Of a stretch of DNA of 64,000 nt, positions 1 through 64,000 are shown piece after piece. The notes beneath the pieces were generated by a model. It was given only the letters and a program-made list of their open reading frames with translations. It had not been told where the DNA came from and did not search any database. Made by a program: the position numbers and the translations under genes. The stretch comes from Escherichia phage vB_EcoM_ACG-C40. Within the stretch, counting starts at the first letter, position 1. Each line of letters opens with the position of its first letter. Location: sequence record NC_019399.1. The stretch is one strand, 5' to 3'.

Positions 1-737
1 ACCTCCGCGCTGTTCACGGTATGGATGCTGATGCTGAACTGTCTGGCATTCTGGCTACAGAAATTATGTTGGAAATCAACCGCGAAGTTGTTGATTGGAT
101 TAACTACTCAGCTCAGGTTGGTAAATCTGGTATGACCCTGACTCCGGGTTCTAAAGCTGGTGTATTTGACTTCCAGGACCCAATCGATATTCGTGGTGCT
201 CGCTGGGCAGGTGAATCCTTTAAAGCTCTGTTGTTCCAGATTGACAAAGAAGCAGTTGAAATTGCTCGTCAGACTGGTCGCGGCGAAGGCAACTTCATTA
301 TCGCTTCCCGTAACGTAGTTAACGTTCTGGCTTCAGTTGATACCGGCATTTCTTATGCTGCACAGGGTCTGGCTACCGGCTTTAACACTGATACTACCAA
401 GTCAGTATTTGCCGGTGTTCTGGGCGGTAAATACCGTGTATATATCGACCAGTATGCTAAACAGGATTATTTCACTGTAGGTTATAAAGGTCCGAACGAA
501 ATGGATGCTGGTATTTACTATGCTCCATATGTAGCTCTGACTCCGCTGCGTGGTTCCGATCCGAAGAACTTCCAACCGGTAATGGGATTCAAAACTCGTT
601 ACGGTATCGGTATCAACCCATTTGCAGAATCCGCTGCTCAGGCTCCGGCTTCTCGCATCCAGAGCGGTATGCCTTCTATTCTGAATAGCCTTGGTAAAAA
701 CGCTTACTTCCGCCGTGTATATGTTAAAGGTATCTAA
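1..737 (+). CDS. 23: major capsid protein gp23, C-terminal part (5' end outside window)
   Basis: ORF open to window start; translation ends ...AYFRRVYVKGI, recognised as T4-type gp23 C-terminus. Confidence 0.9.
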   Translation, partial: LRAVHGMDADAELSGILATEIMLEINREVVDWINYSAQVGKSGMTLTPGSKAGVFDFQDPIDIRGARWAGESFKALLFQIDKEAVEIARQTGRGEGNFIIASRNVVNVLASVDTGISYAAQGLATGFNTDTTKSVFAGVLGGKYRVYIDQYAKQDYFTVGYKGPNEMDAGIYYAPYVALTPLRGSDPKNFQPVMGFKTRYGIGINPFAESAAQAPASRIQSGMPSILNSLGKNAYFRRVYVKGI

Positions 738-750
738 TCTTTGACGATTT

Positions 751-781
751 AAGGGACCTTCGGGTCCCTTTAGTTGTTTTT
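751..781 (+). terminator. rho-independent terminator after gene 23
   Basis: GC hairpin aagggacc-ttcg-ggtccctt followed by T-rich run. Confidence 0.7.
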
Positions 782-785
782 ATGG

Positions 786-793
786 TATAAATA
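786..793 (+). promoter_or_regulatory. T4-type late promoter (TATAAATA) for gene 24
   Basis: exact TATAAATA about 30 nt upstream of the gene 24 ATG. Confidence 0.7.
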
Positions 794-820
794 AATCATA
801 TAAACTGAAAGGAAAGCGCA

Positions 821-2104
821 ATGGCTAAAATCAACGAACTTCTGCGCGAATCAACCACAACGAATAGCAACTCAATCGGTCGCCCAAATCTCGTTGCTTT
901 GACTCGCGCTACCACTAAATTAATATATTCTGACATTGTAGCAACGCAAAGAACTAATCAACCTGTTGCTGCTTTTTATGGTATCAAATACCTTAACCCG
1001 GATAACGAATTTACATTTAAAACTGGTGCTACTTACGCTGGCGAAGCTGGGTATGTAGACCGAGAACAAATCACAGAATTAACAGAAGAGTCTAAATTAA
1101 CTCTCAATAAAGGCGATTTATTCAAATATAATAATATCGTTTATAAAGTATTAGAAGATACACCATTTGCTGATATTGAAGAAAGCGATTTAGAATTAGC
1201 TCTTCAGATTGCAATCGTTCTTTTAAAGGTTCGTCTATTTTCTGATGCTGCAGTAACAAGCAAATTTGAAAACTCTGATAGCGAAATTGCGGATGCTAGA
1301 TTCCAGATTAATAAATGGCAAACCGCAGTTAAATCTCGTAAACTTAAAACTGGCATCACAGTTGAATTAGCACAAGATTTAGAAGCAAACGGATTCGATG
1401 CTCCTAATTTCTTGGAAGATTTGCTTGCAACTGAAATGGCGGATGAAATCAATAAAGATATTCTGCAGTCTTTGATTACAGTATCAAAACGCTATAAAGT
1501 TACAGGAATTACTGATACTGGATTCATTGATTTGAGTTATGCATCTGCACCTGAAGCTGGTCGTTCATTATACCGAATGGTGTGTGAAATGGTTTCACAT
1601 ATCCAGAAAGAATCAACTTATACAGCAACGTTCTGTGTTGCTTCAGCTCGTGCCGCTGCGATTCTTGCTGCATCAGGTTGGTTAAAACATAAACCAGAAG
1701 ATGACAAATATCTTTCACAAAATGCCTACGGGTTCTTAGCTAATGGTTTACCGCTTTATTGCGATACCAACAGTCCATTAGATTATGTAATCGTTGGCGT
1801 AGTAGAAAATATTGGTGAAAAAGAAATTGTTGGATCAATTTTCTATGCTCCGTATACAGAAGGTCTTGACTTAGATGACCCTGAACATGTAGGTGCATTT
1901 AAAGTTGTTGTTGATCCAGAAAGCTTACAACCGTCTATCGGTTTATTAGTTAGATATGCTTTATCAGCAAATCCTTATACCGTAGCAAAAGATGAAAAAG
2001 AAGCAAGAGTAATTGATGGTGGAGATATGGATAAAATGGCGGGTCGTTCAGATTTGTCTGTTTTATTAGGTGTTAAGCTACCAAAAATTATCATTGATGA
2101 ATAA
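821..2104 (+). CDS. 24: head vertex protein gp24
   Basis: 427-aa ORF, gp23 paralog, position directly after gene 23. Confidence 0.9.
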   Translation: MAKINELLRESTTTNSNSIGRPNLVALTRATTKLIYSDIVATQRTNQPVAAFYGIKYLNPDNEFTFKTGATYAGEAGYVDREQITELTEESKLTLNKGDLFKYNNIVYKVLEDTPFADIEESDLELALQIAIVLLKVRLFSDAAVTSKFENSDSEIADARFQINKWQTAVKSRKLKTGITVELAQDLEANGFDAPNFLEDLLATEMADEINKDILQSLITVSKRYKVTGITDTGFIDLSYASAPEAGRSLYRMVCEMVSHIQKESTYTATFCVASARAAAILAASGWLKHKPEDDKYLSQNAYGFLANGLPLYCDTNSPLDYVIVGVVENIGEKEIVGSIFYAPYTEGLDLDDPEHVGAFKVVVDPESLQPSIGLLVRYALSANPYTVAKDEKEARVIDGGDMDKMAGRSDLSVLLGVKLPKIIIDE

Positions 2105-2107
2105 AAC

Positions 2108-2136
2108 AAAGGGACCGAAAGGTCCCTTTTTTATTT
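2108..2136. terminator. bidirectional hairpin terminator between gene 24 and rnlB
   Basis: aaagggacc-gaaa-ggtccctttttt, T/A-rich on both sides. Confidence 0.65.
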
Positions 2137-3139
2137 AACTTACCAATTCAATCCAAGCCGGACGAAGTACATCTTGTACCATTTTAACTAATTCCTTCTT
2201 AATCAAAGAAGGATTATCCGCTTGAGTTAGAGTAATACCTTCACGAGAAGTTTCTTCCAAAATATCTTGAACAGTTAGCCCCATCACCTTTCCAAAATCT
2301 TTTGGACCAATTTCACCAATTTTAGAAATAACGTTATTTACTCGGTTCAGTGTAACGTAGCAAGCTAAAATTCCCACCAATTTGTTATCAGCTTCTGATA
2401 GTTCAACTTTAGCTTTAATAGGCTTATCAGACTTTTTCTTTTCACTAAATTTGGAATTCTTGCATTTGATGGCTACACGATTTCCATTATGAAGTCAAGA
2501 AGGATAACAAGGTTTCAATACATATCCTTCAGCGGTAAATACTTCGCCTTTGGCTTCAGCTTTCCAAACACATTTGTTAGCGTCAACTAATCCAGCATGG
2601 TCTACTGTAAAATTATAATCTTGGACGACAGAATCTAAATCATTTGGCAATTTAATAAGCTCTTCAAATTTACCGCGACCTAAAAGTGGAGCCATTTTAA
2701 ATTTAAATGTATTACAAAATGATTCCATCATATAATCATCGACATAAGTCACATCACCACTTTCTGTAGTGACAATAATGTCAAATACATAAAAATCTTT
2801 ATCGCCATAATCGACATTCTTCTGAATGCCAGGTCCAGCGAATTCGCCAAAGACTTGATAAGATACAACCGCTGAGGTTTCCATAATATCTTGTACTGCT
2901 TTAATAGAATCTTCGTAATTCTTTAGAATAATTTCATACCCAAAGAAATCTTCAGCAGGAAGAATCGGTCCAGTACGTTTAGCGCAAGTTACTTTATCAC
3001 GCTCAATAATCAATGAGAAATTTGTGCCGTGAATCTTTTCACGAGCTACCCACTCCCCACCAGTCAATCCCAAGCTATAAAGTTTTTCAATAAATTTAGA
3101 GTTGTAATGATTTTCAAGACTGCTATACTTTTTAAACAT
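2135..3139 (-). pseudogene. rnlB: RNA ligase 2 (Rnl2) reading frame interrupted by in-frame TGA at codon 215 (2495..2497)
   Basis: N-terminal ORF 2495..3139 has ligase motif I EKIHGTN; frame continues in phase through *LHNGNRVAIKCKNSKF (motif V lysines) into ORF 2135..2380; total 334 codons plus stop. Confidence 0.8.
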
Positions 3140-3148
3140 AATTAATCC

Positions 3149-3427
3149 TCAAAATGTAATTTCTAACCAATCACCATCACGCTGATCACTATTGACTTTA
3201 AAGCTGAATCCTTCTTTTCTCAGCCAATCACCAATTTCTTCAGTAATCAATTTATCACGAGCAATACAATAATAACTAAAATGTGTTTTACCTTGTTCAG
3301 CTGCTTTATTAGCAAGTTCCGAAAAATCTTTAATAAAACACTCTAGCTTAAACTGTTTACTTTTAAGTGCTTTTTCGCGCAATTGATTAGCAAAAGATTC
3401 ATTTTCATAAAGATCATACTGTTCCAT
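3149..3427 (-). CDS. hypothetical protein (92 aa)
   Basis: ORF track; compact spacing downstream of rnlB. Confidence 0.55.
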   Translation of the reverse strand: MEQYDLYENESFANQLREKALKSKQFKLECFIKDFSELANKAAEQGKTHFSYYCIARDKLITEEIGDWLRKEGFSFKVNSDQRDGDWLEITF

Positions 3428-3629
3428 TTTTCACCTTTTTATTGATATGTCTTTTTCTATAGACGACTTTTTCTCGAGTTTCAAATTTATTTTTAGCAGT
3501 CATAGCTCGAGCCCATAATACAGCCACTTCTTTTGCCTGTAAGTTTAATTCACGAGCAATTTCAATGAATGACTTTCCAGACTCATGAAGAGTAAACACC
3601 ACAACCTCAGTTCTCATAATCAATCTCAT
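3414..3629 (-). CDS. hypothetical small protein with helix-turn-helix-like segment (71 aa)
   Basis: ORF track; segment ESGKSFIEIARELNLQAKEV resembles an HTH. Confidence 0.5.
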   Translation of the reverse strand: MRLIMRTEVVVFTLHESGKSFIEIARELNLQAKEVAVLWARAMTAKNKFETREKVVYRKRHINKKVKNGTV

Positions 3630-3689
3630 GTTATCGAGTTGATGCCATTATATACATCATTTTCTGAGTATGTTTTGTGTGCTTTCAAA

Positions 3690-3717
3690 ATGAAGAAAGG
3701 GGCCGAAGCCCCTTATG
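3690..3717 (-). terminator. hairpin terminator downstream of hoc
   Basis: ggggccgaagcccc stem, T-run on - strand. Confidence 0.6.
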
Positions 3718-3730
3718 ATTATGATTATGA

Positions 3731-4862
3731 TTATGGATAGGTGTAGATGATACCAGTTTCTAAAGCAGTTTTATGAATGATGTATCCATTGCGTGATTCT
3801 TGAACATCAACTTCTGGATAGTCTTTCATCATCTTCTGAAGAGTGTAACGATGCAGGTAGTATTTACTGTCTGGATCTTCAGTTTTCCAATCTTTACCTT
3901 CTTCGGTCATTTTTTGGATTTCATCCATAACCCACCAACCGCACCAGATATAAGCTGAAGTACGATGTGGAAGAGGATGAACATAAGGTAGTTCACCTTC
4001 TGGTTCTGGAGCAACTTTATCAGTTACCTGAACTTGACCTTCTGCTGTAATAGTTTTGCTATCATAATCAGTTGCAGTAACGACAGCAGTAACTTCAATA
4101 GTTTGACTTCCAACAGATGAGGTATCGACAGTATATACGTTAGTTGACCCTTCTACAGGAGAAGAATCTTTCTTCCATGAGTAAGTAATTTGTGCTTCTT
4201 CTGGAGCACCCGTAACATTAGCCGTAAATGTAGCCGAAGCATCTTGCTGAACATTAATAGAAGGAGGAGTCAATGTAACCTGTGGATTCATTGTCTTCTT
4301 ATTAACTGTCAATGATACTTCATTAGAAGTAACTTCCTTTTCATTGTAATTTTCAGCAGTTACTTGCGCTACACACTTGATTTTTTTTAACTCCACTTGT
4401 GTCAGGAGTGTAATTGAATGTAGCGTCAGTTGCTTTGTCTACAGGAGAACCGTCAACGTGCCATTGATACGTAGGGTTTGCACCTGATGGCTGTGAAGCT
4501 AAGGCAGCGGTAAATTCAATTGGAGTTCCAATCACTCCAGCATCAGGGCTACCAGGAGTTACAGCTAAAGTAGTTGTTTGTGTCTTATTTTGAACTGTGA
4601 TAGTTGTACTAATTTCTGCTGTTTCAGGTTCAGATTCTGCAACTTGATTGGTTGCAACTACTTTAATAGTCTTTTGACCGGCAGGTCCTTTTAGTACATA
4701 ACTAAAAGTTGCTGACGTTTCTTCCTGTGGAGCGTCGTCTACAGTCCAAGCATATGTAATAGATCCATCTCCAGTTTGACCACTGGGTGTAGCAGTAAAC
4801 TGCTGAGTCTGATCTATAACTCCAGTAGGTGTTTTAGGAGTTATATCAACTGTAAAAGTCAT
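3731..4862 (-). pseudogene. hoc: head outer capsid protein Hoc, disrupted by +1 frameshift in A8 run (4381..4388)
   Basis: two overlapping ORFs (4353..4862, 3731..4396) both with Ig-like Hoc sequence; span is 376 codons + stop + 1 nt. Confidence 0.8.
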
Positions 4863-4871
4863 AAGTTATCC

Positions 4872-5552
4872 TTATTTTAATGTTACGAAAGAAGAGTTGC
4901 GTGTTTCACGAATTAAAACTGATCCGTCACGGTTAATGTAATAAATTAAGCTAAATAAAGTTTGGTGTGCTGACGCATGTTCAAAACTAGTTGGGTGAGA
5001 TTTCCAATCAGGAGTTTCAGCAATCCATTGATAAATCCACCAAGGAACAGTACAGAATCCTGGATTTTTTCCAATCAACTGAAGATTCGGGCTAAAGTTT
5101 TCCGGAAGAGTAAATACAGACGGCTTTTCAGATTCAATAATCTCAGCTACAGCCTGTTCAAATTTTTCTTCAACAAATGGAGTATCTTCAATCAAAACAT
5201 CGGTATTTTCAGGAATTTTATCTGTTTCTACTACTTCAATTTTAATGTCAGATTTAACCGGAGAATCAATCAAAAGTGCTGCTTCTGGATTGACTTCTTC
5301 ATCGTCATATTTTAACCCCTCTGCAGCATCAGCAGCATCAATTAAGTCTTTAATAGATAACCCATCAGTCTCCGGCATAGGTTCACTAGCGAGCTTCTGG
5401 AGGGCTTCTTCAATATCAACAACGATATTATCAAAAGATTTATTCTTTTTGACCTTTATACCAAACTGTTCAGCATATTCAGCTAATTTAGCTTTAGCTT
5501 CTTTGTTATCATCAAGAGCCTTCAGCTCTGCAATATAATCTTTATCTATCAT
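4872..5552 (-). CDS. inh: inhibitor of prohead protease (Inh)
   Basis: 226-aa acidic ORF adjacent to hoc, as in T4. Confidence 0.7.
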   Translation of the reverse strand: MIDKDYIAELKALDDNKEAKAKLAEYAEQFGIKVKKNKSFDNIVVDIEEALQKLASEPMPETDGLSIKDLIDAADAAEGLKYDDEEVNPEAALLIDSPVKSDIKIEVVETDKIPENTDVLIEDTPFVEEKFEQAVAEIIESEKPSVFTLPENFSPNLQLIGKNPGFCTVPWWIYQWIAETPDWKSHPTSFEHASAHQTLFSLIYYINRDGSVLIRETRNSSFVTLK

Positions 5553-5566
5553 AATATTTCCTCAGT

Positions 5567-5574
5567 ATAAATAT
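5567..5574 (+). promoter_or_regulatory. late promoter TATAAATA upstream of seg-like gene
   Basis: exact TATAAATA 28 nt upstream of ATG at 5602. Confidence 0.6.
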
Positions 5575-5601
5575 AGATATATTTATTACTCGGAAAATAG
5601 T

Positions 5602-6219
5602 ATGTACCACTTTGTATATGAAACAACAAATCTAATAAATGGTAAAAAGTATATAGGAAAACACTCTACTGATGACTTGAATGATGGTTACCTTGGTTCC
5701 GGTAAGGCAATTCAGCAGGCTATAAAGAAATATGGTGAAAACAATTTCTCTAGAACAATACTAAAAGAGTTTAAAACTTCCGAAGAAGCGTACATGTATG
5801 AAGAAGAAATTATAACTCCTGAAATAATAAAAAGCAAAAATTATTATAATATGAAACCTGGCGGAATTGGTGGAATTGTTATGACTACAGAGGTTATAGC
5901 AAAGATGAAAGAATCTTCCGCTAAGAGATTTGAAAACTCACCGGGCACGGTATTAGGTACAACTTGTTACACTAATGGAACTAAAAATATTTTTATTAAG
6001 CCTGGAGAACTTGTTCCAGAAGGATTTGTAAAAGGGATGGTTCATCCTAATAGAAAGTCCAGAAAAGGATGTAAAGTCAAACCGACTACCACAGGAACTT
6101 TTTGGGTCAATAATGGTGCAATAAATAAATTAATACAACCAGACGGTATTATTCCCGACGGATTTATTAAAGGTCGTCTCATGAAAAGAGATTCTAAAGG
6201 CAAATTTAGTAAGGCATAA
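5602..6219 (+). CDS. GIY-YIG homing endonuclease, Seg-like (SegE-like by position)
   Basis: N-terminal GIY-YIG motifs (GKKYIGKHS ... GYLGSG); C-terminal repeated NG...IP.GF.KG DNA-binding modules; sits between inh and uvsW. Confidence 0.75.
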   Translation: MYHFVYETTNLINGKKYIGKHSTDDLNDGYLGSGKAIQQAIKKYGENNFSRTILKEFKTSEEAYMYEEEIITPEIIKSKNYYNMKPGGIGGIVMTTEVIAKMKESSAKRFENSPGTVLGTTCYTNGTKNIFIKPGELVPEGFVKGMVHPNRKSRKGCKVKPTTTGTFWVNNGAINKLIQPDGIIPDGFIKGRLMKRDSKGKFSKA

Positions 6220-6221
6220 TT

Positions 6222-7730
6222 ATGGATATTAAAGTACATTTTCACGACTTCAGTCATGTACGCATCGATTGTGAAGAGAGCACGTTCCACGAATTAAGAG
6301 ATTTCTTTTCGTTTGAGGCCGATGGATATAGATTTAACCCTCGCTTCAGATATGGCAACTGGGATGGACGAATTCGTCTTTTAGATTATAATCGCCTTCT
6401 TCCATTCGGTTTAGTCGGGCAAATTAAAAAGTTCTGCGATAACTTTGGCTATAAAGCCTGGATTGACCCACAGATTAACGAAAAAGAAGAATTATCAAGA
6501 AAAGATTTTGATGAATGGCTTTCTAAATTAGAAATCTATTCAGGAAATAAAAGAATTGAACCGCATTGGTATCAAAAAGATGCAGTGTTCGAAGGATTAG
6601 TTAATCGTCGTAGAATTCTTAATCTTCCAACATCCGCAGGTAAATCTTTAATTCAAGCTTTGCTTGCTCGGTATTATTTGGAAAATTATGAAGGCAAAAT
6701 TCTTATTATTGTTCCAACAACTGCTCTGACAACTCAGATGGCTGATGACTTTGTTGACTATCGTTTATTCAGTCATGCAATGATAAAGAAAATCGGTGGT
6801 GGAGCATCAAAAGATGATAAATATAAAAATGATGCACCGGTCGTTGTTGGTACATGGCAAACTGTAGTAAAACAACCGAAAGAATGGTTCTCACAGTTTG
6901 GAATGATGATGAATGATGAATGTCATCTTGCTACAGGAAAAAGTATTTCATCTATCATATCAGGTTTAAATAACTGCATGTTCAAATTCGGTTTGTCTGG
7001 TTCATTACGTGATGGCAAAGCCAATATCATGCAGTATGTTGGAATGTTCGGTGAAATATTTAAGCCAGTAACGACCTCTAAATTAATGGAAGATGGACAA
7101 GTAACTGAGTTAAAAATTAATAGTATTTTTCTTCGCTATCCCGATGAGTTCACTACTAAATTAAAGGGAAAAACTTATCAAGAAGAAATAAAAATTATTA
7201 CTGGGCTTAGTAAAAGAAATAAATGGATCGCTAAATTAGCTATTAAGCTTGCGCAAAAAGATGAAAACGCTTTTGTCATGTTTAAACATGTATCGCACGG
7301 TAAAGCTATTTTCGATTTAATTAAAAATGAATACGATAAAGTTTATTACGTATCAGGGGAAGTTGATACCGAAACCCGCAATATAATGAAAACCTTAGCT
7401 GAAAATGGTAAAGGAATAATTATAGTAGCGAGTTATGGTGTATTTTCTACTGGTATTTCAGTTAAAAATCTGCATCATGTTGTTTTAGCGCACGGTGTTA
7501 AATCTAAAATTATTGTATTGCAAACAATAGGTCGCGTATTACGTAAGCATGGTTCTAAGACAATAGCAACAGTCTGGGACCTCATAGATGACGCGGGCGT
7601 GGTTTCTAAATCAAAAACATCTTCTAAAAAATACTCGCATTTAAACTATCTTTTAAAACATGGACTTGATCGTATTCAGCGTTATGCTGATGAAAAGTTT
7701 AATTATGTGATGAAAGAGGTTAAACTTTGA
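6222..7730 (+). CDS. uvsW: UvsW DNA/RNA helicase
   Basis: 502-aa ORF with SF2 helicase motifs (GKS, DECH), start MDIKVHFHDFSHV. Confidence 0.9.
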   Translation: MDIKVHFHDFSHVRIDCEESTFHELRDFFSFEADGYRFNPRFRYGNWDGRIRLLDYNRLLPFGLVGQIKKFCDNFGYKAWIDPQINEKEELSRKDFDEWLSKLEIYSGNKRIEPHWYQKDAVFEGLVNRRRILNLPTSAGKSLIQALLARYYLENYEGKILIIVPTTALTTQMADDFVDYRLFSHAMIKKIGGGASKDDKYKNDAPVVVGTWQTVVKQPKEWFSQFGMMMNDECHLATGKSISSIISGLNNCMFKFGLSGSLRDGKANIMQYVGMFGEIFKPVTTSKLMEDGQVTELKINSIFLRYPDEFTTKLKGKTYQEEIKIITGLSKRNKWIAKLAIKLAQKDENAFVMFKHVSHGKAIFDLIKNEYDKVYYVSGEVDTETRNIMKTLAENGKGIIIVASYGVFSTGISVKNLHHVVLAHGVKSKIIVLQTIGRVLRKHGSKTIATVWDLIDDAGVVSKSKTSSKKYSHLNYLLKHGLDRIQRYADEKFNYVMKEVKL

Positions 7731-8419
7731 ATTATAAATTAATATATGATAATTTAATTAATAGAGCCCAGAATCGGGCTCGCCTTAATGGATACACTGA
7801 AACTCATCATATAATTCCTAGATGTATGGGTGGTACAGATGATAGGTGTAATTTAGTAGAACTAACAGCTGAAGAACATTTTATAGCCCATAAACTTTTA
7901 GCTAAAATTCATCCAAATCATTACGGTATAATTAAAGCCGTTATATGTATGGGAATGAACTCAAAGACTCATGAAAGACACGTTAATAAATCTTACGCAT
8001 GGGAACGTCGTAAAATGGCAGAACTTCAATCCGGTGAAGGTAATCCATTTTACGGAAAACACCATACGGAAGAACATAAACAATATATGTCAAAACTCAT
8101 GAAAAGTCGTCCAATTACATGGGGAAATAAAATTAGTAAAACTAAAAGAATGAACCCAACAAAATGGACCGAAGAAGCTAAAAGATTACATTCAATCAAT
8201 CAATCGGGTAAAAATAATGGCATGTATGGAAGGAAACATTCCGCTAAATCTATTCAGAAAATTAAAGATAACATGCCAGATAATTCAGGAGCTAATAACC
8301 CAGCTGCTAAACCTATAGAAGTAAATGGTGTTAAATATAAATGTATGAAAGACGCTTCTAAAGCTACTGGATTATCAATGTACAAACTAAGAATACTCAG
8401 AAAAACAGTTAATTTATAA
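7727..8419 (+). CDS. HNH homing-endonuclease-like protein (Mob-like) with NUMOD-like repeats and C-terminal HTH
   Basis: HHIIPRCMGGTDDRCNLVELTAEEHFIAH motif; repeated G(K/R)(H/K)HS/T modules; ATGA overlap with uvsW stop. Confidence 0.8.
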   Translation: MNYKLIYDNLINRAQNRARLNGYTETHHIIPRCMGGTDDRCNLVELTAEEHFIAHKLLAKIHPNHYGIIKAVICMGMNSKTHERHVNKSYAWERRKMAELQSGEGNPFYGKHHTEEHKQYMSKLMKSRPITWGNKISKTKRMNPTKWTEEAKRLHSINQSGKNNGMYGRKHSAKSIQKIKDNMPDNSGANNPAAKPIEVNGVKYKCMKDASKATGLSMYKLRILRKTVNL

Positions 8420-8436
8420 GGGCTTCGGCCCTTTGG
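8418..8436 (+). terminator. hairpin after HNH gene
   Basis: aagggcttcggcccttt stem; the T-run is short (ttt) before ggag. Confidence 0.4.
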
Positions 8437-8444
8437 AGAAAAAG

Positions 8445-8675
8445 ATGTTACTAGAATTTAAACAATTTCTTTATGAAGCTTCTATTGATGAATTTATGGG
8501 TAAAATTGCCTCTTGTCAAACATTAGAAGGTTTAGAAGAACTTGAAGCTTATTATAAGAAAAGAGTTAAAGAAACTGAATTAAAAGATACTGATGACATC
8601 TCAGTCAGAGATGCTTTGGCAGGAAAAAGAGCTGAATTAGAAGATTCAGACGATGAAGTAGAAGAAAGCTTTTAA
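8445..8675 (+). CDS. uvsW.1: UvsW.1 small acidic protein
   Basis: 76-aa product MLLEFKQFLYEASIDEF..., recognised as T4 UvsW.1; ORF track begins 4 codons earlier. Confidence 0.7.
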   Translation: MLLEFKQFLYEASIDEFMGKIASCQTLEGLEELEAYYKKRVKETELKDTDDISVRDALAGKRAELEDSDDEVEESF

Positions 8676-8730
8676 ATTAAAAAAGGCCCAACCAAAAAGG
8701 AAGGGCCAAAACTATAGACTAAAGGTCACA

Positions 8731-8898
8731 CTATAGCAAAAGTTGCGTTTCATTTAATTGTTCTTCCGAACTTTCTGAAACTGGTAGTTCTTTAATGTAA
8801 TTATAGCAAGGCCCAGGATGTACAGGACCTTTGTCTGTTTCAACAACCAATGCAGAATCGATTGGAGTTTTACAGACAACACAAATCTTATCTGACAT
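8731..8898 (-). CDS. small Cys-containing protein (55 aa), uvsY.-2 position
   Basis: hand-translated MSDKICVVCKTP...HPGPC...; GGAG SD upstream; below ORF-track length cutoff. Confidence 0.5.
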   Translation of the reverse strand: MSDKICVVCKTPIDSALVVETDKGPVHPGPCYNYIKELPVSESSEEQLNETQLLL

Positions 8899-8926
8899 GA
8901 TTGTCTCCTCTGAATTATATATCTAT

Positions 8927-9151
8927 TTATACAACTCTCATATGCATATCAATGCCCATATCTTTAGAATAAAAATATTCATCAAGATATCCGGCAAATT
9001 TTCCTTTAATATAAAGAACATCTTCACCGCACGGGTGGTCGGCCAGGATACGAATATCCTGACGCTTGAGATTATACTTTTTCATTAAGAATTGAATTTC
9101 CGTTTCGAATTCTTCTTCATAATTAAAAGCATCATCAATGCTATATTTCAT
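8927..9151 (-). CDS. hypothetical protein (74 aa), uvsY.-1 position
   Basis: ORF track; immediately downstream of uvsY. Confidence 0.55.
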   Translation of the reverse strand: MKYSIDDAFNYEEEFETEIQFLMKKYNLKRQDIRILADHPCGEDVLYIKGKFAGYLDEYFYSKDMGIDMHMRVV

Positions 9152-9564
9152 TATTTTCCAGCCTCAAATGCTCGCATGTCTTGAATATGCTTAATAGCAA
9201 ATCCGCGTGATTTAATAGCATCAAGAGCTCCGCTACAGAAATCCAATAAAATCCCCCAATACTGCAACGAGGTATCAACCTTTAAAACATCCTTATCAGC
9301 TGATAGAACTGTCTTCATTTCTGATTTCTCGTAACGATCCATACTAAATTCATCACCATCTCCTCGTCCCGAGTAGTAGTCTAATTTAGCTTTAAGAGCA
9401 ACTTTTTTCTGTGCATCAATTCTAAGCATTTCCTTTTTAATACTTGAATGCTTATTAAGCCATTTACTATATAACATCACATTATTAGCTGCTTCATACT
9501 GTAATTTAGTCGAATCTATAAACACATCTTTCTTCAATTCTTCTTGAAGATCTTCTAATCTCAT
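9151..9564 (-). CDS. uvsY: recombination mediator UvsY
   Basis: 137-aa ORF MRLEDLQEELKKDVFIDSTKLQYEAANN..., recognised. Confidence 0.9.
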   Translation of the reverse strand: MRLEDLQEELKKDVFIDSTKLQYEAANNVMLYSKWLNKHSSIKKEMLRIDAQKKVALKAKLDYYSGRGDGDEFSMDRYEKSEMKTVLSADKDVLKVDTSLQYWGILLDFCSGALDAIKSRGFAIKHIQDMRAFEAGK

Positions 9565-9599
9565 ATTGTTCTCTATTCAATTGTTATTGGATGGACTTA

Positions 9600-9632
9600 G
9601 ATTCATTATACCACGTTTATACGTGAAGCATT
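9600..9632 (-). promoter_or_regulatory. middle promoter for uvsY (MotA box TGCTTCA plus TATAAT); T4 oriF lies at this promoter
   Basis: - strand reads aaTGCTTCA-13nt-TATAAT about 35 nt upstream of uvsY ATG. Confidence 0.55.
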
Positions 9633-10029
9633 ATACTCTATTACTGGAAGCCAGTTGTAGTTTTATCTGCTCAATATCATCAGGGTTATCGATGACTGAA
9701 AAGCGTATTTCTACTATCAAAGTATAATCATCATAAACCGGTATTACATTAACTGCTAATTTATCAATACGTGGCTCATAGTTTCTTACTGCGCTTTCGA
9801 TATTACGCTCAACCGTGTCAGCAGTAAGAGGAGTCATATTCTCAAAAAGTTGGTCAGATAAATCGCATCCAAATTCAGGGTCAAACGGTCTTGAACCTTT
9901 TCTTGTTGTAATAATTCCTAAAAGACTATTTTTAATTGACCTTAATCCAAGTGATCTTGAAACGTCTTTGTTCCAATCCATTTTCATCTCTGGGTCAATA
10001 TCAGAATAAAGCTTATTAATATTTGCCAT
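9631..10029 (-). CDS. 25: baseplate wedge protein gp25
   Basis: 132-aa ORF, recognised gp25 sequence. Confidence 0.9.
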   Translation of the reverse strand: MANINKLYSDIDPEMKMDWNKDVSRSLGLRSIKNSLLGIITTRKGSRPFDPEFGCDLSDQLFENMTPLTADTVERNIESAVRNYEPRIDKLAVNVIPVYDDYTLIVEIRFSVIDNPDDIEQIKLQLASSNRV

Positions 10030-10655
10030 TACAATAGCTCAAAGAATTCTTTGAGTCCTCTTATTACATGAGCGTGAGTTTTTCCACACTCTGGACACTT
10101 AATTGGAACAGCCAAATAAACAGTAGGCTTTAAAAGCATATCTTTTATAGCTACAATATCTGACTCTGTGATGATAGAATATAAATCTTCTAGTTCCTTT
10201 TCATTTAAGTCTTCAACTGGAATGCTTTCCCCGTTAGCATGAATCGTTTCTATACATGATACTATCATGTGGGCTATATTTTTATCATCAAAAATTTTAG
10301 GGTATCGGAATTTAATTTTAATGTCACCCAGTGTATACCAAAGGTCTTCTGGTGCATCTATTTGTGTATGTAATAGATTTATATGGGTTGGTATTTCAGT
10401 TCCGCAGGTGCACTTCCAGGAGTTTTCGTGATTAACTTCTCCAAGAGAATGCGCCCATAAATGAATCAACAATAGTTCTGATTCTTGGCGATTTAAATCT
10501 TTTGCATTTGTACAGTCTTTGATTAGCTTTTTAACAATCTCTTCTACTGAACCATTCTTTTTAGCAGTAATAAGTTCTAGATATTCTTTAAGAGTAAATG
10601 CGCGACAGTTGATTATTTTAGAACCAACTCTCACATCAAATTTGTATTCATACAT
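10029..10655 (-). CDS. 26: baseplate hub protein gp26
   Basis: 208-aa ORF; gene order 25-26-51-27. Confidence 0.85.
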
Positions 10656-10680
10656 ATTTAGCTCCTTTATTTATCATATT

Positions 10681-10688
10681 TATAAATA
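10681..10688 (+). promoter_or_regulatory. late promoter TATAAATA for gene 51
   Basis: exact TATAAATA 18 nt upstream of ATG 10706. Confidence 0.65.
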
Positions 10689-10705
10689 GAATAAAAGGAG
10701 CATCT

Positions 10706-11458
10706 ATGGCAAACATTATTCGTTGTAAATTACCAGATGGTGTTCATCGTTTTAAACCATTTACGGTAGAAGATTATCGAGATTTTTTGTTAGTTCGAAA
10801 CGATATAGAACATCGGTCACCACAAGAACAAAAAGAAATAATTACTGATTTAATTGATGATTATTTTGGAGACTATCCGAAGACTTGGCAACCATTTATA
10901 TTTTTGCAGGCATTTGTAGGTTCAATAGGTAAAACTAAAGTACCAGTCACATTTGTATGTCCAAAATGTAAAAAAGAAAAGACAGTTCCATTTGAAATAT
11001 ATCAAAAAGAATTAAAGGAACCTATTTTTGATGTAGCTAATGTTAAAATTAAATTAAATTTTCCTTCTGAGTTTTATGAAAATAAAGCAAAGATGATTAC
11101 TGAAAATATTCATTCTGTTCAAGTAGATGAAATGTGGTATGATTGGAAGGAAATTAGTGAATCGAGTCAAATAGAACTTGTTGACGCCATCGAGATAGAA
11201 ACATTAGAAAAAATTCTCGATGCAATGAATCCTATTAATTTAACATTGCACATGTCGTGTTGTGATAAGTACATTAAAAAATACACTGATATAGTAGATG
11301 TGTTTAAGCTATTAGTTAATCCAGATGAGATATTTACTTTTTATCAAATTAATCACACGCTTGTAAAAAGTAATTATAGCTTAAATTCAATAATGAAAAT
11401 GATTCCTGCCGAGCGCGGATTCGTATTAAAACTGATTGAGAAGGATAAACATCAATGA
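10706..11458 (+). CDS. 51: baseplate hub assembly protein gp51
   Basis: 250-aa ORF in the conserved position. Confidence 0.85.
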
Positions 11459-12627
11459 GTATGTTACAACGTCCTGGATATCCAAATCTCAGCGTTAAAT
11501 TATTTGAGAGTTATGACGCTTGGAGTAATAATAGATTTGTTGAATTAGCTGCTACTATTACCACATTAACTATGCGTGACTCTCTTTATGGTCGAAATGA
11601 AGGAATGCTGCAGTTTTATGATTCTAAAAATATCCACACAAAAATGGATGGAAATGAAATAATTCAAATTTCTGTAGCTAATGCAAACGATATTAATAAT
11701 GTTAAAACACGAATTTATGGATGCAAGCATTTTTCCGTGTCAGTAGATTCAAAAGGCGATAACATCATTGCTATTGAATTGGGAACTATTCATTCTATAG
11801 AAAATCTTAAATTTGGTAGACCATTTTTCCCTGATGCAGGTGAATCTATAAAAGAAATGCTTGGTGTCATTTATCAAGACCGCACATTATTAACTCCAGC
11901 AATAAATGCTATAAATGCTTATGTTCCTGATATTCCATGGACTAGTACATTTGAAAATTATTTGTCCTATGTAAGAGAAGTTGCTCTAGCTGTAGGAAGT
12001 GACAAATTTGTATTTGTGTGGCAAGACATCATGGGAGTTAACATGATGGACTATGATATGATGATAAATCAAGAACCATATCCAATGATTGTAGGTGAGC
12101 CAACTTTAATAGGTCAATTCGTCCAAGAATTGAAATATCCATTAGCATATGATTTTGTTTGGTTGACTAAATCAAACCCGCATAAACGTGATCCAATGAA
12201 AAATGCTACTATCTATGCTCATTCGTTTTTAGATTCTTCACTGCCAATGATTACTACAGGAAAGGGTGAAAACTCTATTGTAGTGTCAAGGTCAGGTGCT
12301 TATTCTGAAATGACTTATAGGAATGGCTATGAAGAAGCTATTCGTCTTCAAACTATGGCGCAATATGATGGCTATGCTAAATGTTCTACTGTCGGTAATT
12401 TTAACTTGACTCCTGGTGTTAAAATTATTTTTAATGATAGTAAAAACCAATTTAAAACAGAATTTTACGTTGATGAAGTTATCCATGAATTATCAAATAA
12501 TAATTCAGTAACTCATCTATATATGTTCACTAATGCAACGAAACTGGAAACAATAGACCCAGTTAAGGTTAAAAATGAATTTAAATCTGATACTACCACT
12601 GAAGAAAGTAGTTCTTCCAATAAGTAA
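11455..12627 (+). CDS. 27: baseplate hub protein gp27
   Basis: 390-aa ORF; ATGA overlap with gene 51. Confidence 0.9.
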
Positions 12628-13108
12628 TAAAGAAGTTTCTATTCCTAAGATGGGTCTTAAACATTATAACATTTTAAAAGATGTTAAAGGTCCTGATGAA
12701 AATTTAAAACTTCTTATTGATTCTATTTGTCCGAATTTATCACCGGCAGAAGTTGATTTCGTTTCTATTCATTTATTGGAATTTAATGGAAAGATTAAAT
12801 CTCGTAAAGAAATAGATGGTTATACTTATGATATTAATGACGTTTATGTATGTCAAAGATTGGAATTTCAATACCAAGGAAATACATTTTATTTTAGACC
12901 TCCTGGAAAATTTGAACAATTTTTAACGGTGAGCGATATGTTATCTAAATGCTTGCTTAAGGTCAACGATGAAGTTAAAGAAATTAATTTTCTTGAGATG
13001 CCAGCATTCGTTTTAAAATGGGCAAATGATATTTTTACAACTTTAGCAATTCCTGGCCCTAATGGTCCAATAACTGGAATTGGCAATATTATTGGATTAT
13101 TTGAATGA
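12575..13108 (+). CDS. 28: baseplate hub distal protein gp28
   Basis: 177-aa ORF overlapping 3' end of gene 27. Confidence 0.85.
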
Positions 13109-14877
13109 AAAAGCCACAAGAAATGCAAACGATGCGTAGAAAAGTTATTTCAGATAATAAACCAGTTCAGGAAGCGGCTAAATCCGCTTCTAACACTTTA
13201 TCTGGGCTTAATGACATTTCTACAAAATTGGATGATGCTCAAGCTGCTTCTGAATTAATAGCTCAAACCGTTGAAGAAAAATCGAATGAAATAATTGGAG
13301 CAATTGACAATGTAGAAAGCGCAGTGAGTGATACTACTGCTGGTTCTGAGTTAATTGCTGAAACTGTAGAAATTGGCAACAATATTAATAAAGAAATCGG
13401 TGAATCACTCGGAAGTAAATTAGATAAATTAACGAGTTTACTAGAACAAAAAATTCAAACAGCTGGAATTCAACAGACAGGAACCAGCTTAGCTGTAGTC
13501 GAAAGTGCTATTCCCGTTAAAGTTGTTGAGGATGATACAGCTGAATTTGTTGGTCCATTATTACCAGCTCCTGAAGCAGTTAATAATGATCCTGACGCTG
13601 ATTTTTTCCCTGCCCCTCAACCAGTTGAACCTAAGCGAGAGTCACCGGAAGAAAAACAGAAAAAAGAAGCATTTAATTTAAAATTATCTCAAGCTTTAGA
13701 TAAATTAACAAAGACTGTTGATTTTGGATTTAAAAAATCCATTTCAATTACTGATAAAATATCAAGCATGCTATTTAAGTATACTGTCAGTGCTGCTATT
13801 GAAGCTGCTAAAATGGTTGCATTAATAATGGCTGTTGTTATTGGAATAGACCTACTGATGGTTCATTTTAAATATTGGTCAGATAAATTTTCAAAAGCCT
13901 GGGATTTGTTTAGCACTGATTTTAAAACTTTTTCAAGCGAAACCGGAACTTGGGGTCCTTTATTACAGAGCATCTTTGAATCTATTGATGAAATTAAAAA
14001 GTTCTGGGAAGCGGGAGATTGGGGCGGTTTGACGGTAGCTATTGTAGAAGGGCTTGGAAAGGTTCTTTATAATTTAGGAGAACTTATTCAGCTTGGAATG
14101 GCTAAATTATCAGCAGCAATTCTTCGAGTTATTCCTGGTATGAAAGATACTGCTGACGAAGTAGAAGGAAGAGCACTGGAAAATTTCCAAAATTCTACTG
14201 GAGCATCTCTCAATAAAGAAGACCAGGAAAAAGTTGCGAATTATCAAGATAAACGAATGAATGGAGACCTTGGTCCGATAGCAAAAGGATTAGACAAAAT
14301 TGCGAACTGGAAAACTCGTGCATCTAACTGGATTCGTGGTGTTGATAATAAAGAAGCATTGACAACTGATGAAGAACGCGCAGCAGAAGAAGAAAAATTA
14401 AAGCAGCTTTCACCAGAAGAAAGAAAAAATGCTTTAATGAAGGCTAATGAAGCCCGTGCCGCGATGATTCGTTTTGAAAAATATGCTGATTCAGCTGATA
14501 TGAGTAAAGACTCAACAGTTAAATCAATTGAAGCTGCTCATGAAGACCTTAAAAAACGAATGAATGATCCGGATTTAAATAATTCACCAGCAGTTAAAAA
14601 AGAACTTGCTTCTAGATTTGCTAAAATTGATGCCACTTATCAAGAGCTCAAGAAAAATCAACCTGAAGCAAAACCTGAAACTTCTGCTAAATCACCAGAA
14701 GCAAAACAGGTCCAGGTGATTGAAAAGAACAAAGCACAACAAGCTCCTGTTCAACAAGCATCTCCTTCAATCAATAATACTAATAATGTTATTAAGAAAA
14801 ATACTGTCGTTCATAATATGACACCTGTCACAAGCACAACTGCTCCTGGTGTATTTGGTGCGACGGGAGTTAATTAA
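13105..14877 (+). CDS. 29: tail tape-measure / baseplate hub protein gp29
   Basis: 590-aa ORF, coiled-coil rich. Confidence 0.9.
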   Translation: MKKPQEMQTMRRKVISDNKPVQEAAKSASNTLSGLNDISTKLDDAQAASELIAQTVEEKSNEIIGAIDNVESAVSDTTAGSELIAETVEIGNNINKEIGESLGSKLDKLTSLLEQKIQTAGIQQTGTSLAVVESAIPVKVVEDDTAEFVGPLLPAPEAVNNDPDADFFPAPQPVEPKRESPEEKQKKEAFNLKLSQALDKLTKTVDFGFKKSISITDKISSMLFKYTVSAAIEAAKMVALIMAVVIGIDLLMVHFKYWSDKFSKAWDLFSTDFKTFSSETGTWGPLLQSIFESIDEIKKFWEAGDWGGLTVAIVEGLGKVLYNLGELIQLGMAKLSAAILRVIPGMKDTADEVEGRALENFQNSTGASLNKEDQEKVANYQDKRMNGDLGPIAKGLDKIANWKTRASNWIRGVDNKEALTTDEERAAEEEKLKQLSPEERKNALMKANEARAAMIRFEKYADSADMSKDSTVKSIEAAHEDLKKRMNDPDLNNSPAVKKELASRFAKIDATYQELKKNQPEAKPETSAKSPEAKQVQVIEKNKAQQAPVQQASPSINNTNNVIKKNTVVHNMTPVTSTTAPGVFGATGVN

Positions 14878-14885
14878 GGAATAAT

Positions 14886-15980
14886 ATGGCAATTGTTAAA
14901 GAAATAACTGCTGATTTAATTAAAAAGTCCGGTGAAACAATTTCAGCCGGACAGAGTACTAAATCAGAAGTAGGAACTAAAACATACACAGCCCAGTTTC
15001 CAACTGGGCGTGCTAGTGGTAATGACACTACAGGGGACTTCCAGGTAACAGATCTATATAAGAATGGATTATTATTTACTGCATACAATATGTCATCTAG
15101 GGATTCTGGAAGTCTTAGAACGATGAGATCTAACTACTCTTCTTCATCTTCGAGTATTTTACGTACAGCCAGAAACACTATCAGTAATACAGTATCAAAA
15201 CTATCAAATGGACTAATATCAGATAATAATTCAGGAACAATAAGTAAAGTTCCTGTTGCAAATATTCTTTTACCTAGATCTAAATCTGACGTCGATACGT
15301 CATCACATAGATTTAATGATGTTCAAGATAGTCTTATTACAAAAGGTGGAGGTACTGCTACTGGTGTGCTAAGCAATATGGCTTCAACCGCAGTATTTGG
15401 AGCGCTGGAAAGTATAACACAAGGTATAATGGCTGATAATAATGAACAGATTTATACGACAGCCAGAAGCATGTACGGCGGTGCTGAAAATAGAACTAAA
15501 GTGTTCACTTGGGATTTGACTCCGCGCTCAACAGAAGATTTAATGGCTATTATTAATATCTATCAGTATTTTAACTATTTTTCTTACGGTGAAACTGGTA
15601 AATCTCAATATGCTGCTGAAATAAAAGGATATTTAGATGAGTGGTACCGTTCTACTTTTATTGAGCCGTTAACTCCAGAAGATGCAGTTAAAAATAAGAC
15701 GTTATTTGAGAAAATGACATCGAGTTTAACTAACGTTCTTGTAGTTTCAAACCCGACAATTTGGATGGTGAAAAACTTTGGTGCAACATCTAAGTTTGAT
15801 GGAAAAACGGAAATATTCGGTCCATGTCAAATCCAGAGTATCAGATTTGATAAAACACCTAATGGTAACTTTAACGGATTAGCTATTGCTCCAAATCTCC
15901 CTAGTACATTTACTCTCGAGATTACTATGAGAGAAATTATCACGTTAAACCGTGCTTCTTTATATGCGGGGACTTTTTAA
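14886..15980 (+). CDS. 48: baseplate-tail tube initiator gp48
   Basis: 364-aa ORF. Confidence 0.85.
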   Translation: MAIVKEITADLIKKSGETISAGQSTKSEVGTKTYTAQFPTGRASGNDTTGDFQVTDLYKNGLLFTAYNMSSRDSGSLRTMRSNYSSSSSSILRTARNTISNTVSKLSNGLISDNNSGTISKVPVANILLPRSKSDVDTSSHRFNDVQDSLITKGGGTATGVLSNMASTAVFGALESITQGIMADNNEQIYTTARSMYGGAENRTKVFTWDLTPRSTEDLMAIINIYQYFNYFSYGETGKSQYAAEIKGYLDEWYRSTFIEPLTPEDAVKNKTLFEKMTSSLTNVLVVSNPTIWMVKNFGATSKFDGKTEIFGPCQIQSIRFDKTPNGNFNGLAIAPNLPSTFTLEITMREIITLNRASLYAGTF

Positions 15981-16945
15981 TGTATTCTTTAGAGGAATTT
16001 AATAATCAAGCAATAAACGCAGATTTCCAACGTAATAATATGTTCAGCTGTGTTTTTGCTACAACTCCATCAACTAAAAGCTCTTCGTTGATAAGTTCAA
16101 TTAGCAACTTTTCTTATAATAACTTGGGCCTAAATTCAGATTGGTTAGGATTAACTCAAGGCGATATTAATCAGGGAATTACTACGCTAATTACAGCTGG
16201 CACACAAAAACTGATAAGAAAATCAGGGGTTAGTAAATATCTTATTGGTGCCATGAGTCAACGTACAGTTCAAAGTTTATTAGGCTCATTTACAGTTGGT
16301 ACATATTTAATTGACTTCTTTAACATGGCATATAACTCATCTGGATTGATGATATACTCTGTAAAAATGCCAGAGAATAGATTATCCTATGAAACTGACT
16401 GGAACTATAATTCTCCTAATATTCGTATAACTGGGAGAGAATTAGACCCTTTGGTTATTTCATTCAGAATGGATTCAGAAGCTTGTAACTATCGTGCAAT
16501 GCAAGACTGGGTTAACGCTGTTCAAGACCCAGTAACTGGATTGCGTGCTTTGCCGCAAGATGTCGAGGCAGATATTCAGGTTAATCTTCATTCTCGCAAT
16601 GGATTACCACATACTGCGGTGATGTTCACTGGATGCATTCCAGTGTCCGTAAGCGCTCCTGAGTTATCATATGATGGAGATAACCAAATAACTACATTTG
16701 ATGTTACTTTTGCGTATAGAGTGATGCAGGCTGGAGCAGTTGATAGACAAGCTGCCCTTGAATGGCTTGAATCTGCTACTATAAATGGTATTCAAAGCGT
16801 TCTCGGAAATAGTGGAGGTGTTACTGGACTATCTAATTCGCTTTCACGACTTAGTAGATTAGGGGGAACTGCAGGAAGCATTTCAAATATTAATACTATG
16901 ACAGGAATTGTCAATTCGCAGAGTAAAATATTAGGAGCAATATAA
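15980..16945 (+). CDS. 54: baseplate-tail tube initiator gp54
   Basis: 321-aa ORF. Confidence 0.85.
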   Translation: MYSLEEFNNQAINADFQRNNMFSCVFATTPSTKSSSLISSISNFSYNNLGLNSDWLGLTQGDINQGITTLITAGTQKLIRKSGVSKYLIGAMSQRTVQSLLGSFTVGTYLIDFFNMAYNSSGLMIYSVKMPENRLSYETDWNYNSPNIRITGRELDPLVISFRMDSEACNYRAMQDWVNAVQDPVTGLRALPQDVEADIQVNLHSRNGLPHTAVMFTGCIPVSVSAPELSYDGDNQITTFDVTFAYRVMQAGAVDRQAALEWLESATINGIQSVLGNSGGVTGLSNSLSRLSRLGGTAGSISNINTMTGIVNSQSKILGAI

Positions 16946-16947
16946 CA

Positions 16948-16980
16948 ATGGGGACCTTTCGGTCCCCATATTTTTATTTA
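16948..16980. terminator. bidirectional hairpin terminator after gene 54
   Basis: atggggacc-tttc-ggtccccat followed by tttttattt. Confidence 0.65.
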
Positions 16981-17264
16981 CGGAATGAAATGAAAGCAGA
17001 AACTGAAGCAACTAAACTGTCTTCAATATAAACTTCAATTTTTACCGGAGCTTCTGACTCAAATTTACCTGTTACTACACCTTGGAAAATACTTTCAGTC
17101 TGTTCTGGTTTTGAAAAATTTTCAGAAGGAAAAATTCCGAACTTTTTATCTGTTCCAAAAATTTTAATAAATTCATCGTAAACTGCTTCATTAAAAGCAT
17201 TATCAGCAGGAATAACGCCTTCAACGACGAGCTCTTGGCCTAAAAAGCGTAAAGAAGATTTCAT
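16974..17264 (-). CDS. hypothetical protein (96 aa)
   Basis: ORF track; preceded by repeated promoter/leader element and SD. Confidence 0.55.
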   Translation of the reverse strand: MKSSLRFLGQELVVEGVIPADNAFNEAVYDEFIKIFGTDKKFGIFPSENFSKPEQTESIFQGVVTGKFESEAPVKIEVYIEDSLVASVSAFISFRK

Positions 17265-17272
17265 TTTGTGTT

Positions 17273-17324
17273 CCTCATGTTATGTCAGTAAGACTACTGT
17301 AACACAACACGAGGGACTTGTAAA
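17273..17324. repeat. 52-bp perfect repeat, copy 1 (second copy at 30980..31031)
   Basis: identical string cctcatgttatgtcagtaagactactgtaacacaacacgagggacttgtaaac at both loci. Confidence 0.85.
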
Positions 17325-17685
17325 CTACATTTTGAACTTTTTAGTACGCGTAATAGGCATGCGTCGATTTTATACTGTTTCATTGTTTGAAGAGCAGTAT
17401 CAAAAACAGCATTAATGACACCAATTGGATTTCCACCCAAGTTTTTAAGCTTAACTAATGATAGTTTCTCATTAACACCTATCATTACGATATGCATCAT
17501 TTTGTCGCCTGGTTTAACGTTTTATCTGTATCACCGCCAGAGGTGTATGTACAAAATCTAAATCCAGGAAGCACGCTTTCTTCGCCGGCTTGAATAGCAA
17601 AAATTTGTGGTATTTTATGCTTAGGATTTAAGTTAACAACCGGCGCCGAAGCGCCGTCAAATAATTATGTAATAAGTTCCATGAT
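17294..17685 (-). pseudogene. degenerate tandem partial copy of the alt 5' region
   Basis: - strand reads MELIT*LFDGASAPVVNLNPKHKIPQIF...FRFCTYTSGGDT then MMHIV...MKQYKIDACLLRVLKS, paralogous to Alt residues 1-120 but with stop at codon 6 and frame breaks. Confidence 0.7.
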
Positions 17686-19734
17686 TTATCCTTGAACGAA
17701 CTTGTAAGGCATGTTTGCAATATCTATGCAAGACGCAATAATTCCAAGAGATGATTCTACTTTCTGTTTAACATTTGATGAAACAAATGATGCAAAGTCA
17801 ACTCTGTCTTCTATATCACCTGTCATTGTAACCAATTCACCAGTTTCCATTAAATGGTCTCCGTCATAGATTACCGATTCGGTGAGTTCTTCTGTGGTCA
17901 TAACTTCAGCTTGAATAAGCTTGTTGTTAGTTCTAACTGTTCCATCGTTGTAAGATGCATCGGTTATTTTATTAACTTTGACCATTAATCCACGTGGCAA
18001 AATGACTTCCATTTCATTTGAAGGCGCTAAACTTCCACCGGGTAAAACAACATTAACCTTATCAGCCCCAGTAATAACCCATCCAATTCCAACTAAATTA
18101 TCGCTAGAATTTACTAGTCCTTCATCAGTTTTATCAATAGAAACACTTAGACGCTTTTCGTCTGGTAAAACACCCACAGATGAATCAGTCATCCAAGTAC
18201 CAAAAATATTTGGATATAATGATGTTGACACAAAGTTTCTAAAATAAAAAACTCGATTTTTTACCATTGCTTCGTATATTGAAGGTAACATTCGTTGTGA
18301 ACGATACAAAGTAATACCTTTTGGTAATCGTTCACCATTTTTAAAGGCTGAATCTAAATTATCAATGGCTTGTTCTATTTCAGGTGCTGTTAAAATACTT
18401 GTACGCTCATCTGGATTATATAATCCCAAAAGAGCATTATTTATGTCTACATATCCTGAACCTACGTATTCACGAATTCCGCGTTTTTGTGCTGGTGTGT
18501 ATTTAGATGAATCTTTATTTTCGACTATAGGATGTAATGACCATCCAGCGGTAAGAGCATATCCACGTAATTCTCTTCGAATAATCTTTGTTTTTATTGC
18601 ATTCCAAGAATTTTGTACTAACTCATTTGCAGCATCTTGGTTTAAATGCGAATGTCTGTTAATATTTCTTTCAAACCAAGCACCTTTATATTTTTCTAAA
18701 GTATCATCGACGATAGAAGCAATAGTTTCTAAAGTTTTTATTGAAGTAATAGATTCTTTTCGTAATTTTTCTAAAGCTTTATTTTTTATTTCTGCATTAA
18801 TAATGGATTCTTTATCTTCAGGAATTATAGAAGCTTCTCTGAATGCCATCCCAGCTGTAACACTGCTAAGAGCATTCTCTAGTGCAAATCCTGAAGTAGA
18901 AATTACCGTTAATTCATTAGAATCAGAAATTAAAGGAGCGTCCGCTGGTTTATTTAATTCTGCCGCTGAAGCCTCAAATTTTTGAAACATCGGTGTTTCA
19001 AATCTAGAAGATTCCAACGACTGACTTTGTGCAATTGCTCTACGGGAAATTTTAACTTTAACGATTACAGCTTGATCAGAACGTTTATCATTTTCTTGTG
19101 CAATAGATGCTGCAATTGCCTCATTTTTAGTTACTTGAGCTCCAGTATCTTTATTGATATAAACATCACCGACCTTCGATTCAACTTTAGTAAAGAGCTC
19201 GGTACTAATTTCCGGAACCCCTGGAATGTCTTCTAGTGATACATTTTTGCGATGTATAAGAATATATGCATACTTTTTATCATAATCCCAGAGTTCCTTA
19301 AGAAGGACGTATCTGCCACCTGAACGACTACGGATAAGTCTATCAGCAATAACTTGAATTTGTCGAGCTTGACCAGCGGTTTTAGACTTAAGAATACGGA
19401 GCATACAGGCATCAATTTTATACTGACGCATCGTTTGCATTGCAACAGTAAAAACCGAATTGATATAATTAATTGGGCTTGGACCAAGACCTTTCAATTT
19501 AGCAATTGAACCTTTAGCGGTTAATGTAAAAGGAACAATATGCATCATTTTATCGCCCATCTTTAAATCACGATTAGTATCACCTCCAGATGTATAGGTA
19601 CATAAACGAAAGCCTGGTTGTTCAATTGCGTCATCAACATGAACTGAAAAAATTTGCGGTATTTTCTTCTTTGGATTTAAGTTTGTAATCGGAAGAGTAG
19701 TATCTTCGTCAAATAATTCTGTAATTAGTTCCAT
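17686..19734 (-). CDS. alt: ADP-ribosyltransferase Alt
   Basis: 682-aa product starting MELITELFDED (second Met of track ORF), recognised. Confidence 0.9.
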   Translation of the reverse strand: MELITELFDEDTTLPITNLNPKKKIPQIFSVHVDDAIEQPGFRLCTYTSGGDTNRDLKMGDKMMHIVPFTLTAKGSIAKLKGLGPSPINYINSVFTVAMQTMRQYKIDACMLRILKSKTAGQARQIQVIADRLIRSRSGGRYVLLKELWDYDKKYAYILIHRKNVSLEDIPGVPEISTELFTKVESKVGDVYINKDTGAQVTKNEAIAASIAQENDKRSDQAVIVKVKISRRAIAQSQSLESSRFETPMFQKFEASAAELNKPADAPLISDSNELTVISTSGFALENALSSVTAGMAFREASIIPEDKESIINAEIKNKALEKLRKESITSIKTLETIASIVDDTLEKYKGAWFERNINRHSHLNQDAANELVQNSWNAIKTKIIRRELRGYALTAGWSLHPIVENKDSSKYTPAQKRGIREYVGSGYVDINNALLGLYNPDERTSILTAPEIEQAIDNLDSAFKNGERLPKGITLYRSQRMLPSIYEAMVKNRVFYFRNFVSTSLYPNIFGTWMTDSSVGVLPDEKRLSVSIDKTDEGLVNSSDNLVGIGWVITGADKVNVVLPGGSLAPSNEMEVILPRGLMVKVNKITDASYNDGTVRTNNKLIQAEVMTTEELTESVIYDGDHLMETGELVTMTGDIEDRVDFASFVSSNVKQKVESSLGIIASCIDIANMPYKFVQG

Positions 19735-19757
19735 CATATCCTCTCTAGTGTTTATTC

Positions 19758-19765
19758 TATTTATA
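19758..19765 (-). promoter_or_regulatory. late promoter TATAAATA (read on - strand) upstream of alt
   Basis: + strand tatttata = TATAAATA on - strand, about 25 nt upstream of alt ATG. Confidence 0.6.
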
Positions 19766-19769
19766 AAAT

Positions 19770-19790
19770 TAAAGGCCCGAAGGCCTTTAG
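19770..19790 (-). terminator. hairpin terminator upstream of alt
   Basis: aaaggcc-cgaa-ggccttt. Confidence 0.55.
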
Positions 19791-19975
19791 TAATCTAGTG
19801 GTAAGAGAGTACGATATATTTCAAACTTTGGTCCTTTTTCATAGGCATCAAATGCTTCTGTGAATTTATTATAAGCGTATGCATCTACAAATTCGAGAAT
19901 GACTTGTGATACAGAAGTAGAAACATCTCCACCTTCTTTTTGAGCAATGACAATTGTTTCTAAGTAAGCTTTCAT
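19787..19975 (-). CDS. hypothetical protein (62 aa)
   Basis: ORF track, overlaps gene 30 stop. Confidence 0.5.
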   Translation of the reverse strand: MKAYLETIVIAQKEGGDVSTSVSQVILEFVDAYAYNKFTEAFDAYEKGPKFEIYRTLLPLDY

Positions 19976-21435
19976 AAACCAGTTACCTCATGAAAATCAC
20001 CAAATACATCTTCGAACGTATTAGCTTTAGTTTTATCTTCGCGTAAACGAATCGCAATCGGAAGAAATAATTTAACGTAATCAGTGCGGCCATCAGATTT
20101 TAACCAACCGTTGCATTCGCACTCTAGAATTTTTCCAATATAATAATTTTGGTTTTCCATAATGCGAGTACGGTCAAGTTCATGCGATTTTACACCGGCT
20201 TTATCTTTTAAGCCTGAACCAGCATTTACTTTAATTTTTCCACACTCTGACTCAAGAATAAATCCGCCTGCTTTAGTAGGGTCTTTACGGTGAGGATAAA
20301 TTCCTACAATTTTTAAATCAACATCAATTACTTCTTTAAATTTATAGAGATTTTTTGAACGGGCATTTTCCCATAACCCATCAACGTTTTTGAGAATAAT
20401 ACCTTCAAGACCTTGGTCAATATACTTTTTGTAAATTACCTTAGCTTCATCTAGGTTATTTACTACCTGGTTTTCAATTAAAATTACTTTATCACAGCCT
20501 GATGTCATTTGTTCTAGTTTAGAAAAACGTACATCATACTTTAAACGAAATGCAGGAAGACCATATATTTCTACTAATGGAACATAATCCCAGACCTGAA
20601 ACTTCATGCATTGAGCTTCTTTTTCTGAAATAGTTCCCTTTAAAGATTTATTAGCGATTCCATTAGAAGCAGTACGTGATTCAGCTACTTCGGCGAATTC
20701 TTTAGCTTTACTAATTTCAGGATAAGCATCAAAAAGAAAATCTAGGCCTTCTGGCTCCTTTTTAACTTGCTCATGGTATACCAATTCGCCATCAATTAAC
20801 ACGCCTTCTGGATGAATCTGGCGGGCTTCAGCGGTCATTTTGATTAATTCTTCCTTAAGAAGATCTAATCCTAGATATTCATTACCGGCTCGTGATAAAA
20901 GACGAACATCATCTAATTCATCACCTCTGACTTCGGCAAAGCACCGAGCCCCATCAGCTTTTAACTGGGCAAAGGCTGGAAATTTGATATTCTTATTAAT
21001 GCCTTTTTCATCATAAGAACTTGCAAGCATTTGAGGTTGTTCAGGAATTAAACCTGGCCAAACTTTGTTTGCAATAGATACTGAAGCACCACATTCAAGG
21101 TCTCGCATCATCACTCGACGCAAAACTTCAACATCATCTTTTTTACCGTCAGTAATATATCCAGTTAATTCCTCAATTGCTGCATTTCCAGTCAATTTCC
21201 GAGTAGCTAATGTGAATTCAATGAAGTCAAGCATATCGGTAAGAGTCAACATTCCAAAACTCTGGGTAGCAATACCAGGTTTAGGCCATTTCTTGATATA
21301 ATACTGCAGCCCACGAGAATAAGTCAGACGATATACTCGTTTAAGCAATTCATTATCTTTATTCTTTTCAAGAATTGCTTGCTTCTGCTTAGTTGAACCA
21401 ATAGATGCTATTTCGTTCAGAATTTTAAGAATCAT
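19972..21435 (-). CDS. 30: ATP-dependent DNA ligase gp30
   Basis: 487-aa ORF with ligase nucleotidyltransferase motif KADGAR. Confidence 0.9.
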   Translation of the reverse strand: MILKILNEIASIGSTKQKQAILEKNKDNELLKRVYRLTYSRGLQYYIKKWPKPGIATQSFGMLTLTDMLDFIEFTLATRKLTGNAAIEELTGYITDGKKDDVEVLRRVMMRDLECGASVSIANKVWPGLIPEQPQMLASSYDEKGINKNIKFPAFAQLKADGARCFAEVRGDELDDVRLLSRAGNEYLGLDLLKEELIKMTAEARQIHPEGVLIDGELVYHEQVKKEPEGLDFLFDAYPEISKAKEFAEVAESRTASNGIANKSLKGTISEKEAQCMKFQVWDYVPLVEIYGLPAFRLKYDVRFSKLEQMTSGCDKVILIENQVVNNLDEAKVIYKKYIDQGLEGIILKNVDGLWENARSKNLYKFKEVIDVDLKIVGIYPHRKDPTKAGGFILESECGKIKVNAGSGLKDKAGVKSHELDRTRIMENQNYYIGKILECECNGWLKSDGRTDYVKLFLPIAIRLREDKTKANTFEDVFGDFHEVTGL

Positions 21436-21701
21436 TGTTCATCCTTTAGAGTTTGGTTTACAGCTCTATTATAAATCAATTCATCATTAAGCTCAGTCAA
21501 AGACTTATGATATGTGGTTCTAACTTTATTTCCTTGCATCCAGTGCTTGACGTAAATGAAACCTTGCTCTACGCATTTTTTAAAAATTCGTTCGTCTTTT
21601 TGAGCTCGGAATTCTGGATTGCATCTAAAAAATTGATTTACGTGACCGTAATCACGTGTAGTATTACCTTCATTTTCATAAATAGTGTGAACAACAAACA
21701 T
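21432..21701 (-). CDS. hypothetical protein (89 aa)
   Basis: ORF track. Confidence 0.55.
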   Translation of the reverse strand: MFVVHTIYENEGNTTRDYGHVNQFFRCNPEFRAQKDERIFKKCVEQGFIYVKHWMQGNKVRTTYHKSLTELNDELIYNRAVNQTLKDEQ

Positions 21702-22537
21702 TAGAATGCTCCTTGGAAAATATTATCACCACAAGTAGGTCTATTATACAAATACTCTATGCCACCGGGTTTAATATAGTTCCATGTCTGAAACGGATGC
21801 GTCTGATATGGATGATATGGATTATAAGGATTAAATCCAGGAGTTCTCCAGGTAGTGTTCCAAGGAAAAGAATCGTTTTTAATCATCTTTTCAATTACAT
21901 CTTTTATAGCTTTTTCACTATCAAAACTTTCTTTATTTTCCTTCGGTGAAAAAAGCTTATTTTCTACATCATTCCATGTATAAACTCGCTGAGCAGTTTT
22001 TGGAATATTGTCACGCTCTCCTCGAGCCATCCAATAAACAGGAACATTTAATATTTCACTCGCATGATCGCAGTGGTGAGCGAGATCGTCAATATAACAA
22101 ATTACGTTATATTTCTCTTTTGCCTTTTTGAACAGCTCTTCTTTTGAAGAATCATGACCACACATCAGTACTTCTGAGAAGGCACCAGGAAAAAGAGCAT
22201 TCAAATTAAATTGACGATTCAGCAGAGCGTCAATAGAATCACCCAGCGCTGTAACAGCTACAAAATTATAATCTTCTTTTAATTTGTTAATTACACACAG
22301 AGCATCTTTATATGGAGACAAGTAACGAATAAAATCTGAACGATTGTATTTTTCAATTAACTTGACACCAAGTTCTTCATCACAATTAAAAAGTTTACCA
22401 GGAGAAATAAATTTTTCATCTTGGATCATTTTTAAAATATGTTCCAACGGAAGATTATATTTCTGAGCAAAATAAGGAAGGCCTGATTGCCAGCTTAAAC
22501 ATACTCCATCAATATCAGTTAAAATAGTAGGCTTCAT
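21701..22537 (-). CDS. HAD-superfamily phosphatase-like protein (278 aa)
   Basis: N-terminal DIDGV motif (HAD DxDx[T/V]); C-terminal NPYNPYHPY repeat. Confidence 0.6.
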   Translation of the reverse strand: MKPTILTDIDGVCLSWQSGLPYFAQKYNLPLEHILKMIQDEKFISPGKLFNCDEELGVKLIEKYNRSDFIRYLSPYKDALCVINKLKEDYNFVAVTALGDSIDALLNRQFNLNALFPGAFSEVLMCGHDSSKEELFKKAKEKYNVICYIDDLAHHCDHASEILNVPVYWMARGERDNIPKTAQRVYTWNDVENKLFSPKENKESFDSEKAIKDVIEKMIKNDSFPWNTTWRTPGFNPYNPYHPYQTHPFQTWNYIKPGGIEYLYNRPTCGDNIFQGAF

Positions 22538-22998
22538 AGAGAGTCTCTTAATAGGTTTAACACATCAATAAATTCAGCTTCGGTTAGTATTGTATCATCT
22601 TTTGTTAGACCACTAGCCATGCTGTGCTTCAAAACTTTTCCTTTCGAGGCTTGTAATGCATCGCGAAAGCCCTTGTTTTGAATCGCTGCTTCAAAATATG
22701 CATTTGTGTATAATTCTTTCCACGCCGGGGAGTATCTTGAAAACGGAACTCCAAGCCAGAAGAGGGTCCCACGGTCCTGAGCTCTAGCATAAGACCTTCC
22801 AGCTTGTTGAGCGGCAAGCCCGGATAACCCAAATATACGTTTTTGTTGTTCAACGTTTTTCACCTTGCATCCTTGGAGGAATCCTTCAAGACCTCCAAAT
22901 TGAATACCATCCATAACGAAAGGCCATTGGGCGAAATTACTTAATGCACATGATGGCCACCTAAAATTGCTTCTAATCTCTAACTCAGACATTTTCAA
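22534..22998 (-). CDS. hypothetical protein (154 aa)
   Basis: ORF track. Confidence 0.55.
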   Translation of the reverse strand: MKMSELEIRSNFRWPSCALSNFAQWPFVMDGIQFGGLEGFLQGCKVKNVEQQKRIFGLSGLAAQQAGRSYARAQDRGTLFWLGVPFSRYSPAWKELYTNAYFEAAIQNKGFRDALQASKGKVLKHSMASGLTKDDTILTEAEFIDVLNLLRDSL

Positions 22999-23191
22999 TG
23001 CTTATAATTTCAACATCAGCCCAATGACCATAGCAAGGAAGACGAAATTCAACTGGCCAGTTAGGGTCCTTTTCTAATATAATAGACTTAACTTGTGGTT
23101 CTTCATGTTCATCAGTATATGGATTTTTATCTGTTACTTTATATGTGACCTTAATGTACTGAATTCCAAAAATCTTATTAATTATATTCAT
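22985..23191 (-). CDS. hypothetical protein (68 aa)
   Basis: ORF track. Confidence 0.5.
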   Translation of the reverse strand: MNIINKIFGIQYIKVTYKVTDKNPYTDEHEEPQVKSIILEKDPNWPVEFRLPCYGHWADVEIISIENV

Positions 23192-23385
23192 ACTAGTTCC
23201 TTTAATCCGTAAATAGGAGATAATTCATCACCCATACGAAGGTCTTCATTTCCATCTACCCAGGAAACAATATAAGCCTCTTTTATTTGAACACCACTCC
23301 ATTTAAATGGAGGTAGAACCTTAGAAATTAATCCAGGTATACCAATTCCCTTTAATTCAACAGTTTGACCTAAAAAGAATTTCAT
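23188..23385 (-). CDS. hypothetical protein (65 aa)
   Basis: ORF track. Confidence 0.5.
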   Translation of the reverse strand: MKFFLGQTVELKGIGIPGLISKVLPPFKWSGVQIKEAYIVSWVDGNEDLRMGDELSPIYGLKELV

Positions 23386-23672
23386 TAGAACCTCATCTGA
23401 AAACCGTGCGATTTAACATTACCGCCGCCAATATCAGAGATATTAATTTCGCGCGCAATTGTAGGGTCAATGTCAATTTCACGATTGAGTTTAGTGATAG
23501 CTAAAGTATCGCGCCCATTTACAGTACGAAACTCTAAAGGACAAACCACATCAACGTAGTTTTTAATCGATTCACTGGTAGGCTGCAAATGAGCAGGAAG
23601 GTCTTTAGGCGCCTTTGAGAAAACCACTTCACAGAAATTTTTGCGGGTATCAAAATAAGTAGTCATAAACAT
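23385..23672 (-). CDS. hypothetical protein (95 aa)
   Basis: ORF track; SD GAGGAAAA upstream. Confidence 0.55.
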   Translation of the reverse strand: MFMTTYFDTRKNFCEVVFSKAPKDLPAHLQPTSESIKNYVDVVCPLEFRTVNGRDTLAITKLNREIDIDPTIAREINISDIGGGNVKSHGFQMRF

Positions 23673-23713
23673 AGTATTTTCCTCAGTAAGGGGCCGAAGC
23701 CCCTCATTTTATT

Positions 23714-24079
23714 TTAAATATCAAATTCGTTAAGAACTACATCAAAGATTGCTTCAAGATGCTCAGGTTTAGCTCTGTTACTCAGAATATGACGAATCCA
23801 AGTTTTAACCAGAAGCTTGCGATTAACGCCATTCCAGCAAGGATGAGTCCCTAAATCGCGTTGACGAAAATCATCATCCAAAGCAATTTTGAAGTTGGAA
23901 CCTTCCATTGTGATTGAAACCGTGATGCCATTTTCAAATCGCATATAAACGTAGTTAGGAGTCATATACTGTTCAATTTCGCATACTGATCCATTTTGAT
24001 GTTTCCAAAGGCAAATAGTATCAATAGAACCTGCAATACCATTAGAAACATATTTACGTTCAAAGTTGATGTAGTTCAT
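23714..24079 (-). CDS. hypothetical protein (121 aa)
   Basis: ORF track. Confidence 0.55.
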   Translation of the reverse strand: MNYINFERKYVSNGIAGSIDTICLWKHQNGSVCEIEQYMTPNYVYMRFENGITVSITMEGSNFKIALDDDFRQRDLGTHPCWNGVNRKLLVKTWIRHILSNRAKPEHLEAIFDVVLNEFDI

Positions 24080-24147
24080 TTTTATTCTCCGAGATGTTTA
24101 ATTGCGGTACAGGTATATAATATCATATCCTGTACCAAAGTAAACAA

Positions 24148-24480
24148 TTATTTTACTACTTTCCAGTGCTGCATGTCAAGTTTACCAACTTTTTTCATCT
24201 TCTCAATTAAGCGTTCGGCGCGTTGGCGAGCTGTAACATAATACCATTCACCTAATTCATTTTGTTCAATTTTTCCAACGATTACTGTGTTCAATTCATA
24301 AATCCAACCAGTAAAGAAATTATGAACTTGAATTGTAAAGGTGAAATCTGTTCCCATGCCTTCTGTTGTTTCTACTTCAATAATATCACCTTCAACTGCC
24401 ATTAAGAACCACATAGTTTCATCATATTTACCGTTGAAGCATTTAGTTTTAACTGCAGCGTTCAGATTAATCGTTTTCAT
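24148..24480 (-). CDS. hypothetical protein (110 aa)
   Basis: ORF track. Confidence 0.55.
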   Translation of the reverse strand: MKTINLNAAVKTKCFNGKYDETMWFLMAVEGDIIEVETTEGMGTDFTFTIQVHNFFTGWIYELNTVIVGKIEQNELGEWYYVTARQRAERLIEKMKKVGKLDMQHWKVVK

Positions 24481-24504
24481 TTTATTCTCCTTTGTTTGTG
24501 TAAG

Positions 24505-24540
24505 ATAATACTATCACAAAGGAACCATACTGTAAACAAC
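24505..24540 (-). promoter_or_regulatory. T4 early-type promoter (GTTTAC -35, TAGTAT -10)
   Basis: - strand GTTTACA-18nt-TAGTAT upstream of gene starting 24480. Confidence 0.5.
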
Positions 24541-24552
24541 TTTGTGCAATCT

Positions 24553-24590
24553 TTGGAAAATAAAAAAGGACTCCCGAAGGAGTCCTCAAC
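24553..24590 (-). terminator. rho-independent terminator downstream of small basic-protein gene
   Basis: - strand gaggactcc-ttcg-ggagtcc followed by TTTTTTATTTT. Confidence 0.65.
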
Positions 24591-24767
24591 TTATGCTTTC
24601 TGCTTACCAAAACGAGAAGCATCATCTCGAAGAACCGCACGTGCTCGGCGCATGATCTTCTCAACAGTTTGATTGATACGAGAGTTCGACCCACGCTTGT
24701 AGCCAGCGCGTTTAGAATCACCAACTTTCTTTTCAACTGCTTTCTTTGCTTTAGCTTGTTTTGCCAT
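24591..24767 (-). CDS. small highly basic protein (58 aa from MAKQAKAKK...)
   Basis: ORF track 24591..24809, start re-assigned to the Met preceded by an SD; Lys/Arg-rich; visibly GC-richer codons than neighbours. Confidence 0.55.
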   Translation of the reverse strand: MAKQAKAKKAVEKKVGDSKRAGYKRGSNSRINQTVEKIMRRARAVLRDDASRFGKQKA

Positions 24768-25164
24768 TATAAATTCTCTTTTAAATGAAAATGCAGGACT
24801 TATTGGCATTGCCTGCGAAAGCCCTCAAGGGGGTACTTAGGTTTTGAGTATTTACCGACAGGATAACCATAAACCCGTCATCATACCTTATAGCTCTTAT
24901 CTGTTGCACACCGTTAGCTTAAAGGTTCCGGGTTCGATTTCTCGAGGATAAGATATATACTGATGGATATATAGGCCTTGAGGCGTACTCCCGATTGGCC
25001 ATCACCTCGGGGTAGCATGCACTTGCCGCTATAAGAATAACATTCAAGAGGTACACCGTAAAACTGCCGGGGTCTTAAAACTATAATGATTCGCAAATCA
25101 TTAATCAGACAGTTCGACGGCTCCTCGATTTTAGCTCACACTAAGGCAGTGAATCTCCAATAAA
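24768..25164. other. GC-rich, ORF-free structured island (candidate structured RNA or regulatory region)
   Basis: about 350 bp without a credible ORF on either strand in a tightly packed genome; long-range complementary pair CCTCAAGG (24823..24830) / CCTTGAGG (24976..24983) and several local GC stems. Confidence 0.4.
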
Positions 25165-25413
25165 TTACTTCAGTGTTACCACAAAGTGACGAACTGCTTT
25201 TCGTGCAGCAGAAGCCAGAGGCTTAGCATATTTAAGTTCATCTTTTTCCTGAAGCTCAGCAGCTAATGCAGTTTGAGCAGGATTCAGATGTTTGAAATAA
25301 CGCAGGATTTCAAGAGCTTCGGCTTCAACATCAATAGATGCGCCATAGTTTTCGTGACCATTATTCCATGCGTTTCGTTGCAGTTCAAGAGCGTGTTGTA
25401 ATTGTTTAATCAT
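25165..25413 (-). CDS. rIII: lysis-inhibition accessory protein rIII
   Basis: 82-aa ORF MIKQLQHALELQRNAWNNGHENYG..., recognised. Confidence 0.85.
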   Translation of the reverse strand: MIKQLQHALELQRNAWNNGHENYGASIDVEAEALEILRYFKHLNPAQTALAAELQEKDELKYAKPLASAARKAVRHFVVTLK

Positions 25414-25560
25414 TTAAAAATTCTCGTTAGAGATTAAAACTCGGTAGTCACGTTCTTCTGAATTTCATCTTCTTTCGACAGATCTCTCAGTTGTAGACTA
25501 CCACATAGAATTGTTCGGTTAACTTATTATTCCGACACCCAATTCATATTATTATTTATA

Positions 25561-25896
25561 TCACTTATAAAGACACGGAATAGCTTTATAGTGACAGGTA
25601 ACGAATTTTTGTTTAATTTCTTTTGGCTGCTTAAGACCCAGAGCTACAAAAGGATGCGGAACATTTCGAATTTGACCAACTGGAAGAGAAGTCAAATCGC
25701 CAACTTCGCAGAAACCTTCAGGAACATCAGGACCGACAGAGTGAACTACACACAGTTCAGGAACTTCACCTTGAACACGTTTACCGATAATAAGTCCTGA
25801 TTCTGTAACTTCTTCATCACCGGCTTGTGCAGGTTCAGAAACTAAAATAACATATTCACCGACAGCACGAATTGGTAGCTGTTGTACTTCAGACAT
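25561..25896 (-). CDS. 31: co-chaperonin gp31 (GroES-like)
   Basis: 111-aa [25 protein letters not shown]..., recognised. Confidence 0.9.
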
Positions 25897-25952
25897 CGTT
25901 TTTCCTTTTTGTTAGCAGATGAATTAATAATAACAAATAATTCTTAAAGCAT

Positions 25953-26261
25953 TTATTTACCAATAAATTGAAGCAAATGCTCAACTTTCATACCATTAAC
26001 AGAAATCAATTTGTCAATAGAAAAACCTCGCCATGCACCAAGCTCAACATCAAATACTGGAATCATATCAGTAGATTCTTTCCGAGCAGATTCAGTCAAT
26101 TTACCAGTTTGCATGGTTGGCATAAAGTCTGCATCACGAGTACCTTTCATAACACGAATAGTACCGTCAGACTTTTCAAAAACTACGTTTGAAACACCCA
26201 TGGACAATTTAGTTTTCAAAATTTCACGAATTGCTACTTTTTGTTCAGTCGTCAGTTTCAT
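25953..26261 (-). CDS. hypothetical protein (102 aa)
   Basis: ORF track. Confidence 0.55.
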   Translation of the reverse strand: MKLTTEQKVAIREILKTKLSMGVSNVVFEKSDGTIRVMKGTRDADFMPTMQTGKLTESARKESTDMIPVFDVELGAWRGFSIDKLISVNGMKVEHLLQFIGK

Positions 26262-26498
26262 TTATTTACCTATTACAGTTTTAATATGAGTTGTTCCACG
26301 TTCTTTAAGAGTGGAAAGTAATTTTTGGCATTTTTCTAAATCAGATTTCCAACTATGTGGTCTATCAATACAAACCCATTCTGACTTATAATACTGTTTC
26401 CATTTAGAGAAAAAATACTTCTTATACTCTACAGCAAATGAAATGTTCTCGTTAGAATAAGAACTAATTGCTGTGAGCTGTACCAAACGAAATTTCAT
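26262..26498 (-). CDS. hypothetical protein (78 aa)
   Basis: ORF track. Confidence 0.5.
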   Translation of the reverse strand: MKFRLVQLTAISSYSNENISFAVEYKKYFFSKWKQYYKSEWVCIDRPHSWKSDLEKCQKLLSTLKERGTTHIKTVIGK

Positions 26499-27079
26499 TA
26501 TTCACCACAGAATTCGTTGATATTTTCCCAGTTTAACTTATTCAAGTTTTTCTTAGGAACATTAAACACTTCAATACCTGCATTTCGCAGAATATCATCC
26601 CAGCCAGGTTTATTCTTATCGTATGTTTCGCAATAAACCAGCTTTTTAATTCCAGATTGAGCTATCGCTTTTGCACAATCCGGACAAGGAGAAAGTGTTA
26701 CATACATAGTAGCACCTTCAATTGAAGAACCGTTTCGTGCAGCAAACAAAATAGCATTTAGTTCAGCATGAATTTCATTTTTAGACGACCATTCAGAGTG
26801 CGCGCTACGATGTTCTTTCGCCAATACAAAACGATCAGTTGAACCAAATGATACACATTCAGGCTTATGACCTTGAATGATAGTATGTTTAGGTTTATTC
26901 AGCAACCAACCTTGCTCAGCAGCATAATCACAACAGTTCACACCCCCTGCAGGTGAACCATTATACCCAGTAGAAATAATACGTCCATTCTTTTCAATTA
27001 CTGCTCCTACCTTCCAGGAGCAACATTTTGATTCTTGTGATACTAAATATGCAATTTGAAGTACTGTACTCGCTTTCAT
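26498..27079 (-). CDS. cd: dCMP deaminase
   Basis: 193-aa ORF with cytidine/deoxycytidylate deaminase zinc motifs HAELNAI ... PCPDCAKAI. Confidence 0.9.
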   Translation of the reverse strand: MKASTVLQIAYLVSQESKCCSWKVGAVIEKNGRIISTGYNGSPAGGVNCCDYAAEQGWLLNKPKHTIIQGHKPECVSFGSTDRFVLAKEHRSAHSEWSSKNEIHAELNAILFAARNGSSIEGATMYVTLSPCPDCAKAIAQSGIKKLVYCETYDKNKPGWDDILRNAGIEVFNVPKKNLNKLNWENINEFCGE

Positions 27080-27414
27080 TTCATAATCACCAGATAAGCA
27101 GATTTAGCAGTTTCAACACGATAAATTTCGTGACGAAGTTTAGTTATACTTTTAATAACAGAACTAATTATATTCTGCCCATCTTTAAAGCGGTTTTTCT
27201 TATCAATAAAAATTGCGCCAACCATCTTTTTGTGAAGCTCAACTGGATACTTCGTCACAATAATAGCATCATACACAGAAGGATGAATACTATTCACTAG
27301 AGTGTCATTCATTAAAGTTATTCTAATGAACTGTGCTGTTTCAGAGTCAAGCGCTCTATGATCGCCAGTATCATTTTCAAGACAATTATCAATTATATCA
27401 GTTAAATTCATCAT
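27076..27414 (-). CDS. hypothetical protein (112 aa)
   Basis: ORF track. Confidence 0.55.
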   Translation of the reverse strand: MMNLTDIIDNCLENDTGDHRALDSETAQFIRITLMNDTLVNSIHPSVYDAIIVTKYPVELHKKMVGAIFIDKKNRFKDGQNIISSVIKSITKLRHEIYRVETAKSAYLVIMK

Positions 27415-27647
27415 AGTACGCCATACACCCTTTGTGCTTCAACTAATCCATCAAAATCCAATTTGAGATGTGTTATTTGGTCACCATCACCTGGATTCAC
27501 AATTACTAATACTGAACGAGGAGTTTCGGTAATAACGCGAACCGATGTTTCCGGAAATCGTTCAGAAACCTTATTTACCAATTCCTGGGCAAATAGTTTA
27601 ACTTTTTCTTGGAATTCTTTAACAGTAATTGGTTTTTCACTTAGCAT
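27411..27647 (-). CDS. hypothetical protein (78 aa)
   Basis: ORF track. Confidence 0.55.
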   Translation of the reverse strand: MLSEKPITVKEFQEKVKLFAQELVNKVSERFPETSVRVITETPRSVLVIVNPGDGDQITHLKLDFDGLVEAQRVYGVL

Positions 27648-27669
27648 TTTGTTTTCCTCATTCGTTTTG

Positions 27670-27710
27670 GTAGAGCTATAATATCACAACTCTACCATAA
27701 AGTAAACTGT
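27670..27710 (-). promoter_or_regulatory. T4 early-type promoter (GTTTAC -35, TATTAT -10)
   Basis: - strand GTTTAC-18nt-TATTAT upstream of gene starting 27647. Confidence 0.5.
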
Positions 27711-27985
27711 TAAATTGCTTTGAATTCTGATGTCTGTGATTCAAAACGAATATCACCTTTGATGACTAGCTCAGCATCAAGACCGAATACGACAATGATA
27801 TGCGCGGAACCTGGATACAACGTAATGGCAATAGAATCCACCTGGTCTGGAAGCAAAGTATTCAATACATGAGTCACTTGAGCATGAATTCGAAGCTCGG
27901 CTGCGTTATCAAGCTTTTCAAACATATTATTAGCAATAATTTGGCTAAACACTACTTCTACGATTTTAGAATAAGTCGGAAACAT
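27710..27985 (-). CDS. hypothetical protein (91 aa)
   Basis: ORF track. Confidence 0.5.
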   Translation of the reverse strand: MFPTYSKIVEVVFSQIIANNMFEKLDNAAELRIHAQVTHVLNTLLPDQVDSIAITLYPGSAHIIVVFGLDAELVIKGDIRFESQTSEFKAI

Positions 27986-27987
27986 AT

Positions 27988-28180
27988 TTACCTCACATAA
28001 TTTTCTTCAAGCCAATCAATAACATCCAACGCATTATCAAAAGTTGAACCATCTACTTTGTCTTCTGTTTCATAATCAAGAACATCTAAGCCTACTCTTC
28101 CATCAACAATAGGCCATAAACAAAATAGATATTTCTTTTCTTTTTCAATTTTATCACAAAGACGATAAATCTTTTCTAGG

Positions 28181-28188
<8 letters not shown>
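27988..28188 (-). CDS. hypothetical protein (66 aa)
   Basis: ORF track. Confidence 0.5.
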
Positions 28189-29599
<1,411 letters not shown>

Positions 29600-29603
<4 letters not shown>

Positions 29604-29830
29604 TTATTTTTCTCAACCAATGATTGAATATAATCATGCAGGTCTTTAGATGCTTTACCCCACTTATTTTGATATTCATTTTTAAGATTAGCACGTGATT
29701 GAGCTAATAAAACATCATTAGTTGGAGGTAAAGATTCTAATCGCTGAATCTGGCGTCCATAAATCATTGCAGCCATCTCGGATTCATAAATCAATCCTTT
29801 GAGATGTTCAAATTGATGCCATGAAATCAT
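29600..29830 (-). CDS. hypothetical protein (76 aa)
   Basis: ORF track. Confidence 0.5.
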
Positions 29831-30126
29831 TTACATTTATCCTCTTTTAACTCTTGACGATAATAACATATCATAGTTTTCTGATCATGTACATATCGTT
29901 TTACATCATTAAGCCAAATACGAAATTCCTGGGAATCTTCGAATGGCATACCGACCCAAGCTTTACCATCAATAACTTTAACTTGCCAAGATAATTTAGC
30001 TTCGTCATATGACTTTATTTGTACAGGCCAATTAGGATGAACTGTTTCTTTCTTTACTTCTAGAGGCTTTGTCGAACAACCAACTAGAAGACCAATAGAT
30101 AATATTACTGCTGATAGTTTAATCAT
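29827..30126 (-). CDS. pseT.2: outer-membrane spanin (o-spanin) lipoprotein
   Basis: signal peptide with lipobox LLVGC; pairs with upstream i-spanin-like gene; T4 spanins are pseT.3/pseT.2. Confidence 0.6.
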   Translation of the reverse strand: MIKLSAVILSIGLLVGCSTKPLEVKKETVHPNWPVQIKSYDEAKLSWQVKVIDGKAWVGMPFEDSQEFRIWLNDVKRYVHDQKTMICYYRQELKEDKCK

Positions 30127-30476
30127 TTAGAAAGGTCCTGGATGTCTTCTGCGAACTTGTTGAAGGAGTTGTTGATTTGTTTTTCAACCAATCCTGGCTT
30201 ATGAGCCACCACATCCGCCTTCTTTGCGTCTTTGCGCAGTTTTTCATTTTCACGCTCAATAGCAGCAATTGCCTCACGATTTTTATTATTCATCGCATCA
30301 ATATAATTATACTGAATTCGCAAATTATTTAATGCTAAGGCGTTTTCATTGGCCGTTTTTGTAATTTCAGTAACTGATGTTTCTAATCTTTCTACCTTAT
30401 TTTTTAAAATAATAGATGTTCCGCCAAATGCTATTACAAGTAATAGCAATCCAGCTGTAAAATTACTTACATGCAT
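30123..30476 (-). CDS. pseT.3: inner-membrane spanin (i-spanin)
   Basis: N-terminal transmembrane segment followed by coiled-coil-rich periplasmic domain; overlaps o-spanin start. Confidence 0.6.
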   Translation of the reverse strand: MHVSNFTAGLLLLVIAFGGTSIILKNKVERLETSVTEITKTANENALALNNLRIQYNYIDAMNNKNREAIAAIERENEKLRKDAKKADVVAHKPGLVEKQINNSFNKFAEDIQDLSK

Positions 30477-30970
30477 AAAGTTTTAATAACCTCTATAATA
30501 TCGTCTTGAGAAAGACCGTTAATTAAAATATGATGTTCAGCCGGAGATTTAGAAATTTTAAAGCACGCCGCAACATCTTCTGCCATATCCGATGCGCTAC
30601 GATTTGGATTACTAATTCCAAGACGATGCTTTCCTGTCAAAGGATTAACGATGATATAGCATTTGCAGCTATTGATATGAACATTAGGTTGAGTCTGATT
30701 AATAAACACTTCACAATCATACTTAGCGAGTTGATTTTCTAAAAAGACTTTCATCTCCTCAACCGCATCAGGAAGCATATCACGGGCTTGCTCAAGACGA
30801 CGATTTCGATATTCTTTAATGGTTGTTTTCCGCTTTACTTGCTTAGCTAAATCTTTCTTAAGATCGGTGATATATCCAACTCGACGATTTCCTTTGAATA
30901 CAGAAATCCCATCTGTAGTATCACCGTATGCTTCAACGACCATTTCAGTAGTAATGAGCTGCAAATCCAT
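30467..30970 (-). CDS. alc: Alc, inhibitor of host transcription
   Basis: 167-aa product from MDLQLITTEMVVEAYGD; track ORF has a 5-codon extension that lies within the 52-bp repeat. Confidence 0.75.
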   Translation of the reverse strand: MDLQLITTEMVVEAYGDTTDGISVFKGNRRVGYITDLKKDLAKQVKRKTTIKEYRNRRLEQARDMLPDAVEEMKVFLENQLAKYDCEVFINQTQPNVHINSCKCYIIVNPLTGKHRLGISNPNRSASDMAEDVAACFKISKSPAEHHILINGLSQDDIIEVIKTLCM

Positions 30971-30979
30971 CATAAAGTC

Positions 30980-31031
30980 CCTCATGTTATGTCAGTAAGA
31001 CTACTGTAACACAACACGAGGGACTTGTAAA
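30980..31031. repeat. 52-bp perfect repeat, copy 2 (first copy at 17273..17324)
   Basis: identical 52-nt string; - strand reads GTTTACAAGTCCCTCGTGTTGTGTTACAGTAGTCTTACTGACATAACATGAGG. Confidence 0.85.
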
Positions 31032-31035
31032 CAAC

Positions 31036-32623
<1,588 letters not shown>

Positions 32624-32624
32624 A

Positions 32625-32650
32625 ATAAAATGGGCCTTGCGGCCCACTCC
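32625..32650 (-). terminator. hairpin between nrdB and denA
   Basis: tgggcc-ttgc-ggccca with T-rich run on - strand immediately before denA ATG. Confidence 0.5.
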
Positions 32651-33829
32651 TTAAAAGTATTTTTTAAAACTCATCATAACTTTATCATCAACATCATTAT
32701 CAATCTGTGCAACAAGATAAGATGACAGTTCTACTTCTTGTGGCGCTGATTGAACATTATCAGAATTAAGATATTCACGAATCCAAGGATATGGATGTTT
32801 AACCGGAGCATCGGTAATTGGGCATGGAAGACCACACTGTTTCATACGAGATACAGTTAAGTAATCAATAAAGCTCCACATGCTATTTGTATTTAATCCA
32901 GGAACATCGCCATCTTTAAATAAATGAACTGCCCAATCTTTTTCTTGGCGGTTAACTTCCATGAAAATATCAACTGCTTCTTGTTCACACTCTTGAGCAA
33001 TTTTAACCCATTGATCGCCATCAGTACCAGATTGAAGTTGACGAATAATATATTGGGTGCCTTTAAGGTGAAGCTGTTCATCGCGTGCAATGAACTTCAT
33101 AATCTTGGCATTACCTTCCATGATTTCCATGTTCTTATGGAAGTTAAAGGTACATGCAAAAGATACATAAAAACGAATAGCTTCCAATGCGTTGATTACA
33201 TGCAAACAGAGGTAAAGAGATTTCATTAGCTCACGCTTCCAATATGTCTCATGCTCAATAGCATCTTCAATAACGTCTTCGTCTGCGTTAATTTCTTTTT
33301 GGTATTCGATATCAGCTTTAGCGTTTTCCCAATAACGAGTTTTAATCAGAACATCATCATAATAACGTCCAATGGATTCAGCACGTTTCATAATAGCTTC
33401 ATCTAATACAATTTCATCAAATACCTTCGATGGATCAGTATAAAGATTTCGCATGATATGAGTATATGAACGACTGTGAATAGTTTCACTAAAAGTCCAT
33501 GTAGCAGCCCATGTATCAAGACTTGGGTCTGAAATTAATGACATAAGTACAGCAGACGGCGCACGACCCTGAATGCTATCTAAAAGTGATTGATACTTCA
33601 GGTTGTTAGTAAAAATATTTTGCTGGTACTGAGGAAGCTTATTAAACTGTGCAGCATCCATCATCAAGTTTACTTCTTCAGGACGCCAGAAAAATGATAA
33701 TTGCTTTTCGGTTAAATCTTCAAAAACTTTATGACGTTGAATATCATAACGCGCAATACCAAGACCTGAACCAAAAAACATAGGTTCTTTTAAAACATCA
33801 ACTGGATTTGTATTAAAAACTGTGCTCAT
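32651..33829 (-). CDS. nrdB: ribonucleotide reductase small subunit NrdB (uninterrupted, no intron)
   Basis: 392-aa continuous ORF with R2 features and conserved C-terminal tail. Confidence 0.9.
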   Translation of the reverse strand: MSTVFNTNPVDVLKEPMFFGSGLGIARYDIQRHKVFEDLTEKQLSFFWRPEEVNLMMDAAQFNKLPQYQQNIFTNNLKYQSLLDSIQGRAPSAVLMSLISDPSLDTWAATWTFSETIHSRSYTHIMRNLYTDPSKVFDEIVLDEAIMKRAESIGRYYDDVLIKTRYWENAKADIEYQKEINADEDVIEDAIEHETYWKRELMKSLYLCLHVINALEAIRFYVSFACTFNFHKNMEIMEGNAKIMKFIARDEQLHLKGTQYIIRQLQSGTDGDQWVKIAQECEQEAVDIFMEVNRQEKDWAVHLFKDGDVPGLNTNSMWSFIDYLTVSRMKQCGLPCPITDAPVKHPYPWIREYLNSDNVQSAPQEVELSSYLVAQIDNDVDDKVMMSFKKYF

Positions 33830-33880
33830 AAATTTTCCGCTTAGTTAATAGTTGGTGACTCGTCCGTGAGTCAAATTATA

Positions 33881-36145
33881 TCATAATTTACAGGATGAAC
33901 AATCTTCAGCTTTTGGAGTTTCTATTTCATAATCATCAGTACCAGAACCATCGCGGGTATTATGATAATAGAAATTTTTTCCGCCAAAATACCAAAAATA
34001 CAAAAGGTCATCAATCATTATTGACATTGGAACCTTTCCTTTTGGAAAAATCTGCGGGTCATAATATGTATTCGCTGAAGCTGATTGACATACCCATTTC
34101 AGCATAATAGCTACCTGCGTAAGATAAGGTTTATTACCTTTCTTAGCTAATTTCCATGTATAATCATATAGGTCTATGTTATGCTCAATATTGGGCACGA
34201 CTTGATTAAAGGAGCCCTCTTTTGATTCTTTAACAGAGACTGGTCCACGTGGAGGCTCGATACCGTTTGTACTGTTAGAAACTTGGGAAGATGACTCACA
34301 TGGCATAAGTGCTGATAATGTGCTATTACGGATGCCAAAGAGCTTAAGGTCTTCCCGCAGCGCCGACCAGTCACAAACGTATTTTGGAGCTGCGATTTGG
34401 TCAATCTTTTTATTGTACCAGTCGATAGGTAATTCGCCTCGAGACCAACGAGTGTCTGAATAATATTCGCAAGGTCCTTTTTCTTTGGCGAGCTTAATGG
34501 ATGCTTTAATGAGTCCATACTGTAATCTCTCAAATAGTTCATGTGTTAAATCATTAGCATCTTCATAAGAAGCAAAGTTACTTGCCAGCCAAGCTGCATA
34601 GTTGGTAACACCTACACCGAGGTTACGACGCTTTTTAGCTTTTTCTGCTTCAGGAACTGGATATCCTTGGTAATCCAACAGATTATCAAGAGCACGAACT
34701 TGAACTTCTGCCAATTCATTAATTTTATCTTGGTCTTGCCAGTCAAAATTATCTAGTACGAATGCAGAGAGAGTACACAATCCAATTTCAGCATCAGGAC
34801 TATTCACATCATTTGTTGGAATAGCAATTTCACAGCACAAGTTACTCTGACGAATAGGCGCCTTTTCACGAATAAACGGAGTATAGTTATTCGTATTATC
34901 AATGAACTGCACATAAATCCTTGCGGTTCCTGAACGTTCAGTCATGAGCAATTCAAATAGTTCACGGGCTTTAATACGCTTTTTACGAATATTAGGGTCT
35001 TTTTCTGCTGCTTCGTATAATTCACGGAAACGGTTTTGGTCTTTAAAATAAGAATAATAAAGTTCGCCACCCATTTCATGCGGACTGAACAAAGTAATGT
35101 AATCATTCTTTCCGAATCGTTCCATCATTAGGTCATTCAGTTGAACGCCATAATCCATATGACGGATACGGTTTTCTTCTACGCCTTTGTTATTTTTCAA
35201 AACGAGAAGATTTTCAACTTCCAAATGCCAAATAGGATAATAAGCAGTAGCAGCGCCGCCACGAATTCCACCCTGTGAGCATGATTTAACTGCAGTCTGA
35301 AAATGTTTCCAAAAAGGAATAACACCAGTATGGCGTACTTCACCCATGCCAATCTTAGAACCTTCAGCACGAATCATACCAACGTTAATACCAATTCCAG
35401 CGCGTTTAGAGATATATTCAACAATTGAAGCGGAAGCCTTGTTGATAGACTTTAATGAATCACCTGCCTCAATAACAACACATGAACTAAACTGTCGAGT
35501 CGGAGTACGACAACCAGCCATAATAGGAGTTGGTAATGAAATCTGTCGAGTAGATACTGCTTCATAAAAACGGATAACGTGTTTTAATCTATCAACAGGT
35601 TCATCTTGATGCAATGCCATTCCAATAGTCATAAATGCAAACTGTGGAGTTTCATAAATTTGACCAGTGGTTTTATCTTTAACTAGATATTTTTCTTTTA
35701 ATTGCATCGCCCCGGAATAAGTAAATTCCATATCCCGTTCGTGCTTAATTTTTGATTCTAAAAATGTAATTTCTTCTGCTGAATATTTTGACAACAGTTC
35801 AGGGTCGTATTTACCTTCATTTACACAGTAAGAAATATGGTCAATAAATGAACGCGGTTCATACTGCCCATAAACATGCTTACGAAGAGCGAACATTAGA
35901 CAACGTGCAGCTACATATTGATAATCAGGCTCTTCAACCGAAATAGAATTCGCAGCGGCCTTAATGACAATAGTCTGAATATCATCAGTTGTCATTCCAT
36001 CACGGAGATAAGATTTAATATTTTCATATAATTCATAAGGATCTACTGATGTTCCCTCAGCTGCCCAAGATAAAACTTTAATAATTTTTTGTGGGTCAAA
36101 GCTCTGAGAAACACCACTACTTTTGATAACATTAATTAATTGCAT
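33881..36145 (-). CDS. nrdA: ribonucleotide reductase large subunit NrdA
   Basis: 754-aa ORF with ATP-cone N-terminus and class I RNR catalytic core. Confidence 0.9.
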   Translation of the reverse strand: MQLINVIKSSGVSQSFDPQKIIKVLSWAAEGTSVDPYELYENIKSYLRDGMTTDDIQTIVIKAAANSISVEEPDYQYVAARCLMFALRKHVYGQYEPRSFIDHISYCVNEGKYDPELLSKYSAEEITFLESKIKHERDMEFTYSGAMQLKEKYLVKDKTTGQIYETPQFAFMTIGMALHQDEPVDRLKHVIRFYEAVSTRQISLPTPIMAGCRTPTRQFSSCVVIEAGDSLKSINKASASIVEYISKRAGIGINVGMIRAEGSKIGMGEVRHTGVIPFWKHFQTAVKSCSQGGIRGGAATAYYPIWHLEVENLLVLKNNKGVEENRIRHMDYGVQLNDLMMERFGKNDYITLFSPHEMGGELYYSYFKDQNRFRELYEAAEKDPNIRKKRIKARELFELLMTERSGTARIYVQFIDNTNNYTPFIREKAPIRQSNLCCEIAIPTNDVNSPDAEIGLCTLSAFVLDNFDWQDQDKINELAEVQVRALDNLLDYQGYPVPEAEKAKKRRNLGVGVTNYAAWLASNFASYEDANDLTHELFERLQYGLIKASIKLAKEKGPCEYYSDTRWSRGELPIDWYNKKIDQIAAPKYVCDWSALREDLKLFGIRNSTLSALMPCESSSQVSNSTNGIEPPRGPVSVKESKEGSFNQVVPNIEHNIDLYDYTWKLAKKGNKPYLTQVAIMLKWVCQSASANTYYDPQIFPKGKVPMSIMIDDLLYFWYFGGKNFYYHNTRDGSGTDDYEIETPKAEDCSSCKL

Positions 36146-36462
36146 AAGTCCTCAACTTGAAAATCGTCTTTAAACAATCGGTTAACTATATGAGCTATTA
36201 TATCACCATGACACGGCTTTGGTTTACATGTGCATCCTAGCCTCATTCCACGTAAAGGCTCTAAATGTGCTTTAGTTATTTCTCCGGATTTAATTCGACG
36301 TATAAAATCTTTTTTGAATAATTCAATGGCAGCCTCCCGGCTGCCAGCATCTTTACCGACGTAATTTCCCCAAAATGTACCACGGTGAATATTCACATCA
36401 AAGTCGGATTTGTATTTATTCACTACCCGACATAGACGGCCCGCGCGGTGATAATTCGGCAT
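36136..36462 (-). CDS. hypothetical protein (108 aa)
   Basis: ORF track; overlaps nrdA start. Confidence 0.55.
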
Positions 36463-36679
36463 ATTGTTTTTCCGTTAAAACAGTAATATCGTAGTAACAG
36501 TCAGAAGAAGTTTTAACTGTGGAAATTTTATTATCAAAATACTCACGAGTCATTTTATGAGTATAATATTTTTTGCCATAAATGATAATAGGCTGATTTG
36601 GTCCTGGAACTTCTAACTCACTTGGGTTAGGAAGTGTAAAAAGAACTACACCAGAAGTATCTTTAAATCGTAAAATCAT
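36416..36679 (-). CDS. hypothetical protein (87 aa)
   Basis: ORF track. Confidence 0.5.
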
Positions 36680-36702
36680 AAATCCTCACAATTAAATTAA
36701 AA

Positions 36703-37014
36703 TTACACCGCCATTTTTCCTTTCAAGACGCCGTGGGACTGATAATCTTTGAGAACGAAATCTTTAGGCCTGAGTTTAAGAATGTATTCCAATTGTTCTT
36801 TAGTAGAAAGATAGCGGAATTTATAAGGCAATCCGCCTATTACCAGTTCACAAAGCTCTTTAGGTTCACGACGCAAAATTTCTTTACATTGTTCTACGTG
36901 ATTCATATAGATATGAGTATTACCACCGGAAAATATCAAATCTCCCGGAATAAGATTACACATCTTAGCTACAATATGAACTAACGTAGCATATGATGCA
37001 ATATTAAATGGAAG
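36703..37014 (-). CDS. td: thymidylate synthase, exon 2 (residues 184-286)
   Basis: begins LPFNIASYATLVHIV immediately after intron 3' end ...ACATAATG. Confidence 0.9.
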   Translation of the reverse strand, partial: LPFNIASYATLVHIVAKMCNLIPGDLIFSGGNTHIYMNHVEQCKEILRREPKELCELVIGGLPYKFRYLSTKEQLEYILKLRPKDFVLKDYQSHGVLKGKMAV

Positions 37015-38030
37015 CATTATGTTCAGATAAGGTCGTTAATCTTACCCCGGAATTATATCCAGCTGCATGTCACCATGCAGATCAGACTATATCTCCAACT
37101 TGTTAAAGCAAGTTGTCTATCGTTTCGAGTCACTTGACCCTACTCCCCAAAGGGATAGTCGTTAGGCATTTATGTAGAACCAATTCCATTTATCAGATTT
37201 TACACGATAAGTAACTAATCCAGACGAAATTTTAAAATGTCTAGCTGCATCTGCTGCACAATCAAAAATAACCCCATCACATGAAATCTTTTTAATATTA
37301 CTAGGCTTTTTACCTTTCATCTTTTCTGATATTTTAGATTTAGTTATGTCTGAATGCTTATGATTAAAGAATGAATTATTTTCACCTGAACGATTTCTGC
37401 ATTTACTACAAGTATAAGCAGAAGTTTGTATGCGAACACCGCACTTACAAAACTTATGGGTTTCTGGATTCCAACGCCCGTTTTTACTTCCGGGTTTACT
37501 GTAAAGAGCTTTCCGACCATCAGGTCCAAGTTTAAGCATCTTAGCTTTAACAGTTTCAGAACGTTTCTTAATAATTTCTTCTTTTAATGGATGCGTAGAA
37601 CATGTATCACCAAACGTTGCGTCAGCAATATTGTATCCATTAATTTTAGAATTAAGCTCTTTAATCCAAAAATTTTCTCGTTCAATAATCAAATCTTTCT
37701 CATATGGAATTTCTTCCAAAATAGAACATTCAAACACATTACCATGTTTGTTAAAAGACCTCTGAAGCTTTATAGAAGAATGGCATCCTTTTTCTAAATC
37801 TTTAAAATGCCTCTTCCATCTCTTTTCAAAATCTTTAGCACTTCCTACATATACTTTATTGTTTAAAGTATTTTTAATCTGATAAATTCCGCTTTTCATA
37901 AATACCTCTTTAAATATAGAAGTATTTATTAAAGGGCAGTCCTACAATTTAGCACGGGATTGTCTACTAGAGAGGTTCCCCGTTTAGATAGATTACAAGT
38001 ATAAGTCACCTTATACTCAGGCCTCAATTA
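37015..38030 (-). mobile_element. td group I self-splicing intron (1016 nt) carrying I-TevI
   Basis: 5' end TAATTGAGGCCTGAGTATAAGGTGACTTATAC... directly after exon-1 ...TTGGGT; 3' end ...CTGAACATAATG; matches the T4 td intron as recalled. Confidence 0.9.
37162..37899 (-). CDS. GIY-YIG homing endonuclease I-TevI (intron-encoded)
   Basis: 245-aa ORF MKSGIYQIKNTLNNKVYVGSAKDFEKRW..., zinc finger CxxC...CxxC, C-terminal HTH. Confidence 0.95.
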   Translation of the reverse strand: MKSGIYQIKNTLNNKVYVGSAKDFEKRWKRHFKDLEKGCHSSIKLQRSFNKHGNVFECSILEEIPYEKDLIIERENFWIKELNSKINGYNIADATFGDTCSTHPLKEEIIKKRSETVKAKMLKLGPDGRKALYSKPGSKNGRWNPETHKFCKCGVRIQTSAYTCSKCRNRSGENNSFFNHKHSDITKSKISEKMKGKKPSNIKKISCDGVIFDCAADAARHFKISSGLVTYRVKSDKWNWFYINA

Positions 38031-38578
38031 ACCCAAGAAAACATCTACTGATCGTTGATACCACTGCAAATCCAAATAGCCATTACGCACATTAAACTGA
38101 TAGAACATATGACAAGGCGGTAATGCCATCTGCTTGAGTTCAGCTGGATTCCATGCTGAAACAATTTGACGCCTATCATTTGGCAGTTTTTTAATACGAT
38201 CAATAACTTCTATAATTTGGTCTACACCACCAAAATCACGCCACTGTTTTCCATAAATTGGACCAAGTTCACCGCTATGGTATCCTAAATCTTTTGCTTG
38301 ATTTTCGTAATTTTCATCCCAAACTGTTTTGCCTTGGATTAACGAATCATGTTGAATTAATCGCAAATCATTGACATTTGTGCTTCCCGATAAAAACCAA
38401 AGCAGCTCAGCAATGCAAGCTTTCCAGGCGAGCTTCTTAGTTGTTACTGCAGGAAAACCTTTAGTTAAATCCCAGCGTAATTTAGTACCGAACAAAGCAA
38501 TTGTTCCTGTGCCTGTTCGGTCATCGGTTTCGTAGCCATTTTCCAGGATATCTTTAATTAAAAATTGGTATTGTTTCA

Positions 38579-38579
<1 letters not shown>
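38031..38579 (-). CDS. td: thymidylate synthase, exon 1 (residues 1-183)
   Basis: starts MKQYQFLIKDILENGYETDDRTGTGT; ends ...QRSVDVFLG at the 5' splice site. Confidence 0.9.
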
Positions 38580-39608
<1,029 letters not shown>

Positions 39609-39618
39609 ATTATTTTCC

Positions 39619-39861
39619 TTAAACAGACTTTTTCACAATTTTCCAATCAGCTTTAAACTGCTCGACGTCAGAATGGTAAATCCAAAATCCTGCGCTTTCT
39701 CCGTCTTCATAAAGAGGACATCCATCACATTCATCTTCCCATCCCATGTCACGTAAAAGATGTTCAGCTTTTTCAACAAGTTCAGAATCTTTACCGATGA
39801 TATTAAAATACCATTTACCTCTAACTTCCGAATCTTTAATGCTCTGACGTTGTAATCTCAT
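39619..39861 (-). CDS. hypothetical protein (80 aa)
   Basis: ORF track. Confidence 0.55.
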   Translation of the reverse strand: MRLQRQSIKDSEVRGKWYFNIIGKDSELVEKAEHLLRDMGWEDECDGCPLYEDGESAGFWIYHSDVEQFKADWKIVKKSV

Positions 39862-39964
39862 TTTATTCTCCTTAGCAAGCTTTAATCAAAAGATATAAAC
39901 AAACCAACATAACTGCTGCCATAATATAAGGTGCTAACATTTTCTTTTCTCCATTAGTTTTGAT

Positions 39965-40005
39965 AGGGTAATAGTATCACACTACTACCCTGCTGTAAAC
40001 TACTT
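39965..40005 (-). promoter_or_regulatory. T4 early-type promoter (GTTTACA -35, TACTAT -10)
   Basis: - strand GTTTACAgcagggtagtagtgtgaTACTAT; member of a repeated family. Confidence 0.5.
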
Positions 40006-40401
40006 TTTGAAAGTTTTTCGCAAAAGTTCAATGATTTCATCTACATTGTTTTCGTCAACAATGCAGTGAATTTTTGTTACGCCAGAAACCTTGTCTTTGA
40101 CTTCATCTTCTTCAGAAGTTGGTTCTTTATATTCGCGGAAACAATAAAACTCTTCTTCACTAAGTTCAAAATAATCATCACCCATACCATCATCATTATA
40201 GATTTCACCATTAGCACAAATGATTTCGGTTACATAATCAAAGCCATCTAAACTTGATATTGATTTAACTTCAAACCAACCGCCATTTTCTTGAATGATG
40301 CCGACCATACTAGCATTTGATGAACTAATATCAATGAAAGATTTAATACGGTGTGGATTTAACTCGTATTTTTTGCCGATTTCCATTTTGATTTTCCTCA
40401 T
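40000..40401 (-). CDS. hypothetical acidic protein (133 aa)
   Basis: ORF track. Confidence 0.55.
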   Translation of the reverse strand: MRKIKMEIGKKYELNPHRIKSFIDISSSNASMVGIIQENGGWFEVKSISSLDGFDYVTEIICANGEIYNDDGMGDDYFELSEEEFYCFREYKEPTSEEDEVKDKVSGVTKIHCIVDENNVDEIIELLRKTFKK

Positions 40402-40431
40402 TTTAATAGGGGCTTAATAGCCCCTTGATAA

Positions 40432-40659
40432 TTATTGTTCAATCATTCCCATGTAAAATTCTGTGTCTTCAGCATCCATACCATCACAATATTCATTAGC
40501 CATAAAGCGGGTGAGGTCTTCAAGAGGACCTTCAATAACGATTTGAATACTCCAAAACTTAGAATCTTGCACGCTTGTGATACTAAGTTCAGGATAACGA
40601 TTACGAATAATTTCTTCAATATATTCAAAATCAACGATGTCAATATCAACTTTAGCCAT
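40432..40659 (-). CDS. hypothetical protein (75 aa from MAKVDIDIV...)
   Basis: track ORF 40432..40785 trimmed to the Met downstream of the promoter. Confidence 0.5.
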
Positions 40660-40697
40660 ATTATTTTCCTCTTTAATTATCAGCAGTATTGCCGATA

Positions 40698-40735
40698 GTT
40701 GTATAGTACCATGGAAGGACAAGGATGTAAACAGT
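40698..40735 (-). promoter_or_regulatory. T4 early-type promoter (GTTTACA -35, TACTAT -10)
   Basis: same gatag...gtaaac repeat family as 39965, 58268, 61406, 61922. Confidence 0.5.
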
Positions 40736-40754
40736 TTTGTGAAAAAATTTTTGA

Positions 40755-40787
40755 AATAAAAAAAAGGGACCTCTAGGGTCCCCAATT
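40755..40787 (-). terminator. rho-independent terminator downstream of gene 32
   Basis: - strand ggggaccc-taga-gggtcccc followed by TTTTTTTT. Confidence 0.7.
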
Positions 40788-40805
40788 AATTAGTAATATA
40801 ATCTG

Positions 40806-41711
40806 TTAAAGGTCATTCAAAAGGTCATCTAGGTCCGTGTCATCAGCACTAGATGAACTGCCAGAGCTTGAGCTCATAAAATCATCTTCAGTTTTTGTTT
40901 TGAAGTCATCAACATTGAATGCATCCAAATCATCAGCAACTTTATCAGCTTTCTTAGCGGCAGTTGCAGCGGCACCACCCATTGCAGCAGTTCCCATAAC
41001 TTGACTGAACTTAGTGCTCAGTTCTTCAAATGATTTGAATTTATCTTTAGAAGTCATTTCAGAAAGGTCAACCATTTGTTCGAACAGTTCTTTCTGGAAA
41101 GATTCATCGTCAATGTTTGGAATCGCAGATTGATTCAGGAATTTAGATTCGTCGTAGTTACTAAATCCAGAAACCTGTTTAACTTTCAGTACAAAGTTAG
41201 CACCTTCCCACGGACAAGTTACATCAACCGGAGTTTCACCCATTTCAACATCAACTGCAATCATTGCATTGATTTTATCCCAGATTTTCTTACCGAAACG
41301 ATATTTAAATACTTTACCTTCGTTTTCTGGAGCAGCTGGGTCTTTTACAACAAGAATATTAGCCCAGTAAGAAGTTTTACGTTTAACAAGACTGTACTCT
41401 TTATTGTCAGTGTTGTACAGATCATTTTTACTGATGTACTGACATACTGGACAAGAATCGTAATCACCATGGGTAGATGAACATGTTTCAATATACCATT
41501 TACCATTTTTCTTGAAACCGTGATTTACAAGAATTGCGAATGGTGCTTGTTCATCATTTTTAGACGGAAGAAAACGAATTACTGCTTGACCGTTACCCGC
41601 ATTATCGAGTTTCAGTTTCCACTCGCCTTTATCTTCAGAAGAAAAACCTTTATTGCCATTCAGTTTAGCCATTTGTGCAGCAAGTTCAGCAGTAGATTTA
41701 CGTTTAAACAT
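40806..41711 (-). CDS. 32: single-stranded DNA-binding protein gp32
   Basis: 301-aa [22 protein letters not shown]..., zinc site and acidic C-terminus, recognised. Confidence 0.95.
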
Positions 41712-41770
41712 TTTATTTCCTTTTTAATTTAATTTAATTTAATTAACAGTTGGTGCTATGACACTTTACC
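41712..41770 (-). promoter_or_regulatory. gene 32 translational operator (autoregulatory 5' leader)
   Basis: - strand leader GTGTCATAGCACCAACTGTTAATTAAATTAAATTAAATTAAAAAGGAAATAAA-ATG: pseudoknot-forming segment followed by repeated UUAAA tract. Confidence 0.7.
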
Positions 41771-42403
41771 TCATAGCTGGCATAATTCGCAATACTCTGG
41801 GTCTTCGAGAGGTATCCAACCTGAGTTGAAATACTTTACCATCGATTTAGCAGTTGTATCAGTTATATTTATATTACCTTTAACTCTTCGCCATCCGGGA
41901 GTTTTACCGTACAGATTAGAGGATAATAATAACACATAATTCTCGTAAGCAATATGAGATAATTTCCAAGACTCTATATTAGCTCGTGATGTTTTCCAAG
42001 GTCTAAAATCGTCACGGTTCATATAATTAGCCAATCTCATATGCTCTCTAACTTCCGGGTCTTTGGCTGGATGAGTTTCACCACTCACACCAAATCCACC
42101 ACCAGCATATACCAGATTAAAATAGTCTGGATTATCTCTGGCATTTACTTCAAGTTGGTATTTTCGTTCTGCTTCAATAACATCCAAGTCATCATCAATT
42201 TGAATTATTTTAACGCTCGGTTTTTGAAGCATTAGCGCATTCAAAAATCTTTTTTGTTTACATGAGCTCCAGTATTCCTTTCCGGAAGAGTCATATATTA
42301 TTCCGTTCTCAAATGAGCAATTTAATTTACTACCGATATAGTAGTATGGCGGAGTCTTATTTTTGACACGGTCTTCAAATGTAAACCAATATACTATATT
42401 CAT
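41771..42403 (-). CDS. segG: GIY-YIG homing endonuclease, SegG-like
   Basis: 210-aa ORF with IVYWFT...YYIGSK motif, located between genes 32 and 59. Confidence 0.65.
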   Translation of the reverse strand: MNIVYWFTFEDRVKNKTPPYYYIGSKLNCSFENGIIYDSSGKEYWSSCKQKRFLNALMLQKPSVKIIQIDDDLDVIEAERKYQLEVNARDNPDYFNLVYAGGGFGVSGETHPAKDPEVREHMRLANYMNRDDFRPWKTSRANIESWKLSHIAYENYVLLLSSNLYGKTPGWRRVKGNINITDTTAKSMVKYFNSGWIPLEDPEYCELCQL

Positions 42404-42404
42404 A

Positions 42405-43058
42405 TCAATACTTACAAGATTTCACAGTTTCAATGAAAACATTTTTAGCTTTCTGTGAATCAATATTTAAAATTTTTCTATAAGCCTTTAACTTTATAGA
42501 ATAATTATTCCAGACTAAATTATCAGTCTGTTCATCGTGTTTATCAATTATATTTAAAAACGAATCAAGCAAGATAAACGTTTCAAACGAAATTATATTC
42601 GATTGAAGTAGTTTAAAAATATAACTTGATTGAACTTTTGGATTATACTCAAAGATTTCTTTAAAAGCAGAAACTCCAACTTTCTTACTAAAATAATAAA
42701 TGTTGCGAATATCTTCTTCAAACTTAAATTTAATTTGCTTTAAGCGTCCGATATATTCACGATAAAACACAAGTGCATCAGCGTCAGAGATGTCGCCAAT
42801 CCAAGCATCCTGGTTAGCAACAAGATTGCTTATAAAGATTAAAGCAAGTTCCTTTAATTTATATTTTTCTGATAACTTCTGGAAAAAATACTTATCCCTT
42901 CGCTTTTGATAAGCGGCATCAGACACCCGCATGCACCAATTATACTTAATAACATCATACTTTCCATTCATATGTTGTTTTATCATTAAGTATAATTTAT
43001 AAACTGATTTACCATCAATGTATCTTTCACCACCAGCAGGCATGCGGAGTTTAATCAT
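42405..43058 (-). CDS. 59: helicase loader gp59
   Basis: 217-aa ORF MIKLRMPAGGERYIDGKSVYKLY..., recognised. Confidence 0.9.
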   Translation of the reverse strand: MIKLRMPAGGERYIDGKSVYKLYLMIKQHMNGKYDVIKYNWCMRVSDAAYQKRRDKYFFQKLSEKYKLKELALIFISNLVANQDAWIGDISDADALVFYREYIGRLKQIKFKFEEDIRNIYYFSKKVGVSAFKEIFEYNPKVQSSYIFKLLQSNIISFETFILLDSFLNIIDKHDEQTDNLVWNNYSIKLKAYRKILNIDSQKAKNVFIETVKSCKY

Positions 43059-43393
43059 AGTAGAAAATCTAATGTATTAGTTTTTTCACAACGAACAACA
43101 GAAGGACGTAAAAGATTTTCGTCAATGGCTTCTGACTGAATTTTTTCAATTATACCCGAAGGAATAAATTTAGCAAATTGAGTTTCAGGAATAGAGTTTT
43201 CTTCTAAGAATGCTGTTGTAGCTTCAAGATAACTCATTCCAAACTCTTCTACCATTTTTTCAATAATAAATCCATTTTCTTGACGATCAAGAAGCTTTGC
43301 TATTTCATCCTTTTCTTTCTTGATTGAAAGTTCTTTTTCTGAAAGACCGGTCTCATCGACCGGACGAATGTCATTTAGAGAAAACTGTGTCAT
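43055..43393 (-). CDS. 33: late transcription co-activator gp33
   Basis: 112-aa product from MTQFSLNDIRPVDETGL. Confidence 0.85.
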   Translation of the reverse strand: MTQFSLNDIRPVDETGLSEKELSIKKEKDEIAKLLDRQENGFIIEKMVEEFGMSYLEATTAFLEENSIPETQFAKFIPSGIIEKIQSEAIDENLLRPSVVRCEKTNTLDFLL

Positions 43394-43640
43394 AAAGTTC
43401 AACTACCTCTTCAGTTTCAGCTTCAAACACATCACGGTTATCTTTATGATACAAAGCTAATAGACGATTAAACATCTTACCATCAACGCCAAGTTCATCT
43501 TTGGCACGAATTCGAATATCTTTAATCAGTTCATTATAACCGGAAATTTTCAGTTTATGGTCAGATGCTTCTTTAATAAATTTAGCCAAGTCTTCGCCAT
43601 GGATAGCTTCATCAAATTCAACCATTTCTTTTTTAGCCAT
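43371..43640 (-). CDS. dsbA: double-stranded DNA-binding protein DsbA
   Basis: 89-aa ORF in the conserved position between rnh and 33. Confidence 0.75.
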   Translation of the reverse strand: MAKKEMVEFDEAIHGEDLAKFIKEASDHKLKISGYNELIKDIRIRAKDELGVDGKMFNRLLALYHKDNRDVFEAETEEVVELYDTVFSK

Positions 43641-43648
43641 TATTCACC

Positions 43649-44566
43649 TCAAAATTCATTAATGCTATTAGTTAATTTAGAAAGACCCGCTTTTACAAAA
43701 TATGAATAAATTTTGCCACGCGGTGGTAATTTATATGAATTATAGTAATTCACAATGTTTGAAGCAATATTATCAGGAATATAATCAAAATCAATTAGAA
43801 CTAAATTTTCTTTATAACGATTATACTCAGATTCTGAGAGAAGCACCTTAGCTTGCTCACGATCATTAGCAATAGCTTCAACGATTGAAGTTTTCATTGA
43901 AGGAGTCCGTTCACCTTCAACTCTGGTAAACCAAAAGTCAGAACGTACTTTAACTGAAGCAACGTTATCCTTTTTGTCACCCTTAAGAATTTTAGTCATA
44001 CAATCAATTTCAGCAGAACCGCTTTTAATTTTAACCCATTTCTTGTGCATCGGTGACCATTGCTTAACATTTGGATATTTGTGAAGTTGAGTAAAGTCAC
44101 CGTCCGATGAAATGATTAAAATCTTATGTCCTTCTAAAGAGAACTTTTTAACAAGAACAGCAATGTGGTCATCTGCTTCATACTTATCAATATCCATAAC
44201 AATGTATGGCATATAAGCTTTCAATTCATCTATAACTTTATGACTGGATTCAAAATAACCTTCCCAGTCCCAAGTAGATTCTTCTCGTGCTTTTCCACGG
44301 TTTTTCTTATAATAATAAGCGAAATCACGACGCCAGTATCCAGATTTCGCGTTATCAATACACAGTACAATTTTAGTGTATCCAAGCGTTTTTGCTTTTT
44401 TGACATTAAACTTAATTGAGTTCAATATCAAATGACGAACCATTGATAAATTAATTTTTTCTTTATCTGGGAAGTTTACCAGAGCAGTTGAAAGAGCAAT
44501 TTGACTAAAGTCAATAAAGCAAATTCCTTCTTTGTAATCTTCATCCAGCATCATTTCTAAATCCAT
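43649..44566 (-). CDS. rnh: RNase H (5'-3' exonuclease, FEN family)
   Basis: 305-aa product from MDLEMMLDEDYKEG. Confidence 0.9.
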   Translation of the reverse strand: MDLEMMLDEDYKEGICFIDFSQIALSTALVNFPDKEKINLSMVRHLILNSIKFNVKKAKTLGYTKIVLCIDNAKSGYWRRDFAYYYKKNRGKAREESTWDWEGYFESSHKVIDELKAYMPYIVMDIDKYEADDHIAVLVKKFSLEGHKILIISSDGDFTQLHKYPNVKQWSPMHKKWVKIKSGSAEIDCMTKILKGDKKDNVASVKVRSDFWFTRVEGERTPSMKTSIVEAIANDREQAKVLLSESEYNRYKENLVLIDFDYIPDNIASNIVNYYNSYKLPPRGKIYSYFVKAGLSKLTNSINEF

Positions 44567-44628
44567 ATGAACCTCGTTCAATTAGTGAGATTTCTATTAT
44601 ATACTATCTAAATCTTAAAGTAAACAGG

Positions 44629-44636
44629 TATAAATA
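44629..44636 (+). promoter_or_regulatory. late promoter TATAAATA for gene 34 (T4 oriG is placed near here)
   Basis: exact TATAAATA 35 nt upstream of gene 34 ATG. Confidence 0.65.
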
Positions 44637-44670
44637 CTTATTATTGAAAACACAATAGGAGCCCGGGAGA

Positions 44671-47600
44671 ATGGCCGAGATTAAAAGAAAGTTCAGAGCA
44701 GAAGATGGTCTGGACGCAGGTGGCGATAAAATAATCAACGTAGCTTTAGCTGATCGTACCGTAGGAACTGACGGTGTTAACGTTGATTACTTAATTCAAG
44801 AAAACACAGTTCAGCAATATGATCCAACTCGTGGATATTTAAAAGATTTTGTAATCATTTATAATAATCGTTTTTGGGCAGCAACGGATAATATTCCAAA
44901 ACCTGCTGGAAATTTTAATAGAATTCGTTGGAAAGCATTACGTACTGATGCCGTATATACAACCGTATCATCTGGACCATATCAATTAAAATCCGGAGAA
45001 GCAATTTCAGTAGATACATCAGTTGGCAATGACATTGAGTTTACTTTACCATCTTCTCCGCTTAATGGAGAAACCGTAATAATTCAAGATATCGGTGGAA
45101 AACCTGGCATAAATCAGGTTAAAATAAATTCTTCAAATCAGAGTATTGTCAATTTTAGAGGTGAACAGGTACGTTCAGTTTTAATGACTCATCCAAAGTC
45201 ACAGATGGTATTCATTTTTAATAATCGTTTGTGGCAAATGTATATTGCTGATTATAGCAGAGAAGCTGCGATTGTTACTCCATCGACTGCGTATCAAGCA
45301 CAATCTAATGATTTTATCGTACGTAGATTTACTTCTGCTGCACCAATTAATGTTAAACTTCCGAGATTTGCTAATCATGGCGATATTATTAATTTCGTTG
45401 ATTTAGATAAACTGAATCCACTTTATCATACAATTGTTACTACATACGATGAAACGACTTCAGTACAAGAAGTTGGAACTCATTCCATTGAAGGCCGTAC
45501 ATCGATTAACGGTTTCTTGATGTTTGACGATAATGAGAAATTGTGGAGATTGTTTGACGGGGATAGTAAAGCACGTTTACGCATTATAACAACTAATTCA
45601 AATATTCGTCCAAATGAAGAAGTCATGGTATTTGGCGCGAATAATAGAACAACCCAAACAATTGAACTTCAGCTTCCGACTGATATTTCTGTTGGTGATA
45701 CTGTTAAAATTTCCATGAATTACATGAGAAAAGGACAAACAGTTAAAATCAAAGCTGCTGGTGAAGATAAAATTGCTTCTTCAGTTCAATTGCTGCAATT
45801 CCCAAAACGTTCAGAATATCCGCCTGAAGCTGAATGGGTAACAGTTCAAGAATTAGTTTTTAACGGTGAAACTAATTATGTTCCAGTTTTACAACTTGCT
45901 TATATAGAAGATTCTGATGGAAAATACTGGGTTGTACAGCAAAACGTTCCAACTGTAGAAAGAGTAGACTCTTTAAATGCTTCTACTAGAGCAAGATTAG
46001 GCGTAATTGCTTTAGCTACGCAAGCTCAAGCAAATGCTGATTTAGAAAATTCTCCGCAAAAAGAATTGGCAATTACTCCAGAAACGTTAGCTAATCGTAC
46101 TGCTACAGAAACTCGCAGAGGTATCGCAAGAATAGCAACTACTGCTCAAGTAAATCAGAACACTACATTCTCTTTTGCTGATGACCTTATCATCACTCCT
46201 AAAAAGCTGAATGAAAGAACTGCTACAGAAACTCGCAGAGGTGTTGCTGAAATTGCTACGCAGCAGGAAACTAATACAGGTATCGATGATACTACAATCA
46301 TCACTCCTAAAAAGCTTCAAGCTCGTCAAGGTTCTGAATCATTATCTGGTATTGTAACTTTTGTATCTACCGCAGGAGCTACTCCAGCTTCTAGTCGTGA
46401 ATTAAATGGTACGAATGTTTATAATAAAAACACTAATAATTTAGTTGTTTCACCTAAAGCTTTGGATCAGTATAAAGCTACTCCAACGCAACAAGGCGCA
46501 GTAATTTTAGCAGTTGAAAGTGAAGTAATTGCTGGACAAAGCCAAGAAGGATGGGCAAATGCGGTTGTAACGCCAGAAACGTTACATAAAAAGACATCAA
46601 CTGATGGAAGAATTGGTTTAATTGAAATTGCTACGCAAAGTGAAGTTAATACAGGAACTGACTATACTCGTGCAGTCACTCCTAAAACTTTAAATGACCG
46701 TAGAGCAACTGAAAGTTTAAGTGGTATAGCTGAAATTGCTACGCAAGTTGAATTCGACGCAGGCGTCGACGATACTCGTATCTCTACACCATTAAAAATT
46801 AAAACCAGATTTAATAGTACTGATCGTACTTCTGTTGTTGCTCTATCTGGATTAGTTGAATCAGGAACTCTCTGGGACCATTATACCCTTAATATTCTTG
46901 AAGCAAATGAGACACAGCGTGGTACACTTCGTGTAGCTACACAAGTTGAAGCTGCTGCAGGAACATTAGATAATGTTTTAATAACTCCTAAAAAGCTTTT
47001 AGGTACTAAATCTACCGAATCGCAAGAAGGTGTTATTAAAGTTGCAACTCAGTCTGAAACTGTGACTGGAACGTCAGCAAATACTGCTGTATCTCCAAAA
47101 AATTTAAAATGGATTGTGCAGAGTGAACCTACTTGGGCAGCTACTACTGCGATAAGAGGTTTTGTTAAAACTTCATCTGGTTCAATTACATTCGTTGGTA
47201 ATGATACAGTCGGTTCTACACAAGATTTAGAACTGTATGAGAAAAATAGCTATGCAGTATCACCATATGAATTAAACCGTGTATTAGCAAATTATCTGCC
47301 GTTAAAAGCAAAAGCTGTAGATAGTAATTTATTGGATGGTCTAGATTCATCTCAGTTCATTCGTAGGGATATTGCACAGACGGTTAATGGTTCACTAACC
47401 TTAACCCAACAAACGAATCTGAGTGCCCCTCTTGTATCATCTAGTACTGCTACGTTTGGTGGTTCAGTTTCGGCAAATAGTGTACTAACTATTTCTAATA
47501 CTGGAACAGAAACTCATCTGATTTTTGAGAAAGGACCTCAAACTGGAACTAACCAAGCACAGACGGTGACTATTAGAGTGTGGGGTAATCAATTTAGTGG

Positions 47601-48540
47601 GGAATCAGATACAACACGTTCTACTGTATTTGAAGTTGGTGATGAAACGTCTAATCACTTTTATTCTCAGCGCAATAAAGCTGGAAATATAACATTTAAT
47701 ATCAACGGTACAGTAACACCTATAAATGTTAATGCTTCAGGAACATTGAATGCAAATGGTGTAGCAACATTTGGTAATTCAGTCACTGCAACTGGTGAAA
47801 TTATTTCTCGAAGCGCAAATGCTTTCCGTTCTATTAACGGAAATTATGGTTTCATTGTTCGCAATGATGGATCAGTAACGAATTTTATGCTTACTGCATC
47901 GGGTGATCAGACTGGCGGATTTAATGGATTGCGTCCTTTAGCTATTAATAATGCATCTGGCCAAGTAACGATTGGTGAAAGCTTAATCATTGTCAAAGGT
48001 GCTACTATAACTTCAGGTGGTTTAACTGTTAACTCGAGAATTCGTTCTCAGGGTACTAAAACATCTGACTTATATACCCGTGCGCCAACATCTGATACTG
48101 TAGGATTCTGGTCAATCGATATTAACGATTCAGCCACTTATAACCAGTTCCCGGGTTATTTTAAAATGGTTGAAAAAACTAATGAAGTGACTGGACTTCC
48201 ATACTTAGAACGTGGCGAAGAAGTTAAATCTCCTGGTACATTGACTCAGTTTGGTAATACACTTGATTCGCTTTACCAAGATTGGATTACTTATCCAACG
48301 ACCCCAGAAGCGCGCACCACTCGCTGGACACGTACATGGCAGAAAACCAAAAACTATTGGTCAAGTTTTGTTCAGGTATTTGACGGAGGTAACCCTCCTC
48401 AACCATCTGACATCGGTGCTTTACCATCTGATAATGCTATAATGGGTAATCTTACTATTCGCGATTTCTTACGAATTGGTAATGTTCGCATTATTCCTGA
48501 CCCAGTGAATAAAACTGTTAAATTTGAATGGGTTGAATAA
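44671..48540 (+). CDS. 34: long tail fibre proximal subunit gp34
   Basis: 1289-aa ORF. Confidence 0.9.
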   Translation: MAEIKRKFRAEDGLDAGGDKIINVALADRTVGTDGVNVDYLIQENTVQQYDPTRGYLKDFVIIYNNRFWAATDNIPKPAGNFNRIRWKALRTDAVYTTVSSGPYQLKSGEAISVDTSVGNDIEFTLPSSPLNGETVIIQDIGGKPGINQVKINSSNQSIVNFRGEQVRSVLMTHPKSQMVFIFNNRLWQMYIADYSREAAIVTPSTAYQAQSNDFIVRRFTSAAPINVKLPRFANHGDIINFVDLDKLNPLYHTIVTTYDETTSVQEVGTHSIEGRTSINGFLMFDDNEKLWRLFDGDSKARLRIITTNSNIRPNEEVMVFGANNRTTQTIELQLPTDISVGDTVKISMNYMRKGQTVKIKAAGEDKIASSVQLLQFPKRSEYPPEAEWVTVQELVFNGETNYVPVLQLAYIEDSDGKYWVVQQNVPTVERVDSLNASTRARLGVIALATQAQANADLENSPQKELAITPETLANRTATETRRGIARIATTAQVNQNTTFSFADDLIITPKKLNERTATETRRGVAEIATQQETNTGIDDTTIITPKKLQARQGSESLSGIVTFVSTAGATPASSRELNGTNVYNKNTNNLVVSPKALDQYKATPTQQGAVILAVESEVIAGQSQEGWANAVVTPETLHKKTSTDGRIGLIEIATQSEVNTGTDYTRAVTPKTLNDRRATESLSGIAEIATQVEFDAGVDDTRISTPLKIKTRFNSTDRTSVVALSGLVESGTLWDHYTLNILEANETQRGTLRVATQVEAAAGTLDNVLITPKKLLGTKSTESQEGVIKVATQSETVTGTSANTAVSPKNLKWIVQSEPTWAATTAIRGFVKTSSGSITFVGNDTVGSTQDLELYEKNSYAVSPYELNRVLANYLPLKAKAVDSNLLDGLDSSQFIRRDIAQTVNGSLTLTQQTNLSAPLVSSSTATFGGSVSANSVLTISNTGTETHLIFEKGPQTGTNQAQTVTIRVWGNQFSGESDTTRSTVFEVGDETSNHFYSQRNKAGNITFNINGTVTPINVNASGTLNANGVATFGNSVTATGEIISRSANAFRSINGNYGFIVRNDGSVTNFMLTASGDQTGGFNGLRPLAINNASGQVTIGESLIIVKGATITSGGLTVNSRIRSQGTKTSDLYTRAPTSDTVGFWSIDINDSATYNQFPGYFKMVEKTNEVTGLPYLERGEEVKSPGTLTQFGNTLDSLYQDWITYPTTPEARTTRWTRTWQKTKNYWSSFVQVFDGGNPPQPSDIGALPSDNAIMGNLTIRDFLRIGNVRIIPDPVNKTVKFEWVE

Positions 48541-48548
48541 GAGGTATT

Positions 48549-49664
48549 ATGGAAAAATTTATGGCAGAGTTTGGACAAGGATATGTCCAAACGCCATTTT
48601 TATCGGAAAGTAATTCAGTAAGATACAAAATAAGTATAGCGGGTTCTTGCCCGCTTTCTACTGCAGGACCATACGTTAAATTTCAGGATAATCCTGTAGG
48701 AAGTCAAACATTTAGCGCAGGCCTTCATTTAAGAGTTTTTGACCCTTCTACGGGAGCATTAGTTGATAGTAAGTCATATGCTTTTTCTGCTTCAAACAAT
48801 ACAACATCTGCCGCTTTTGTCAGTTTCATGAATTCTTTGTCAAACAATAGACTTGTTGCTATATTAACTAGCGGAAAGGTTAATTTTCCTCCTGAAGTGG
48901 TATCTTGGTTAAGGGGAGCAGGAACTTCAGTTTTTCCATCAGATTCAGTATTGTCAAGATTTGACGTGTCATATGCTGCTTTTTATACTTCTTCTAAAAG
49001 AGCTATTGCATTAGAGCATGTTAAACTAAGTAATAGAAAAAGCACAGATGATTATCAAACTATTTTAGATGTTGTATTTGATAGTTTAGAAGACGTCGGA
49101 GCTACAGGATTTCCTAAAAGAACATACGAAAGCGTTGAGCAATTTATGTCTGCGGTTGGAGGAACTAATAATGAAATTGCGCGATTGCCAACTTCAGCTG
49201 CTATAAGTAAACTTTCTGACTATAATTTAATTCCTGGTGATGTTCTTTATCTTAAAGCACAACTATATGCTGATGCTGATTTACTTGATCTTGGAACTAC
49301 AAATATATCTATTCGTTTTTATGATGCATCAAATGGATATATTTCCTCGACCCAAGCTGAGTTTACTGGGCAAGCTGGGTCTTGGGAATTAAAAGAAGAT
49401 TATGTAGTTGTTCCTGAAAATGCAGTAGGATTTACGATATATGCACAAAGAACTGCTCAAGCAGGTCAAGGCGGCATGAGAAATTTAAGTTTTTCTGAAG
49501 TATCAAGAAATGGCGGCATTTCAAAACCTGCCGAATTTGGCGTCAACGGTATTCGCGTTAATTATGTCTGTGAATCGGCTTCACCTCCAGATATAATGGT
49601 ACTTCCTACACAAGCCTCTTCTAAAACTGGCAAAGTGTTTGGACAGGAATTTAGAGAAGTTTAA
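48549..49664 (+). CDS. 35: long tail fibre hinge protein gp35
   Basis: 371-aa ORF. Confidence 0.85.
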   Translation: MEKFMAEFGQGYVQTPFLSESNSVRYKISIAGSCPLSTAGPYVKFQDNPVGSQTFSAGLHLRVFDPSTGALVDSKSYAFSASNNTTSAAFVSFMNSLSNNRLVAILTSGKVNFPPEVVSWLRGAGTSVFPSDSVLSRFDVSYAAFYTSSKRAIALEHVKLSNRKSTDDYQTILDVVFDSLEDVGATGFPKRTYESVEQFMSAVGGTNNEIARLPTSAAISKLSDYNLIPGDVLYLKAQLYADADLLDLGTTNISIRFYDASNGYISSTQAEFTGQAGSWELKEDYVVVPENAVGFTIYAQRTAQAGQGGMRNLSFSEVSRNGGISKPAEFGVNGIRVNYVCESASPPDIMVLPTQASSKTGKVFGQEFREV

Positions 49665-49667
49665 ACT

Positions 49668-49693
49668 GAGGGAGCCTTCGGGTTCCCTTTTTC
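49668..49693 (+). terminator. hairpin terminator after gene 35
   Basis: gagggagcc-ttcg-ggttccc + TTTTTC. Confidence 0.6.
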
Positions 49694-49695
49694 TT

Positions 49696-49703
49696 TATAA
49701 ATA
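49696..49703 (+). promoter_or_regulatory. late promoter TATAAATA for gene 36
   Basis: exact TATAAATA upstream of ATG 49727. Confidence 0.65.
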
Positions 49704-49726
49704 ATATTAAAATAAAGGGGCATATA

Positions 49727-50377
49727 ATGGCTGATTTAAAAGTAGGTTCAACTGTGGGTGGATCTGTCATTTGGCATCAAGGAAATTTTCCATTGAATTC
49801 AGCCGGTGACGATGTACTCTACAAATCATTTAAAATATATTCAGAATATAATAAACCGCAGGCAGCTGATAACGATTTCGTTTCTAAAGCTAATGGTGGT
49901 ACTTACGCCGGTCCAATTACTATTAATTACGGGGTAAATAGTTATCTTCAATTAAGTAATAATGAAACCCCTATCCGAATTCGTTCTGGTGGCGGCACTG
50001 GTAATACTCTTGTAGTTGGTGGCTCTTCTGGCGGTATTAGTTTTAGACCAGCAGGTAGTGAAATCACTACTGGACAAATTACTATTACGCCAGAAGGTTT
50101 GACAACATTTACCAAAGCTGTAACGGCTCCATCTGTAACTGTTACATCTACTCCTTCCGCAGCATCTGATGTTACTCGTAAAGATTATGTTGATGGAGCA
50201 ATAAATACTGTTACAGCAAATGCAAACTCTAGGGTATTACGCTCTGGAGACACTATGACAGGAAATTTAACTGCGCCAAACCTTTTTTCACAGAATCCTG
50301 CATCTCAACCTTCACACGTTCCACGATTTGACCAAATCGTAATTAAGGATTCTGTTCAAGATTTCGGCTATTATTAA
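49727..50377 (+). CDS. 36: long tail fibre distal connector gp36
   Basis: 216-aa ORF. Confidence 0.85.
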
Positions 50378-50385
50378 GAGGACTT

Positions 50386-53300
50386 ATGGCTACTTTAAAA
50401 CAAATACAATTTAAAAGAAGCAAAACTGCAGGTCAACGTCCTGCTGCTTCAGTATTAGCCGAAGGTGAATTGGCTATAAACTTAAAAGATAAAACAATTT
50501 TCACAAAAGATGACTCAGGTAGTGTTATAGAATTAGGTTTAAAATATGGAGGAACTATAAATGGGTCTTTAGAGGTTACAGAAAATATAACTGGAACTTT
50601 AATTGGAAATTCTAGCACAGCTACTAAATTGCAAACACCTAGGAAAATTAATGGTATATCTTTTGATGGGTCAAAGGACATTACCTTAACTCCATCTGAC
50701 ATAAATGTCAATAGCACAACATTTATAAAAAATAATGGCGAATTACCTACTGATGCTAATTTAGATACGTATGGGCCCATTGAAGAATATCTTGGTGTTT
50801 GGTCGAAATCTACTTCAACAAATGCGCAACCAGCAAATAAATTCCCAGAAGAAAATGCCGTAGGTGTACTAGAAGTATTTGTGGCCGGCCAATTTGCTGG
50901 CACTCAGCGTTATACTGTAAGATCTGGTAACGTCTATATTCGTTCCTTATCTGCTAAATGGAATGGCGTCGATGGTCCATGGGGTGTGTGGCGTAATGTT
51001 CAAGCGTCAACTCGTCCACTTTCACAAACGATTGACCTTGATAGCTTGGGAGAATTAGAACATTGTGGCTTATGGAGAAACAGTTCAAGCGCAATCGCAT
51101 CATTTGATCGCCATTATCCAGAAGAAGGATCAGCCGCACAAGGATTTTTAGAAATATTTGAAGGTGGTTTATACACAAGAACGCAGCGTTATACTACCCG
51201 CATGGGTATGGTTTATACTCGTTGTCTCGCTGCTGCATGGGATGCTAGTGCACCTAAGTGGGAGGAATGGAAGCAGGTTGGTCATGGCACACCAGCGACT
51301 TTCTATGATGGAGATCTGAATGATTTTAAAACTCCTGGGTTATATAACATTTTAGGCACTGATGCCGTTATTAACTGTCCTACTGGTGAAGGTTTACCAG
51401 CCGTTATTGTTGGTTTGCTGGAAGTTAAACAGCGTGCTTCTGGTGGTGCTATTTTCCAAAAATTTACTACTGCCGGAACGGGTGCAACTACTCGCGATCG
51501 TATTTTTGAGCGTGCATATACTGGTGGTGCGTGGGGTGCATGGAACGAAGTATATACATCTTATTCTCTTCCAATTACTTTGGGTATGGGTGGTATTAAA
51601 GCTCAATTAGCGGAGTTAGATTGGCAAACCTTTGATTTTGTTCCTGGTAGTATGTTTAGCGTTCCTTTGAACAAAATAAAGAACATGCCAGCAAATATGG
51701 ATTGGGGGACGATTGACGGAAACCTGGTTATGTTTTCCGTTGGTCCTAGTGAACACACTAGCACAGGGCGTACTGTTCAGGTTTGGCGCGGTACTGTATC
51801 CCAGACAAACTACCGTTATTTTGTCGTTCGTGTGTTCGGTAATTCTGGAAATAGAACTTGCACAGTCCGCCGTGTTGTTCTTGAAGATGGTCGCCACACA
51901 TGGACAGATCAACAAGATTTTAATGGTGCTGTTAACTTCGGTGCTCCTACCAATTTTAACTCTACTGTTAACCTTAATAACACTACCACATTTAAAACAG
52001 AAGTTAAATTCCGCTCATCTAATGCATTCCGTATGTATAGCGGAAAATTTGGTACAATTTTCCGTAATGATGGAGAGAGTCTTTATATTCTTTCCACCGA
52101 CGAAAATGATCAAGATGGAAACTTTAATACAAATAGACCTTTCCGTTATGAATTAAGAACTGGTGATGTTACTTTGGGTGGTACTAGTGGTGCTAACGTT
52201 TTAAAATTAAAACGCGATTCTCTCACCGCATTTTTTGGTGGTGATATTAATATAAAAGGCTTGATGACTTTTGATGCCGGACGTTTAGGATCACGAGATT
52301 ATTTTAAATTTAACCATTGGGGTGATAGTAATAATGCGCGCGATAACATTATTCAGTTAGAAGACAGCAAAGGCGTTCATTTTTCCACTGAACGTACTTT
52401 AGCGACTGGTGCAATTAAAACTCGTTTCTTTGGCGAAACATTCACTGATGGTACATTATACCTAAATCAGATGAATAATAGCTCTGAACGATTCCATATC
52501 AATAATTGGGGAAATTCAGAAGTTGGTCGCGCGGCAGTGATGGAAATCGGTGATTCCAAAGGTTATCACTTCTATACTGAACGCAGGACAGATAACAGTT
52601 TGGCGTTTGATGTTGCTGGCGCTTTTACTGTGCATGGACCTAACGGAATAACCATCAAAAACTCAGCGGGTGCACGCCATATCTGGTTTAAAGATGATAG
52701 CGATACAGAAAAGGCTGTTATTTGGGCGACCGATGATGGCATGTTACATATACGAAATAATAACGAGGGTTCATTTAGTCATCACTTCCAGGGCGCAATG
52801 ATTAGACTGGAAGGGCGTGTTCCTTATGGTGCAGCAAAGGGGCTTCTCCGTGGTGAAGTTGATGGTGGTGCATATGTTGCATGGAGAGACCGCCCTGCTG
52901 GTTTGTTGGTTGACTGCCAGAAAAGTATTGACAGTGCTCATGCTGTTTGGAAAGCGGTTGATTGGGGGCGTCAATATATCGCTGCGATGGACGTTCATTG
53001 TCCGGGTGATGGTAATAATACCGCAGCCGCTGTTCTTCATGTTCAGGCTGCTGATTATCAATTCCACGCAAGCGGAGAATTTCATGCCACTGGTAACGGA
53101 AACTTTAACGATGTGTATATTCGTTCTGATCGTCGTCTTAAAGACAATATAGAAGATTATACCGGAAATGCGTTAAGTTTGATTGGTAAGCTGAAAGTGA
53201 AAACTTACGATAAAGTTAAATCTCTTAAGGACCGTGAAATTATCGGTCATGAGATTGGCATTATCGCACAGGATTTACAAGAAATATTACCGGAAGCTGT

Positions 53301-53478
53301 GAAATCTTCAAAAGTTGGCAATCTTGATAATCCAGACGATGTTCTGACAATTTCTAACTCGGCAGTGAATGCTCTTTTAATTAAGGCTATTCAGGAAATG
53401 AGTGAAGAAATTAAAGAATTGAAAACTCCTTTCTTTACTAAAATTGCTCGCAAAATTAGTAAATATTTTAAATTCTAA
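50386..53478 (+). CDS. 37: long tail fibre distal subunit gp37 with C-terminal chaperone-like domain
   Basis: 1030-aa ORF; C-terminus ...[12 protein letters not shown]...IAQDLQEIL... resembles intramolecular chaperone/autoprocessing domains. Confidence 0.85.
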
Positions 53479-53482
53479 CAAC

Positions 53483-53502
53483 AAGGGGGAAATGCCCCCT
53501 TT
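53483..53502 (+). terminator. hairpin after gene 37
   Basis: aaggggg-aaat-gcccccttt. Confidence 0.5.
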
Positions 53503-53514
53503 GGAGTATAAATT

Positions 53515-54315
53515 ATGGCAGTAGTTGGTGTTCCTGGTTGGATTGGAAGTTCAGCCGCAAATGAAACAGGACAGCGCTGGATGAGTCAAGCGGCTGGTCA
53601 ATTAAGATTGGGTGTTCCTTGCTGGATGAGTCAATTTGCAGGTCGCTCACGAGAAATTATTCACACGCTTGGAGCAGACCATAACTTCAATGGTCAATGG
53701 TTCCGAGATAGATGTTTTGAGGCAGGTAGTGCACCTATAGTATTTAATATTACAGGTGATTTAGTATCATATTCTAAAGATGTACCGCTTTTCTTTATGT
53801 ATGGTGACACTCCTAACGAATACGTTGTCCTTAATATTCATGGTGGTGTCCATATGTGGGGTCGAGGTGGTAATGGTGGATACACTCACTCAGGTGGAGA
53901 TGGTAACGGTACACAAGGCGGTCATGTTATTCAAAATGATATCGGTGGACGGCTTCGTATTTGGAACTACGGTGTTATAGCTGCTGGCGGTGGTGGCGGT
54001 GGTGGTATTGCATATCGTCCACACTCAGGGGCAAACTGGCAAGATATCGGTGGCGGTGGCGGTCGACCTTTCGGTGGTGCAGGTGGTGGTGGTTATTCCG
54101 GTGGCGCTGCTTCTTATGAAGGTCCGGGTGGTGGTTATGACTATGGTAACGCACACTCCGGCGCAGGTGGTAATGCTGGTGCTGCTGGTCAGAATGCATG
54201 GTCTGACGGCGGTAAAGTTCTTAAAGTTGGTGTTGGTGGTGCGTCTGGTCATGCAGTGTTTGGGTCTTCTCCAACTTGGGGTGCTGTTGGAACAATTTAC
54301 GGACCAAGAGTATAA
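53515..54315 (+). CDS. 38: tail fibre adhesin gp38, T2/T6-type with glycine-rich motifs
   Basis: 266-aa ORF with multiple poly-Gly islands ([21 protein letters not shown]) separated by variable segments. Confidence 0.8.
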
Positions 54316-54345
54316 TTTGAATAAATATCCTTAAAAGGAGGGTCT

Positions 54346-55002
54346 ATGGCAGCACCTAGAATATCATTTTCGCCCTCTGATATTCTATTTGGTGTTCTAG
54401 ATCGCTTGTTCAAAGATAATGCTACCGGGAAAGTTCTTGCTTCCCGGGTAGCTGTTGTAATTCTTTTGTTTATAATGGCGATTGTTTGGTATAGGGGAGA
54501 TAGTTTCTTTGAGTACTATAAGCAATCAAAGTATGAAACATACAGCGAAATTATTGAAAAGGAAAGAAATGCACGCTTTGAATCTGTCGCCCTGGAACAA
54601 CTCCAGATAGTTCATATATCATCTGAGGCAGACTTTAGTGCGGTATATTCTTTCCGCCCTAAAAACTTAAACTATTTTGTTGATATTATAGCATACGAAG
54701 GAAAATTACCTTCAACAATAAGCGAAAAATCACTTGGAGGATATCCTGTTGATAAAACTATGGATGAATATGCAGTTCATTTAAATGGACGTCATTATTA
54801 TTCCGACTCAAAATTTGCTTTTTTACCAACTAAAAAGCCTACTCCCGAAATAAACTACATGTACAGTTGTCCATATTTTAATTTGGATAATATCTATGCT
54901 GGAACGATAACCATGTACTGGTATAGAAATGATCATATAAGTAATGACCGCCTTGAATCAATATGTGCTCAGGCGGCCAGAATATTAGGAAGGGCTAAAT
55001 AA
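54346..55002 (+). CDS. t: holin T
   Basis: 218-aa ORF, one N-proximal TMD and large periplasmic domain. Confidence 0.9.
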   Translation: MAAPRISFSPSDILFGVLDRLFKDNATGKVLASRVAVVILLFIMAIVWYRGDSFFEYYKQSKYETYSEIIEKERNARFESVALEQLQIVHISSEADFSAVYSFRPKNLNYFVDIIAYEGKLPSTISEKSLGGYPVDKTMDEYAVHLNGRHYYSDSKFAFLPTKKPTPEINYMYSCPYFNLDNIYAGTITMYWYRNDHISNDRLESICAQAARILGRAK

Positions 55003-55275
55003 TTATTTGTTCGTATACATTTCTAGATATCGATATACACCCTCAAAACCCTCGTTGAATTCATCGATGAGGGTTTTCTTATCTTCTTGAGTTAATTCAG
55101 AAACAATTTTACGAAATGAATTCTGATTTAACTTTCTACCTTCATGCGTTACTCCAATCTCATTAAGAAATGCAATAAAATTAGCACGATTCTCAACAAT
55201 ATCTTCTCTGGAAAATTTAATCAAAATAGATGCAACAGTAATAATTTCACGAACTGTATCAATGTTTTTATTCAT
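55003..55275 (-). CDS. asiA: anti-sigma-70 factor AsiA
   Basis: 90-aa ORF MNKNIDTVREIITVASILIKFSREDIVENRANF..., recognised. Confidence 0.9.
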   Translation of the reverse strand: MNKNIDTVREIITVASILIKFSREDIVENRANFIAFLNEIGVTHEGRKLNQNSFRKIVSELTQEDKKTLIDEFNEGFEGVYRYLEMYTNK

Positions 55276-55299
55276 TAACTATACCACTCAATTAGTTGA

Positions 55300-55340
55300 C
55301 TTTGTTATAATATCATCAGACGCTTGATTTGTAAACTGGT
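55300..55340 (-). promoter_or_regulatory. T4 early-type promoter upstream of asiA
   Basis: - strand GTTTAC-17nt-TATTAT. Confidence 0.5.
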
Positions 55341-55436
55341 CTGTGTTATTTTCTTCAAAAATTTTTTCTACGAATTCCTTGAACGACTCGCGTTCCTGAG
55401 CTACATTATGCTCGATTACCATTTCAAGATTATGAC

Positions 55437-55715
55437 TCATTCGAAATAATCTTCAATTTCGTAATCATGGACATAAATCATTATAGTTTTTAATACATCA
55501 TCAATACTTTTTCCTGGAGCTGGAATTACGTAAAAATATCCTGCTTTTGAGAGGTCTTTATAAGTTCCAATCAAGAAATCATTATTCTCAAGATGTAACT
55601 CTTCAACTAATTCATTGACAATTGAATGGTATAGGTTTGGTAGAAACTTATATAGCTTTTCTAGAATATCAATTTTGATTGTGTATTGAACCACGGACTG
55701 AGAATCAATAATCAT
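55437..55715 (-). CDS. arn: acidic 92-aa protein, possibly Arn
   Basis: size and neighbourhood (upstream of asiA) match T4 arn; sequence identity not verified. Confidence 0.4.
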   Translation of the reverse strand: MIIDSQSVVQYTIKIDILEKLYKFLPNLYHSIVNELVEELHLENNDFLIGTYKDLSKAGYFYVIPAPGKSIDDVLKTIMIYVHDYEIEDYFE

Positions 55716-55798
55716 AGACCTTCCCCTTATGTTTCTGTTTGCGATTAGATTCTTTAAACGCTTTCTTCTTATCCTTATGAACAGAAGCTTTATTAAAA

Positions 55799-56017
55799 TT
55801 ATGTTTTGCGACTAAATTGTTCATAGTGCTGAATTACCTCTCTTAAACATTTGCATGTGAATGAAAACTTTTTAGCTACACCACATTCAAATATATGTTC
55901 TCTTAAATCACGTGTATCAGTATATCCCATCTCAACAATAAAATGCCTTATTAGATTTTTATCTTTATCATTGAGAGAATTAAAATAATCAGATTTTGAA
56001 TTAATTTCCCTGGCCAA
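55799..56017 (-). CDS. hypothetical protein (72 aa)
   Basis: ORF track. Confidence 0.5.
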   Translation of the reverse strand: MAREINSKSDYFNSLNDKDKNLIRHFIVEMGYTDTRDLREHIFECGVAKKFSFTCKCLREVIQHYEQFSRKT

Positions 56018-56297
56018 ATTGAATCACCTTCAGTTGACGTTTTAGTTCTTTTATCATTTCTTCGTTCATCGCAATATAAAGATCGCGTAAAGCAGGTTTT
56101 AACATTCCATTTACTGGAGAACTAAATGGACATACATAATCTTTTCCTACGAGCTTTTTGGTGAATTCCATATCACAGAACTGAAATGCCGGTTCATTGG
56201 CATAAATTCCCCAATTAGTTGACATCATTTTATTGGCATATTCCAACGCCTGGATTTGATTCTTAATTCCATCAATTTGAAACTTTTTAATATTCAT
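56001..56297 (-). CDS. hypothetical protein (98 aa)
   Basis: ORF track. Confidence 0.5.
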   Translation of the reverse strand: MNIKKFQIDGIKNQIQALEYANKMMSTNWGIYANEPAFQFCDMEFTKKLVGKDYVCPFSSPVNGMLKPALRDLYIAMNEEMIKELKRQLKVIQFGQGN

Positions 56298-56764
56298 TAG
56301 TAAAGGTCCTCAGAGTAAAGTTCTTTTTCACTACCACCACGTTCAATACGCACTTGTCCAGCGTAAGTTGCAATAATCATTGCTTCTTCACGTGTCCAGT
56401 AATTGCTATACTGGTCAATAAATCCTTGGTCTTCACCACAAACATGGTCTGATACAAGTTTATCACTTACCTGGTCAAGAACTTCAGCCATATCTTTAGA
56501 ATAATGACGAGCACCAGGAATAACCAGAGTCCCACCATCTTTTAACTTAAAGCGGTTGGCTGCACACACAATTCGACGTTGATATTTTTCATTATTGTTC
56601 CAATGAGCTACTTGCCAACAGATTTCAGGAACCTCTTCTAAAACATCCTCTTCCGTATATTCGGTGTAGTCGCCATAGGCCTGTAATTTAGCTGCTAGAC
56701 TTTCTGGAGTTTCACGTAATAAAGCCAGGTCTAATAATTCAAGACGCTCTTTGAAGGTTTTCAT
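56297..56764 (-). CDS. hypothetical protein (155 aa)
   Basis: ORF track; ATGA-type coupling with downstream ORF. Confidence 0.55.
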
Positions 56765-56912
56765 TTGGTTTCCTCAACACTTTTAATTTTTATAGCTTGT
56801 TTAGAACTTTCAAAGCATTGACAATATACTCTTACCGCATCAAACTGGTTGGCCGCTTTAAGATGGACTACACCTTCGCCGTTATAAAATTCTACGACAA
56901 TTTTAAATGTTT

Positions 56913-57119
56913 TCATTTAAACCATCCTTTAATACGTTGCCATAAAGTTTTCTGTTGAGCTTTGTTAACACCAATTGAACGAATAACTGGTTGAGATTCC
57001 TGAAATTCTTTATAATCAGCAAGGTAAATTTCGTAAGCTGCATCCGTAAATGAACTTATAGCTGCCATGAAATTATTGCGAATACCTACTGGAGCATCTT
57101 TACTTTCACGAATAATCAT
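56913..57119 (-). CDS. hypothetical protein (68 aa)
   Basis: ORF track. Confidence 0.5.
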   Translation of the reverse strand: MIIRESKDAPVGIRNNFMAAISSFTDAAYEIYLADYKEFQESQPVIRSIGVNKAQQKTLWQRIKGWFK

Positions 57120-57252
57120 ATATTTACCAGTCTTAATCTTTACAATAGTTCAAAGATAAGCTCCATGGTACCAAATATCCCAACCCTCTTGAGTAGGTTC
57201 TGCACAACGACGAAGTTCATTAACAATTTCTAACTTGTTCATTATTTATTCC

Positions 57253-57888
57253 TCACAGTTCAGATGCTACAGTGATTACAGCTTCAATGTTTTCTGCCGA
57301 GCGTTTAATGTCAAGATACACATTACCGTTTTTAGCGATTTTACATGACATTCCGATGTCAGTAAATTTCTGAATATGATGTTCCATCATTTTGTATCCA
57401 AAAATTCGCATATTTCCATTGTTGTTAATTTCAAAATTACGAATTCCGTGAGTGCGTTTTTCTAAAATAGCGAGATAGTTACTGCGGTAAGTTTCAACCT
57501 TTTTAAGAACAAATCCATTTTCATCTAAAAGTTTTAACATGAAGTCTTTATCTTCTTCCATATCAGAAGTAATCTCACGAGCTTTACGAGTTGCTCGTTT
57601 TTTCAGCAGTTCCGGAGCGTTTTCCTGTGCGTATAAAGTTGCTGCATTTGAAATAATATCCTGAGCTTCACCTGTAATGATTAATCCATCACCAGATTTC
57701 TCCACCAGGCCTTTTTTAATCAATACCCCAATATTACTATTAACTACTGCGTTACCTAAATCTGGATGCACCTCACGAACTTCTGCAGCTGTAATGAAAT
57801 CTTTCTTAGCAATGGTAATTAAAATCGCAGCAGTTTTTTCATTCAGAACATCGTTAGAAGCTTTGATGATGTAAGTTACTTTAGACAT
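57253..57888 (-). CDS. motA: middle-transcription activator MotA
   Basis: 211-aa ORF MSKVTYIIKASNDVLNEKTAAILITIAKKDF..., recognised. Confidence 0.9.
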   Translation of the reverse strand: MSKVTYIIKASNDVLNEKTAAILITIAKKDFITAAEVREVHPDLGNAVVNSNIGVLIKKGLVEKSGDGLIITGEAQDIISNAATLYAQENAPELLKKRATRKAREITSDMEEDKDFMLKLLDENGFVLKKVETYRSNYLAILEKRTHGIRNFEINNNGNMRIFGYKMMEHHIQKFTDIGMSCKIAKNGNVYLDIKRSAENIEAVITVASEL

Positions 57889-57919
57889 TTTAATCTCCGT
57901 TTCAGTTCATTTATTTGAT

Positions 57920-57960
57920 AGGTCTATAGTATCATGTTTAAAGCAGAAGTAAACACTTTT
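57920..57960 (-). promoter_or_regulatory. T4 early-type promoter upstream of motA
   Basis: - strand GTTTAC-17nt-TACTAT. Confidence 0.5.
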
Positions 57961-57993
57961 TTGCACTCTTTTTCAAGAGCTCTAATAAAGTAC

Positions 57994-58221
57994 TTACTTA
58001 ATGTTCAGATTACGAACTTCGATTTCGTCTTCATGGGCAAAATCAAACTGTTTGAATTCTGTGTCACCTTTAAATTTAAAAATCATTGTGAAGAAAGTCA
58101 GAACACCAGGTTTTTCTTCACGAACTCCACAGATATCATATTCAATACCATCTACAACCAGTTTGTTAGCAGTCAGAGCATTTTTAGCTTTAACGATTTC
58201 GTTTTCGATTTTAAATTTCAT
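57994..58221 (-). CDS. hypothetical protein (75 aa)
   Basis: ORF track. Confidence 0.5.
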   Translation of the reverse strand: MKFKIENEIVKAKNALTANKLVVDGIEYDICGVREEKPGVLTFFTMIFKFKGDTEFKQFDFAHEDEIEVRNLNIK

Positions 58222-58267
58222 TTTTTGTATCTCCGGGTTGTTTGTTTCAGTTCATTTATTTGATAGT

Positions 58268-58302
58268 TGTATAGTACCACAGTATGCTTTGGTTGTAAAC
58301 CG
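58268..58302 (-). promoter_or_regulatory. T4 early-type promoter
   Basis: - strand GTTTACA-18nt-TACTAT upstream of ORF starting 58221. Confidence 0.5.
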
Positions 58303-58325
58303 TTTTGTGAAAAAATTTTTGAAAT

Positions 58326-58351
58326 AAAAAAGGGAGAGCCGAGGCTCTCCC
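58326..58351 (-). terminator. rho-independent terminator
   Basis: - strand agggagagcc-tcg-gctctccc + TTTTTTATTTC. Confidence 0.65.
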
Positions 58352-58356
58352 TAAAA

Positions 58357-58506
58357 TTACTGCATGACTGTGATAACTGTCATGATAACACGTTGAATTC
58401 CGAACGCAAGAAGACCTCCTGCTACGGCAGGAACAACACCTAAACCCGCCAGTAAAATGCCACCAGATACTAATGCAGCGCTTGTGATACCAATGAATGG
58501 ACTCAT
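58357..58506 (-). CDS. small hydrophobic membrane protein (49 aa)
   Basis: hand-translated MSPFIGITSAALVSGGILLAGLGVVPAVAGGLLAFGIQRVIMTVITVMQ; ATGA overlap with gene 52 stop. Confidence 0.5.
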   Translation of the reverse strand: MSPFIGITSAALVSGGILLAGLGVVPAVAGGLLAFGIQRVIMTVITVMQ

Positions 58507-59831
58507 TTGATTTCCTCTAAATCTTTGGTGTATTCTGTAACTACATCAGTAGTTTTCCAATATTCGTTTTCTTCTTTTTTGGCTTTAGCTTCTTCAGCAA
58601 GTTTCTTTGCTTCGTCGGAAGTCATATGAAAAATGTTCATTCCAACTAGTTTATCAACATAAGAAGAATACATATCAATTTTAAAAAGTTCTTCGGTCAG
58701 TTCTTTGCGAGTTTTACCTTGTACAACAATTTCACCTGAAATTACTTTCTTAATGAAATGTGCCTTGGCAAAAGCTAAACGAAATGCTGATTCAGTTTCT
58801 TTGATTTTGTTATCAATTCGTTTTTGGACATAAGTTTTACGAACTTCAACGAAGTCTTTGATTAAATCAACTACGTTATCGTAAACTTGCAGCTTTCCTT
58901 TCTCATTAATGACTGTAATATTCTGAGAACGACGCTCAATCAGTCCGAAGTCTTTCATAATTTTTGCATGGCGTTCTTCTTCATTATCGCTCAAAGAGTA
59001 TTCTTTTCGGAATTTAACTTTGAAGCCAAAGCCATGCTCACCACAAGCATCATCCCATGTAATGAAGCCTTTATCTTCAAGTGGGTCTAAGATTTTACTC
59101 ACGTAAGTTTCACGATCATACTTATATGGAATCTCAGTGATATGCATTTGAGTTCGTGAAGTAAACTTATATGTTCCACGAATTTCATATTGCCCATCAA
59201 TTTCAACGACTTCACCACGAAATTCTGGGAATTCTACCTTCGGTTTAGTTACTTTCTTTCCTTGAAGAGCTTGCAGTACAGCTTTCTTGACAGAAGAAAC
59301 ACTATGAGGAAGAATGTAAGTTGCATAACCAGTTGCAATACCGGAAACGCCATTAAGAAGAACAGTAGGAATAACAGGCAAATAGAAAGCAGGCGGAATG
59401 TGTTCTTTATCTTGATGTACCGGAGCATATTCAGTATCTTTATATACGTTATAGAAATTTTTACTTACACGAGCAAAAATATAACGACTTGCTGCTGCCT
59501 TTTGGACAGTACGAGAACCGAAGTTTCCTTGACCGTCTAACAGAGGAAAGTTATTATTCCAAGTGTTAGCCATCAAAGCACCTGCGTCTTGCGCAGAGTT
59601 TTCACCATGATGATATCCAAGGTCCGCTACACCGCCTGCGATAGAAGCGAGTTTGTGAAACTTATCTTTATTTCCTCGTGCCAAATCAAGAGCTCGAGCA
59701 ATAACAAATCGTTGAACTGGCTTAAATCCGTCAATCATATTTGGAATGGCACGATTTTCAACCGTGTACATAGCATAAGCCAATGCTTCATTATCAATGA
59801 TACTTTTTAAATCACGATTATTCAGTTGCAT
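58503..59831 (-). CDS. 52: DNA topoisomerase II medium subunit gp52
   Basis: 442-aa ORF with GyrA-like N-terminal region. Confidence 0.9.
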   Translation of the reverse strand: MQLNNRDLKSIIDNEALAYAMYTVENRAIPNMIDGFKPVQRFVIARALDLARGNKDKFHKLASIAGGVADLGYHHGENSAQDAGALMANTWNNNFPLLDGQGNFGSRTVQKAAASRYIFARVSKNFYNVYKDTEYAPVHQDKEHIPPAFYLPVIPTVLLNGVSGIATGYATYILPHSVSSVKKAVLQALQGKKVTKPKVEFPEFRGEVVEIDGQYEIRGTYKFTSRTQMHITEIPYKYDRETYVSKILDPLEDKGFITWDDACGEHGFGFKVKFRKEYSLSDNEEERHAKIMKDFGLIERRSQNITVINEKGKLQVYDNVVDLIKDFVEVRKTYVQKRIDNKIKETESAFRLAFAKAHFIKKVISGEIVVQGKTRKELTEELFKIDMYSSYVDKLVGMNIFHMTSDEAKKLAEEAKAKKEENEYWKTTDVVTEYTKDLEEIK

Positions 59832-59835
59832 AAAT

Positions 59836-59976
59836 TTACCATACTAGTGAATGTAGTGCCATAATAACATCAGAAATGAAAAGCACGACTTGAATTAATC
59901 CGAACATTATTCCGTAATATAATGCTATCAATAAAATAGCAAGGGCTAATGAATAGCCCAAGATTTTCTTAATCAT
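59836..59976 (-). CDS. small hydrophobic membrane protein (46 aa)
   Basis: hand-translated MIKKILGYSLALAILLIALYYGIMFGLIQVVLFISDVIMALHSLVW. Confidence 0.45.
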   Translation of the reverse strand: MIKKILGYSLALAILLIALYYGIMFGLIQVVLFISDVIMALHSLVW

Positions 59977-60127
59977 TAGTAGATAACAACACAAATGTTA
60001 AATATGCACACATACCCTGGGCTAAAGCTTGTGAAAACACACTGCTAGCATCGATACAGATAGTTAAAACACATGCTACTATCCAACAAATAAATGAAAT
60101 AACTCCTAATAATTTTGCGATATTCAT
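59969..60127 (-). CDS. ac: small membrane protein (52 aa), possibly Ac
   Basis: hand-translated MNIAKLLGVISFICWIVACVLTICIDASSVFSQALAQGMCAYLTFVLLSTND; size and position next to stp fit T4 ac. Confidence 0.4.
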   Translation of the reverse strand: MNIAKLLGVISFICWIVACVLTICIDASSVFSQALAQGMCAYLTFVLLSTND

Positions 60128-60134
60128 ATTTTCC

Positions 60135-60215
60135 TCACTGGCGTCCGAAGACGCCTTTAGTTTTAAGATTATTACGATAGAACTGCATCACGTGTTCGTT
60201 GTGGAAATTACTCAT
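60135..60215 (-). CDS. stp: Stp peptide (26 aa), PrrC anticodon-nuclease activator
   Basis: hand-translated [26 protein letters not shown], recognised as T4 Stp; start overlaps ndd stop (TAATG). Confidence 0.7.
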
Positions 60216-60673
60216 TAATATGCCTGCAAAACGAATTTAAAATTATCAGCCAACATACGGTTCATTTCTTCAAGTGTTTGATACTCAGAATGATGATTAC
60301 GAGTAAACGCTAAAGCTAACTGTCCTTTTCCAAATCCCGTCGTCAGAGGTTTCATCTTAGAAGCAGGCAGATAAAATACTGCGTATGGAACATTGTTATT
60401 TGCAATAGTACGTGCAAGCTGAGACCGACGTTGACGAATATGACTTAGAACTGCACTGAATCCTTGCTTAGAACGCTGATTACCTACATAAAATCGTGCA
60501 GACACACATGGATTACTAAATGGACGACCATCTAATTTACTTACTAAAAAATAAAATCCAGGTTTAGATAAAATATCTTTATGCGGAGTTCCCAAAAACC
60601 ACTCACCACCCTTGATTGTACCAATAACAGTAGCGCCTGCATTATTCAAATCAGTAACAGTCATGTATTTCAT
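60215..60673 (-). CDS. ndd: nucleoid disruption protein Ndd
   Basis: 151-aa product from [28 protein letters not shown] upstream. Confidence 0.85.
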
Positions 60674-60731
60674 ATTAATTTCCTCTAAATTATTTTCTAC
60701 TCCAAGGCCGCATGAATACGCGGCCATTAAA

Positions 60732-60947
60732 TTAATCGTCGCAGTCGACGCTCAATTCCCAAAACTCTTCTACGGTATAAGTTTCAGTATCATTTTCAAT
60801 ACAGAAACGTTCATTACTGTTATTTGCTAAAGTAGCATTAACTGTCGGTTTCTCGCTAGTGCTCTTAAGAGGTGAAATACGAATTAACTGATCACCGTTA
60901 TCTAAACAGAAAATTTCACCAACTTTTACATCTTTAAAGATTTTCAT
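60732..60947 (-). CDS. hypothetical protein (71 aa)
   Basis: ORF track. Confidence 0.5.
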
Positions 60948-61062
60948 AATTCACCTCAAGGAATATAAAATCCGAATGCAGTTGTTGACCATCCCATCCA
61001 ATATGGGAAATTTGCACCAATGTAAAACATGAGAATATAAAACCAACCGCTCAGCAAATTCA

Positions 61063-61281
61063 TCATTTTACACCATTCCAAATTGTTTCAACTACGGATT
61101 TTAAACCATTTTGATGAATATCAATTCCGACTACTGTCATCAAATAGATTCCAACTACAACTGAACCTAAGGCAAAAATCAGCATGAAAATGAATAAAGC
61201 CGGAAAAATATTATCGAAAAACCATTCAATAAATGTAAAAGCATTGCGTTTACGTTTCATATTTTCCTCACATAAATCCAA
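61063..61281 (-). CDS. hypothetical membrane protein (72 aa)
   Basis: ORF track; hydrophobic segment. Confidence 0.5.
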   Translation of the reverse strand: MDLCEENMKRKRNAFTFIEWFFDNIFPALFIFMLIFALGSVVVGIYLMTVVGIDIHQNGLKSVVETIWNGVK

Positions 61282-61381
61282 AGTAAACGTTTAATACATC
61301 AATCATTAAAACGATTGGGAATATACTCAAAACTATTAGTATTATAACTACATTCCATATAGCTTTAATAATCTTTTTCAT
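61268..61381 (-). CDS. small membrane peptide (37 aa from MKKIIKAIWNVV...)
   Basis: track ORF trimmed to Met preceded by SD GGAGGAA and early promoter. Confidence 0.45.
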   Translation of the reverse strand: MKKIIKAIWNVVIILIVLSIFPIVLMIDVLNVYFGFM

Positions 61382-61405
61382 TTTCTGTTCCTCCGTAGTT
61401 GATAG

Positions 61406-61441
61406 GGTAATAGTACCACGGAAGAACAGTCTTGTAAACAA
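61406..61441 (-). promoter_or_regulatory. T4 early-type promoter
   Basis: - strand GTTTACA-18nt-TACTAT. Confidence 0.5.
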
Positions 61442-61624
61442 CTTTTTTAAAAATATTCGTAATAAATGTGAATACCAACTACTACCGCTGAAACCTGTGC
61501 AACCCACCACGCACAAGCAATAAGTACAGAATTCAAAATTTTCATAATAACCTCATCACAAAAGTAAATGTTAAACAAATTACTGGAATACTAATTAACC
61601 AAACAAAACACCACCATAATGAAC

Positions 61625-61987
61625 TCATAGTTCAATCTCAACGATTTTCATTTCATTACTATTAATAGCCTCTTTAAGACTATCTGAAAGAATTACATTC
61701 CAGTGGTCATTCATATGACCATTAACTAAGCGTGTAATTTCTTCAGGAGTTGAAAAATAAGGCTGATCGGACTCCCAATGCGATAATCCTAAGCGAGTAT
61801 AAATCATGCCTTCATCATCGCTAGAATATTCAACTGACACAAACTCATCAGTTATTTTATGCTTAGCATAATAAAATTTAAATTTCATTTTACTCTCCAA
61901 ATCCGTATCAGTTGATAGTTGTATAGTACCACGGTCCTTGTGGTATGTAAACCATTTTGTGAAATTTTTTAAATGGAAAGATACCAT
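61625..61987 (-). CDS. hypothetical protein (track ORF 120 aa; likely true start at internal Met, about 87 aa)
   Basis: ORF track; 5' portion of track ORF overlaps a promoter element. Confidence 0.5.
   Translation of the reverse strand: MVSFHLKNFTKWFTYHKDRGTIQLSTDTDLESKMKFKFYYAKHKITDEFVSVEYSSDDEGMIYTRLGLSHWESDQPYFSTPEEITRLVNGHMNDHWNVILSDSLKEAINSNEMKIVEIEL
61922..61955 (-). promoter_or_regulatory. T4 early-type promoter
   Basis: - strand TTTACA-18nt-TACTAT, same repeat family. Confidence 0.45.
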
Positions 61988-62526
61988 CCGCTGTAGTTGC
62001 TTTTTCTTACAACCTTACGAAGGTCTTCTCTATCACCGATGAACTTCGGAGTGTATTGGATGACACCTGGATGAATTTCTTTAGTGTTGAATATAATTAT
62101 ACAGTCAGCGACTTGATGATTTAGAATGGGCCCTAGATTTATTCCAGAACCGTATGGATACTCTCCGCTGCATCCTGTTGTTACAGAAATCCAACGTGAG
62201 CCAGTTTGATGTGTCTTAACTTCTACACGAAGCCCACAGTATTTTGGATGTGCTAAAACATCCCACGCGTATGTATATGGATCATCGACATCTTCTTGAC
62301 CTTTATTAACATACCCGCTTAGCCAATCTGCTACAAAAAACTCTGCGTACACAGCGATACGGCATCTTTCGATAACTTCTGCCTTATCCTGATTTGGGTT
62401 TTGTTTTAAAGAGTATCTTGCAGTATCAGCAATTTTGACCTTCATTTCGCTAGTCAAGTCACTGTTCGATAGGGTAAATGTCGGAATCTGAAATAGTCTC
62501 TGTAAACCCGGATTCGTTTTCTGCAT
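61969..62526 (-). CDS. denB: endonuclease IV
   Basis: 185-aa ORF MQKTNPGLQRLFQIPTFTLSN..., recognised. Confidence 0.85.
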   Translation of the reverse strand: MQKTNPGLQRLFQIPTFTLSNSDLTSEMKVKIADTARYSLKQNPNQDKAEVIERCRIAVYAEFFVADWLSGYVNKGQEDVDDPYTYAWDVLAHPKYCGLRVEVKTHQTGSRWISVTTGCSGEYPYGSGINLGPILNHQVADCIIIFNTKEIHPGVIQYTPKFIGDREDLRKVVRKSNYSGWYLSI

Positions 62527-62788
62527 TTAGACTTTCCTTTTTACCACTGAGATAAGCGTTATATACTTTAAGAGTGCCGTAATAAATTCGGTCATTTTCA
62601 TCTAAAGACTCGCGGTCAAGTTCATCGAGCTCCTTTTTATCCATGACTATAACATCATTACAGTAAAGAAACCCAAGTTTTTCGTGACCAAACTCAAATT
62701 TATTACAGTACACAATATTAGCGTGATGATTTCCGTGCAGTTTAATCTCTTTTATGTCGGAATCACCGATATTCATACAATAAATCAT
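62459..62788 (-). CDS. hypothetical protein (109 aa)
   Basis: ORF track; overlaps denB start. Confidence 0.5.
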   Translation of the reverse strand: MIYCMNIGDSDIKEIKLHGNHHANIVYCNKFEFGHEKLGFLYCNDVIVMDKKELDELDRESLDENDRIYYGTLKVYNAYLSGKKESLNAENESGFTETISDSDIYPIEQ

Positions 62789-62805
62789 AATTTTTCCTTA
62801 AAAAC

Positions 62806-62830
62806 AAAAGGGCCGAAGCCCTTTATTTTA
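62806..62830. terminator. bidirectional hairpin terminator
   Basis: aaaagggcc-gaag-ccctttatttt. Confidence 0.55.
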
Positions 62831-63022
62831 CTTGAATTGTGCAATTCTTTTCTCTAGACATTCAGCATAAGATTTCATTGAGATAAACTGCGAAAGTAAC
62901 AGTTCTTGCTCAACTGCATTAACTGTTAGAAACTTTGCGCTTTCTAAAAATTTGCTCAGTGCATTAATTTTGAGCATTAATTGATCGTATTCTTCTTTTA
63001 CTCGTGCTTGATAACCTAACAT
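62828..63022 (-). CDS. hypothetical protein (64 aa)
   Basis: ORF track. Confidence 0.5.
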   Translation of the reverse strand: MLGYQARVKEEYDQLMLKINALSKFLESAKFLTVNAVEQELLLSQFISMKSYAECLEKRIAQFK

Positions 63023-63050
63023 AATTTTCCTTAGTTAAGGGCCGAAGCCC

Positions 63051-63989
63051 TTATTTAAATTGTTCAGTAACGTCTTCAACTACTTCGTATTGGCAGGTAC
63101 GCATTTTAGCATCGTTGTAATCAATCGGAATTGATACTACATCACGCGGATGTACTTTAACTTTTACAACTCGACTAGTTGAACTGCCAAAGTGACGAAT
63201 ATAAGATTTAGAACACACATGCAGACCACGAGAACAAGTTTGTGTATCATCGTCATTCACACGAGTACGTGGCATTTTAACTACTTTACCCGGACTGTTA
63301 TCAAAGGTGTTTGAGTGACAGTCAAAGTAGTTGTCACGAACTACTTTCCAAGCATAGAAGTAACCATCTTCTGTAATTTCAATATCATTTGCTACCAAGA
63401 AATCAAAGAGTCGAGATACCGCTTTTTGGCTTGGGTTTTCCAGCAGATTTTCCAAGAACGGAAAATAAAATTCAAAGTTTTCACCTTTTTCCATCGAATC
63501 GAGAATACGATCAACCAGACCAGACCGTAATTCGATATTTTGATAGAACAAGCTTCCGCCTTCAATTCGAACATCACCAGAAATATATTTTTCAACAGCG
63601 CGACGAACATTAATTTTTTGTGCCGCTTCTTCCAACTTATCCGCTACAAGCAGATTAAGAATTTCCTGGAAGTTTGAATGAGTATTAGGAGTTGCGTTAT
63701 AAGTTACACCGTCAACAGTAATTGAAATGAATTTTTTAGATGCATTCCAAATAATGTCAGATTTAGCAACTGGAGCAATAGCTACATCGCTATTAACTTT
63801 AACTGTAATATCACCGCTAATAGTAACTTTAGAGCGTTTAGCTTCTTCAGCATTTTTCAAAACACGACGGATTGTGTCAACCGATACACCTTGCCAATCA
63901 GCCAATTCCTGTTGGGTGTAATTACCACTTGAATACAGCTTAACAATTTCAGCTTGTTCGTTTTTGGTCAGGCATTTAATATTGTACAT
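63051..63989 (-). CDS. rIIB: rIIB protein
   Basis: 312-aa ORF MYNIKCLTKNEQAEIVKLYSSGNYTQQELADW..., recognised. Confidence 0.9.
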   Translation of the reverse strand: MYNIKCLTKNEQAEIVKLYSSGNYTQQELADWQGVSVDTIRRVLKNAEEAKRSKVTISGDITVKVNSDVAIAPVAKSDIIWNASKKFISITVDGVTYNATPNTHSNFQEILNLLVADKLEEAAQKINVRRAVEKYISGDVRIEGGSLFYQNIELRSGLVDRILDSMEKGENFEFYFPFLENLLENPSQKAVSRLFDFLVANDIEITEDGYFYAWKVVRDNYFDCHSNTFDNSPGKVVKMPRTRVNDDDTQTCSRGLHVCSKSYIRHFGSSTSRVVKVKVHPRDVVSIPIDYNDAKMRTCQYEVVEDVTEQFK

Positions 63990-64000
63990 AATTTTCCTTA

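What the first reader, a model, noticed from the sequence alone, without database searches (positions are those of the whole stretch)
17273..17324. 52-bp perfect repeat at two loci 13.7 kb apart
An identical 52-nt string lies just 5' of two unrelated - strand genes: the 96-aa ORF at 16974..17264, and alc, with the second copy at 30980..31031. On the - strand it reads GTTTACA-17nt-TACAGT followed by a leader with ATGAGG, so it looks like a duplicated early-promoter/leader cassette. Exact identity over 52 nt in otherwise diverged intergenic DNA suggests recent gene conversion or a recombination hotspot.
Basis: seen in the sequence. Interest (0 to 1): 0.45.

Follow-up and report, generated by a model that had tools for sequence, protein, structure and literature searches.

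The report
Duplicated early promoter inside RNA hairpin

Summary
An exact 53-nt (not 52) direct repeat lies on the minus strand at 17273-17325 and 30980-31032, with no match expected by chance. The window is a Tequatrovirus (T4-like phage). Copy A precedes alt.-3 and copy B precedes alc. Each copy reads as a T4-type early promoter (GTTTACA, 17 nt, TGn, TACAGT) followed by a short leader and a GAGG ribosome-binding site.

The pair is not a recent event. About 498 phage records, T4 included, carry both copies, which differ at 0-6 positions within one genome. Copies in the same genome are no more alike than copies from different genomes (p=0.53).

The 53-mer is also a long hairpin. The promoter spacer and -10 pair with the leader and GAGG. 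Upstream of alc this hairpin occurs in at least eight Tevenvirinae genera with strong covariation (92% paired against 66% shuffled; 13/13 pairs compensatory). Other genera have a different promoter type at alt.-3, so Tequatrovirus probably copied the alc cassette there long ago.

Predicted cost of opening the ribosome site is 16-26 kcal/mol in read-through RNA and 5-6.5 in promoter-initiated RNA. This is probably a translational gate like T4 e, soc and 49, but with an early promoter. No experiment has tested it.

The parts
17273..17325 (-). Copy A of the 53-nt cassette, upstream of alt.-3. It overlaps the 3' end of the alt.-2 pseudo-ORF (17294..17500).
17319..17324 (-). Copy A -35 hexamer TTTACA, within GTTTACA
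17296..17304 (-). Copy A extended -10 (TGT) plus -10 hexamer TACAGT (17301..17296). The predicted start is near A at 17289 (inferred from spacing, not measured).
   Evidence: sequence
17273..17314 (-). Copy A RNA hairpin. 5' arm 17314-17302 plus 17299-17295, loop 17294-17291, 3' arm 17290-17286 plus 17285-17273. The 3' arm ends in the GAGG Shine-Dalgarno (17276-17273).
   Evidence: MFE -24.6 kcal/mol, z -3.6
16974..17264 (-). alt.-3 CDS (96 aa), the gene served by copy A
16948..16969 (.). Bidirectional terminator-like hairpin between gene 54 and alt.-3. It ends the alt.-3 transcription unit.
   Evidence: annotated as terminator in phage e11/2
30980..31032 (-). Copy B of the 53-nt cassette, in the rnlA-alc intergenic space. 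The rnlA stop codon is at 31036-31038.
31026..31031 (-). Copy B -35 hexamer TTTACA
31003..31011 (-). Copy B extended -10 (TGT) plus -10 hexamer TACAGT (31008..31003). The predicted start is near A at 30996 (inferred).
30975..31026 (-). Copy B RNA hairpin. It has the same pairs as copy A plus 5 further base pairs (AAGUC/GACUU), giving 23 bp with a 2-nt bulge. The Shine-Dalgarno GAGG (30983-30980) lies in the 3' arm.
   Evidence: MFE -35.9 kcal/mol, z -5.2
30467..30970 (-). alc CDS, with the start equivalent to the T4 annotation. An in-frame ATG also lies at 30973.

Best explanation
Each copy is a compact expression cassette: a strong T4-type sigma-70 early promoter (-35 GTTTACA, 17-nt spacer, TGn, -10 TACAGT), a leader of about 16 nt and a GAGG Shine-Dalgarno.

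The cassette is also a hairpin. The promoter spacer and -10 (5' arm) are complementary to the initial transcribed sequence and the Shine-Dalgarno (3' arm). RNA polymerase that starts at the cassette's own promoter begins inside the loop or 3' arm. Its transcript therefore lacks the 5' arm and has an open ribosome-binding site.

Transcripts arriving from upstream carry both arms. For alc these come through rnlA. For alt.-3 they come through alt and its pseudogene remnants. No terminator intervenes in either case. In these RNAs the Shine-Dalgarno is locked in a 19-23-bp helix, so they should be poorly translated. Alc and Alt.-3 synthesis would then be tied to the short period when early promoters fire, even though the genes go on being transcribed by read-through.

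Evolution: the hairpin-embedded promoter is ancestral upstream of alc across Tevenvirinae. In the Tequatrovirus lineage the alt.-3 promoter was replaced by a copy of the alc cassette. The transfer was probably mediated by short homologies that all early promoters share (GTTTACAA on the left, CATGAGGA on the right). Both copies have since been held nearly constant by stacked constraints: promoter, ribosome site and base pairing.

Shown: the repeat, the promoter motifs, the predicted structure, covariation, and the distribution across phages. Inferred: promoter activity, start site, translational occlusion and the direction of transfer.
For: - Promoter motifs with TG before the -10 at both copies. 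Orthologous sites are annotated as predicted early promoters in phage fPS-65. Alc is an immediate-early product.
- Hairpin energies: MFE -35.9 kcal/mol (z -5.2) for the alc copy, -24.6 (z -3.6) for the alt.-3 copy and -26.9 (z -3.6) for T4 alc. RNAs starting at the predicted +1 are unstructured, at -3.9 and -2.2 kcal/mol with z about 0.
- Cost of opening the ribosome-binding region: 26.4 and 16.5 kcal/mol in read-through RNA, against 6.5 and 4.9 in promoter-initiated RNA.
- Conservation: of 38 distinct rnlA-alc intergenic sequences, about 26-30 have a 5' arm starting 1-3 nt after GTTTACA and a 3' arm ending in the Shine-Dalgarno. They cover Tequatro-, Dhaka-, Karam-, Gelderland-, Jiaoda-, Roskilde-, Winkler- and Marfavirus plus IMG/VR contigs. 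The arm sequences differ between genera but stay complementary.
- Cognate arms pair at -16.9 kcal/mol against -8.9 for non-cognate arms.
- Covariance-model alignment: 92.1% of cells paired against 66.0% in shuffles (0/500) and 40-47% when the partner is slid. All 13 pairs show changes on both sides. Covariation score is 0.614 against 0.183.
- On 34 sense-strand alc leaders alone, 94.7% are paired and 12/13 pairs are compensatory.
- G-U pairs outnumber A-C mismatches 11 to 5, which fits sense-strand RNA rather than DNA.
- Within the genus, common polymorphisms sit in the loop or keep pairing (C-G to U-G, G-U to A-U). T4's alt.-3 copy has a compensatory U27-A40. The T2/HP3 alt.-3 haplotype (11T, 15T, 16A) lengthens the stem into alt.-3-specific sequence.
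- No terminator lies between the upstream genes and either copy.
- alt.-3 promoters of Dhaka-, Mosig- and Gaprivervirus are of another type, with a small hairpin inside the spacer and a free Shine-Dalgarno. This supports an alc-to-alt.-3 transfer in Tequatrovirus.
Against: - No transcription-start, structure-probing or translation data for these sites were found. Promoter use and occlusion are predictions.
- In some lineages the alc hairpin is absent, or brackets the -10 without including the Shine-Dalgarno. Examples are Mosigvirus JS09 and loci L056, L062, L073, L074, L075 and L077. What is conserved may therefore be 'a hairpin around the -10' rather than occlusion as such.
- A ribosome terminating on rnlA, or translating the alt.-2 pseudo-ORF, which ends inside the hairpin, could partly melt the stem.
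- The covariance-model alignment is fitted to the structure and leans towards it.
- The G-U excess over A-C is small.
- The transfer direction rests on three outgroup genera for alt.-3.
Confidence: 0.6

Rival explanations
1. The hairpin acts on the upstream transcript rather than on translation. It would be a terminator or attenuator, a 3'-end stabiliser, or an RNase III or other processing site that separates rnlA (or alt) mRNA from the downstream gene. This would resemble PeSL stem-loops or promoter-coupled terminators.
For: PeSL stem-loops in T4-type phages terminate transcription and sit next to early promoters. Promoter-terminator overlap is reported as widespread in bacteria. Some alc-upstream hairpins exclude the Shine-Dalgarno but still bracket the -10. 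The 23-bp stem of the window's alc copy is long enough for RNase III (the length requirement is my own knowledge).
Against: Neither copy has a U-tract after the stem, and the terminator scan finds nothing on the minus strand at either site. In other genera the stem is followed by A-rich sequence. In most lineages the stem is 10-17 bp, short for RNase III. In 26-30 of 38 sequences the 3' arm ends exactly at the Shine-Dalgarno. The geometry differs from PeSLs, where the stem lies upstream of the -35, and from promoter-coupled terminators, where the stem is the -35 and the T-tract is the spacer.
Confidence: 0.17
2. The hairpin is a translational-coupling device. It blocks independent initiation on read-through RNA, and ribosomes finishing the upstream ORF melt it, so the downstream gene is translated only when the upstream gene is.
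For: The rnlA stop codon lies 3-12 nt upstream of the -35 in all genera. The alt.-2 pseudo-ORF in this window ends inside the hairpin, at TAG 17296-17294.
Against: In copy B the first paired base is 9 nt beyond the rnlA stop codon, probably outside the reach of a terminating ribosome (inference from ribosome footprint sizes). Relatives with an intact second alt gene stop before the -35, so the alt.-2 arrangement is a pseudogene accident. A strong promoter placed inside the structure has no role in a pure coupling model.
Confidence: 0.1
3. This is a plain duplicated promoter kept identical by recent gene conversion or acting as a recombination hotspot. The self-complementarity is incidental.
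For: Exact identity here. Five polymorphic positions carry the same alleles at both loci in different genomes, which occasional conversion could produce. T4 recombination works on about 50 bp of homology (cited). The rare -10 C allele at alt.-3 co-occurs with the same allele at alc in this window and in phage KIT06.
Against: Within-genome copies are no more alike than between-genome copies (p=0.53). The pair is genus-wide and old. Four of the five shared alleles are transitions at structurally tolerant sites, so they could recur by mutation. No deletion, or third copy as evidence of duplication, is seen in 498 records. Strong covariation across genera shows that the complementarity is selected.
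Confidence: 0.08
4. The structure acts at DNA level. The inverted repeat would form a cruciform or be a palindromic operator for a phage or host protein that regulates both promoters.
For: The repeat is an imperfect palindrome centred near the -10/+1 region. Palindromic terminator stems can double as transcription-factor sites (section heading listed).
Against: Arm sequences differ between genera while complementarity is kept, and loop length varies from 4 to about 21 nt. This is typical of RNA structure, not of an operator. T4-type stems contain two G-U pairs, which would be G-T and C-A mismatches in DNA. G-U exceeds A-C 11 to 5.
Confidence: 0.05

Closest known systems
T4 early promoters (Pe): sigma-70 'UP/-35/TGn/-10' promoters (review PMC2988021)
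   Same: -35 GTTTACA, 17-nt spacer, TGn, -10 TAnnnT. The site lies directly upstream of a prereplicative gene with its own Shine-Dalgarno. The window holds 13 such sites, all on the minus strand.
   Different: The -10 (TACAGT or TATAGT) and the downstream region differ from the usual TACTAT...CTATCAA of the other sites. The alc copy lacks an obvious A-rich UP region directly upstream. The pair is 100% identical against 50% on average for other pairs.
RBS-occluding hairpins with an internal promoter in T4 genes e, soc, 49 and I-TevI (review PMC3014915, section 29)
   Same: The Shine-Dalgarno is buried in a helix in long transcripts from upstream. A promoter inside the structure makes a shorter RNA that lacks the 5' arm and can be translated. 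The structure is conserved in related phages.
   Different: In the known cases the internal promoter is a late promoter (TATAAATA), so the gene is silent early and active late. Here it is an early promoter, so the predicted logic is reversed: translated only from immediate-early transcripts. alc and alt.-3 are not on that review's list.
PeSL (promoter-early stem-loop) cassettes of T4-type phages (PMC2839356, PMC4122927)
   Same: Repeated intergenic cassettes made of an early promoter (T4/PST consensus TTTACW-N17-TAYWAT), a Shine-Dalgarno and a stem-loop. Recombination between them, with crossovers mapped between the -10 and the Shine-Dalgarno, moves or swaps modules. That is a plausible route for the alc-to-alt.-3 cassette transfer.
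   Different: The PeSL stem-loop lies upstream of the -35 and works as a terminator. Here the stem-loop encloses the promoter and ends in the Shine-Dalgarno, with no U-tract. The two copies are 13.7 kb apart and flank essential genes rather than a small ORFan, and no indel between them is seen.
Promoter-coupled terminators in bacteria (bioRxiv 10.64898/2026.08.19.745784)
   Same: One short intergenic sequence carries both a promoter and a hairpin that affects transcripts from the upstream unit.
   Different: There the stem-loop DNA is the -35, the T-tract is the spacer, and termination occurs about 10 bp upstream of the start. Here the 5' arm begins after the -35 and the 3' arm lies downstream of the start.

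Membership tests
T4-type early promoter (Pe) | -35 element GTTTAC(A), matching TTGACA | tested here: met
   TTTACA at 17324-17319 and 31031-31026
T4-type early promoter (Pe) | 17-bp spacer, extended -10 TGn and a -10 hexamer TAnnnT | tested here: met
   Spacer 17, TG present, TACAGT at both copies. T4 itself has TATAGT.
T4-type early promoter (Pe) | A/T-rich UP element at -40 to -60 | tested here: inconclusive
   Copy A has actaaaaagttcaaaatgta upstream. Copy B has an A/T tract further upstream (aaaaaatttat) and then cccagaaggatac.
T4-type early promoter (Pe) | Transcription starts immediately after infection without phage protein synthesis | not testable with these tools
   No start-site data for these sites in the held papers. 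Alc is described as an immediate-early product.
RBS-occluding hairpin with internal promoter (T4 e/soc/49/I-TevI type) | Shine-Dalgarno and/or AUG sequestered in a helix in transcripts from upstream | tested here: met
   GAGG is paired in the MFE and centroid structures. Opening costs are 26.4 and 16.5 kcal/mol. These are predictions only.
RBS-occluding hairpin with internal promoter (T4 e/soc/49/I-TevI type) | The promoter is placed so that its own transcript lacks the 5' arm | tested here: met
   The 5' arm is the promoter spacer plus the -10, so it lies upstream of any start from this promoter. RNA from +1 is unstructured.
RBS-occluding hairpin with internal promoter (T4 e/soc/49/I-TevI type) | The internal promoter is a late promoter (TATAAATA) | tested here: not met
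   The internal promoter is of early sigma-70 type. Hence 'works like' but is a variant of the described set, not a member.
RBS-occluding hairpin with internal promoter (T4 e/soc/49/I-TevI type) | The structure is conserved in related phages | tested here: met
   Covariation across at least 8 genera
RBS-occluding hairpin with internal promoter (T4 e/soc/49/I-TevI type) | Measured reduction of translation from the long transcript | not testable with these tools
   Needs reporter fusions or ribosome profiling
PeSL cassette | Early promoter plus Shine-Dalgarno plus start codon in a repeated intergenic unit | tested here: met
   The sequence fits the T4/PST consensus TTTACW-N17-TAYWAT except for the G at position 5 of the -10.
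PeSL cassette | Terminator-like stem-loop located just upstream of the -35 | tested here: not met
   No terminator-like hairpin on the minus strand upstream of either copy. The only strong hairpin overlaps the promoter.
PeSL cassette | Copies flank variable ORFs, with insertions or deletions between copies among relatives | tested here: not met
   Both copies are kept in about 498 records, 995 places. The interval holds essential genes 30 and 31.
Intrinsic or promoter-coupled terminator | G+C-rich stem followed by a U-tract; for the coupled type, the stem acts as the -35 and the T-tract as the spacer | tested here: not met

The most novel reading that the evidence does not exclude
'Promoter-in-hairpin' may be a general design of T4-type early genes. 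Eight of the 13 early promoters in this window have a significant hairpin whose 5' arm is the promoter spacer and whose 3' arm is the leader. In five of them the Shine-Dalgarno is included. If so, a whole class of genes would be translated only from immediate-early, promoter-proximal transcripts and silenced in the read-through ('delayed-early', middle or late) RNA that covers them. That would be a temporal gate mirroring the one known for late genes e, soc and 49. It would also explain part of the old distinction between immediate-early and delayed-early expression at the level of translation.
Probability: 0.35. Interest if true: 0.7.

Novelty: new variant of a known kind. Interest (0 to 1): 0.5.

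Why it matters
As flagged, the repeat is ordinary: two copies of a T4 early promoter cassette, present in T4 itself.

What it contains is more useful. It is a phylogenetically supported RNA structure that merges an early promoter with an RBS-occluding hairpin. The structure is absent from Rfam and from the T4 post-transcriptional review consulted.

If it works as predicted, Alc synthesis can be confined to the first minutes of infection although the gene goes on being transcribed from upstream. Alc is the factor that shuts off transcription of host DNA. The mechanism would extend the T4 'hairpin plus internal promoter' switch from late genes to early genes. It also gives a concrete case of a regulatory cassette copied from one gene to another.

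It can be tested directly with standard reporter fusions and compensatory mutations in T4. It also matters for annotation and for phage engineering, because inserting genes upstream, or replacing these promoters, would change the translation of the downstream gene.

Tried and rejected
- MAFFT plus RNAalifold on 35 alc leaders returned no structure, because arms and loops of different lengths were misaligned. I replaced it with a covariance model seeded on 7 equal-length sequences and with an alignment-free comparison of cognate and non-cognate arms.
- Concerted evolution: the permutation test on 15 genomes was negative (p=0.53). Five shared polymorphisms between the paralogues were judged ambiguous. 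Four are transitions at tolerant sites, and the expected overlap is not small if only about 20-25 changes are permitted.
- Intrinsic terminator: rejected.
- Rfam: no family at gathering score anywhere in the window.
- Pattern scans of IMG/VR and JGI metagenomes added only a few Tequatrovirus contigs.
- Literature: Miller et al. 2003 is not held. No T4 transcription-start map and no mention of an alc or alt.-3 leader structure was found. An older description in papers that are not held cannot be excluded.
- The probability that the Shine-Dalgarno is unpaired was misleading for the alt.-3 own-promoter RNA, because a weak -2 kcal/mol pairing with the coding region dominates. I used opening energies instead.
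- A reverse transfer in Mosigvirus (alc promoter resembling the alt.-3 type) was considered. The similarity is largely promoter consensus, so no claim is made.

Full report
**1. Observation**

The repeat is real and slightly longer than reported. An exact 53-nt string, GTTTACAAGTCCCTCGTGTTGTGTTACAGTAGTCTTACTGACATAACATGAGG, occurs twice on the minus strand, at 17273-17325 and 30980-31032. No match is expected by chance. The repeat finder extends it to 57/59. Outside it, similarity drops to chance: 11/30 identical upstream and 10/30 downstream.

The window is a Tequatrovirus, 97-99% identical to T4-like phages. Copy A sits 8 nt before the ATG of alt.-3 (16974-17264). It overlaps the end of the alt.-2 pseudo-ORF, a remnant of a second alt gene that is intact in many relatives. 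Copy B fills the rnlA(gene 63)-alc intergenic space.

**2. It is an early-promoter and ribosome-site cassette**

Both copies score as sigma-70 promoters. They have TTTACA, a 17-nt spacer, TG before the -10, and TACAGT. This is the T4 early-promoter layout described in PMC2988021. A GAGG Shine-Dalgarno ends the repeat.

The window contains 13 such GTTTAC-type sites, all on the minus strand. Over the same 53 positions the other 77 pairs average 50% identity (sd 8%, maximum 72%). The 100% of this pair is therefore not explained by promoter consensus.

Phage fPS-65 annotates both orthologous sites as predicted early promoters. Alc is an immediate-early product. I found no transcription-start data for either site, so promoter activity is inferred.

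**3. The pair is old and genus-wide, not a recent event in this genome**

The 53-mer finds 995 places in 498 phage records, two per record. T4 has both copies, and they differ by one base.

In 15 genomes for which I recovered both copies, the copies differ at 0-6 positions.

| Comparison | Mean differences |
|---|---|
| Paralogues within a genome | 2.40 |
| Paralogues between genomes | 2.44 |
| alc orthologues | 1.6 |
| alt.-3 orthologues | 2.9 |

The permutation test on the first two rows gives p=0.53. I see no sign of ongoing homogenisation.

Perfect identity in this window depends on one base, C at the third -10 position of the alt.-3 copy. Only 3 of about 540 records match the window's alt.-3 copy plus flanks exactly. 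About 113 of 498 match the exact 53-mer at their best place, and in the sampled rows that place is the alc copy. A short conversion from alc could explain this, but so could one transition.

Five polymorphic positions carry the same alleles at both loci in different genomes. That hints at occasional exchange. However, four of the five are transitions at positions the structure tolerates, so the hint is weak.

No deletion between the copies is seen. It would remove essential genes 30 and 31.

**4.

Positions below are numbered from the G of GTTTAC as 1. Folded as RNA, positions 12-24 pair with 41-53, with two G-U pairs. Positions 25-26 bulge. Positions 27-31 pair with 36-40 around a GUCU loop.

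The 5' arm is therefore the promoter spacer, the TGn and the -10. The 3' arm is the initial transcribed sequence plus the GAGG.

| RNA | MFE (kcal/mol) | z-score |
|---|---|---|
| alc copy, read-through | -35.9 | -5.2 |
| alt.-3 copy, read-through | -24.6 | -3.6 |
| T4 alc, read-through | -26.9 | -3.6 |
| alc copy, from predicted +1 | -3.9 | about 0 |
| alt.-3 copy, from predicted +1 | -2.2 | about 0 |

The alc copy is the most stable because five flanking pairs extend the stem to 23 bp.

The calculated cost of opening the ribosome-binding region also differs sharply.

| Gene | Read-through RNA (kcal/mol) | Own-promoter RNA (kcal/mol) |
|---|---|---|
| alc | 26.4 | 6.5 |
| alt.-3 | 16.5 | 4.9 |

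No terminator-like hairpin with a U-tract lies at or before either copy on the minus strand. Read-through from rnlA, and from alt, is therefore expected.

**5. The structure is selected**

I collected the rnlA-alc intergenic region from eight further genera in GenBank and from 43 IMG/VR loci found with an Alc protein profile. This gave 38 distinct sequences.

In about 26-30 of them a 5' arm begins 1-3 nt after GTTTACA and pairs with a 3' arm that ends in the Shine-Dalgarno. The arm sequences differ between genera but remain complementary:

| Lineage | 5' arm | 3' arm |
|---|---|---|
| Tequatrovirus | CCCTCGTGTTGTGT | ACATAACATGAGGG |
| Karamvirus | TCTCCATTTGGTTGTG | CACTAACCAAATGGAGA |
| Jiaodavirus | TCCTCATCAG | CTGATGAGGA |
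| Dhakavirus | TCTCCTCAT | ATGAGGAGA |
| Marfavirus | CCTCGTTTGTT | AACAAACGAGG |

Several measures agree.

- Cognate arms duplex at -16.9 kcal/mol on average, against -8.9 for non-cognate arms. For 26 of 38 sequences no foreign arm does as well.
- A covariance-model alignment gives 92.1% paired cells, against 66.0% in shuffles (0/500) and 40-47% with slid partners. All 13 pairs show changes on both sides. The covariation score is 0.614 against 0.183.
- On the 34 distinct sense-strand alc leaders alone, 94.7% of cells are paired and 12 of 13 pairs are compensatory.
- The alignment is fitted to the model, which inflates these figures somewhat. The alignment-free test does not have that weakness.
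- G-U pairs (11) outnumber A-C mismatches (5), as expected for sense-strand RNA rather than DNA.

Polymorphism within Tequatrovirus points the same way. The frequent variants lie in the loop (positions 32, 33) or preserve pairing (C-G to U-G at 13, 15 and 27; G-U to A-U at 16). T4's alt.-3 copy pairs U27 with A40. The T2/HP3 alt.-3 haplotype (11T, 15T, 16A) extends the stem into alt.-3-specific flanking sequence.

Exceptions exist. Mosigvirus and a few IMG/VR lineages lack occlusion of the Shine-Dalgarno, or have a hairpin around the -10 that stops short of it.

**6. Origin of the duplicate**

In JS98 (Dhakavirus) both loci have early promoters, but the two are only about 65-70% alike. Only the alc promoter has the occluding hairpin. 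The alt.-3 promoters of Dhaka-, Mosig- and Gaprivervirus share another design: a small hairpin inside the spacer, with the Shine-Dalgarno free.

The simplest reading is that the hairpin promoter is ancestral at alc. In the Tequatrovirus lineage, the alt.-3 promoter was then overwritten by the alc cassette.

The edges of the 53-mer coincide with sequences that both promoter types already shared: GTTTACAA on the left and CATGAGGA on the right. This fits homology-guided exchange of the kind shown for PeSL cassettes, where crossovers were mapped between the -10 and the Shine-Dalgarno. The direction of transfer is an inference from three outgroup genera.

**7. Mechanism proposed, and rivals**

The arrangement works like the T4 e, soc, 49 and I-TevI switches. 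In those, a hairpin hides the ribosome site in long transcripts, and a promoter inside the hairpin makes a translatable short transcript (PMC3014915). In those cases the internal promoter is a late promoter. Here it is an early one.

The prediction is therefore that Alc and Alt.-3 are made only from immediate-early, promoter-proximal RNA. alc is not mentioned in that review, and Rfam has no matching family.

Rivals considered:
- an effect on the upstream RNA (termination, stabilisation or processing);
- translational coupling;
- incidental complementarity maintained by gene conversion;
- a DNA-level palindrome.

These are weighed in the rival section. None is excluded by experiment.

**8. A wider pattern**

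Folding 70 nt from each of the other 11 early-promoter sites gives significant hairpins of the same geometry at six of them.

| Site (window coordinate) | z-score | Shine-Dalgarno in stem |
|---|---|---|
| 61439 | -5.5 | yes |
| 27707 | -4.6 | no |
| 24145 | -4.4 | no |
| 24537 | -3.0 | yes |
| 40000 | -2.4 | no |
| 40732 | -2.3 | partly |

Five sites give no such hairpin. With the two copies studied here, 8 of 13 early promoters are 'promoter-in-hairpin'. I did not test covariation at these other sites.

**9. Verdict**

- The promoter and leader reading is supported.
- The reading as a recent conversion or recombination hotspot is not supported.
- The new content is a conserved hairpin that merges an early promoter with an occluded ribosome site, plus an old cassette transfer.
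- I rate it a new variant of a known kind, of moderate interest, with function still to be shown.

Noticed in passing
window 61370-61439, 40663-40732, 39931-40000, 27638-27707, 24468-24537, 24076-24145 (all minus strand): Six other GTTTAC-type early promoters have a significant hairpin whose 5' arm is the promoter spacer and whose 3' arm is the leader (z from -2.3 to -5.5). At 61439 and 24537 the Shine-Dalgarno lies in the stem. Five others (61952, 58300, 57954, 55336, 44625) have none. The covariance model built on alc leaders also hits 61377-61439 and 24481-24537.
   Followed up: partly
window 30979 (minus strand, first base after the repeat): The alc leader here reads GAGGGACTT, with one more G than T4 and the relatives (GAGGACTT). 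None of 498 records matches the 90-nt region exactly (best 97.8%). The extra G removes the 1-nt bulge, giving a perfect 23-bp stem, and puts the upstream ATG at 30985 in frame with alc. It could be a real variant or a sequencing error in a G run.
   Followed up: partly
window 17294-17683 (minus strand): alt.-1 and alt.-2 are the decayed remnant of a second alt gene, as in T4. Many relatives (RB9, T2, fPS-65, wV7, DalCa, HP3, JS98) have two full-length alt paralogues there. The alt.-2 pseudo-ORF runs into the promoter and ends at TAG 17296-17294, inside the hairpin.
   Followed up: partly
L033 (Mosigvirus JS09 alc upstream); L080, L081, L082, L028 (alt.-3 upstream): A second early-promoter design recurs: a short hairpin wholly inside the spacer (for example CCACAAGGATGTGG), with the Shine-Dalgarno left free. 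It is found at alt.-3 in Dhaka-, Mosig- and Gaprivervirus and at alc in Mosigvirus.
   Followed up: partly
L047, L048, L076 (IMG/VR contigs, alc upstream): In these contigs the rnlA-alc junction has no GTTTAC promoter. A G+C-rich terminator-like hairpin (AAAAGGGGTGTACAAGCCCCTTCTTT) precedes the leader, and the Alc match is longer (about 740 nt). This suggests an insertion or a different arrangement.
   Followed up: no
window 46072-46997 (plus strand): Diverged direct repeats of 29-68 nt (families D3 and D7, 65-79% identity). They appear to lie within a coding region and look like internal protein repeats.
   Followed up: no
window 23676-23731, 62795-62850, 63024-63061, 2109-2152: Repeated GGGCC-GAAG-GCCC(C) stem-loops followed by T-rich sequence (families D4 and D5), presumably intrinsic terminators of a common type.
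   Followed up: no
one search hits; L029-L036: In several other genera the Shine-Dalgarno enclosed by the alc hairpin is GGAG, the target motif of the RegB endoribonuclease. The review notes that secondary structure protects GGAG from RegB. The hairpin could therefore also decide which alc transcripts RegB can cut. Tequatrovirus has GAGG(A/G) and no GGAG.
   Followed up: no

What the first reader, a model, noticed from the sequence alone, without database searches (positions are those of the whole stretch)
24768..25164. GC-rich, ORF-free structured island between a small basic-protein gene and rIII
In a genome where genes are packed with overlaps, about 350 bp here carry no credible ORF on either strand, are visibly GC-richer than the AT-rich surroundings, and contain long-range complementarity (CCTCAAGG at 24823..24830 with CCTTGAGG at 24976..24983, 150 nt apart) plus several local GC stems. 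That pattern fits a structured RNA (ncRNA, ribozyme remnant, long structured leader) or a horizontally acquired block better than ordinary intergenic spacer. I do not recall a matching element in T4.
Basis: seen in the sequence. Interest (0 to 1): 0.6.

Follow-up and report, generated by a model that had tools for sequence, protein, structure and literature searches.

The report
New four-way-junction RNA downstream of rIII
The gene-free, GC-rich stretch between rIII and gene 30.9 of this T4-like phage is a string of small folded RNA modules. Its centre is a 148-nucleotide RNA with strong evolutionary support for its fold, matching no catalogued RNA family and missing from phage T4 itself.

Summary
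Window 24768-25164 is a 396-bp spacer with no credible ORF between 30.9 and rIII, both on the minus strand. GC is 42% against 36% for the window.

The spacer is a mosaic of RNA modules. The centre (24887-25035, minus strand) folds as a four-way junction with no unpaired linkers:
- 98.9% of pair cells are canonical, and 24 of 44 pairs carry compensatory changes.
- All 7 helices are supported; 0 of 500 shuffles reach the observed values.
- G:U pairs favour the minus strand.
- Unpaired bases are more conserved than paired ones.

It has no Rfam 15, tRNA/tmRNA, E. coli or bacterial-genome match. About 409 of 1110 rIII-carrying phage records have it, always between rIII and 30.9: Klebsiella 161/162, Escherichia 129/559. 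T4 lacks exactly this block, although its rIII and gp30.9 proteins are identical to the window's.

Next to it lies a covarying H-type pseudoknot that T4 shares.

Function is unknown. My best guess is an autonomously folding factor-binding RNA cassette on the rIII-30.9 transcript, not a classical riboswitch.

Verdict: a real RNA family absent from Rfam 15. Interest is about 0.7.

The parts
24768..25164 (-). Intercistronic spacer of the rIII -> 30.9 transcription unit. This is the whole 'island', built of RNA modules H1, A, C, B, Hs and T plus a weak hairpin over the 30.9 ribosome-binding site (SD).
   Evidence: Searches give gene positions and the T4 and fPS-65 annotation. One search shows the mosaic of modules in 40 related loci.
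25133..25158 (-). Module H1: a small hairpin with a conserved loop (GGAGAUUCACUGCCUUAGUGUGAGCU). It recurs in other genera at different positions.
   Evidence: The stem register (A:U / G:C / U:A changes) was read by eye only.
25044..25128 (-). Module A: a long irregular hairpin (UCGAGGAGCCGUCGAACUGUC...GGCAGUUUUACGGUGUACCUCUUGA) with an inner hairpin at 25084-25103. T4 shares it.
   Evidence: 25 predicted pairs, 4 with compensatory changes among 8 closely related sequences. Support is modest.
24887..25035 (-). Module C: the 148-149-nt four-way-junction RNA that forms the GC-rich centre of the finding. It is absent from T4.
25028..25035 (-). C-P1 5' strand (CUUAUAGC), which pairs with 24887-24894 (GCUAUAAG). 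This is the closing stem. Its sequence differs between lineages while pairing is kept.
   Evidence: helix 1: 4 of 5 pairs have compensatory changes. One search gives the flanks.
24974..25027 (-). C-P2 arm. It comprises a GGC/GCC stem, a conserved internal loop (5' AAGUGCAU, 3' CUCAAG) and the distal hairpin P2a (24983-25016).
   Evidence: helices 2 and 3: 10 of 16 pairs have compensatory changes. P2a has a different sequence in EcS1 and fHe-Yen9-01 but still pairs.
24954..24973 (-). C-P3 hairpin: a 7-bp stem with loop CCAUCA.
   Evidence: helix 4: 3 pairs have compensatory changes and 99.3% of cells are paired.
24895..24953 (-). C-P4 arm:
- P4 stem: UCUUAUC (24947-24953) with GAUAAGA (24895-24901).
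- P5: a hairpin with a GAAA tetraloop (24934-24945).
- P6: a hairpin with a conserved 15-nt loop (24908-24933).
- Joiner GCAACA (24902-24907), invariant in all 20 sequences.
   Evidence: helices 5-7: 7 pairs have compensatory changes and 100% of cells are paired. One search gives the invariant unpaired bases.
24840..24886 (-). Module B: an H-type pseudoknot.
- Stem 1: GACGGG (24874-24879) with CCUGUC (24857-24862).
- Stem 2: loop GGUU (about 24865-24868) with AACC (about 24840-24843).

It is present in T4 and in almost all enterobacterial T4-like phages examined.
   Evidence: Stem 2 covaries: TAGTAGTT/AACTACTA, TTGTGAG/CTCACAA, CAAGGTT/AATCTTG, GTTGGTT/AACCAAC. In this window stem 2 is only 4 bp.
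24821..24836 (-). Module Hs: the small hairpin GUACCCCCUUGAGGGC.
   Evidence: Local pairing covaries (CCCC/GGGG, CCUC/GAGG, CCCUUUAUGGGG). One search lists the same stem on the plus strand.
24793..24816 (-). Module T: the hairpin GCAGG...CCUGC, followed by AUUUUCAUUU.
   Evidence: Read from the sequence. It did not pass the terminator scan.
24773..24792 (-). Weak AU-rich hairpin (AUUUUC/GAGAAU) that can cover the 30.9 Shine-Dalgarno sequence.
   Evidence: Inference from the sequence. Related phages have an analogous CUCC...GGAAGA hairpin just before the 30.9 start. No statistical test was run.
24591..24767 (-). Gene 30.9: a 58-aa basic protein of unknown function, 100% identical to T4 gp30.9.
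25165..25413 (-). Gene rIII: the lysis-inhibition accessory protein, 100% identical to T4 RIII.
24508..24587 (-). Terminator hairpin (24566-24587) plus an early-type promoter (24508-24536) downstream of 30.9. It marks the end of the transcription unit that contains the island.

Best explanation
**What it is.** The island is the transcribed minus-strand spacer of the rIII -> 30.9 operon. It is an array of independently folding RNA modules that are shuffled, swapped and lost between T4-like phages.

**The centre.** The GC-rich centre (24887-25035) is a 148-nt RNA. It folds into a four-way junction with no unpaired linker nucleotides:
- P1 is the closing stem.
- The P2 arm carries a conserved internal loop.
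- P3 is a simple hairpin.
- The P4 arm carries a GNRA hairpin, a large-loop hairpin and an invariant GCAACA joiner.

**How it probably works.**
- Shown: the fold, the strand, the cassette behaviour and the phage-restricted distribution.
- Inferred: because its unpaired nucleotides are the most conserved part, it probably adopts a compact tertiary structure. The two long arms may dock side by side, possibly through GCAU/GUGC pairing.
- Inferred: the compact fold would bind a specific partner, either a host factor or a conserved phage factor.
- Inferred: it acts as an accessory RNA domain carried on, and perhaps cut out of, the rIII-30.9 transcript.
- It does not look like a classical riboswitch coupled to the 30.9 start.
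For: **Fold**
- RNAalifold on a plain MAFFT alignment gives 44 pairs, 17 of them with compensatory changes.
- On 20 homologues, 98.9% of pair cells are canonical and 24 of 44 pairs have compensatory changes.
- 0 of 500 shuffles reach any of the five measures. Slid controls give only 24-42% pairing. All 7 helices have at least one compensatory pair.

**Strand**
- 43 G:U cells make the minus strand 98.9% canonical against 93.9% for the plus strand.
- The minus strand is the strand of the flanking genes.
- The P5 loop reads GAAA on that strand.

**Non-coding:** stops occur in all six frames in every homologue.

**Binding-type conservation:** unpaired columns have mean identity 0.95 (37 of 55 invariant). 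Paired columns have 0.895 (35 of 88 invariant).

**Constraint or exchange:** the core is 85-98% identical between genera whose rIII DNA is 67-75% identical.

**Cassette behaviour**
- T4 lacks exactly the block from one P1 strand to the other.
- rIII and gp30.9 are 100% identical to T4.
- Other Tequatrovirus/Mosigvirus phages carry a different hairpin module (D) at the same site.

**Arguments against a coupled riboswitch**
- The order of modules B and C differs between genera.
- The sequence after P1 differs between genera.
- The distance to the 30.9 start varies.
- No terminator is detected in the island.

**Transcription:** rIII is expressed from early, middle and late promoters (PMC9409239).
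Against: - No expression data exist for any phage that carries the element. No discrete RNA ends, promoter or terminator could be identified.
- No partner protein or ligand is indicated by any linked gene.
- Sequence diversity is limited: about 27 distinct sequences, and many unpaired positions are invariant. The proposed tertiary contact therefore cannot be tested by covariation.
- High identity across genera could partly reflect recent lateral exchange rather than selection (EnC07 and SonariX have rIII 97% identical but core only 89%).
- The P5 loop is UAAA or GUAA in some lineages, so a strict tetraloop-receptor contact is doubtful.
- T4 and 701 of the 1110 rIII-bearing phage records (63%) lack it, so it is dispensable.
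Confidence: 0.5

Rival explanations
1. Riboswitch-like cis regulator. The four-way junction would be an aptamer for a metabolite or ion and would control translation or transcription of 30.9 downstream.
For: The architecture is aptamer-like: a variable closing stem P1, a multi-helix junction and highly conserved unpaired nucleotides. It lies in the 5' leader of 30.9. A weak hairpin can cover the 30.9 Shine-Dalgarno sequence (inference). Known four-way-junction aptamers exist (SAM-I, yybP-ykoY, NiCo); that is from my own knowledge.
Against: - No Rfam riboswitch model matches, even at E<=10.
- What follows P1 differs by genus: module B in some, the Hs hairpin in others.
- 100-250 nt of other modules separate it from the start codon.
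- No terminator is found in the island.
- T4 keeps an identical 30.9 and leader end without it.
Confidence: 0.2
2. mRNA stability or processing element. The modules would act as barriers to 3' exonucleases or RNase E, setting the half-lives of the rIII and 30.9 segments of the polycistronic RNA.
For: The position is intercistronic. Several stable hairpins are arrayed in tandem. T4 intercistronic hairpins are known to influence mRNA decay (my own knowledge). The modules can be shuffled without regard to order, as expected for generic barriers.
Against: A generic barrier needs neither a four-way junction nor 37 invariant unpaired nucleotides. It also would not need 85-98% identity across genera.
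Confidence: 0.15
3. Processive antitermination RNA, working like HK022 put or Bacillus EAR. It would bind the transcribing RNA polymerase and let it read through the terminators between the early genes downstream.
For: The element is intra-operonic and indifferent to spacing and order. It lies upstream of the strong terminator after 30.9 at 24566-24587. EAR is likewise intercistronic (my own knowledge).
Against: There is no similarity to put or EAR models in Rfam. There is no direct evidence. T4 manages the same operon without it.
Confidence: 0.08
4. Self-cleaving ribozyme that cuts the rIII-30.9 transcript.
For: A junction without linkers, with conserved internal loops in adjacent arms, recalls the natural hairpin ribozyme and four-way twister-sister forms (my own knowledge). 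Self-cleaving ribozymes are common in phage DNA.
Against: No ribozyme family matches at permissive thresholds in the window or in 7 homologues. The hairpin-ribozyme loop A and loop B signatures are not present on inspection.
Confidence: 0.05
5. Not a functional RNA. The block would be a decayed gene, a DNA-level site, or neutral laterally transferred DNA.
For: The block comes and goes between nearly identical genomes. Many GenBank records annotate small hypothetical CDSs over it.
Against: Compensatory changes occur in all seven helices, and G:U asymmetry favours the transcribed strand. All frames carry stops and the homologues differ by frame-breaking indels. It sits at one syntenic position, in one copy, in about 409 genomes.
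Confidence: 0.02

Closest known systems
Orphan structured RNA motifs found by comparative genomics in phage and bacterial intergenic regions (the Weinberg/Breaker-type motif collections now in Rfam)
   Same: It is defined by covariation. It has a multi-helix junction and conserved unpaired bases. It is phage-associated and its function is not obvious from context.
   Different: It matches none of the 4227 Rfam 15 models. It is restricted to T4-like phages of Enterobacteriaceae and fixed at one locus.
PeSL mobile regulatory cassettes of T4-type phages (Arbiol et al. 2010, PMC2839356; Comeau et al. 2014, PMC4122927)
   Same: Short non-coding modules in a hyperplastic region are gained, lost and swapped between close relatives. 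A typical PeSL lies just downstream at 24508-24587.
   Different: A PeSL is a terminator stem-loop plus an early promoter. Module C has neither and is a complex folded RNA. Here the shuffled units are RNA structure modules inside one transcript.
T4 stable RNAs rnaC and rnaD (species 1 and 2)
   Same: These are small non-coding RNAs of about 120-140 nt of unknown function, encoded by T4-type phages and released from a longer transcript.
   Different: They lie at a different locus, the tRNA cluster. The covariance model of module C finds nothing there (best E = 3.3).
Four-way-junction aptamers and ribozymes (SAM-I, yybP-ykoY Mn2+, NiCo; hairpin ribozyme, twister-sister)
   Same: The overall logic is shared: a four-way junction whose stacked arms bring conserved internal loops together. 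The P4 stem UCUUAUC/GAUAAGA and the string ACCCGGAACC superficially resemble SAM-I.
   Different: There is no model match. The helix order is not collinear with SAM-I. No coupled expression platform exists. The signature nucleotides of those families are absent.
Intra-operon processive antitermination RNAs (HK022 put, Bacillus EAR)
   Same: They are structured RNAs inside an operon, act on their own transcript, and are indifferent to exact spacing.
   Different: There is no sequence or structure similarity, and no evidence that this RNA binds RNA polymerase.

Membership tests
Any Rfam 15 family (riboswitches, ribozymes, sRNAs, leaders) | Covariance-model score at or above the gathering threshold, or at least a consistent sub-threshold match across homologues | tested here: not met
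   No gathering-level hit in the 64-kb window. No hit on the core at E<=10 in the 951-nt or 181-nt searches. None on the core of 7 diverse homologues at E<=5.
tRNA / tmRNA / tRNA-like | Cloverleaf or tmRNA architecture detectable by ARAGORN | tested here: not met
   ARAGORN finds 0 genes in the window. The plus-strand GGTTCGATT string is the complement of part of helices P5/P6.
T4 rnaC / rnaD stable RNAs | Homology to the T4 species 1 and 2 RNAs | tested here: not met
   Model R1, searched with filters off on the T4 tRNA/rnaC/rnaD region, gives a best hit of 7.5 bits, E = 3.3, outside those genes.
PeSL cassette | Terminator-type stem-loop followed by a sigma-70 early promoter | tested here: not met
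   No promoter-like or terminator-like site on the minus strand inside 24768-25164. The true PeSL is at 24508-24587.
Riboswitch (generic) | Conserved aptamer with a closing stem P1 and conserved unpaired nucleotides | tested here: met
Riboswitch (generic) | Expression platform directly coupled to the aptamer and conserved with it | tested here: not met
   The sequence downstream of P1 differs by genus, the B/C order flips, and no terminator is present.
Riboswitch (generic) | Ligand binding | not testable with these tools
   Needs in-line probing or ITC.
Self-cleaving ribozyme | Site-specific self-scission | not testable with these tools
   Needs an in vitro cleavage assay. No ribozyme model matches.
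Protein-coding gene or leader peptide | An open frame conserved across homologues | tested here: not met
   All six frames have at least one stop in all 20 homologues. Indels of 1, 3 and 7 nt occur.
H-type pseudoknot (module B only) | Hairpin loop pairs with downstream single strand, with covariation | tested here: met
   Every sequence keeps its own loop/tail complement while the sequences differ. Mean helix score is 13.3 for a sequence's own loop and tail, against 10.6 for loops matched with tails of other sequences. No preQ1 or other pseudoknot family matches.

The most novel reading that the evidence does not exclude
Module C is a new functional RNA class, specific to T4-like phages of Enterobacteriaceae. 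It could be a new aptamer or ribozyme, or a decoy or sponge RNA that binds a host factor (for example a defence, RNA-decay or translation component). It is exchanged between phages as a self-contained RNA cassette. On this reading, the rIII-30.9 spacer is a dedicated 'RNA cassette site', where alternative structured RNAs (C, D) are swapped the way accessory protein genes are.
Probability: 0.3. Interest if true: 0.85.

Novelty: new variant of a known kind. Interest (0 to 1): 0.7.

Why it matters
T4-like phages are among the best-studied viruses, yet this RNA appears to have escaped notice. It is in no Rfam family, and I found its sequence in no paper. A likely reason is that T4 and the other classical laboratory phages lack it.

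It is nearly universal in Klebsiella T4-like phages (161 of 162 records), many of which are isolated as phage-therapy candidates. It comes and goes between otherwise identical E. coli phages. That pattern is typical of host-adaptation or counter-defence functions, which so far are almost all assigned to proteins.

The case is also easy to test:
- T4 itself is a natural deletion of the cassette. Its rIII and gp30.9 proteins are identical to the window's.
- The RNA is a clean 148-nt module.
- The neighbouring protein RIII has been tied to ribosomal protein S1 and RNA cleavage (PMC9409239).

The finding also shows that many small CDSs annotated over this spot in GenBank records are probably false gene calls.

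Tried and rejected
- **Known RNA families:** Rfam at gathering and permissive thresholds, on the window and on 7 homologues, gave nothing on the core. The only local hits are terminator look-alikes at 24552-24635. ARAGORN found nothing.
- **T4 rnaC/rnaD:** no homology.
- **Single-sequence folding:** z-scores of only -0.3 to -1.7 on either strand, so uninformative alone.
chance level and no covariation.
- **Bacterial or host origin or mimicry:**
  - There is no match in 5,426 E. coli genomes.
  - A 19-mer gave no hit in GTDB genomes.
None of the 80 checked is recognised by the model.
  - The metagenome scan likewise stopped at 120 stretches. Among the 80 checked, only 7 near-identical phage copies are real.
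- **More distant T4-like phages:** the model, with filters off, found nothing in the rIII regions of Acinetobacter-type, RB49-type and other distant phages.
- **Literature:**
  - Searches on rIII/30.9, PeSL and structured RNAs in phages found no description.
  - The conserved sequence itself appears in no paper text.
  - The 2023 catalogue of viral structured RNAs does not mention T4-like or Klebsiella phages in its main text.
- **SAM-I resemblance** (UCUUAUC/GAUAAGA, ACCCGGAACC): rejected, because the helices are not collinear and no model matches.
- **Hairpin-ribozyme resemblance** (CCAGAGAAA in EcS1): rejected, because that string is a covarying tetraloop hairpin.
- **Mini-ORF starting at the AUGAUG of module B:** rejected, because neither its length nor its frame is conserved.
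- **Promoters for module C:** no late (TATAAATA) or MotA-type middle promoter is convincing on inspection.
- **Pfam and PHROGs on gp30.9:** unknown function.

Full report
**1. Setting**

The window is a Tequatrovirus, a close T4 relative. The 951 bp around the finding are 99.4% identical to Escherichia phage KIT06 and match 984 phage records.

All genes here are on the minus strand:
- gene 31: 25561-25896
- rIII: 25165-25413
- 30.9: 24591-24767, a 58-aa basic protein
- 30.8: 24148-24480

RIII and gp30.9 are 100% identical to the T4 proteins. A terminator hairpin (24566-24587) and an early-type promoter (24508-24536) follow 30.9. The island therefore lies inside a transcription unit that reads rIII -> island -> 30.9. 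In T4, rIII is transcribed from early, middle and late promoters (PMC9409239).

**2. The observation**

The spacer 24768-25164 is 396-397 bp. Only short ORFs of at most 60 aa overlap it. GC is 42.3% (core 46.6%) against 35.9% for the window. Only 5.8% of equal-sized windows are as GC-rich.

The 8-mers CCTCAAGG (24823-24830) and CCTTGAGG (24976-24983) are there. However, the island has 3 inverted 8-mer pairs against 1.4 expected, and 19% of shuffles reach 3. Single-sequence folding is not significant on either strand, with z-scores from -0.3 to -1.7. The composition and ORF-free status are confirmed. The cited long-range pairing is not more than chance.

**3. Comparison with relatives**

T4 has a 244-bp spacer at this position. 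Aligned with the window, T4 lacks one discrete block of about 153 bp, window 24887-25039. The flanks are nearly identical.

The same block is about 95% identical in Klebsiella phage Roth17, where the surrounding spacer is otherwise unalignable. A search with the block alone finds 410 places in 409 phage records, essentially one copy per genome.

In every locus I opened, the block lies between rIII and a 30.9-like gene of about 59 codons. Those loci cover Tequatrovirus, Dhakavirus/JS98, Jiaodavirus-type Klebsiella phages, Karamvirus, Marfavirus, Kagamiyamavirus EcS1, Serratia phage 4S, Edwardsiella PEi20 and Yersinia fHe-Yen9-01.

Against the 1110 records that encode RIII, the block's frequency by host genus is:

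| Host genus in record name | Records with the block | Records with rIII |
|---|---|---|
| Klebsiella | 161 | 162 |
| Enterobacter | 27 | 36 |
| Escherichia | 129 | 559 |
| Shigella | 27 | 79 |
| Acinetobacter | 0 | 69 |

T4 lacks the block. So do the 'Enterobacteria phage' records, which do not appear among the listed hit organisms.

**4. The block is a structured RNA on the minus strand**

RNAalifold on a MAFFT alignment of 17 distinct copies predicts 44 pairs, 17 of them with compensatory changes. I built a covariance model from that alignment (R1). It recovers 20 copies among 50 rIII loci, including the divergent fHe-Yen9-01 copy at 104.7 bits.

On that 20-sequence alignment:
- 98.9% of 874 pair cells are canonical.
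- 24 of 44 pairs have changes on both sides.
- 0 of 500 shuffles reach the observed value for any of the five measures.
- Sliding the 3' partners by 1-3 columns drops pairing to 24-42%.
- All seven helices carry at least one compensatory pair.

This alignment is fitted to the model, which leans it towards the structure. The independent MAFFT result shows the same picture.

43 G:U cells make the minus strand 98.9% canonical against 93.9% for the plus strand. All six frames have stops in every copy, and copies differ by 1-, 3- and 7-nt indels. The block is therefore not coding.

**5. Anatomy (coordinates; 5'->3' on the minus strand)**

| Element | Window coordinates | Notes |
|---|---|---|
| P1 | 25035-25028 with 24894-24887 | Closing stem; sequence changes freely while pairing is kept (UAUAGC/GCUAUA, UAAAC/GUUUA, CAUAC/GUAUG, ACAC/GUGU) |
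| P2 | within 25027-25017 and 24982-24974 | GGC/GCC stem enclosing an internal loop (AAGUGCAU / CUCAAG) |
| P2a | 25016-24983 | Distal hairpin; has a different sequence in EcS1 and fHe-Yen9-01 but still pairs |
| P3 | 24973-24954 | 7-bp hairpin |
| P4 | 24953-24947 with 24901-24895 | Encloses P5, P6 and the joiner |
| P5 | 24945-24934 | Hairpin with GAAA loop; stem varies CUCGA/UCGA, CCGA/UCGG, CUGA/UCAG, CAGA/UCUG |
| P6 | 24933-24908 | Conserved 15-nt loop |
| Joiner | 24907-24902 | GCAACA, invariant |

No unpaired nucleotides separate P1, P2, P3 and P4, so the junction has no linkers.

Unpaired columns are more conserved than paired ones: mean identity 0.95 with 37 of 55 invariant, against 0.895 with 35 of 88 invariant. 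The core is 85-98% identical between most genera, whereas the neighbouring rIII DNA is 67-75% identical. EnC07 and SonariX have nearly identical rIII (97%) but cores only 89% identical. That points to lateral exchange as well as constraint.

A possible tertiary contact is GCAU in the P2 loop pairing with GUGC at the P6/joiner boundary. This is inference only, because both strings are invariant.

**6. The rest of the island**

The spacers of about 40 related loci show that the island is a mosaic of recurring modules.

- **H1 (25133-25158)** is a small hairpin with a conserved loop. It has been read by eye only.
- **A (25044-25128)** is a long irregular hairpin shared with T4. 4 of its 25 pairs have compensatory changes among 8 close relatives.
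- **C** is the four-way junction described above.
- **B (24840-24886)** is an H-type pseudoknot.
  - It is present in T4 and in almost all enterobacterial T4-likes examined: 72 nhmmer hits, 39 distinct sequences.
  - Its loop/tail helix covaries: GGTT/AACC, TAGTAGTT/AACTACTA, TTGTGAG/CTCACAA, CAAGGTT/AATCTTG, GTTGGTT/AACCAAC.
  - In this window stem 2 is only 4 bp.
- **Hs (24821-24836)** is a small hairpin with internal covariation.
- **T (24793-24816)** is another hairpin, followed by a weak hairpin over the 30.9 Shine-Dalgarno sequence (inference).

The order of modules differs by genus. It is B then C in Klebsiella and Serratia phages, and C then B in Tequatrovirus, Karamvirus and EcS1. Some Tequatrovirus/Mosigvirus phages carry a different hairpin module (D) exactly where C sits here.

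**7. What it is not**

- **Rfam and tRNA scans:** no Rfam 15 family matches at gathering or permissive thresholds, in the window or in seven diverse homologues. ARAGORN finds no tRNA or tmRNA.
- **T4 stable RNAs:** the model finds no relation to rnaC or rnaD.
- **E. coli genomes:** there is no match in 5,426 genomes.
- **GTDB genomes:** an exact 19-mer gave no hit. Of at least 120 gapped-pattern hits, none of the 80 checked is recognised by the model.
- **Metagenomes:** among the 80 stretches checked, only 7 near-identical phage copies are real.
- **Literature:** the conserved sequence occurs in no paper text. Searches gave no description of an RNA here.
- **PeSL:** the PeSL cassettes of T4-type phages (PMC2839356, PMC4122927) are terminator-plus-promoter units. 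Module C has neither.

**8. Mechanism**

*Shown:*
- It is a minus-strand RNA fold under selection.
- It is a single copy at a fixed locus and restricted to phages.
- It is dispensable and behaves as a cassette.

*Inferred:*
- Gain and loss occur with no change in any linked gene, so the RNA probably works with a host factor or a conserved phage factor.
- Its unpaired bases are the most conserved part, so it probably forms a specific tertiary structure that binds something.
- Its downstream context, order and spacing are not conserved and no terminator is present. A classical riboswitch coupled to 30.9 is therefore unlikely.

My best guess is an autonomously folding, factor-binding RNA domain on the rIII-30.9 transcript, possibly excised from it. 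My confidence is about 0.95 that it is a real structured RNA and about 0.35-0.4 for this mode of action. The report's confidence field gives 0.5 for the two combined.

The rivals and my probabilities are:
- a riboswitch-like leader (0.2)
- a decay or processing barrier (0.15)
- put/EAR-like antitermination (0.08)
- a self-cleaving ribozyme (0.05)
- non-functional DNA (0.02)

**9. Verdict**

The central element is an RNA family absent from Rfam 15, of a familiar general kind: a phage intergenic structured RNA. It sits in an unusual cassette-like array. The neighbouring pseudoknot B, shared with T4, also has no Rfam match. Experiments are needed to establish function.

Noticed in passing
window 24840-24886 (minus strand); T4 NC_000866 within 130541-130784: Module B is a covarying H-type pseudoknot, with conserved loop GUUnnnGGUUAU and spacer GUUAAAUA. 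It is present in T4 itself and in almost all enterobacterial T4-like phages examined (39 distinct sequences). It has no Rfam match. It sits next to rIII, whose protein binds ribosomal protein S1 (PMC9409239).
   Followed up: partly
L031, L033, L036-L039, L042, L044, L046 (about 180-230 nt downstream of the rIII stop); L048: An alternative hairpin module 'D' (…CACGCGUCAGAAAAAGGUUAUCUGUCUAAGUCGUG…) occupies exactly the position of module C in other Tequatrovirus/Mosigvirus phages. Its inner stem covaries (CAGA/UCUG to CAGC/GCUG). This suggests a swap site for RNA cassettes.
   Followed up: partly
window 24508-24587 (minus strand): A typical PeSL-type unit lies downstream of 30.9. It has a UUCG-loop terminator hairpin (24566-24587) followed by an early-type promoter (24508-24536). 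The weak Rfam hits here (Atu_C8, Phe_leader) are only terminator look-alikes.
   Followed up: yes
GenBank records matched (for example PQ657791.1 XNO92794.1/XNO92795.1; OR352951.1, ON210139.1, OL870316.1, OL964745.1, MZ170040.1): Many records annotate small 'hypothetical protein' CDSs over the RNA, or even a '1,4-alpha-glucan branching enzyme, GH-13-type'. These are probably false gene calls, because no frame is conserved.
   Followed up: partly
L004 about 1918-1990; L010, L057 (between module C and the 30.9 start): Klebsiella and Serratia phages carry a further long hairpin (GGGAGCUACAACCGAAAGAACUGUCGAAAGAAGUUGAACCUCGGAAGAACGUGCUCCC) followed by a CUCC...GGAAGA hairpin over the 30.9 Shine-Dalgarno sequence. 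Neither was analysed.
   Followed up: no
OR584013.1 (Pseudomonas phage PsgM02F) and MG065689.1 (Campylobacter phage A110a): A record labelled as a Pseudomonas phage carries this T4-type spacer at about 95% identity. A Campylobacter phage record holds a 23-aa stretch 100% identical to RIII. These could be mislabelling or contamination.
   Followed up: no
window 25165-25413 and 24591-24767: RIII and gp30.9 are 100% identical in protein sequence to T4, while the spacer between them differs by a 153-bp block. This illustrates very recent cassette-level recombination.
   Followed up: yes

What the first reader, a model, noticed from the sequence alone, without database searches (positions are those of the whole stretch)
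29827..30476. Spanin pair assigned from sequence features
An N-terminally anchored coiled-coil protein (117 aa) overlaps a lipoprotein with lipobox LLVGC (99 aa), the signature of an i-spanin/o-spanin pair. With holin t at 54346 this accounts for part of the lysis system in the window; the endolysin gene is not here.
Basis: partly seen in the sequence, partly recalled or inferred. Interest (0 to 1): 0.2.

Follow-up and report, generated by a model that had tools for sequence, protein, structure and literature searches.

The report
T4 spanin genes pseT.3 and pseT.2

Summary
On the minus strand, 30123..30476 encodes a 117-aa protein with one N-terminal transmembrane segment and a long helical periplasmic domain. 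29827..30126 encodes a 99-aa protein with a signal peptide and the lipobox L-L-V-G-C (Cys17, Ser at +2). The window is a Tequatrovirus, 97.8% identical to Shigella phage Sf24. The two proteins match T4 PseT.3 at 116 of 117 residues and T4 PseT.2 at 98 of 99, the other position being ambiguous in the T4 record. RefSeq annotates both as Rz-like spanins. Kongari et al. 2018 (PMC6139136) showed that T4 pseT.3 and pseT.2 complement a lambda Rz-am/Rz1-am lysis defect, and that PseT.2 Cys87 and Cys98 are both essential. Cys17, Cys87 and Cys98 are invariant in five other Straboviridae genera. One correction: the "overlap" is only a 4-nt ATGA start/stop junction. Every neighbouring gene in this chain has the same junction, and T4 is the textbook "separated" spanin architecture, so the overlap is not a spanin signature. 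The side claims hold: holin t is at 54346..55002, and no endolysin e homolog is in the window. Already known; low interest.

The parts
30123..30476 (-). pseT.3, the i-spanin (117 aa plus stop). It has an N-terminal transmembrane segment at about residues 6-24. The periplasmic helix alpha1 runs to residue 91, followed by a Pro94-Gly95 break and helix alpha2 at 94-116. It has no Cys.
   Evidence: ORF. 116/117 identical to T4 PseT.3 NP_049837, and 100% identical to RB27 and SHFML-26. PHROG 739 E 9.7e-38. Hydropathy. AlphaFold2 pLDDT 88.
29827..30126 (-). pseT.2, the o-spanin (99-aa precursor plus stop). It has a signal peptide with lipobox LLVG|C17, and Ser18 at +2, which predicts outer-membrane sorting. 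The mature form is 83 aa and carries Cys87 and Cys98.
   Evidence: ORF. Identical to T4 PseT.2 NP_049836 at all determined positions, and 100% identical to RB14 and T4_ev240. PHROG 812 E 3.5e-43. Lipobox patterns. Cys17/87/98 invariant in six genera.
30123..30126 (-). ATGA junction: the pseT.2 start codon overlaps the pseT.3 stop codon, which suggests translational coupling. An AGGA lies 9 nt upstream of the ATG.
   Evidence: Sequence read directly. The same 4-nt junction occurs in VR26, CkP1, Cronus, Assk and Merlin, and at three neighbouring non-spanin junctions here.
54346..55002 (+). Holin gene t (218 aa). It acts upstream of the spanin in the lysis pathway but is not linked to it.
   Evidence: PF11031 Phage_holin_T, E 1.9e-117, 391 bits against a cut-off of 22.2.
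25168..25413 (-). rIII, the lysis-inhibition accessory gene (cytoplasmic antiholin). It is a further lysis-control gene in the window.
   Evidence: tblastn with T4 RIII: 82/82 identical, E 2e-52. T4 annotation.

Best explanation
The two genes are the two-component spanin of a T4-like (Tequatrovirus) phage.

How it most likely works:
1. PseT.3 inserts into the inner membrane through its N-terminal transmembrane segment, N-in/C-out. It projects a largely helical domain of about 90 residues into the periplasm.
2. PseT.2 is exported. It is lipidated at Cys17 and cleaved by signal peptidase II. [quoted passage not shown]
3. The two periplasmic domains bind each other, so complexes span the periplasm threaded through the peptidoglycan mesh.
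4. Holin T opens the inner membrane and endolysin E, which is encoded outside this window, removes the peptidoglycan. The complexes are then free to move sideways and change conformation. They pull the two membranes together and fuse them, which destroys the outer membrane and releases the progeny.

T4-type particulars: the i-spanin has no cysteine. The o-spanin is structured (beta-alpha-beta) rather than proline-rich and disordered. Both of its periplasmic cysteines (87 and 98) are needed, probably through isomerisation of an intramolecular disulfide into two intermolecular ones.

Shown experimentally, for T4 proteins 99-100% identical to these: complementation of the lambda spanin defect, the Cys requirement, and PseT.3-dependent disulfide dimers of PseT.2.
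Shown here: identity to the T4 proteins, the topology signals, and their conservation.
Inferred: lipidation and outer-membrane sorting of PseT.2, the topology of PseT.3, the fusion step (by analogy with lambda Rz/Rz1), and a requirement during infection by the phage itself.
For: - Phage and locus identity: the 1.9-kb region is 97.8% identical to Sf24 and matches 650 T4-like records. It has the same gene order, rnlA-alc-pseT.3-pseT.2-pseT.1-pseT, as T4 NC_000866, where both genes are annotated as Rz-like spanins.
- Protein identity: 116/117 residues to T4 PseT.3, and all determined positions of T4 PseT.2.
- Family: PHROG 739 and 812 'Rz-like spanin', full-length matches at E 1e-37 and 3.5e-43.
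- Topology signals: transmembrane segment 6-24; lipobox LVGC with Cys17 and Ser at +2.
- Helical periplasmic domain: helix 5-91 and helix 94-116, pLDDT 88, which matches the published alpha1-short linker-alpha2 description.
- Conservation: the adjacent i/o pair with the 4-nt junction occurs in Gaprivervirus, Karamvirus, Roskildevirus, Ceceduovirus and Moonvirus. The hydrophobic N-terminus and the C-terminal KPKLVEKQIN motif of the i-spanin are conserved. Cys17, Cys87 and Cys98 of the o-spanin are invariant.
- Experiment (PMC6139136): a plasmid carrying pseT.3 and pseT.2 restored lysis to a lambda Rz-am/Rz1-am lysogen. The C87S, C98S and double mutants were lysis-defective. A reducing-agent-sensitive PseT.2 dimer formed only when PseT.3 was present.
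- Fusion model and architecture classes.
Against: - No detectable sequence homology to lambda Rz/Rz1. No match to a Pfam Rz or Rz1 family appeared at E <= 0.1 and NCBIfam gave nothing meaningful, so 'Rz-like' means a functional analogue.
- By simple K/R counting, the positive-inside rule does not favour N-in for PseT.3: no K/R before the transmembrane segment and three after it, although the net charge of the following 15 residues is 0.
- Coiled-coil support from heptad periodicity is modest (3.1% of shuffles reach it).
- The o-spanin single-sequence model is unreliable (pLDDT 51), and neither subunit has a solved structure.
- I found no paper in the searchable library that tests a pseT.2 or pseT.3 knockout in T4 itself. 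Lipidation of PseT.2 and the fusion step are inferred.
- The genes lie in the alc-pseT gene chain, with no TATAAATA late-promoter motif on their strand within 27-34 kb. This differs from classical late lysis cassettes.
Confidence: 0.96

Rival explanations
1. The pair is an envelope-protein duo with a different main job, such as superinfection exclusion or envelope remodelling by a phage lipoprotein plus a membrane partner. On this reading the spanin-like features are incidental.
For: The genes sit among genes annotated with nucleic-acid functions (alc, pseT, rnlA) rather than beside t or e. No late-promoter motif lies on their strand within 27-34 kb. No sequence homology to lambda Rz/Rz1 was detected.
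Against: The T4 proteins, 99-100% identical to these, fully replace lambda Rz/Rz1 in lysis, and point mutants of PseT.2 abolish this (PMC6139136). The topology signals a spanin needs are all present and conserved across genera. Dispersed lysis genes are normal for T4: t, e, rI and rIII are all unlinked.
Confidence: 0.03
2. The sequence features are chance. These would then be two small ORFs that merely carry a hydrophobic N-terminus each, with no functional partnership.
For: Short hydrophobic N-termini and 4-nt overlaps are common in this AT-rich, tightly packed genome. The same ATGA junction occurs at three neighbouring non-spanin junctions.
Against: Both ORFs are conserved as an adjacent pair in the five other Straboviridae genera sampled, at 25-65% amino-acid identity, with invariant Cys17, Cys87 and Cys98. 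The i-spanin is found in 680 phage records and the o-spanin in 1172. PseT.2 dimer formation depends on PseT.3.
Confidence: 0.01

Closest known systems
Phage T4 PseT.3/PseT.2 two-component spanin ('separated' architecture; Summer et al. 2007 as cited in PMC12162936; Kongari et al. 2018, PMC6139136)
   Same: These are effectively the same proteins: 116/117 identical for PseT.3, and identical at all determined positions for PseT.2. They have the same lengths (117 and 99 aa), the same flanking genes alc and pseT.1, the same ATGA junction, and the same Cys pattern (none in the i-spanin; C17, C87 and C98 in the o-spanin).
   Different: There is one substitution in the i-spanin: Asn26 here, His26 in T4. 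It lies at the membrane/periplasm boundary, and other Tequatroviruses such as RB27 and SHFML-26 share it exactly. The phage is not T4 itself: it carries an extra 106-aa ORF between pseT and pseT.1.
Lambda Rz/Rz1 spanin (embedded architecture)
   Same: The same two-subunit logic applies: a type II inner-membrane protein with a helical periplasmic domain, plus an outer-membrane lipoprotein. The two systems are functionally interchangeable in lambda lysis. The same inner/outer-membrane fusion model is proposed for both.
   Different: No detectable sequence homology. In lambda the o-spanin gene lies wholly inside the i-spanin gene in the +1 frame. Lambda Rz has two coiled-coil domains and two Cys. 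Rz1 is a 40-residue, proline-rich, unstructured mature protein with one Cys. PseT.3 has one coiled-coil-prone helix and no Cys. PseT.2 is 83 residues when mature, is structured, and has two essential Cys.
P2 LysB/LysC (overlapped architecture) and T1 gp11 (unimolecular spanin)
   Same: They perform the same final outer-membrane disruption step of lysis and need the same kinds of membrane-targeting signals.
   Different: P2 LysC starts inside lysB and extends beyond it, which is a true coding overlap, whereas the shared stretch here is only 4 nt. [quoted passage not shown]

Membership tests
Two-component spanin (functional class) | The i-spanin subunit is a small protein with a single N-terminal transmembrane segment and a periplasmic, mainly helical, coiled-coil-prone domain. 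| tested here: met
   Transmembrane segment at residues 6-24, KD 2.24. Helix 5-91 and helix 94-116, pLDDT 88. Heptad enrichment in residues 25-52, reached by 3.1% of shuffles. The hydrophobic N-terminus is conserved in six genera. TMHMM and Phobius are not available, and the N-in/C-out orientation was not tested.
Two-component spanin (functional class) | The o-spanin subunit has a signal peptidase II lipobox with an invariant Cys, and a +2 residue compatible with outer-membrane sorting (not Asp). | tested here: met
   VILSIGLLVGC matches a regular expression written after the PROSITE lipoprotein pattern. LVGC matches the classic lipobox. Cys17 is followed by Ser18. Cys17 is invariant in six genera. 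LipoP and SignalP are not available, and actual lipidation was not tested.
Two-component spanin (functional class) | The i- and o-spanin genes are adjacent (embedded, overlapped or separated), with the i-spanin gene first. | tested here: met
   pseT.3 lies immediately upstream of pseT.2, joined by ATGA. The same arrangement occurs in five other genera. Kongari et al. class the T4 pair as 'separated'.
Two-component spanin (functional class) | At least one periplasmic Cys is available for homotypic intermolecular disulfide bonds. | tested here: met
   The i-spanin has no Cys. The o-spanin has Cys87 and Cys98, both invariant. Both are essential in T4 PseT.2 (PMC6139136).
Two-component spanin (functional class) | The pair is required for, or able to perform, outer-membrane disruption in lysis (complementation of a spanin-null phage). 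| not testable with these tools
   This was shown in the literature for T4 proteins that are 99-100% identical: complementation of lambda Rz-am/Rz1-am (PMC6139136). It has not been tested for this exact phage, and I found no paper testing a knockout in T4 itself.
T4 PseT.3 / PseT.2 sequence families (PHROG 739 / PHROG 812) | A full-length, significant profile match and near-identity to the type proteins. | tested here: met
   PHROG 739 E 9.7e-38 (residues 1-117) and PHROG 812 E 3.5e-43 (residues 1-99). Alignments to the T4 proteins.
Lambda Rz / Rz1 sequence families (Pfam Rz and Rz1 models) | A significant match to the Rz or Rz1 profile. | tested here: not met
   No Rz or Rz1 family match at E <= 0.1 for either protein; only weak, below-cut-off matches for the i-spanin, several of them to coiled-coil models. 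The pair works like Rz/Rz1 but does not belong to those sequence families. The weak hits to other 'Rz-like' PHROGs (PHROG 214 at 3.5e-6, PHROG 89 at 1.6e-3) cover the transmembrane segment and coiled-coil part of the protein.

The most novel reading that the evidence does not exclude
The spanin genes sit in the alc-pseT gene chain, which I take from general knowledge of T4 to be an early transcription unit, and no late-promoter motif lies nearby on their strand. T4-type spanin complexes might therefore be made long before lysis and have a second role. Candidates are tethering or conditioning the envelope during lysis inhibition, or affecting superinfection, in addition to the final outer-membrane disruption. 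Nothing I ran excludes this, and nothing supports it beyond gene position.
Probability: 0.04. Interest if true: 0.4.

Novelty: already known. Interest (0 to 1): 0.05.

Why it matters
It matters little beyond correct annotation. The pair completes the outer-membrane step of this phage's lysis pathway and confirms that T4-type lysis genes are scattered: t, rIII and the spanins are in this window, while e and rI are elsewhere.

There is one practical lesson for sequence-only scans. A 4-nt ATGA junction is generic gene packing in T4-like genomes and should not be read as the spanin "overlap" signature. The diagnostic features are an N-terminal transmembrane segment followed by a helical domain, and next to it a lipobox protein with a non-Asp +2 residue and periplasmic Cys.

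Many deposited T4-like genomes still label one or both genes "hypothetical protein", so the assignment is useful for annotation clean-up.

Tried and rejected
- Pfam and NCBIfam scans of both proteins gave no meaningful family. This was informative only in showing no homology to lambda Rz/Rz1.
- PDB sequence searches found no solved relative.
- The single-sequence model of the o-spanin came out at pLDDT 51. I did not use it for the Cys87-Cys98 geometry or for fold searches.
- The sigma-70 promoter and terminator scan of 28.0-33.5 kb found no more sites than shuffled sequence (21 against 22.6 expected), so I make no promoter claim from it.
- A MotA-box middle-promoter pattern had no match between 29 and 33 kb and was not clearly enriched in the window (6 against 2.3 expected, with 7 of 100 shuffles reaching 6).
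- Literature searches for a T4-context knockout of pseT.2 or pseT.3 found none in the searchable library.

Full report
**1. What is in the sequence**

The stated interval holds two minus-strand ORFs: 30123..30476 (117 aa) and 29827..30126 (99 aa). Read on the coding strand, the junction is ...CTT TCT AAA TGA with ATG ATT AAA starting one base earlier. The downstream start codon and the upstream stop codon therefore share the four bases ATGA.

The 117-aa protein:
- It has a single strongly hydrophobic stretch, residues 6-24 (FTAGLLLLVIAFGGTSIIL, Kyte-Doolittle 19-mer mean 2.24).
- It has no cysteine and only one proline.
- A single-sequence AlphaFold2 model is confident (mean pLDDT 88). It consists of one long helix, 5-91, and a second helix, 94-116, separated at Pro94-Gly95.
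- Hydrophobic a/d heptad periodicity is strongest in residues 25-52. The enrichment is 0.72 against 0.51 +/- 0.10 in composition-matched shuffles, and 3.1% of shuffles reach it.
- Pfam gives only weak, below-cut-off matches, several of them to coiled-coil models.

The 99-aa protein:
- It begins M-I-K followed by LSAVILSIGLLVG-C17-S18.
- This satisfies a regular expression I wrote after the PROSITE lipoprotein pattern, and also the classic lipobox.
- Ser at +2 is the outer-membrane sorting configuration under the E. coli +2 rule (established knowledge).
- It has two further cysteines, at 87 and 98.

**2. What phage and what genes**

The 1.9-kb region matches 650 phage records, nearly all of them T4-like phages of Escherichia, Shigella and related enterobacteria. 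The best match is Shigella phage Sf24, a Tequatrovirus, at 97.8% identity.

The gene order on the coding strand is rnlA - alc - 117-aa ORF - 99-aa ORF - pseT.1 - (106-aa ORF) - pseT. Apart from the 106-aa ORF, this is the order in T4 NC_000866. There the two genes are pseT.3 and pseT.2, both annotated "Rz-like spanin".

- The 117-aa protein differs from T4 PseT.3 at one residue (Asn26 here, His26 in T4).
- The 99-aa protein is identical to T4 PseT.2 at every determined position; codon 86 is ambiguous in the T4 record.
- Exact copies occur in other Tequatroviruses, including RB27, SHFML-26, RB14 and T4_ev240.
- Both proteins give full-length matches to PHROG 739 and PHROG 812, "Rz-like spanin", at E 9.7e-38 and 3.5e-43.

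**3. Conservation**

I fetched the homologous loci from five other Straboviridae genera:
- Gaprivervirus VR26
- Karamvirus CkP1
- Roskildevirus Cronus
- Ceceduovirus Assk (an Aeromonas phage)
- Moonvirus Merlin

In each, a membrane-anchored ORF of about 117-125 aa lies immediately upstream of a lipoprotein ORF of about 96-101 aa, with the same 4-nt junction.

The i-spanins are only 25-47% identical to the window protein. They still keep the hydrophobic N-terminus and a C-terminal KPKLVEKQIN-like motif. The o-spanins are 37-65% identical, and Cys17, Cys87 and Cys98 are invariant. Chance ORFs are excluded.

**4. The overlap is not a signature**

The 4-nt ATGA junction recurs at pseT.2/pseT.1, at pseT.1/orf106 and at orf106/pseT. 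The alc/pseT.3 junction overlaps by 10 nt. This is ordinary tight gene packing, probably with translational coupling.

The spanin literature defines three arrangements. In "embedded" the o-spanin gene lies inside the i-spanin gene. In "overlapped" it starts inside and extends beyond. In "separated" the genes do not overlap. That literature uses T4 as the example of "separated".

**5. Function and mechanism**

Kongari et al. 2018 (PMC6139136) cloned T4 pseT.3 and pseT.2 in place of RzRz1. They report the following:
- The pair restores lysis to an induced lambda Rz-am/Rz1-am lysogen in Mg2+-supplemented medium.
- The C87S, C98S and double mutants of PseT.2 are lysis-defective.
- PseT.3 forms no SDS-stable dimer.
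- About 30% of PseT.2 is found as a reducing-agent-sensitive dimer, and only when PseT.3 is present.

They propose that an intramolecular Cys87-Cys98 disulfide isomerises into two intermolecular bonds after the complex forms.

The general model is as follows (credited there to Rajaure et al.). Complexes span the periplasm and are held within the peptidoglycan mesh. Once holin and endolysin have removed the wall, the complexes diffuse sideways and change conformation. They then fuse the inner and outer membranes.

For this locus, the identity, the topology signals and the conservation are shown here. The lytic function and the Cys requirement are shown in the literature for essentially identical proteins. 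Lipidation, outer-membrane sorting, N-in/C-out topology and the fusion step are inferred.

One caveat concerns topology. Simple K/R counting does not favour N-in for PseT.3: there is no K/R before the transmembrane segment and there are three after it. However, the net charge of the 15 residues that follow is zero, so the free N-terminal amine could tip the balance toward N-in.

**6. Relation to lambda Rz/Rz1**

Neither protein matches a Pfam Rz or Rz1 family or any NCBIfam model, and neither has a solved relative. The pair works like Rz/Rz1 but is not a sequence-family member.

Its build also differs:
- The i-spanin has one coiled-coil-prone helix plus a short second helix, and no Cys.
- The mature o-spanin is a structured 83-residue protein with only four Pro and two essential Cys.

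**7. Side claims**

- 54346..55002 (+) is holin T (PF11031, E 1.9e-117).
- tblastn with T4 endolysin E finds nothing in the window (best E = 2.0). This also argues against a gp5-type lysozyme domain being present, since from my own knowledge that domain is related to E.
- RI is absent as well.
- RIII, the lysis-inhibition accessory protein, is present and 100% identical to T4 RIII at 25168..25413 (-).

**8. Context**

There is no TATAAATA late-promoter motif on the minus strand between 27 and 34 kb. Generic sigma-70 and MotA-box scans were uninformative.

The spanin genes thus sit in the alc-pseT chain, away from t. Kongari et al. already note that they are not near t or e. I make no claim about when they are expressed.

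**9. Verdict**

The feature is already known, already annotated in RefSeq and already tested experimentally. Interest is low.

Noticed in passing
window 25168..25413 (-): rIII (lysis-inhibition accessory protein, cytoplasmic antiholin) is present and 82/82 aa identical to T4 RIII. The gp31 co-chaperonin gene lies next to it at 25564..25896 (-).
   Followed up: partly
window 29283..29603 (-): A 106-aa ORF of unknown function (PHROG 2364, E 2e-58) lies between pseT and pseT.1. T4 itself has no gene there, since pseT and pseT.1 abut. Sf24 has it, and 702 phage records in the collection encode it. It is a small accessory-gene polymorphism among Tequatroviruses.
   Followed up: partly
window 28378..30985 (-): Every junction in the chain pseT.3 > pseT.2 > pseT.1 > orf106 > pseT is a 4-nt ATGA start/stop overlap, and alc > pseT.3 overlaps by 10 nt. 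This suggests a translationally coupled gene chain.
   Followed up: yes
window 27000..34000, minus strand: No T4 late-promoter motif (TATAAATA) lies on the coding strand of the spanin genes in this 7-kb span. The only copy is on the + strand at 31572. The spanin genes therefore lack an obvious late promoter of their own, unlike holin t on the + strand. Expression timing was not resolved.
   Followed up: partly
window 30467..30985 (-): The mechanical ORF for alc starts at an upstream ATG and gives 172 aa. T4 and Sf24 annotate 504 nt (167 aa), and the Pfam ALC match begins at residue 6. The true start is probably the second or third Met (MMDLQL...).
   Followed up: no
phage records matched: Many deposited T4-like genomes still annotate pseT.3, and sometimes pseT.2, as 'hypothetical protein' or 'putative membrane protein', while others say spanin Rz/Rz1. 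Annotation across the collection is inconsistent.
   Followed up: no

What the first reader, a model, noticed from the sequence alone, without database searches (positions are those of the whole stretch)
39965..40005. Family of about 40-bp repeated early-promoter units on the - strand
At least seven copies of a conserved unit occur (near 24505, 27670, 39965, 40698, 57920, 58268, 61406, 61922). On the + strand each reads ...gatag(g/t)...atagta...gtaaac..., which is GTTTAC(A)-17/18nt-TA(C/G)TAT on the - strand. Each lies just upstream of a - strand gene start, and they are long enough to act as substrates for recombination between early regions.
Basis: partly seen in the sequence, partly recalled or inferred. 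Interest (0 to 1): 0.25.

Follow-up and report, generated by a model that had tools for sequence, protein, structure and literature searches.

The report
Phage T4-type early promoters
The repeated units are the well-known strong "early" promoters of a T4-like phage, which capture the host RNA polymerase right after infection; their side role as recombination joints for small gene cassettes is also already published, so the finding is real but ordinary.

Summary
All eight listed sites exist. GTTTAC-N16-19-TASTAT gives 7 hits, all on the minus strand, against 0.08 expected. A position weight matrix built from the copies finds 12 units plus one near-threshold 13th. All are on the minus strand, and each lies 27-49 nt upstream of a Shine-Dalgarno sequence and ATG. 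The real unit is about 65-75 bp: A/T-rich UP region, GTTTAC(A), spacer, TGn, TAnTAT and a CTATCAA start region. The window is a Tequatrovirus, about 94-97% identical to T4 map positions 105.8-168.9 kb. The units match the published T4 early promoter (Pe) consensus and lie at positions orthologous to T4 sites. Two of those T4 sites are named promoters whose start coordinates fit: Pe133295, and Pe148.6, which was mapped by primer extension. The recombination idea is also supported, but it is not new. It is the published PeSL (early promoter plus stem-loop) cassette model. Here a 345-bp gene cassette upstream of motA sits between two units. The same gene is unit-flanked at other loci in Salmonella and Klebsiella phages. 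The unit at 40000 is a 45-bp island of identity between mosaic flanks. However, only 2 of 14 structural differences from T4 touch a unit. Verdict: already known, low interest.

The parts
39971..40000 (-). Early promoter core (the flagged copy): GTTTAC-18-TACTAT with TGn. The extended unit runs about 39955-40030. Predicted +1 is A at 39964. It is followed by a 22-codon mini-ORF (ATG 39940) and then frd.1. The T4 orthologue has its -35 at 146143.
40703..40732 (-). Early promoter core GTTTAC-18-TACTAT upstream of frd.3 (ATG 40659). The gene 32 terminator hairpin GGGGACC...GGTCCCT plus a T-run lies immediately upstream, giving a PeSL-like layout. The T4 orthologue has its -35 at 146875.
17296..17325 (-). 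Early-type promoter GTTTAC-18-TACAGT upstream of the alt.-3 orthologue (ATG 17264). It is one of a near-identical pair with 31003-31032 and has an embedded hairpin that covers the Shine-Dalgarno sequence.
   Evidence: (D8)
24117..24145 (-). Early promoter GTTTAC-17-TATTAT upstream of the 30.7 orthologue (ATG 24079). The T4 orthologue has its -35 at 129918.
24508..24537 (-). Early promoter GTTTAC-18-TAGTAT upstream of the 30.8 orthologue (ATG 24480). A terminator hairpin plus T-run lies immediately upstream. The T4 orthologue has its -35 at 130310.
27678..27707 (-). Early promoter GTTTAC-18-TATTAT upstream of the cd.2 orthologue (ATG 27647). It is the orthologue of T4 'early promoter Pe133295'.
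31003..31032 (-). Early-type promoter GTTTAC-18-TACAGT upstream of alc (ATG 30973), the twin of 17296-17325. The T4 orthologue has its -35 at 136336.
44596..44625 (-). Near-threshold 13th copy, GTTTAC-18-TATAAT, 29 nt upstream of the rnh ATG (44566). It is 97% identical to the T4 site whose predicted +1 (150,727) equals the start of the primer-extension-mapped Pe148.6 transcription unit.
55307..55336 (-). Early promoter GTTTAC-18-TATTAT upstream of asiA (ATG 55275). The T4 orthologue has its -35 at 161211.
57926..57954 (-). Early promoter GTTTAC-17-TACTAT directly upstream of motA (ATG 57888). It is the second, downstream promoter of the cassette and is absent from T4. A small stem-loop (GCTCTTGAAAAAGAGT) lies just upstream.
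58271..58300 (-). Early promoter GTTTAC-18-TACTAT. It is the orthologue of the T4 motA promoter (-35 at 163673), but here it drives a 75-aa ORF (ATG 58221). A strong terminator hairpin (58331-58352) lies immediately upstream.
57955..58270 (-). Interior of the promoter-flanked cassette: leader, 75-aa ORF (57994-58221, phrog_10955) and stem-loop. It is bounded by a 36-nt, 92%-identical direct repeat (57899-57934 and 58244-58279). T4 lacks it. It is found in 166 phage records and at other loci in other genera.
   Evidence: (D13)
61410..61439 (-). Early promoter GTTTAC-18-TACTAT upstream of the ndd.4 orthologue (ATG 61381). The T4 orthologue has its -35 at 166807.
61923..61952 (-). Early promoter GTTTAC-18-TACTAT. 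The T4 orthologue has its -35 at 167086. Here an extra 87-aa ORF (61625-61888, phrog_2390) is inserted directly after the promoter's leader and Shine-Dalgarno sequence.

Best explanation
The units are early (Pe-class) promoters of a T4-like phage (genus Tequatrovirus).

How they work. Immediately after DNA injection, unmodified host sigma-70 RNA polymerase binds them through four stacked elements. These are an A/T-rich UP element contacted by the alpha subunit C-terminal domains, a -35-like GTTTAC(A), an extended -10 TGn, and a -10 TAnTAT. Transcription starts about 7 nt after the -10, at the A of CTATCAA, and runs leftward on the minus strand into the early genes: alt.-3, 30.7, 30.8, cd.2, alc, frd.1, frd.3, rnh, asiA, motA and the ndd cluster. 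In T4 this class outcompetes host promoters, and some members are further stimulated when the injected Alt protein ADP-ribosylates Arg265 of the alpha subunit.

Secondary role. Because the units are the longest sequences repeated among early regions (17-53 nt exact runs), they also serve now and then as homology patches. Single-gene cassettes of the form promoter-leader-ORF-(stem-loop)-promoter are inserted, lost or swapped at these patches. This is the published PeSL model.

Shown here: motif statistics, strand and position, sequence orthology to T4, and mosaic joints at the units. Inferred: transcription initiation in this phage, the Alt effect, and the recombination mechanism.
For: Identity of the genome:
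- The window is 98-99% identical to several Tequatrovirus genomes.
- It is colinear with T4 105,774-168,903 at mostly 94-97% identity.

Motif statistics and layout:
- 7 hits against 0.08 expected, and 10 against 0.28 expected, all on the minus strand.
- The weight-matrix census gives 12 sites above the shuffle threshold and none on the plus strand. A Shine-Dalgarno sequence and ATG follow 27-49 nt downstream of every one.
- The consensus is aAAaaatttcA.AaA.ttGTTTACa...tgTGaTAcTATA..ccTAtcaA. TGn is present in 12 of 13. No unit carries a correctly spaced MotA box or a TATAAATA late box.
- This matches the published description of T4 early promoters as UP/-35/TGn/-10 promoters with GTTTAC at -36 to -31 (PMC2988021; PMC1524935).

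Orthology to T4:
- The same motif is found at the corresponding T4 positions for 12 of the 13 units. The 13th, at 57954, belongs to a cassette that T4 lacks.
- The T4 record names 'early promoter Pe133295' between cd.2 and cd.3. The motif there predicts +1 = 133295.
- The rnh site predicts +1 = 150,727. That is the start given for the Pe148.6 transcription unit, which is active 1 min after infection by primer extension (PMC6024815).
- The T4 orthologues of the downstream genes are classed early at both RNA and protein level (PMC9697503 supplement).

Recombination:
- The 345-bp motA cassette lies between two units and is bounded by a 36-nt repeat.
- Its gene, phrog_10955, lies between nrdC.11 and nrdC.10 in Salmonella phage S16 and next to the tRNA genes in Klebsiella phage Metamorpho. 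In both it is again flanked by GTTTAC- or GTATAC-18-TAYTAT units.
- The unit at 40000 is a roughly 45-bp island conserved across seven phages, with three upstream and three downstream flank types in four combinations. In a Dhakavirus it sits at the motB/cef locus.
- Breakpoint edges against T4 fall in unit spans 3 times out of 28, against 0.6 expected (P = 0.02).
- The PeSL papers give the T4/PST consensus as TTTACW-N17-TAYWAT and report experimental evidence for mini-circles in RB49 and phi1.
Against: - There are no transcription data for this phage. Promoter function rests on orthology and consensus.
- A generic sigma-70 scan scores these sites at only 9-10 of 12 matches. It finds as many promoter-like sites in the region as in shuffled sequence (35 against 37.6), so canonical hexamer matching alone would not single them out.
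- The RNA-seq classification T4 genes early, so 'early' discriminates weakly.
- Only 2 of 14 structural junctions with T4 touch a unit. At event level P = 0.10-0.14.
- The other junctions involve a homing endonuclease gene (segD), the nrdB intron, nrdB.1 plus mobE, the tail-fibre region, or small-ORF inserts with alignment overlaps of only 5-19 nt at the junction.
- A terminator-type stem-loop lies directly upstream of only 3-4 of the 12 units, and hairpin enrichment over random windows is not significant (P = 0.07).
- Similarity among the units could largely reflect shared selection for polymerase binding rather than common descent or exchange.
Confidence: 0.93

Rival explanations
1. The units are early promoters and nothing more. 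Their mutual similarity comes only from selection for tight polymerase binding. The indels seen next to a few of them are coincidental, because insertions land in intergenic DNA and that is where promoters are.
For: Only 2 of 14 junctions with T4 touch a unit, and event-level P is 0.10-0.14. Most small-ORF inserts lie at gene junctions that have no unit and show only 5-19 nt of alignment overlap. Exact shared runs between most unit pairs are 11-30 nt, which is short for homologous recombination.
Against: The spacer and leader are not needed for polymerase recognition, yet they are also shared. There are 23-53-nt exact runs, against a control maximum of 10. The spacer of the 40000 unit is conserved across seven phages, including at a different locus. 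The same accessory gene is flanked by two units at three unrelated loci in four genera, with the leader duplicated. Mini-circle formation between such units was reported experimentally in RB49 and phi1 (PMC2839356).
Confidence: 0.3
2. The units are T4 middle promoters, activated by MotA and AsiA through sigma appropriation, rather than early promoters.
For: [quoted passage not shown] The unit at 57954 contains TGCTT in its spacer.
Against: Middle promoters replace the -35 element with a MotA box (TGCTTtA) centred at -30, 11-13 nt from the -10. All 13 units instead have GTTTAC at the -35 position, and none matches the MotA-box pattern. The five matches to that pattern in the window are elsewhere: 46907, 43768, 42233, 25953 and 9632. 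In 57954 the TGCTTTA is only 7 nt from the -10 (sequence). The units drive motA and asiA themselves, which must be expressed before middle transcription can begin.
Confidence: 0.02
3. The units are a dispersed non-coding mobile element, or chance matches in A/T-rich DNA, with no regulatory function.
For: The window is about 35% G+C, so loose A/T-rich hexamer patterns are common. The generic sigma-70 scan finds 35 promoter-like sites in one region, against 37.6 in shuffled sequence.
Against: 0 of 100 dinucleotide-preserving shuffles reach the observed counts. All copies are on one strand, at a fixed 27-49 nt from a Shine-Dalgarno sequence and ATG. The positions are orthologous in T4. No transposase or integrase gene is annotated next to the cassette in the loci examined.
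Confidence: 0.01

Closest known systems
Bacteriophage T4 early promoters (Pe class; Liebig and Rueger 1989 and Wilkens and Rueger 1994/1996, recalled from memory or seen only as references; reviewed by Hinton 2010, PMC2988021)
   Same: The element set and geometry are the same: UP element, GTTTAC at -36 to -31, TGn, a -10 element and a conserved start region. So are the strand, the positions upstream of the same early genes, and the sequence orthology with T4 sites, including the named Pe133295 and Pe148.6.
   Different: Nothing of substance. This phage has one extra copy (57954), brought in with a cassette, and single-base differences from T4. One example is TACAGT here against TATAGT in T4 in the alc and alt.-3 copies.
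PeSL (early promoter plus stem-loop) regulatory cassettes of T4-type phages (Arbiol et al. 2010, PMC2839356; Comeau et al. 2014, PMC4122927)
   Same: An early promoter with an A/T-rich upstream region, followed by a Shine-Dalgarno sequence and start codon, lies beside variable small ORFs. The consensus published for the T4/PST pair, TTTACW-N17-TAYWAT, fits 10 of the 13 units. The exceptions are 24537 (TAGTAT) and the 17325/31032 twins (TACAGT). The motA cassette has the promoter-ORF-stem-loop-promoter layout predicted by that model. The ndd region is the very region where that paper describes an exchange between T4 and PST.
   Different: Only 3-4 of the 12 units examined have a clear stem-loop directly upstream. 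Only 2 of 14 differences from T4 lie at units. Mini-circles were demonstrated for RB49 and phi1, not for T-even phages.
Strong sigma-70 phage promoters with UP elements (T7 A1, lambda PL, T5 promoters) and E. coli rrnB P1
   Same: They use the unmodified host holoenzyme and combine UP, -35 and -10 contacts for very high strength (PMC2988021).
   Different: The T4-type units have G at -36 and T instead of G at -33 (GTTTAC against TTGACA). They have an almost invariant TGn, a conserved start region, and in T4 a specific response of some members to Alt ADP-ribosylation.
Integron gene cassettes and lambdoid 'morons' (comparison made by Arbiol et al. 2010)
   Same: Single accessory genes move together with their own expression signals into defined intergenic positions.
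   Different: No integrase or attC-type site is known here. Exchange is thought to use the general phage recombination machinery acting on the promoter homology itself (PMC2839356).

Membership tests
T4 early promoter (Pe) class | -35-region hexamer GTTTAC(A/T) at about -36 to -31 | tested here: met
   13 of 13 units have GTTTAC. Published consensus: PMC1524935.
T4 early promoter (Pe) class | -10 hexamer TAnnnT, 17-18 nt after GTTTAC (17 nt after TTTACW), preceded by the extended -10 TGn | tested here: met
   The spacer is 18 nt in 11 units and 17 nt in 2. The -10 is TACTAT in 6, TATTAT in 3, TACAGT in 2, TAGTAT in 1 and TATAAT in 1. TGn is present in 12 of 13.
T4 early promoter (Pe) class | A/T-rich UP-element-like tract upstream of the -35 (about -40 to -60) | tested here: met
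   The consensus is aAAaaatttcA.AaA upstream of GTTTAC. Information content there is lower than in the hexamers, and the tract is weak in a few copies (27707, 31032).
T4 early promoter (Pe) class | Located upstream of, and oriented towards, early genes | tested here: met
   All 13 are on the minus strand. A Shine-Dalgarno sequence and ATG follow 27-49 nt after the -10. Of the first downstream genes, 30.7, 30.8, cd.2, alc, frd.3, asiA, motA and ndd.4 are seen classed early in T4; the other first genes were not looked up.
T4 early promoter (Pe) class | Orthology to experimentally mapped T4 early promoters | tested here: met
   Pe133295 corresponds to the T4 site orthologous to 27707. Pe148.6, with start 150,727, corresponds to the T4 site orthologous to 44625. 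For the other units only sequence orthology to T4 was shown. The published lists of mapped T4 early promoters were not available in the paper library.
T4 early promoter (Pe) class | Initiation by unmodified host sigma-70 holoenzyme immediately after infection, without phage protein synthesis; stimulation of some members by Alt | not testable with these tools
   This needs 5'-end mapping or in vitro transcription for this phage. An alt gene is present in the window (17686-19737).
PeSL (early promoter plus stem-loop) cassette | A stable stem-loop (terminator or attenuator) physically associated with the promoter | tested here: inconclusive
   Clear hairpins followed by T-runs lie directly upstream of 24537, 40732 and 58300, and a small one lies upstream of 57954. 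The 17325/31032 pair has a stem-loop overlapping the spacer and the -10. The other units have none, and enrichment over random windows gives P = 0.07.
PeSL (early promoter plus stem-loop) cassette | Association with insertions, deletions or replacements of small ORFs between close relatives | tested here: met
   The motA cassette lies between two units. An ORF is inserted after the leader of 61952. The flanks of 40000 are mosaic. The same gene is unit-flanked at other loci in S16 and Metamorpho. But only 2 of 14 junctions with T4 touch a unit.
PeSL (early promoter plus stem-loop) cassette | Formation of excised mini-circles by recombination between neighbouring units | not testable with these tools
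   Reported for RB49 and phi1 only (PMC2839356).
T4 middle promoter (MotA/AsiA-dependent) | MotA box (a/t)(a/t)TGCTTtA centred at -30, 11-13 nt from the -10, replacing the -35 element | tested here: not met
   None of the 13 units matches. The window's five matches to the pattern lie elsewhere.

The most novel reading that the evidence does not exclude
The most novel reading concerns the twin units at 17296-17325 and 31003-31032. There, a 50-nt hairpin runs from the promoter spacer to the Shine-Dalgarno sequence of alc and of the alt.-3 orthologue. The start site predicted for the promoter lies inside the 3' arm of the hairpin. So only RNA reading through from upstream could fold and hide the ribosome site, while RNA started at the local promoter would be translatable. 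The promoter would then also act as a switch that ties translation of alc and alt.-3 to local early initiation. The hairpin is unusually stable: -32.8 kcal/mol, z = -6.2. One of its base pairs changes from C-G to U-G to U-A between this phage and the two T4 copies. The principle is, from memory, known for other T4 genes (e, soc, 49, I-TevI) with late or middle promoters. I did not find it described for these two early units, but I did not search specifically for it.
Probability: 0.35. Interest if true: 0.3.

Novelty: already known. Interest (0 to 1): 0.07.

Why it matters
The finding matters mainly for annotation. The units mark the starts of the early transcription units of this T-even phage, and they explain why every early gene here lies on one strand. 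They also mark places where accessory genes are swapped between T4-like phages. This window gives a clean extra example: a phrog_10955 cassette that is promoter-flanked at three loci in four genera. That is useful for understanding and engineering the accessory gene content of therapeutic T4-like phages. It opens no new question, because both the promoter class and its proposed recombination role are in the literature.

Tried and rejected
- Generic sigma-70 scan. It picks up several units at only 9-10 of 12 matches, and it finds no more promoter-like sites than in shuffled sequence. It cannot be used to support or reject the family; the family-specific pattern and weight matrix were needed.
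- First weight-matrix iteration. It became contaminated with register-shifted duplicates. I redid it with non-maximum suppression.
- First hairpin enumeration. It tried only even lengths and missed the 19-nt gene 32 terminator. I redid it. The result is that stem-loops are not a general feature of the units.
- Promoter annotation in the T4 GenBank and RefSeq records. No promoter features are present. The only trace is a note that names Pe133295.
- The T4 genome review (PMC150520), which lists the early promoters, is not held. No genome-wide T4 transcription-start dataset turned up.
- Middle-promoter, late-promoter and mobile-element or chance readings were rejected.
- Genome-wide breakpoint enrichment against T4 gave only a weak signal. 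I therefore do not claim that the units are the main driver of mosaicism here.
- Practical note: loci fetched in parallel, or several between two Python runs, were not exported to the sandbox, so the T4 pieces had to be fetched again one at a time.

Full report
WHAT THE WINDOW IS

The window is a piece of a T-even phage genome (genus Tequatrovirus). The stretch 38000-42000 is 98-99% identical to several Escherichia and Yersinia phages and matches 939 phage records. The whole window is colinear with phage T4 map positions 105,774-168,903, mostly at 94-97% identity. It runs from the end of gene 23 to rIIB. The late genes (24 to 54 and 34 to t) lie on the plus strand. The early and middle genes (alt through rnh, and asiA through rIIB) lie on the minus strand.

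CHECK OF THE OBSERVATION

On the minus strand the flagged site reads GTTTAC AGCAGGGTAGTAGTGTGA TACTAT TACCCTATCAA, followed by GGAG and an ATG.

None of 100 dinucleotide-preserving shuffles reaches 7.
- With TANTAT as the -10 there are 10 hits against 0.28 expected, again all on the minus strand.
- A two-block weight matrix built from the copies, and iterated against thresholds taken from shuffled sequence, converges on 12 sites. All are on the minus strand and none is on the plus strand.
- A 13th site upstream of rnh (GTTTAC-18-TATAAT, 44596-44625) falls just below the threshold.
- In all 12, a Shine-Dalgarno sequence and an ATG follow 27-49 nt after the -10 hexamer.

Repeat families run 64-70 nt at 63-86% identity. 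The consensus is aAAaaatttcA.AaA.ttGTTTACa, then a spacer, then tgTGaTAcTATA..ccTAtcaA. The extended -10 dinucleotide TG is present in 12 of 13 units.

WHAT THE UNITS ARE

This is the textbook anatomy of T4 early promoters.

- Hinton's review describes them as 'uber' UP/-35/TGn/-10 promoters. They use unmodified host sigma-70 polymerase immediately after infection, and some are stimulated about twofold by the injected Alt ADP-ribosyltransferase (PMC2988021).
- Nolan et al. place GTTTAC at -36 to -31 and note the A-rich tract at -40 to -44 (PMC1524935).
- The same pattern is found at the corresponding T4 positions. These lie upstream of 30.7, 30.8, cd.2, frd.1, frd.3, asiA, motA, ndd.4 and ndd.6, upstream of rnh, and upstream of alt.-3 and alc.

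Two of these T4 sites are named promoters whose coordinates fit exactly:

- A note in the T4 record refers to 'the early promoter Pe133295 between cd.2 and cd.3'. The T4 motif there ends its -10 at 133302. That puts +1, seven bases further on, at 133295.
- The T4 rnh site is 97% identical to the window, and its -10 ends at 150,734. That predicts +1 at 150,727. This is the map unit Patterson-West et al. give for the start of the Pe148.6 transcription unit, which they confirmed by primer extension 1 min after infection (PMC6024815).

The T4 orthologues of the genes directly downstream are classed early at RNA and protein level (PMC9697503 supplement). That classifier genes early, so this adds little.

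None of the units has a MotA box at the spacing required for a middle promoter, and none has the late TATAAATA box. The promoter function in this particular phage is therefore inferred from close orthology. It was not measured here.

THE RECOMBINATION IDEA

This idea is also already in the literature. Arbiol et al. 2010 and Comeau et al. 2014 describe 'PeSL' cassettes: an early promoter plus a stem-loop, acting as linker sequences for modular shuffling of small ORFs in T4-type phages. They give TTTACW-N17-TAYWAT as the consensus for the T4/PST pair and report experimental evidence for excised mini-circles in RB49 and phi1.

I tested the idea in three ways.

1. Individual loci.
- Upstream of motA, T4 has one promoter. 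The window has that same promoter (58300), then a 75-aa ORF, a small stem-loop, a second promoter (57954), and only then motA. The extra 345 bp are bounded by a 36-nt, 92%-identical direct repeat made of the -10 region and the leader.
- At 61952, an 87-aa ORF is inserted directly after the promoter's leader and Shine-Dalgarno sequence.
- At the flagged unit (40000), the core from -36 to about +8, including the spacer, is almost identical in the window, T4, RB51, CrRp10, a Hafnia phage, Sf22 and a Dhakavirus.
- The flanks of that core differ. There are three upstream types and three downstream types, found in four combinations. In the Dhakavirus the core sits at a different locus, between motB and cef.

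2. Mobility of the cassette gene.
- The interior of the motA cassette occurs in 166 phage records, against about 940 that match the neighbouring conserved region. T4 lacks it.
- In Dhakavirus JS10 it is at the same place as in the window.
- In Salmonella phage S16 it lies between nrdC.11 and nrdC.10. There it has a hairpin, an UP tract and GTTTAC-18-TACTAT upstream, and a second GTTTAC-18-TACTAT downstream, with the leader duplicated.
- In Klebsiella phage Metamorpho it lies next to the tRNA genes, between GTTTAC-18-TACTAT and GTATAC-18-TATTAT.

3. A window-wide count.
- The window and T4 differ at 14 structural junctions, and only two of them touch a unit.
- Breakpoint edges fall inside unit spans 3 times out of 28, against 0.6 expected (P = 0.02). 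Counted as events, the enrichment is not significant (P = 0.10, or 0.14 within the minus-strand gene blocks).
- The other junctions involve segD, the nrdB intron, nrdB.1 plus mobE, the tail-fibre tip and gp38, or small ORFs inserted at gene junctions. At those small-ORF junctions the flanking alignments overlap by only 5-19 nt on the T4 side.

The stem-loop half of the PeSL layout is clear for only 3-4 of the 12 units examined (24537, 40732, 58300, and weakly 57954). Hairpin enrichment over random windows is not significant (P = 0.07).

Exact runs shared between units are 17-53 nt, against a maximum of 10 nt in random controls.

My reading is that the units are among the longest repeats in the early regions and do serve as occasional joints for cassette exchange. 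They are one route among several. Recombination between distant copies within one genome would remove essential genes, so it is unlikely to give viable products.

RIVALS

The middle-promoter, late-promoter, chance and mobile-element readings are rejected. The one live rival is that the recombination role is coincidental. I give that about 0.3, because spacers and leaders are shared as well as the polymerase-contact positions, and because the same gene is unit-flanked at three unrelated loci.

VERDICT

Both points are established knowledge for T4 and its relatives, so novelty is 'already known' and interest is low.

The one item that may deserve a separate look is the twin promoter-plus-hairpin unit upstream of alc and alt.-3. 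It is described under 'novel case' and 'noticed in passing'.

Noticed in passing
window 17270-17328 and 30977-31035 (minus strand): A near-identical pair of units (53-nt exact run; GTTTAC-18-TACAGT) lies upstream of the alt.-3 orthologue and of alc. A hairpin of -32.8 kcal/mol (z = -6.2) pairs the promoter spacer with the Shine-Dalgarno GAGG. The predicted +1 lies inside the 3' arm, so only read-through RNA could hide the ribosome site. T4 has both copies. One base pair changes from C-G (window) to U-G (T4 alc copy) to U-A (T4 alt.-3 copy).
   Followed up: partly
window 39872-39940 (minus strand): A 22-codon hydrophobic mini-ORF (MLAPYIMAAVMLVCLYLLIKAC) with a strong Shine-Dalgarno sequence lies directly after the flagged promoter and before frd.1. 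It is present in T4 with one amino-acid change and is not annotated there. It is absent from RB51, CrRp10, Hafnia phage IsaacDaniel and Sf22, where the promoter leads straight into frd.1.
   Followed up: partly
window 57994-58221 (minus strand): A 75-aa accessory ORF (phrog_10955, function unknown) lies between two promoter units upstream of motA. T4 lacks it. It is present in 166 phage records and sits at other loci in Salmonella phage S16 and Klebsiella phage Metamorpho, each time between promoter units.
   Followed up: yes
window 61625-61888 (minus strand): An 87-aa ORF (phrog_2390, function unknown) is inserted, relative to T4, between the leader of the 61952 promoter and the ndd.6 orthologue. 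This is the region where a published T4/PST cassette exchange was described.
   Followed up: partly
window 44629-44636 (plus strand): A late-promoter box, TATAAATA, lies on the plus strand upstream of gene 34. It sits back-to-back with, and overlaps, the upstream A/T tract of the early rnh promoter on the minus strand. So one short intergenic region holds divergent early and late promoters.
   Followed up: no
window 748-809, 33153-33156, 33829-33885; 50540-54321: Relative to T4, the window lacks segD, the nrdB intron, and nrdB.1 plus mobE. A 245-aa ORF (37162-37899), placed like I-TevI, and a 210-aa ORF (41771-42403), placed like segG, lie in stretches that align with T4. The distal gp37 and gp38 region cannot be aligned with T4, and the ORF at the gp38 position is 266 aa (53515-54315) against 183 aa in T4. 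From memory, that size suggests the T2/T6 adhesin type.
   Followed up: no
window 3694-3716, 23685-23707, 62804-62826, 63033-63055: A family of short G+C-rich hairpins, (A/G)GGGCCGAAGCCC(C/T), flanked by T- or A-rich runs on both strands. They look like bidirectional intrinsic terminators reused at several gene ends.
   Followed up: no
window 7723-8402, 24884-25040, 29283-29597, 38580-38782, 39379-39586, 56724-56904, 62540-62736: Seven insertions or replacements of 155-678 bp relative to T4 lie at gene junctions that have no promoter unit. At four of them (7723-8402, 29283-29597, 38580-38782 and 62540-62736) the flanking alignments overlap by 5-19 nt on the T4 side, which suggests indels by short direct repeats.
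   Followed up: partly
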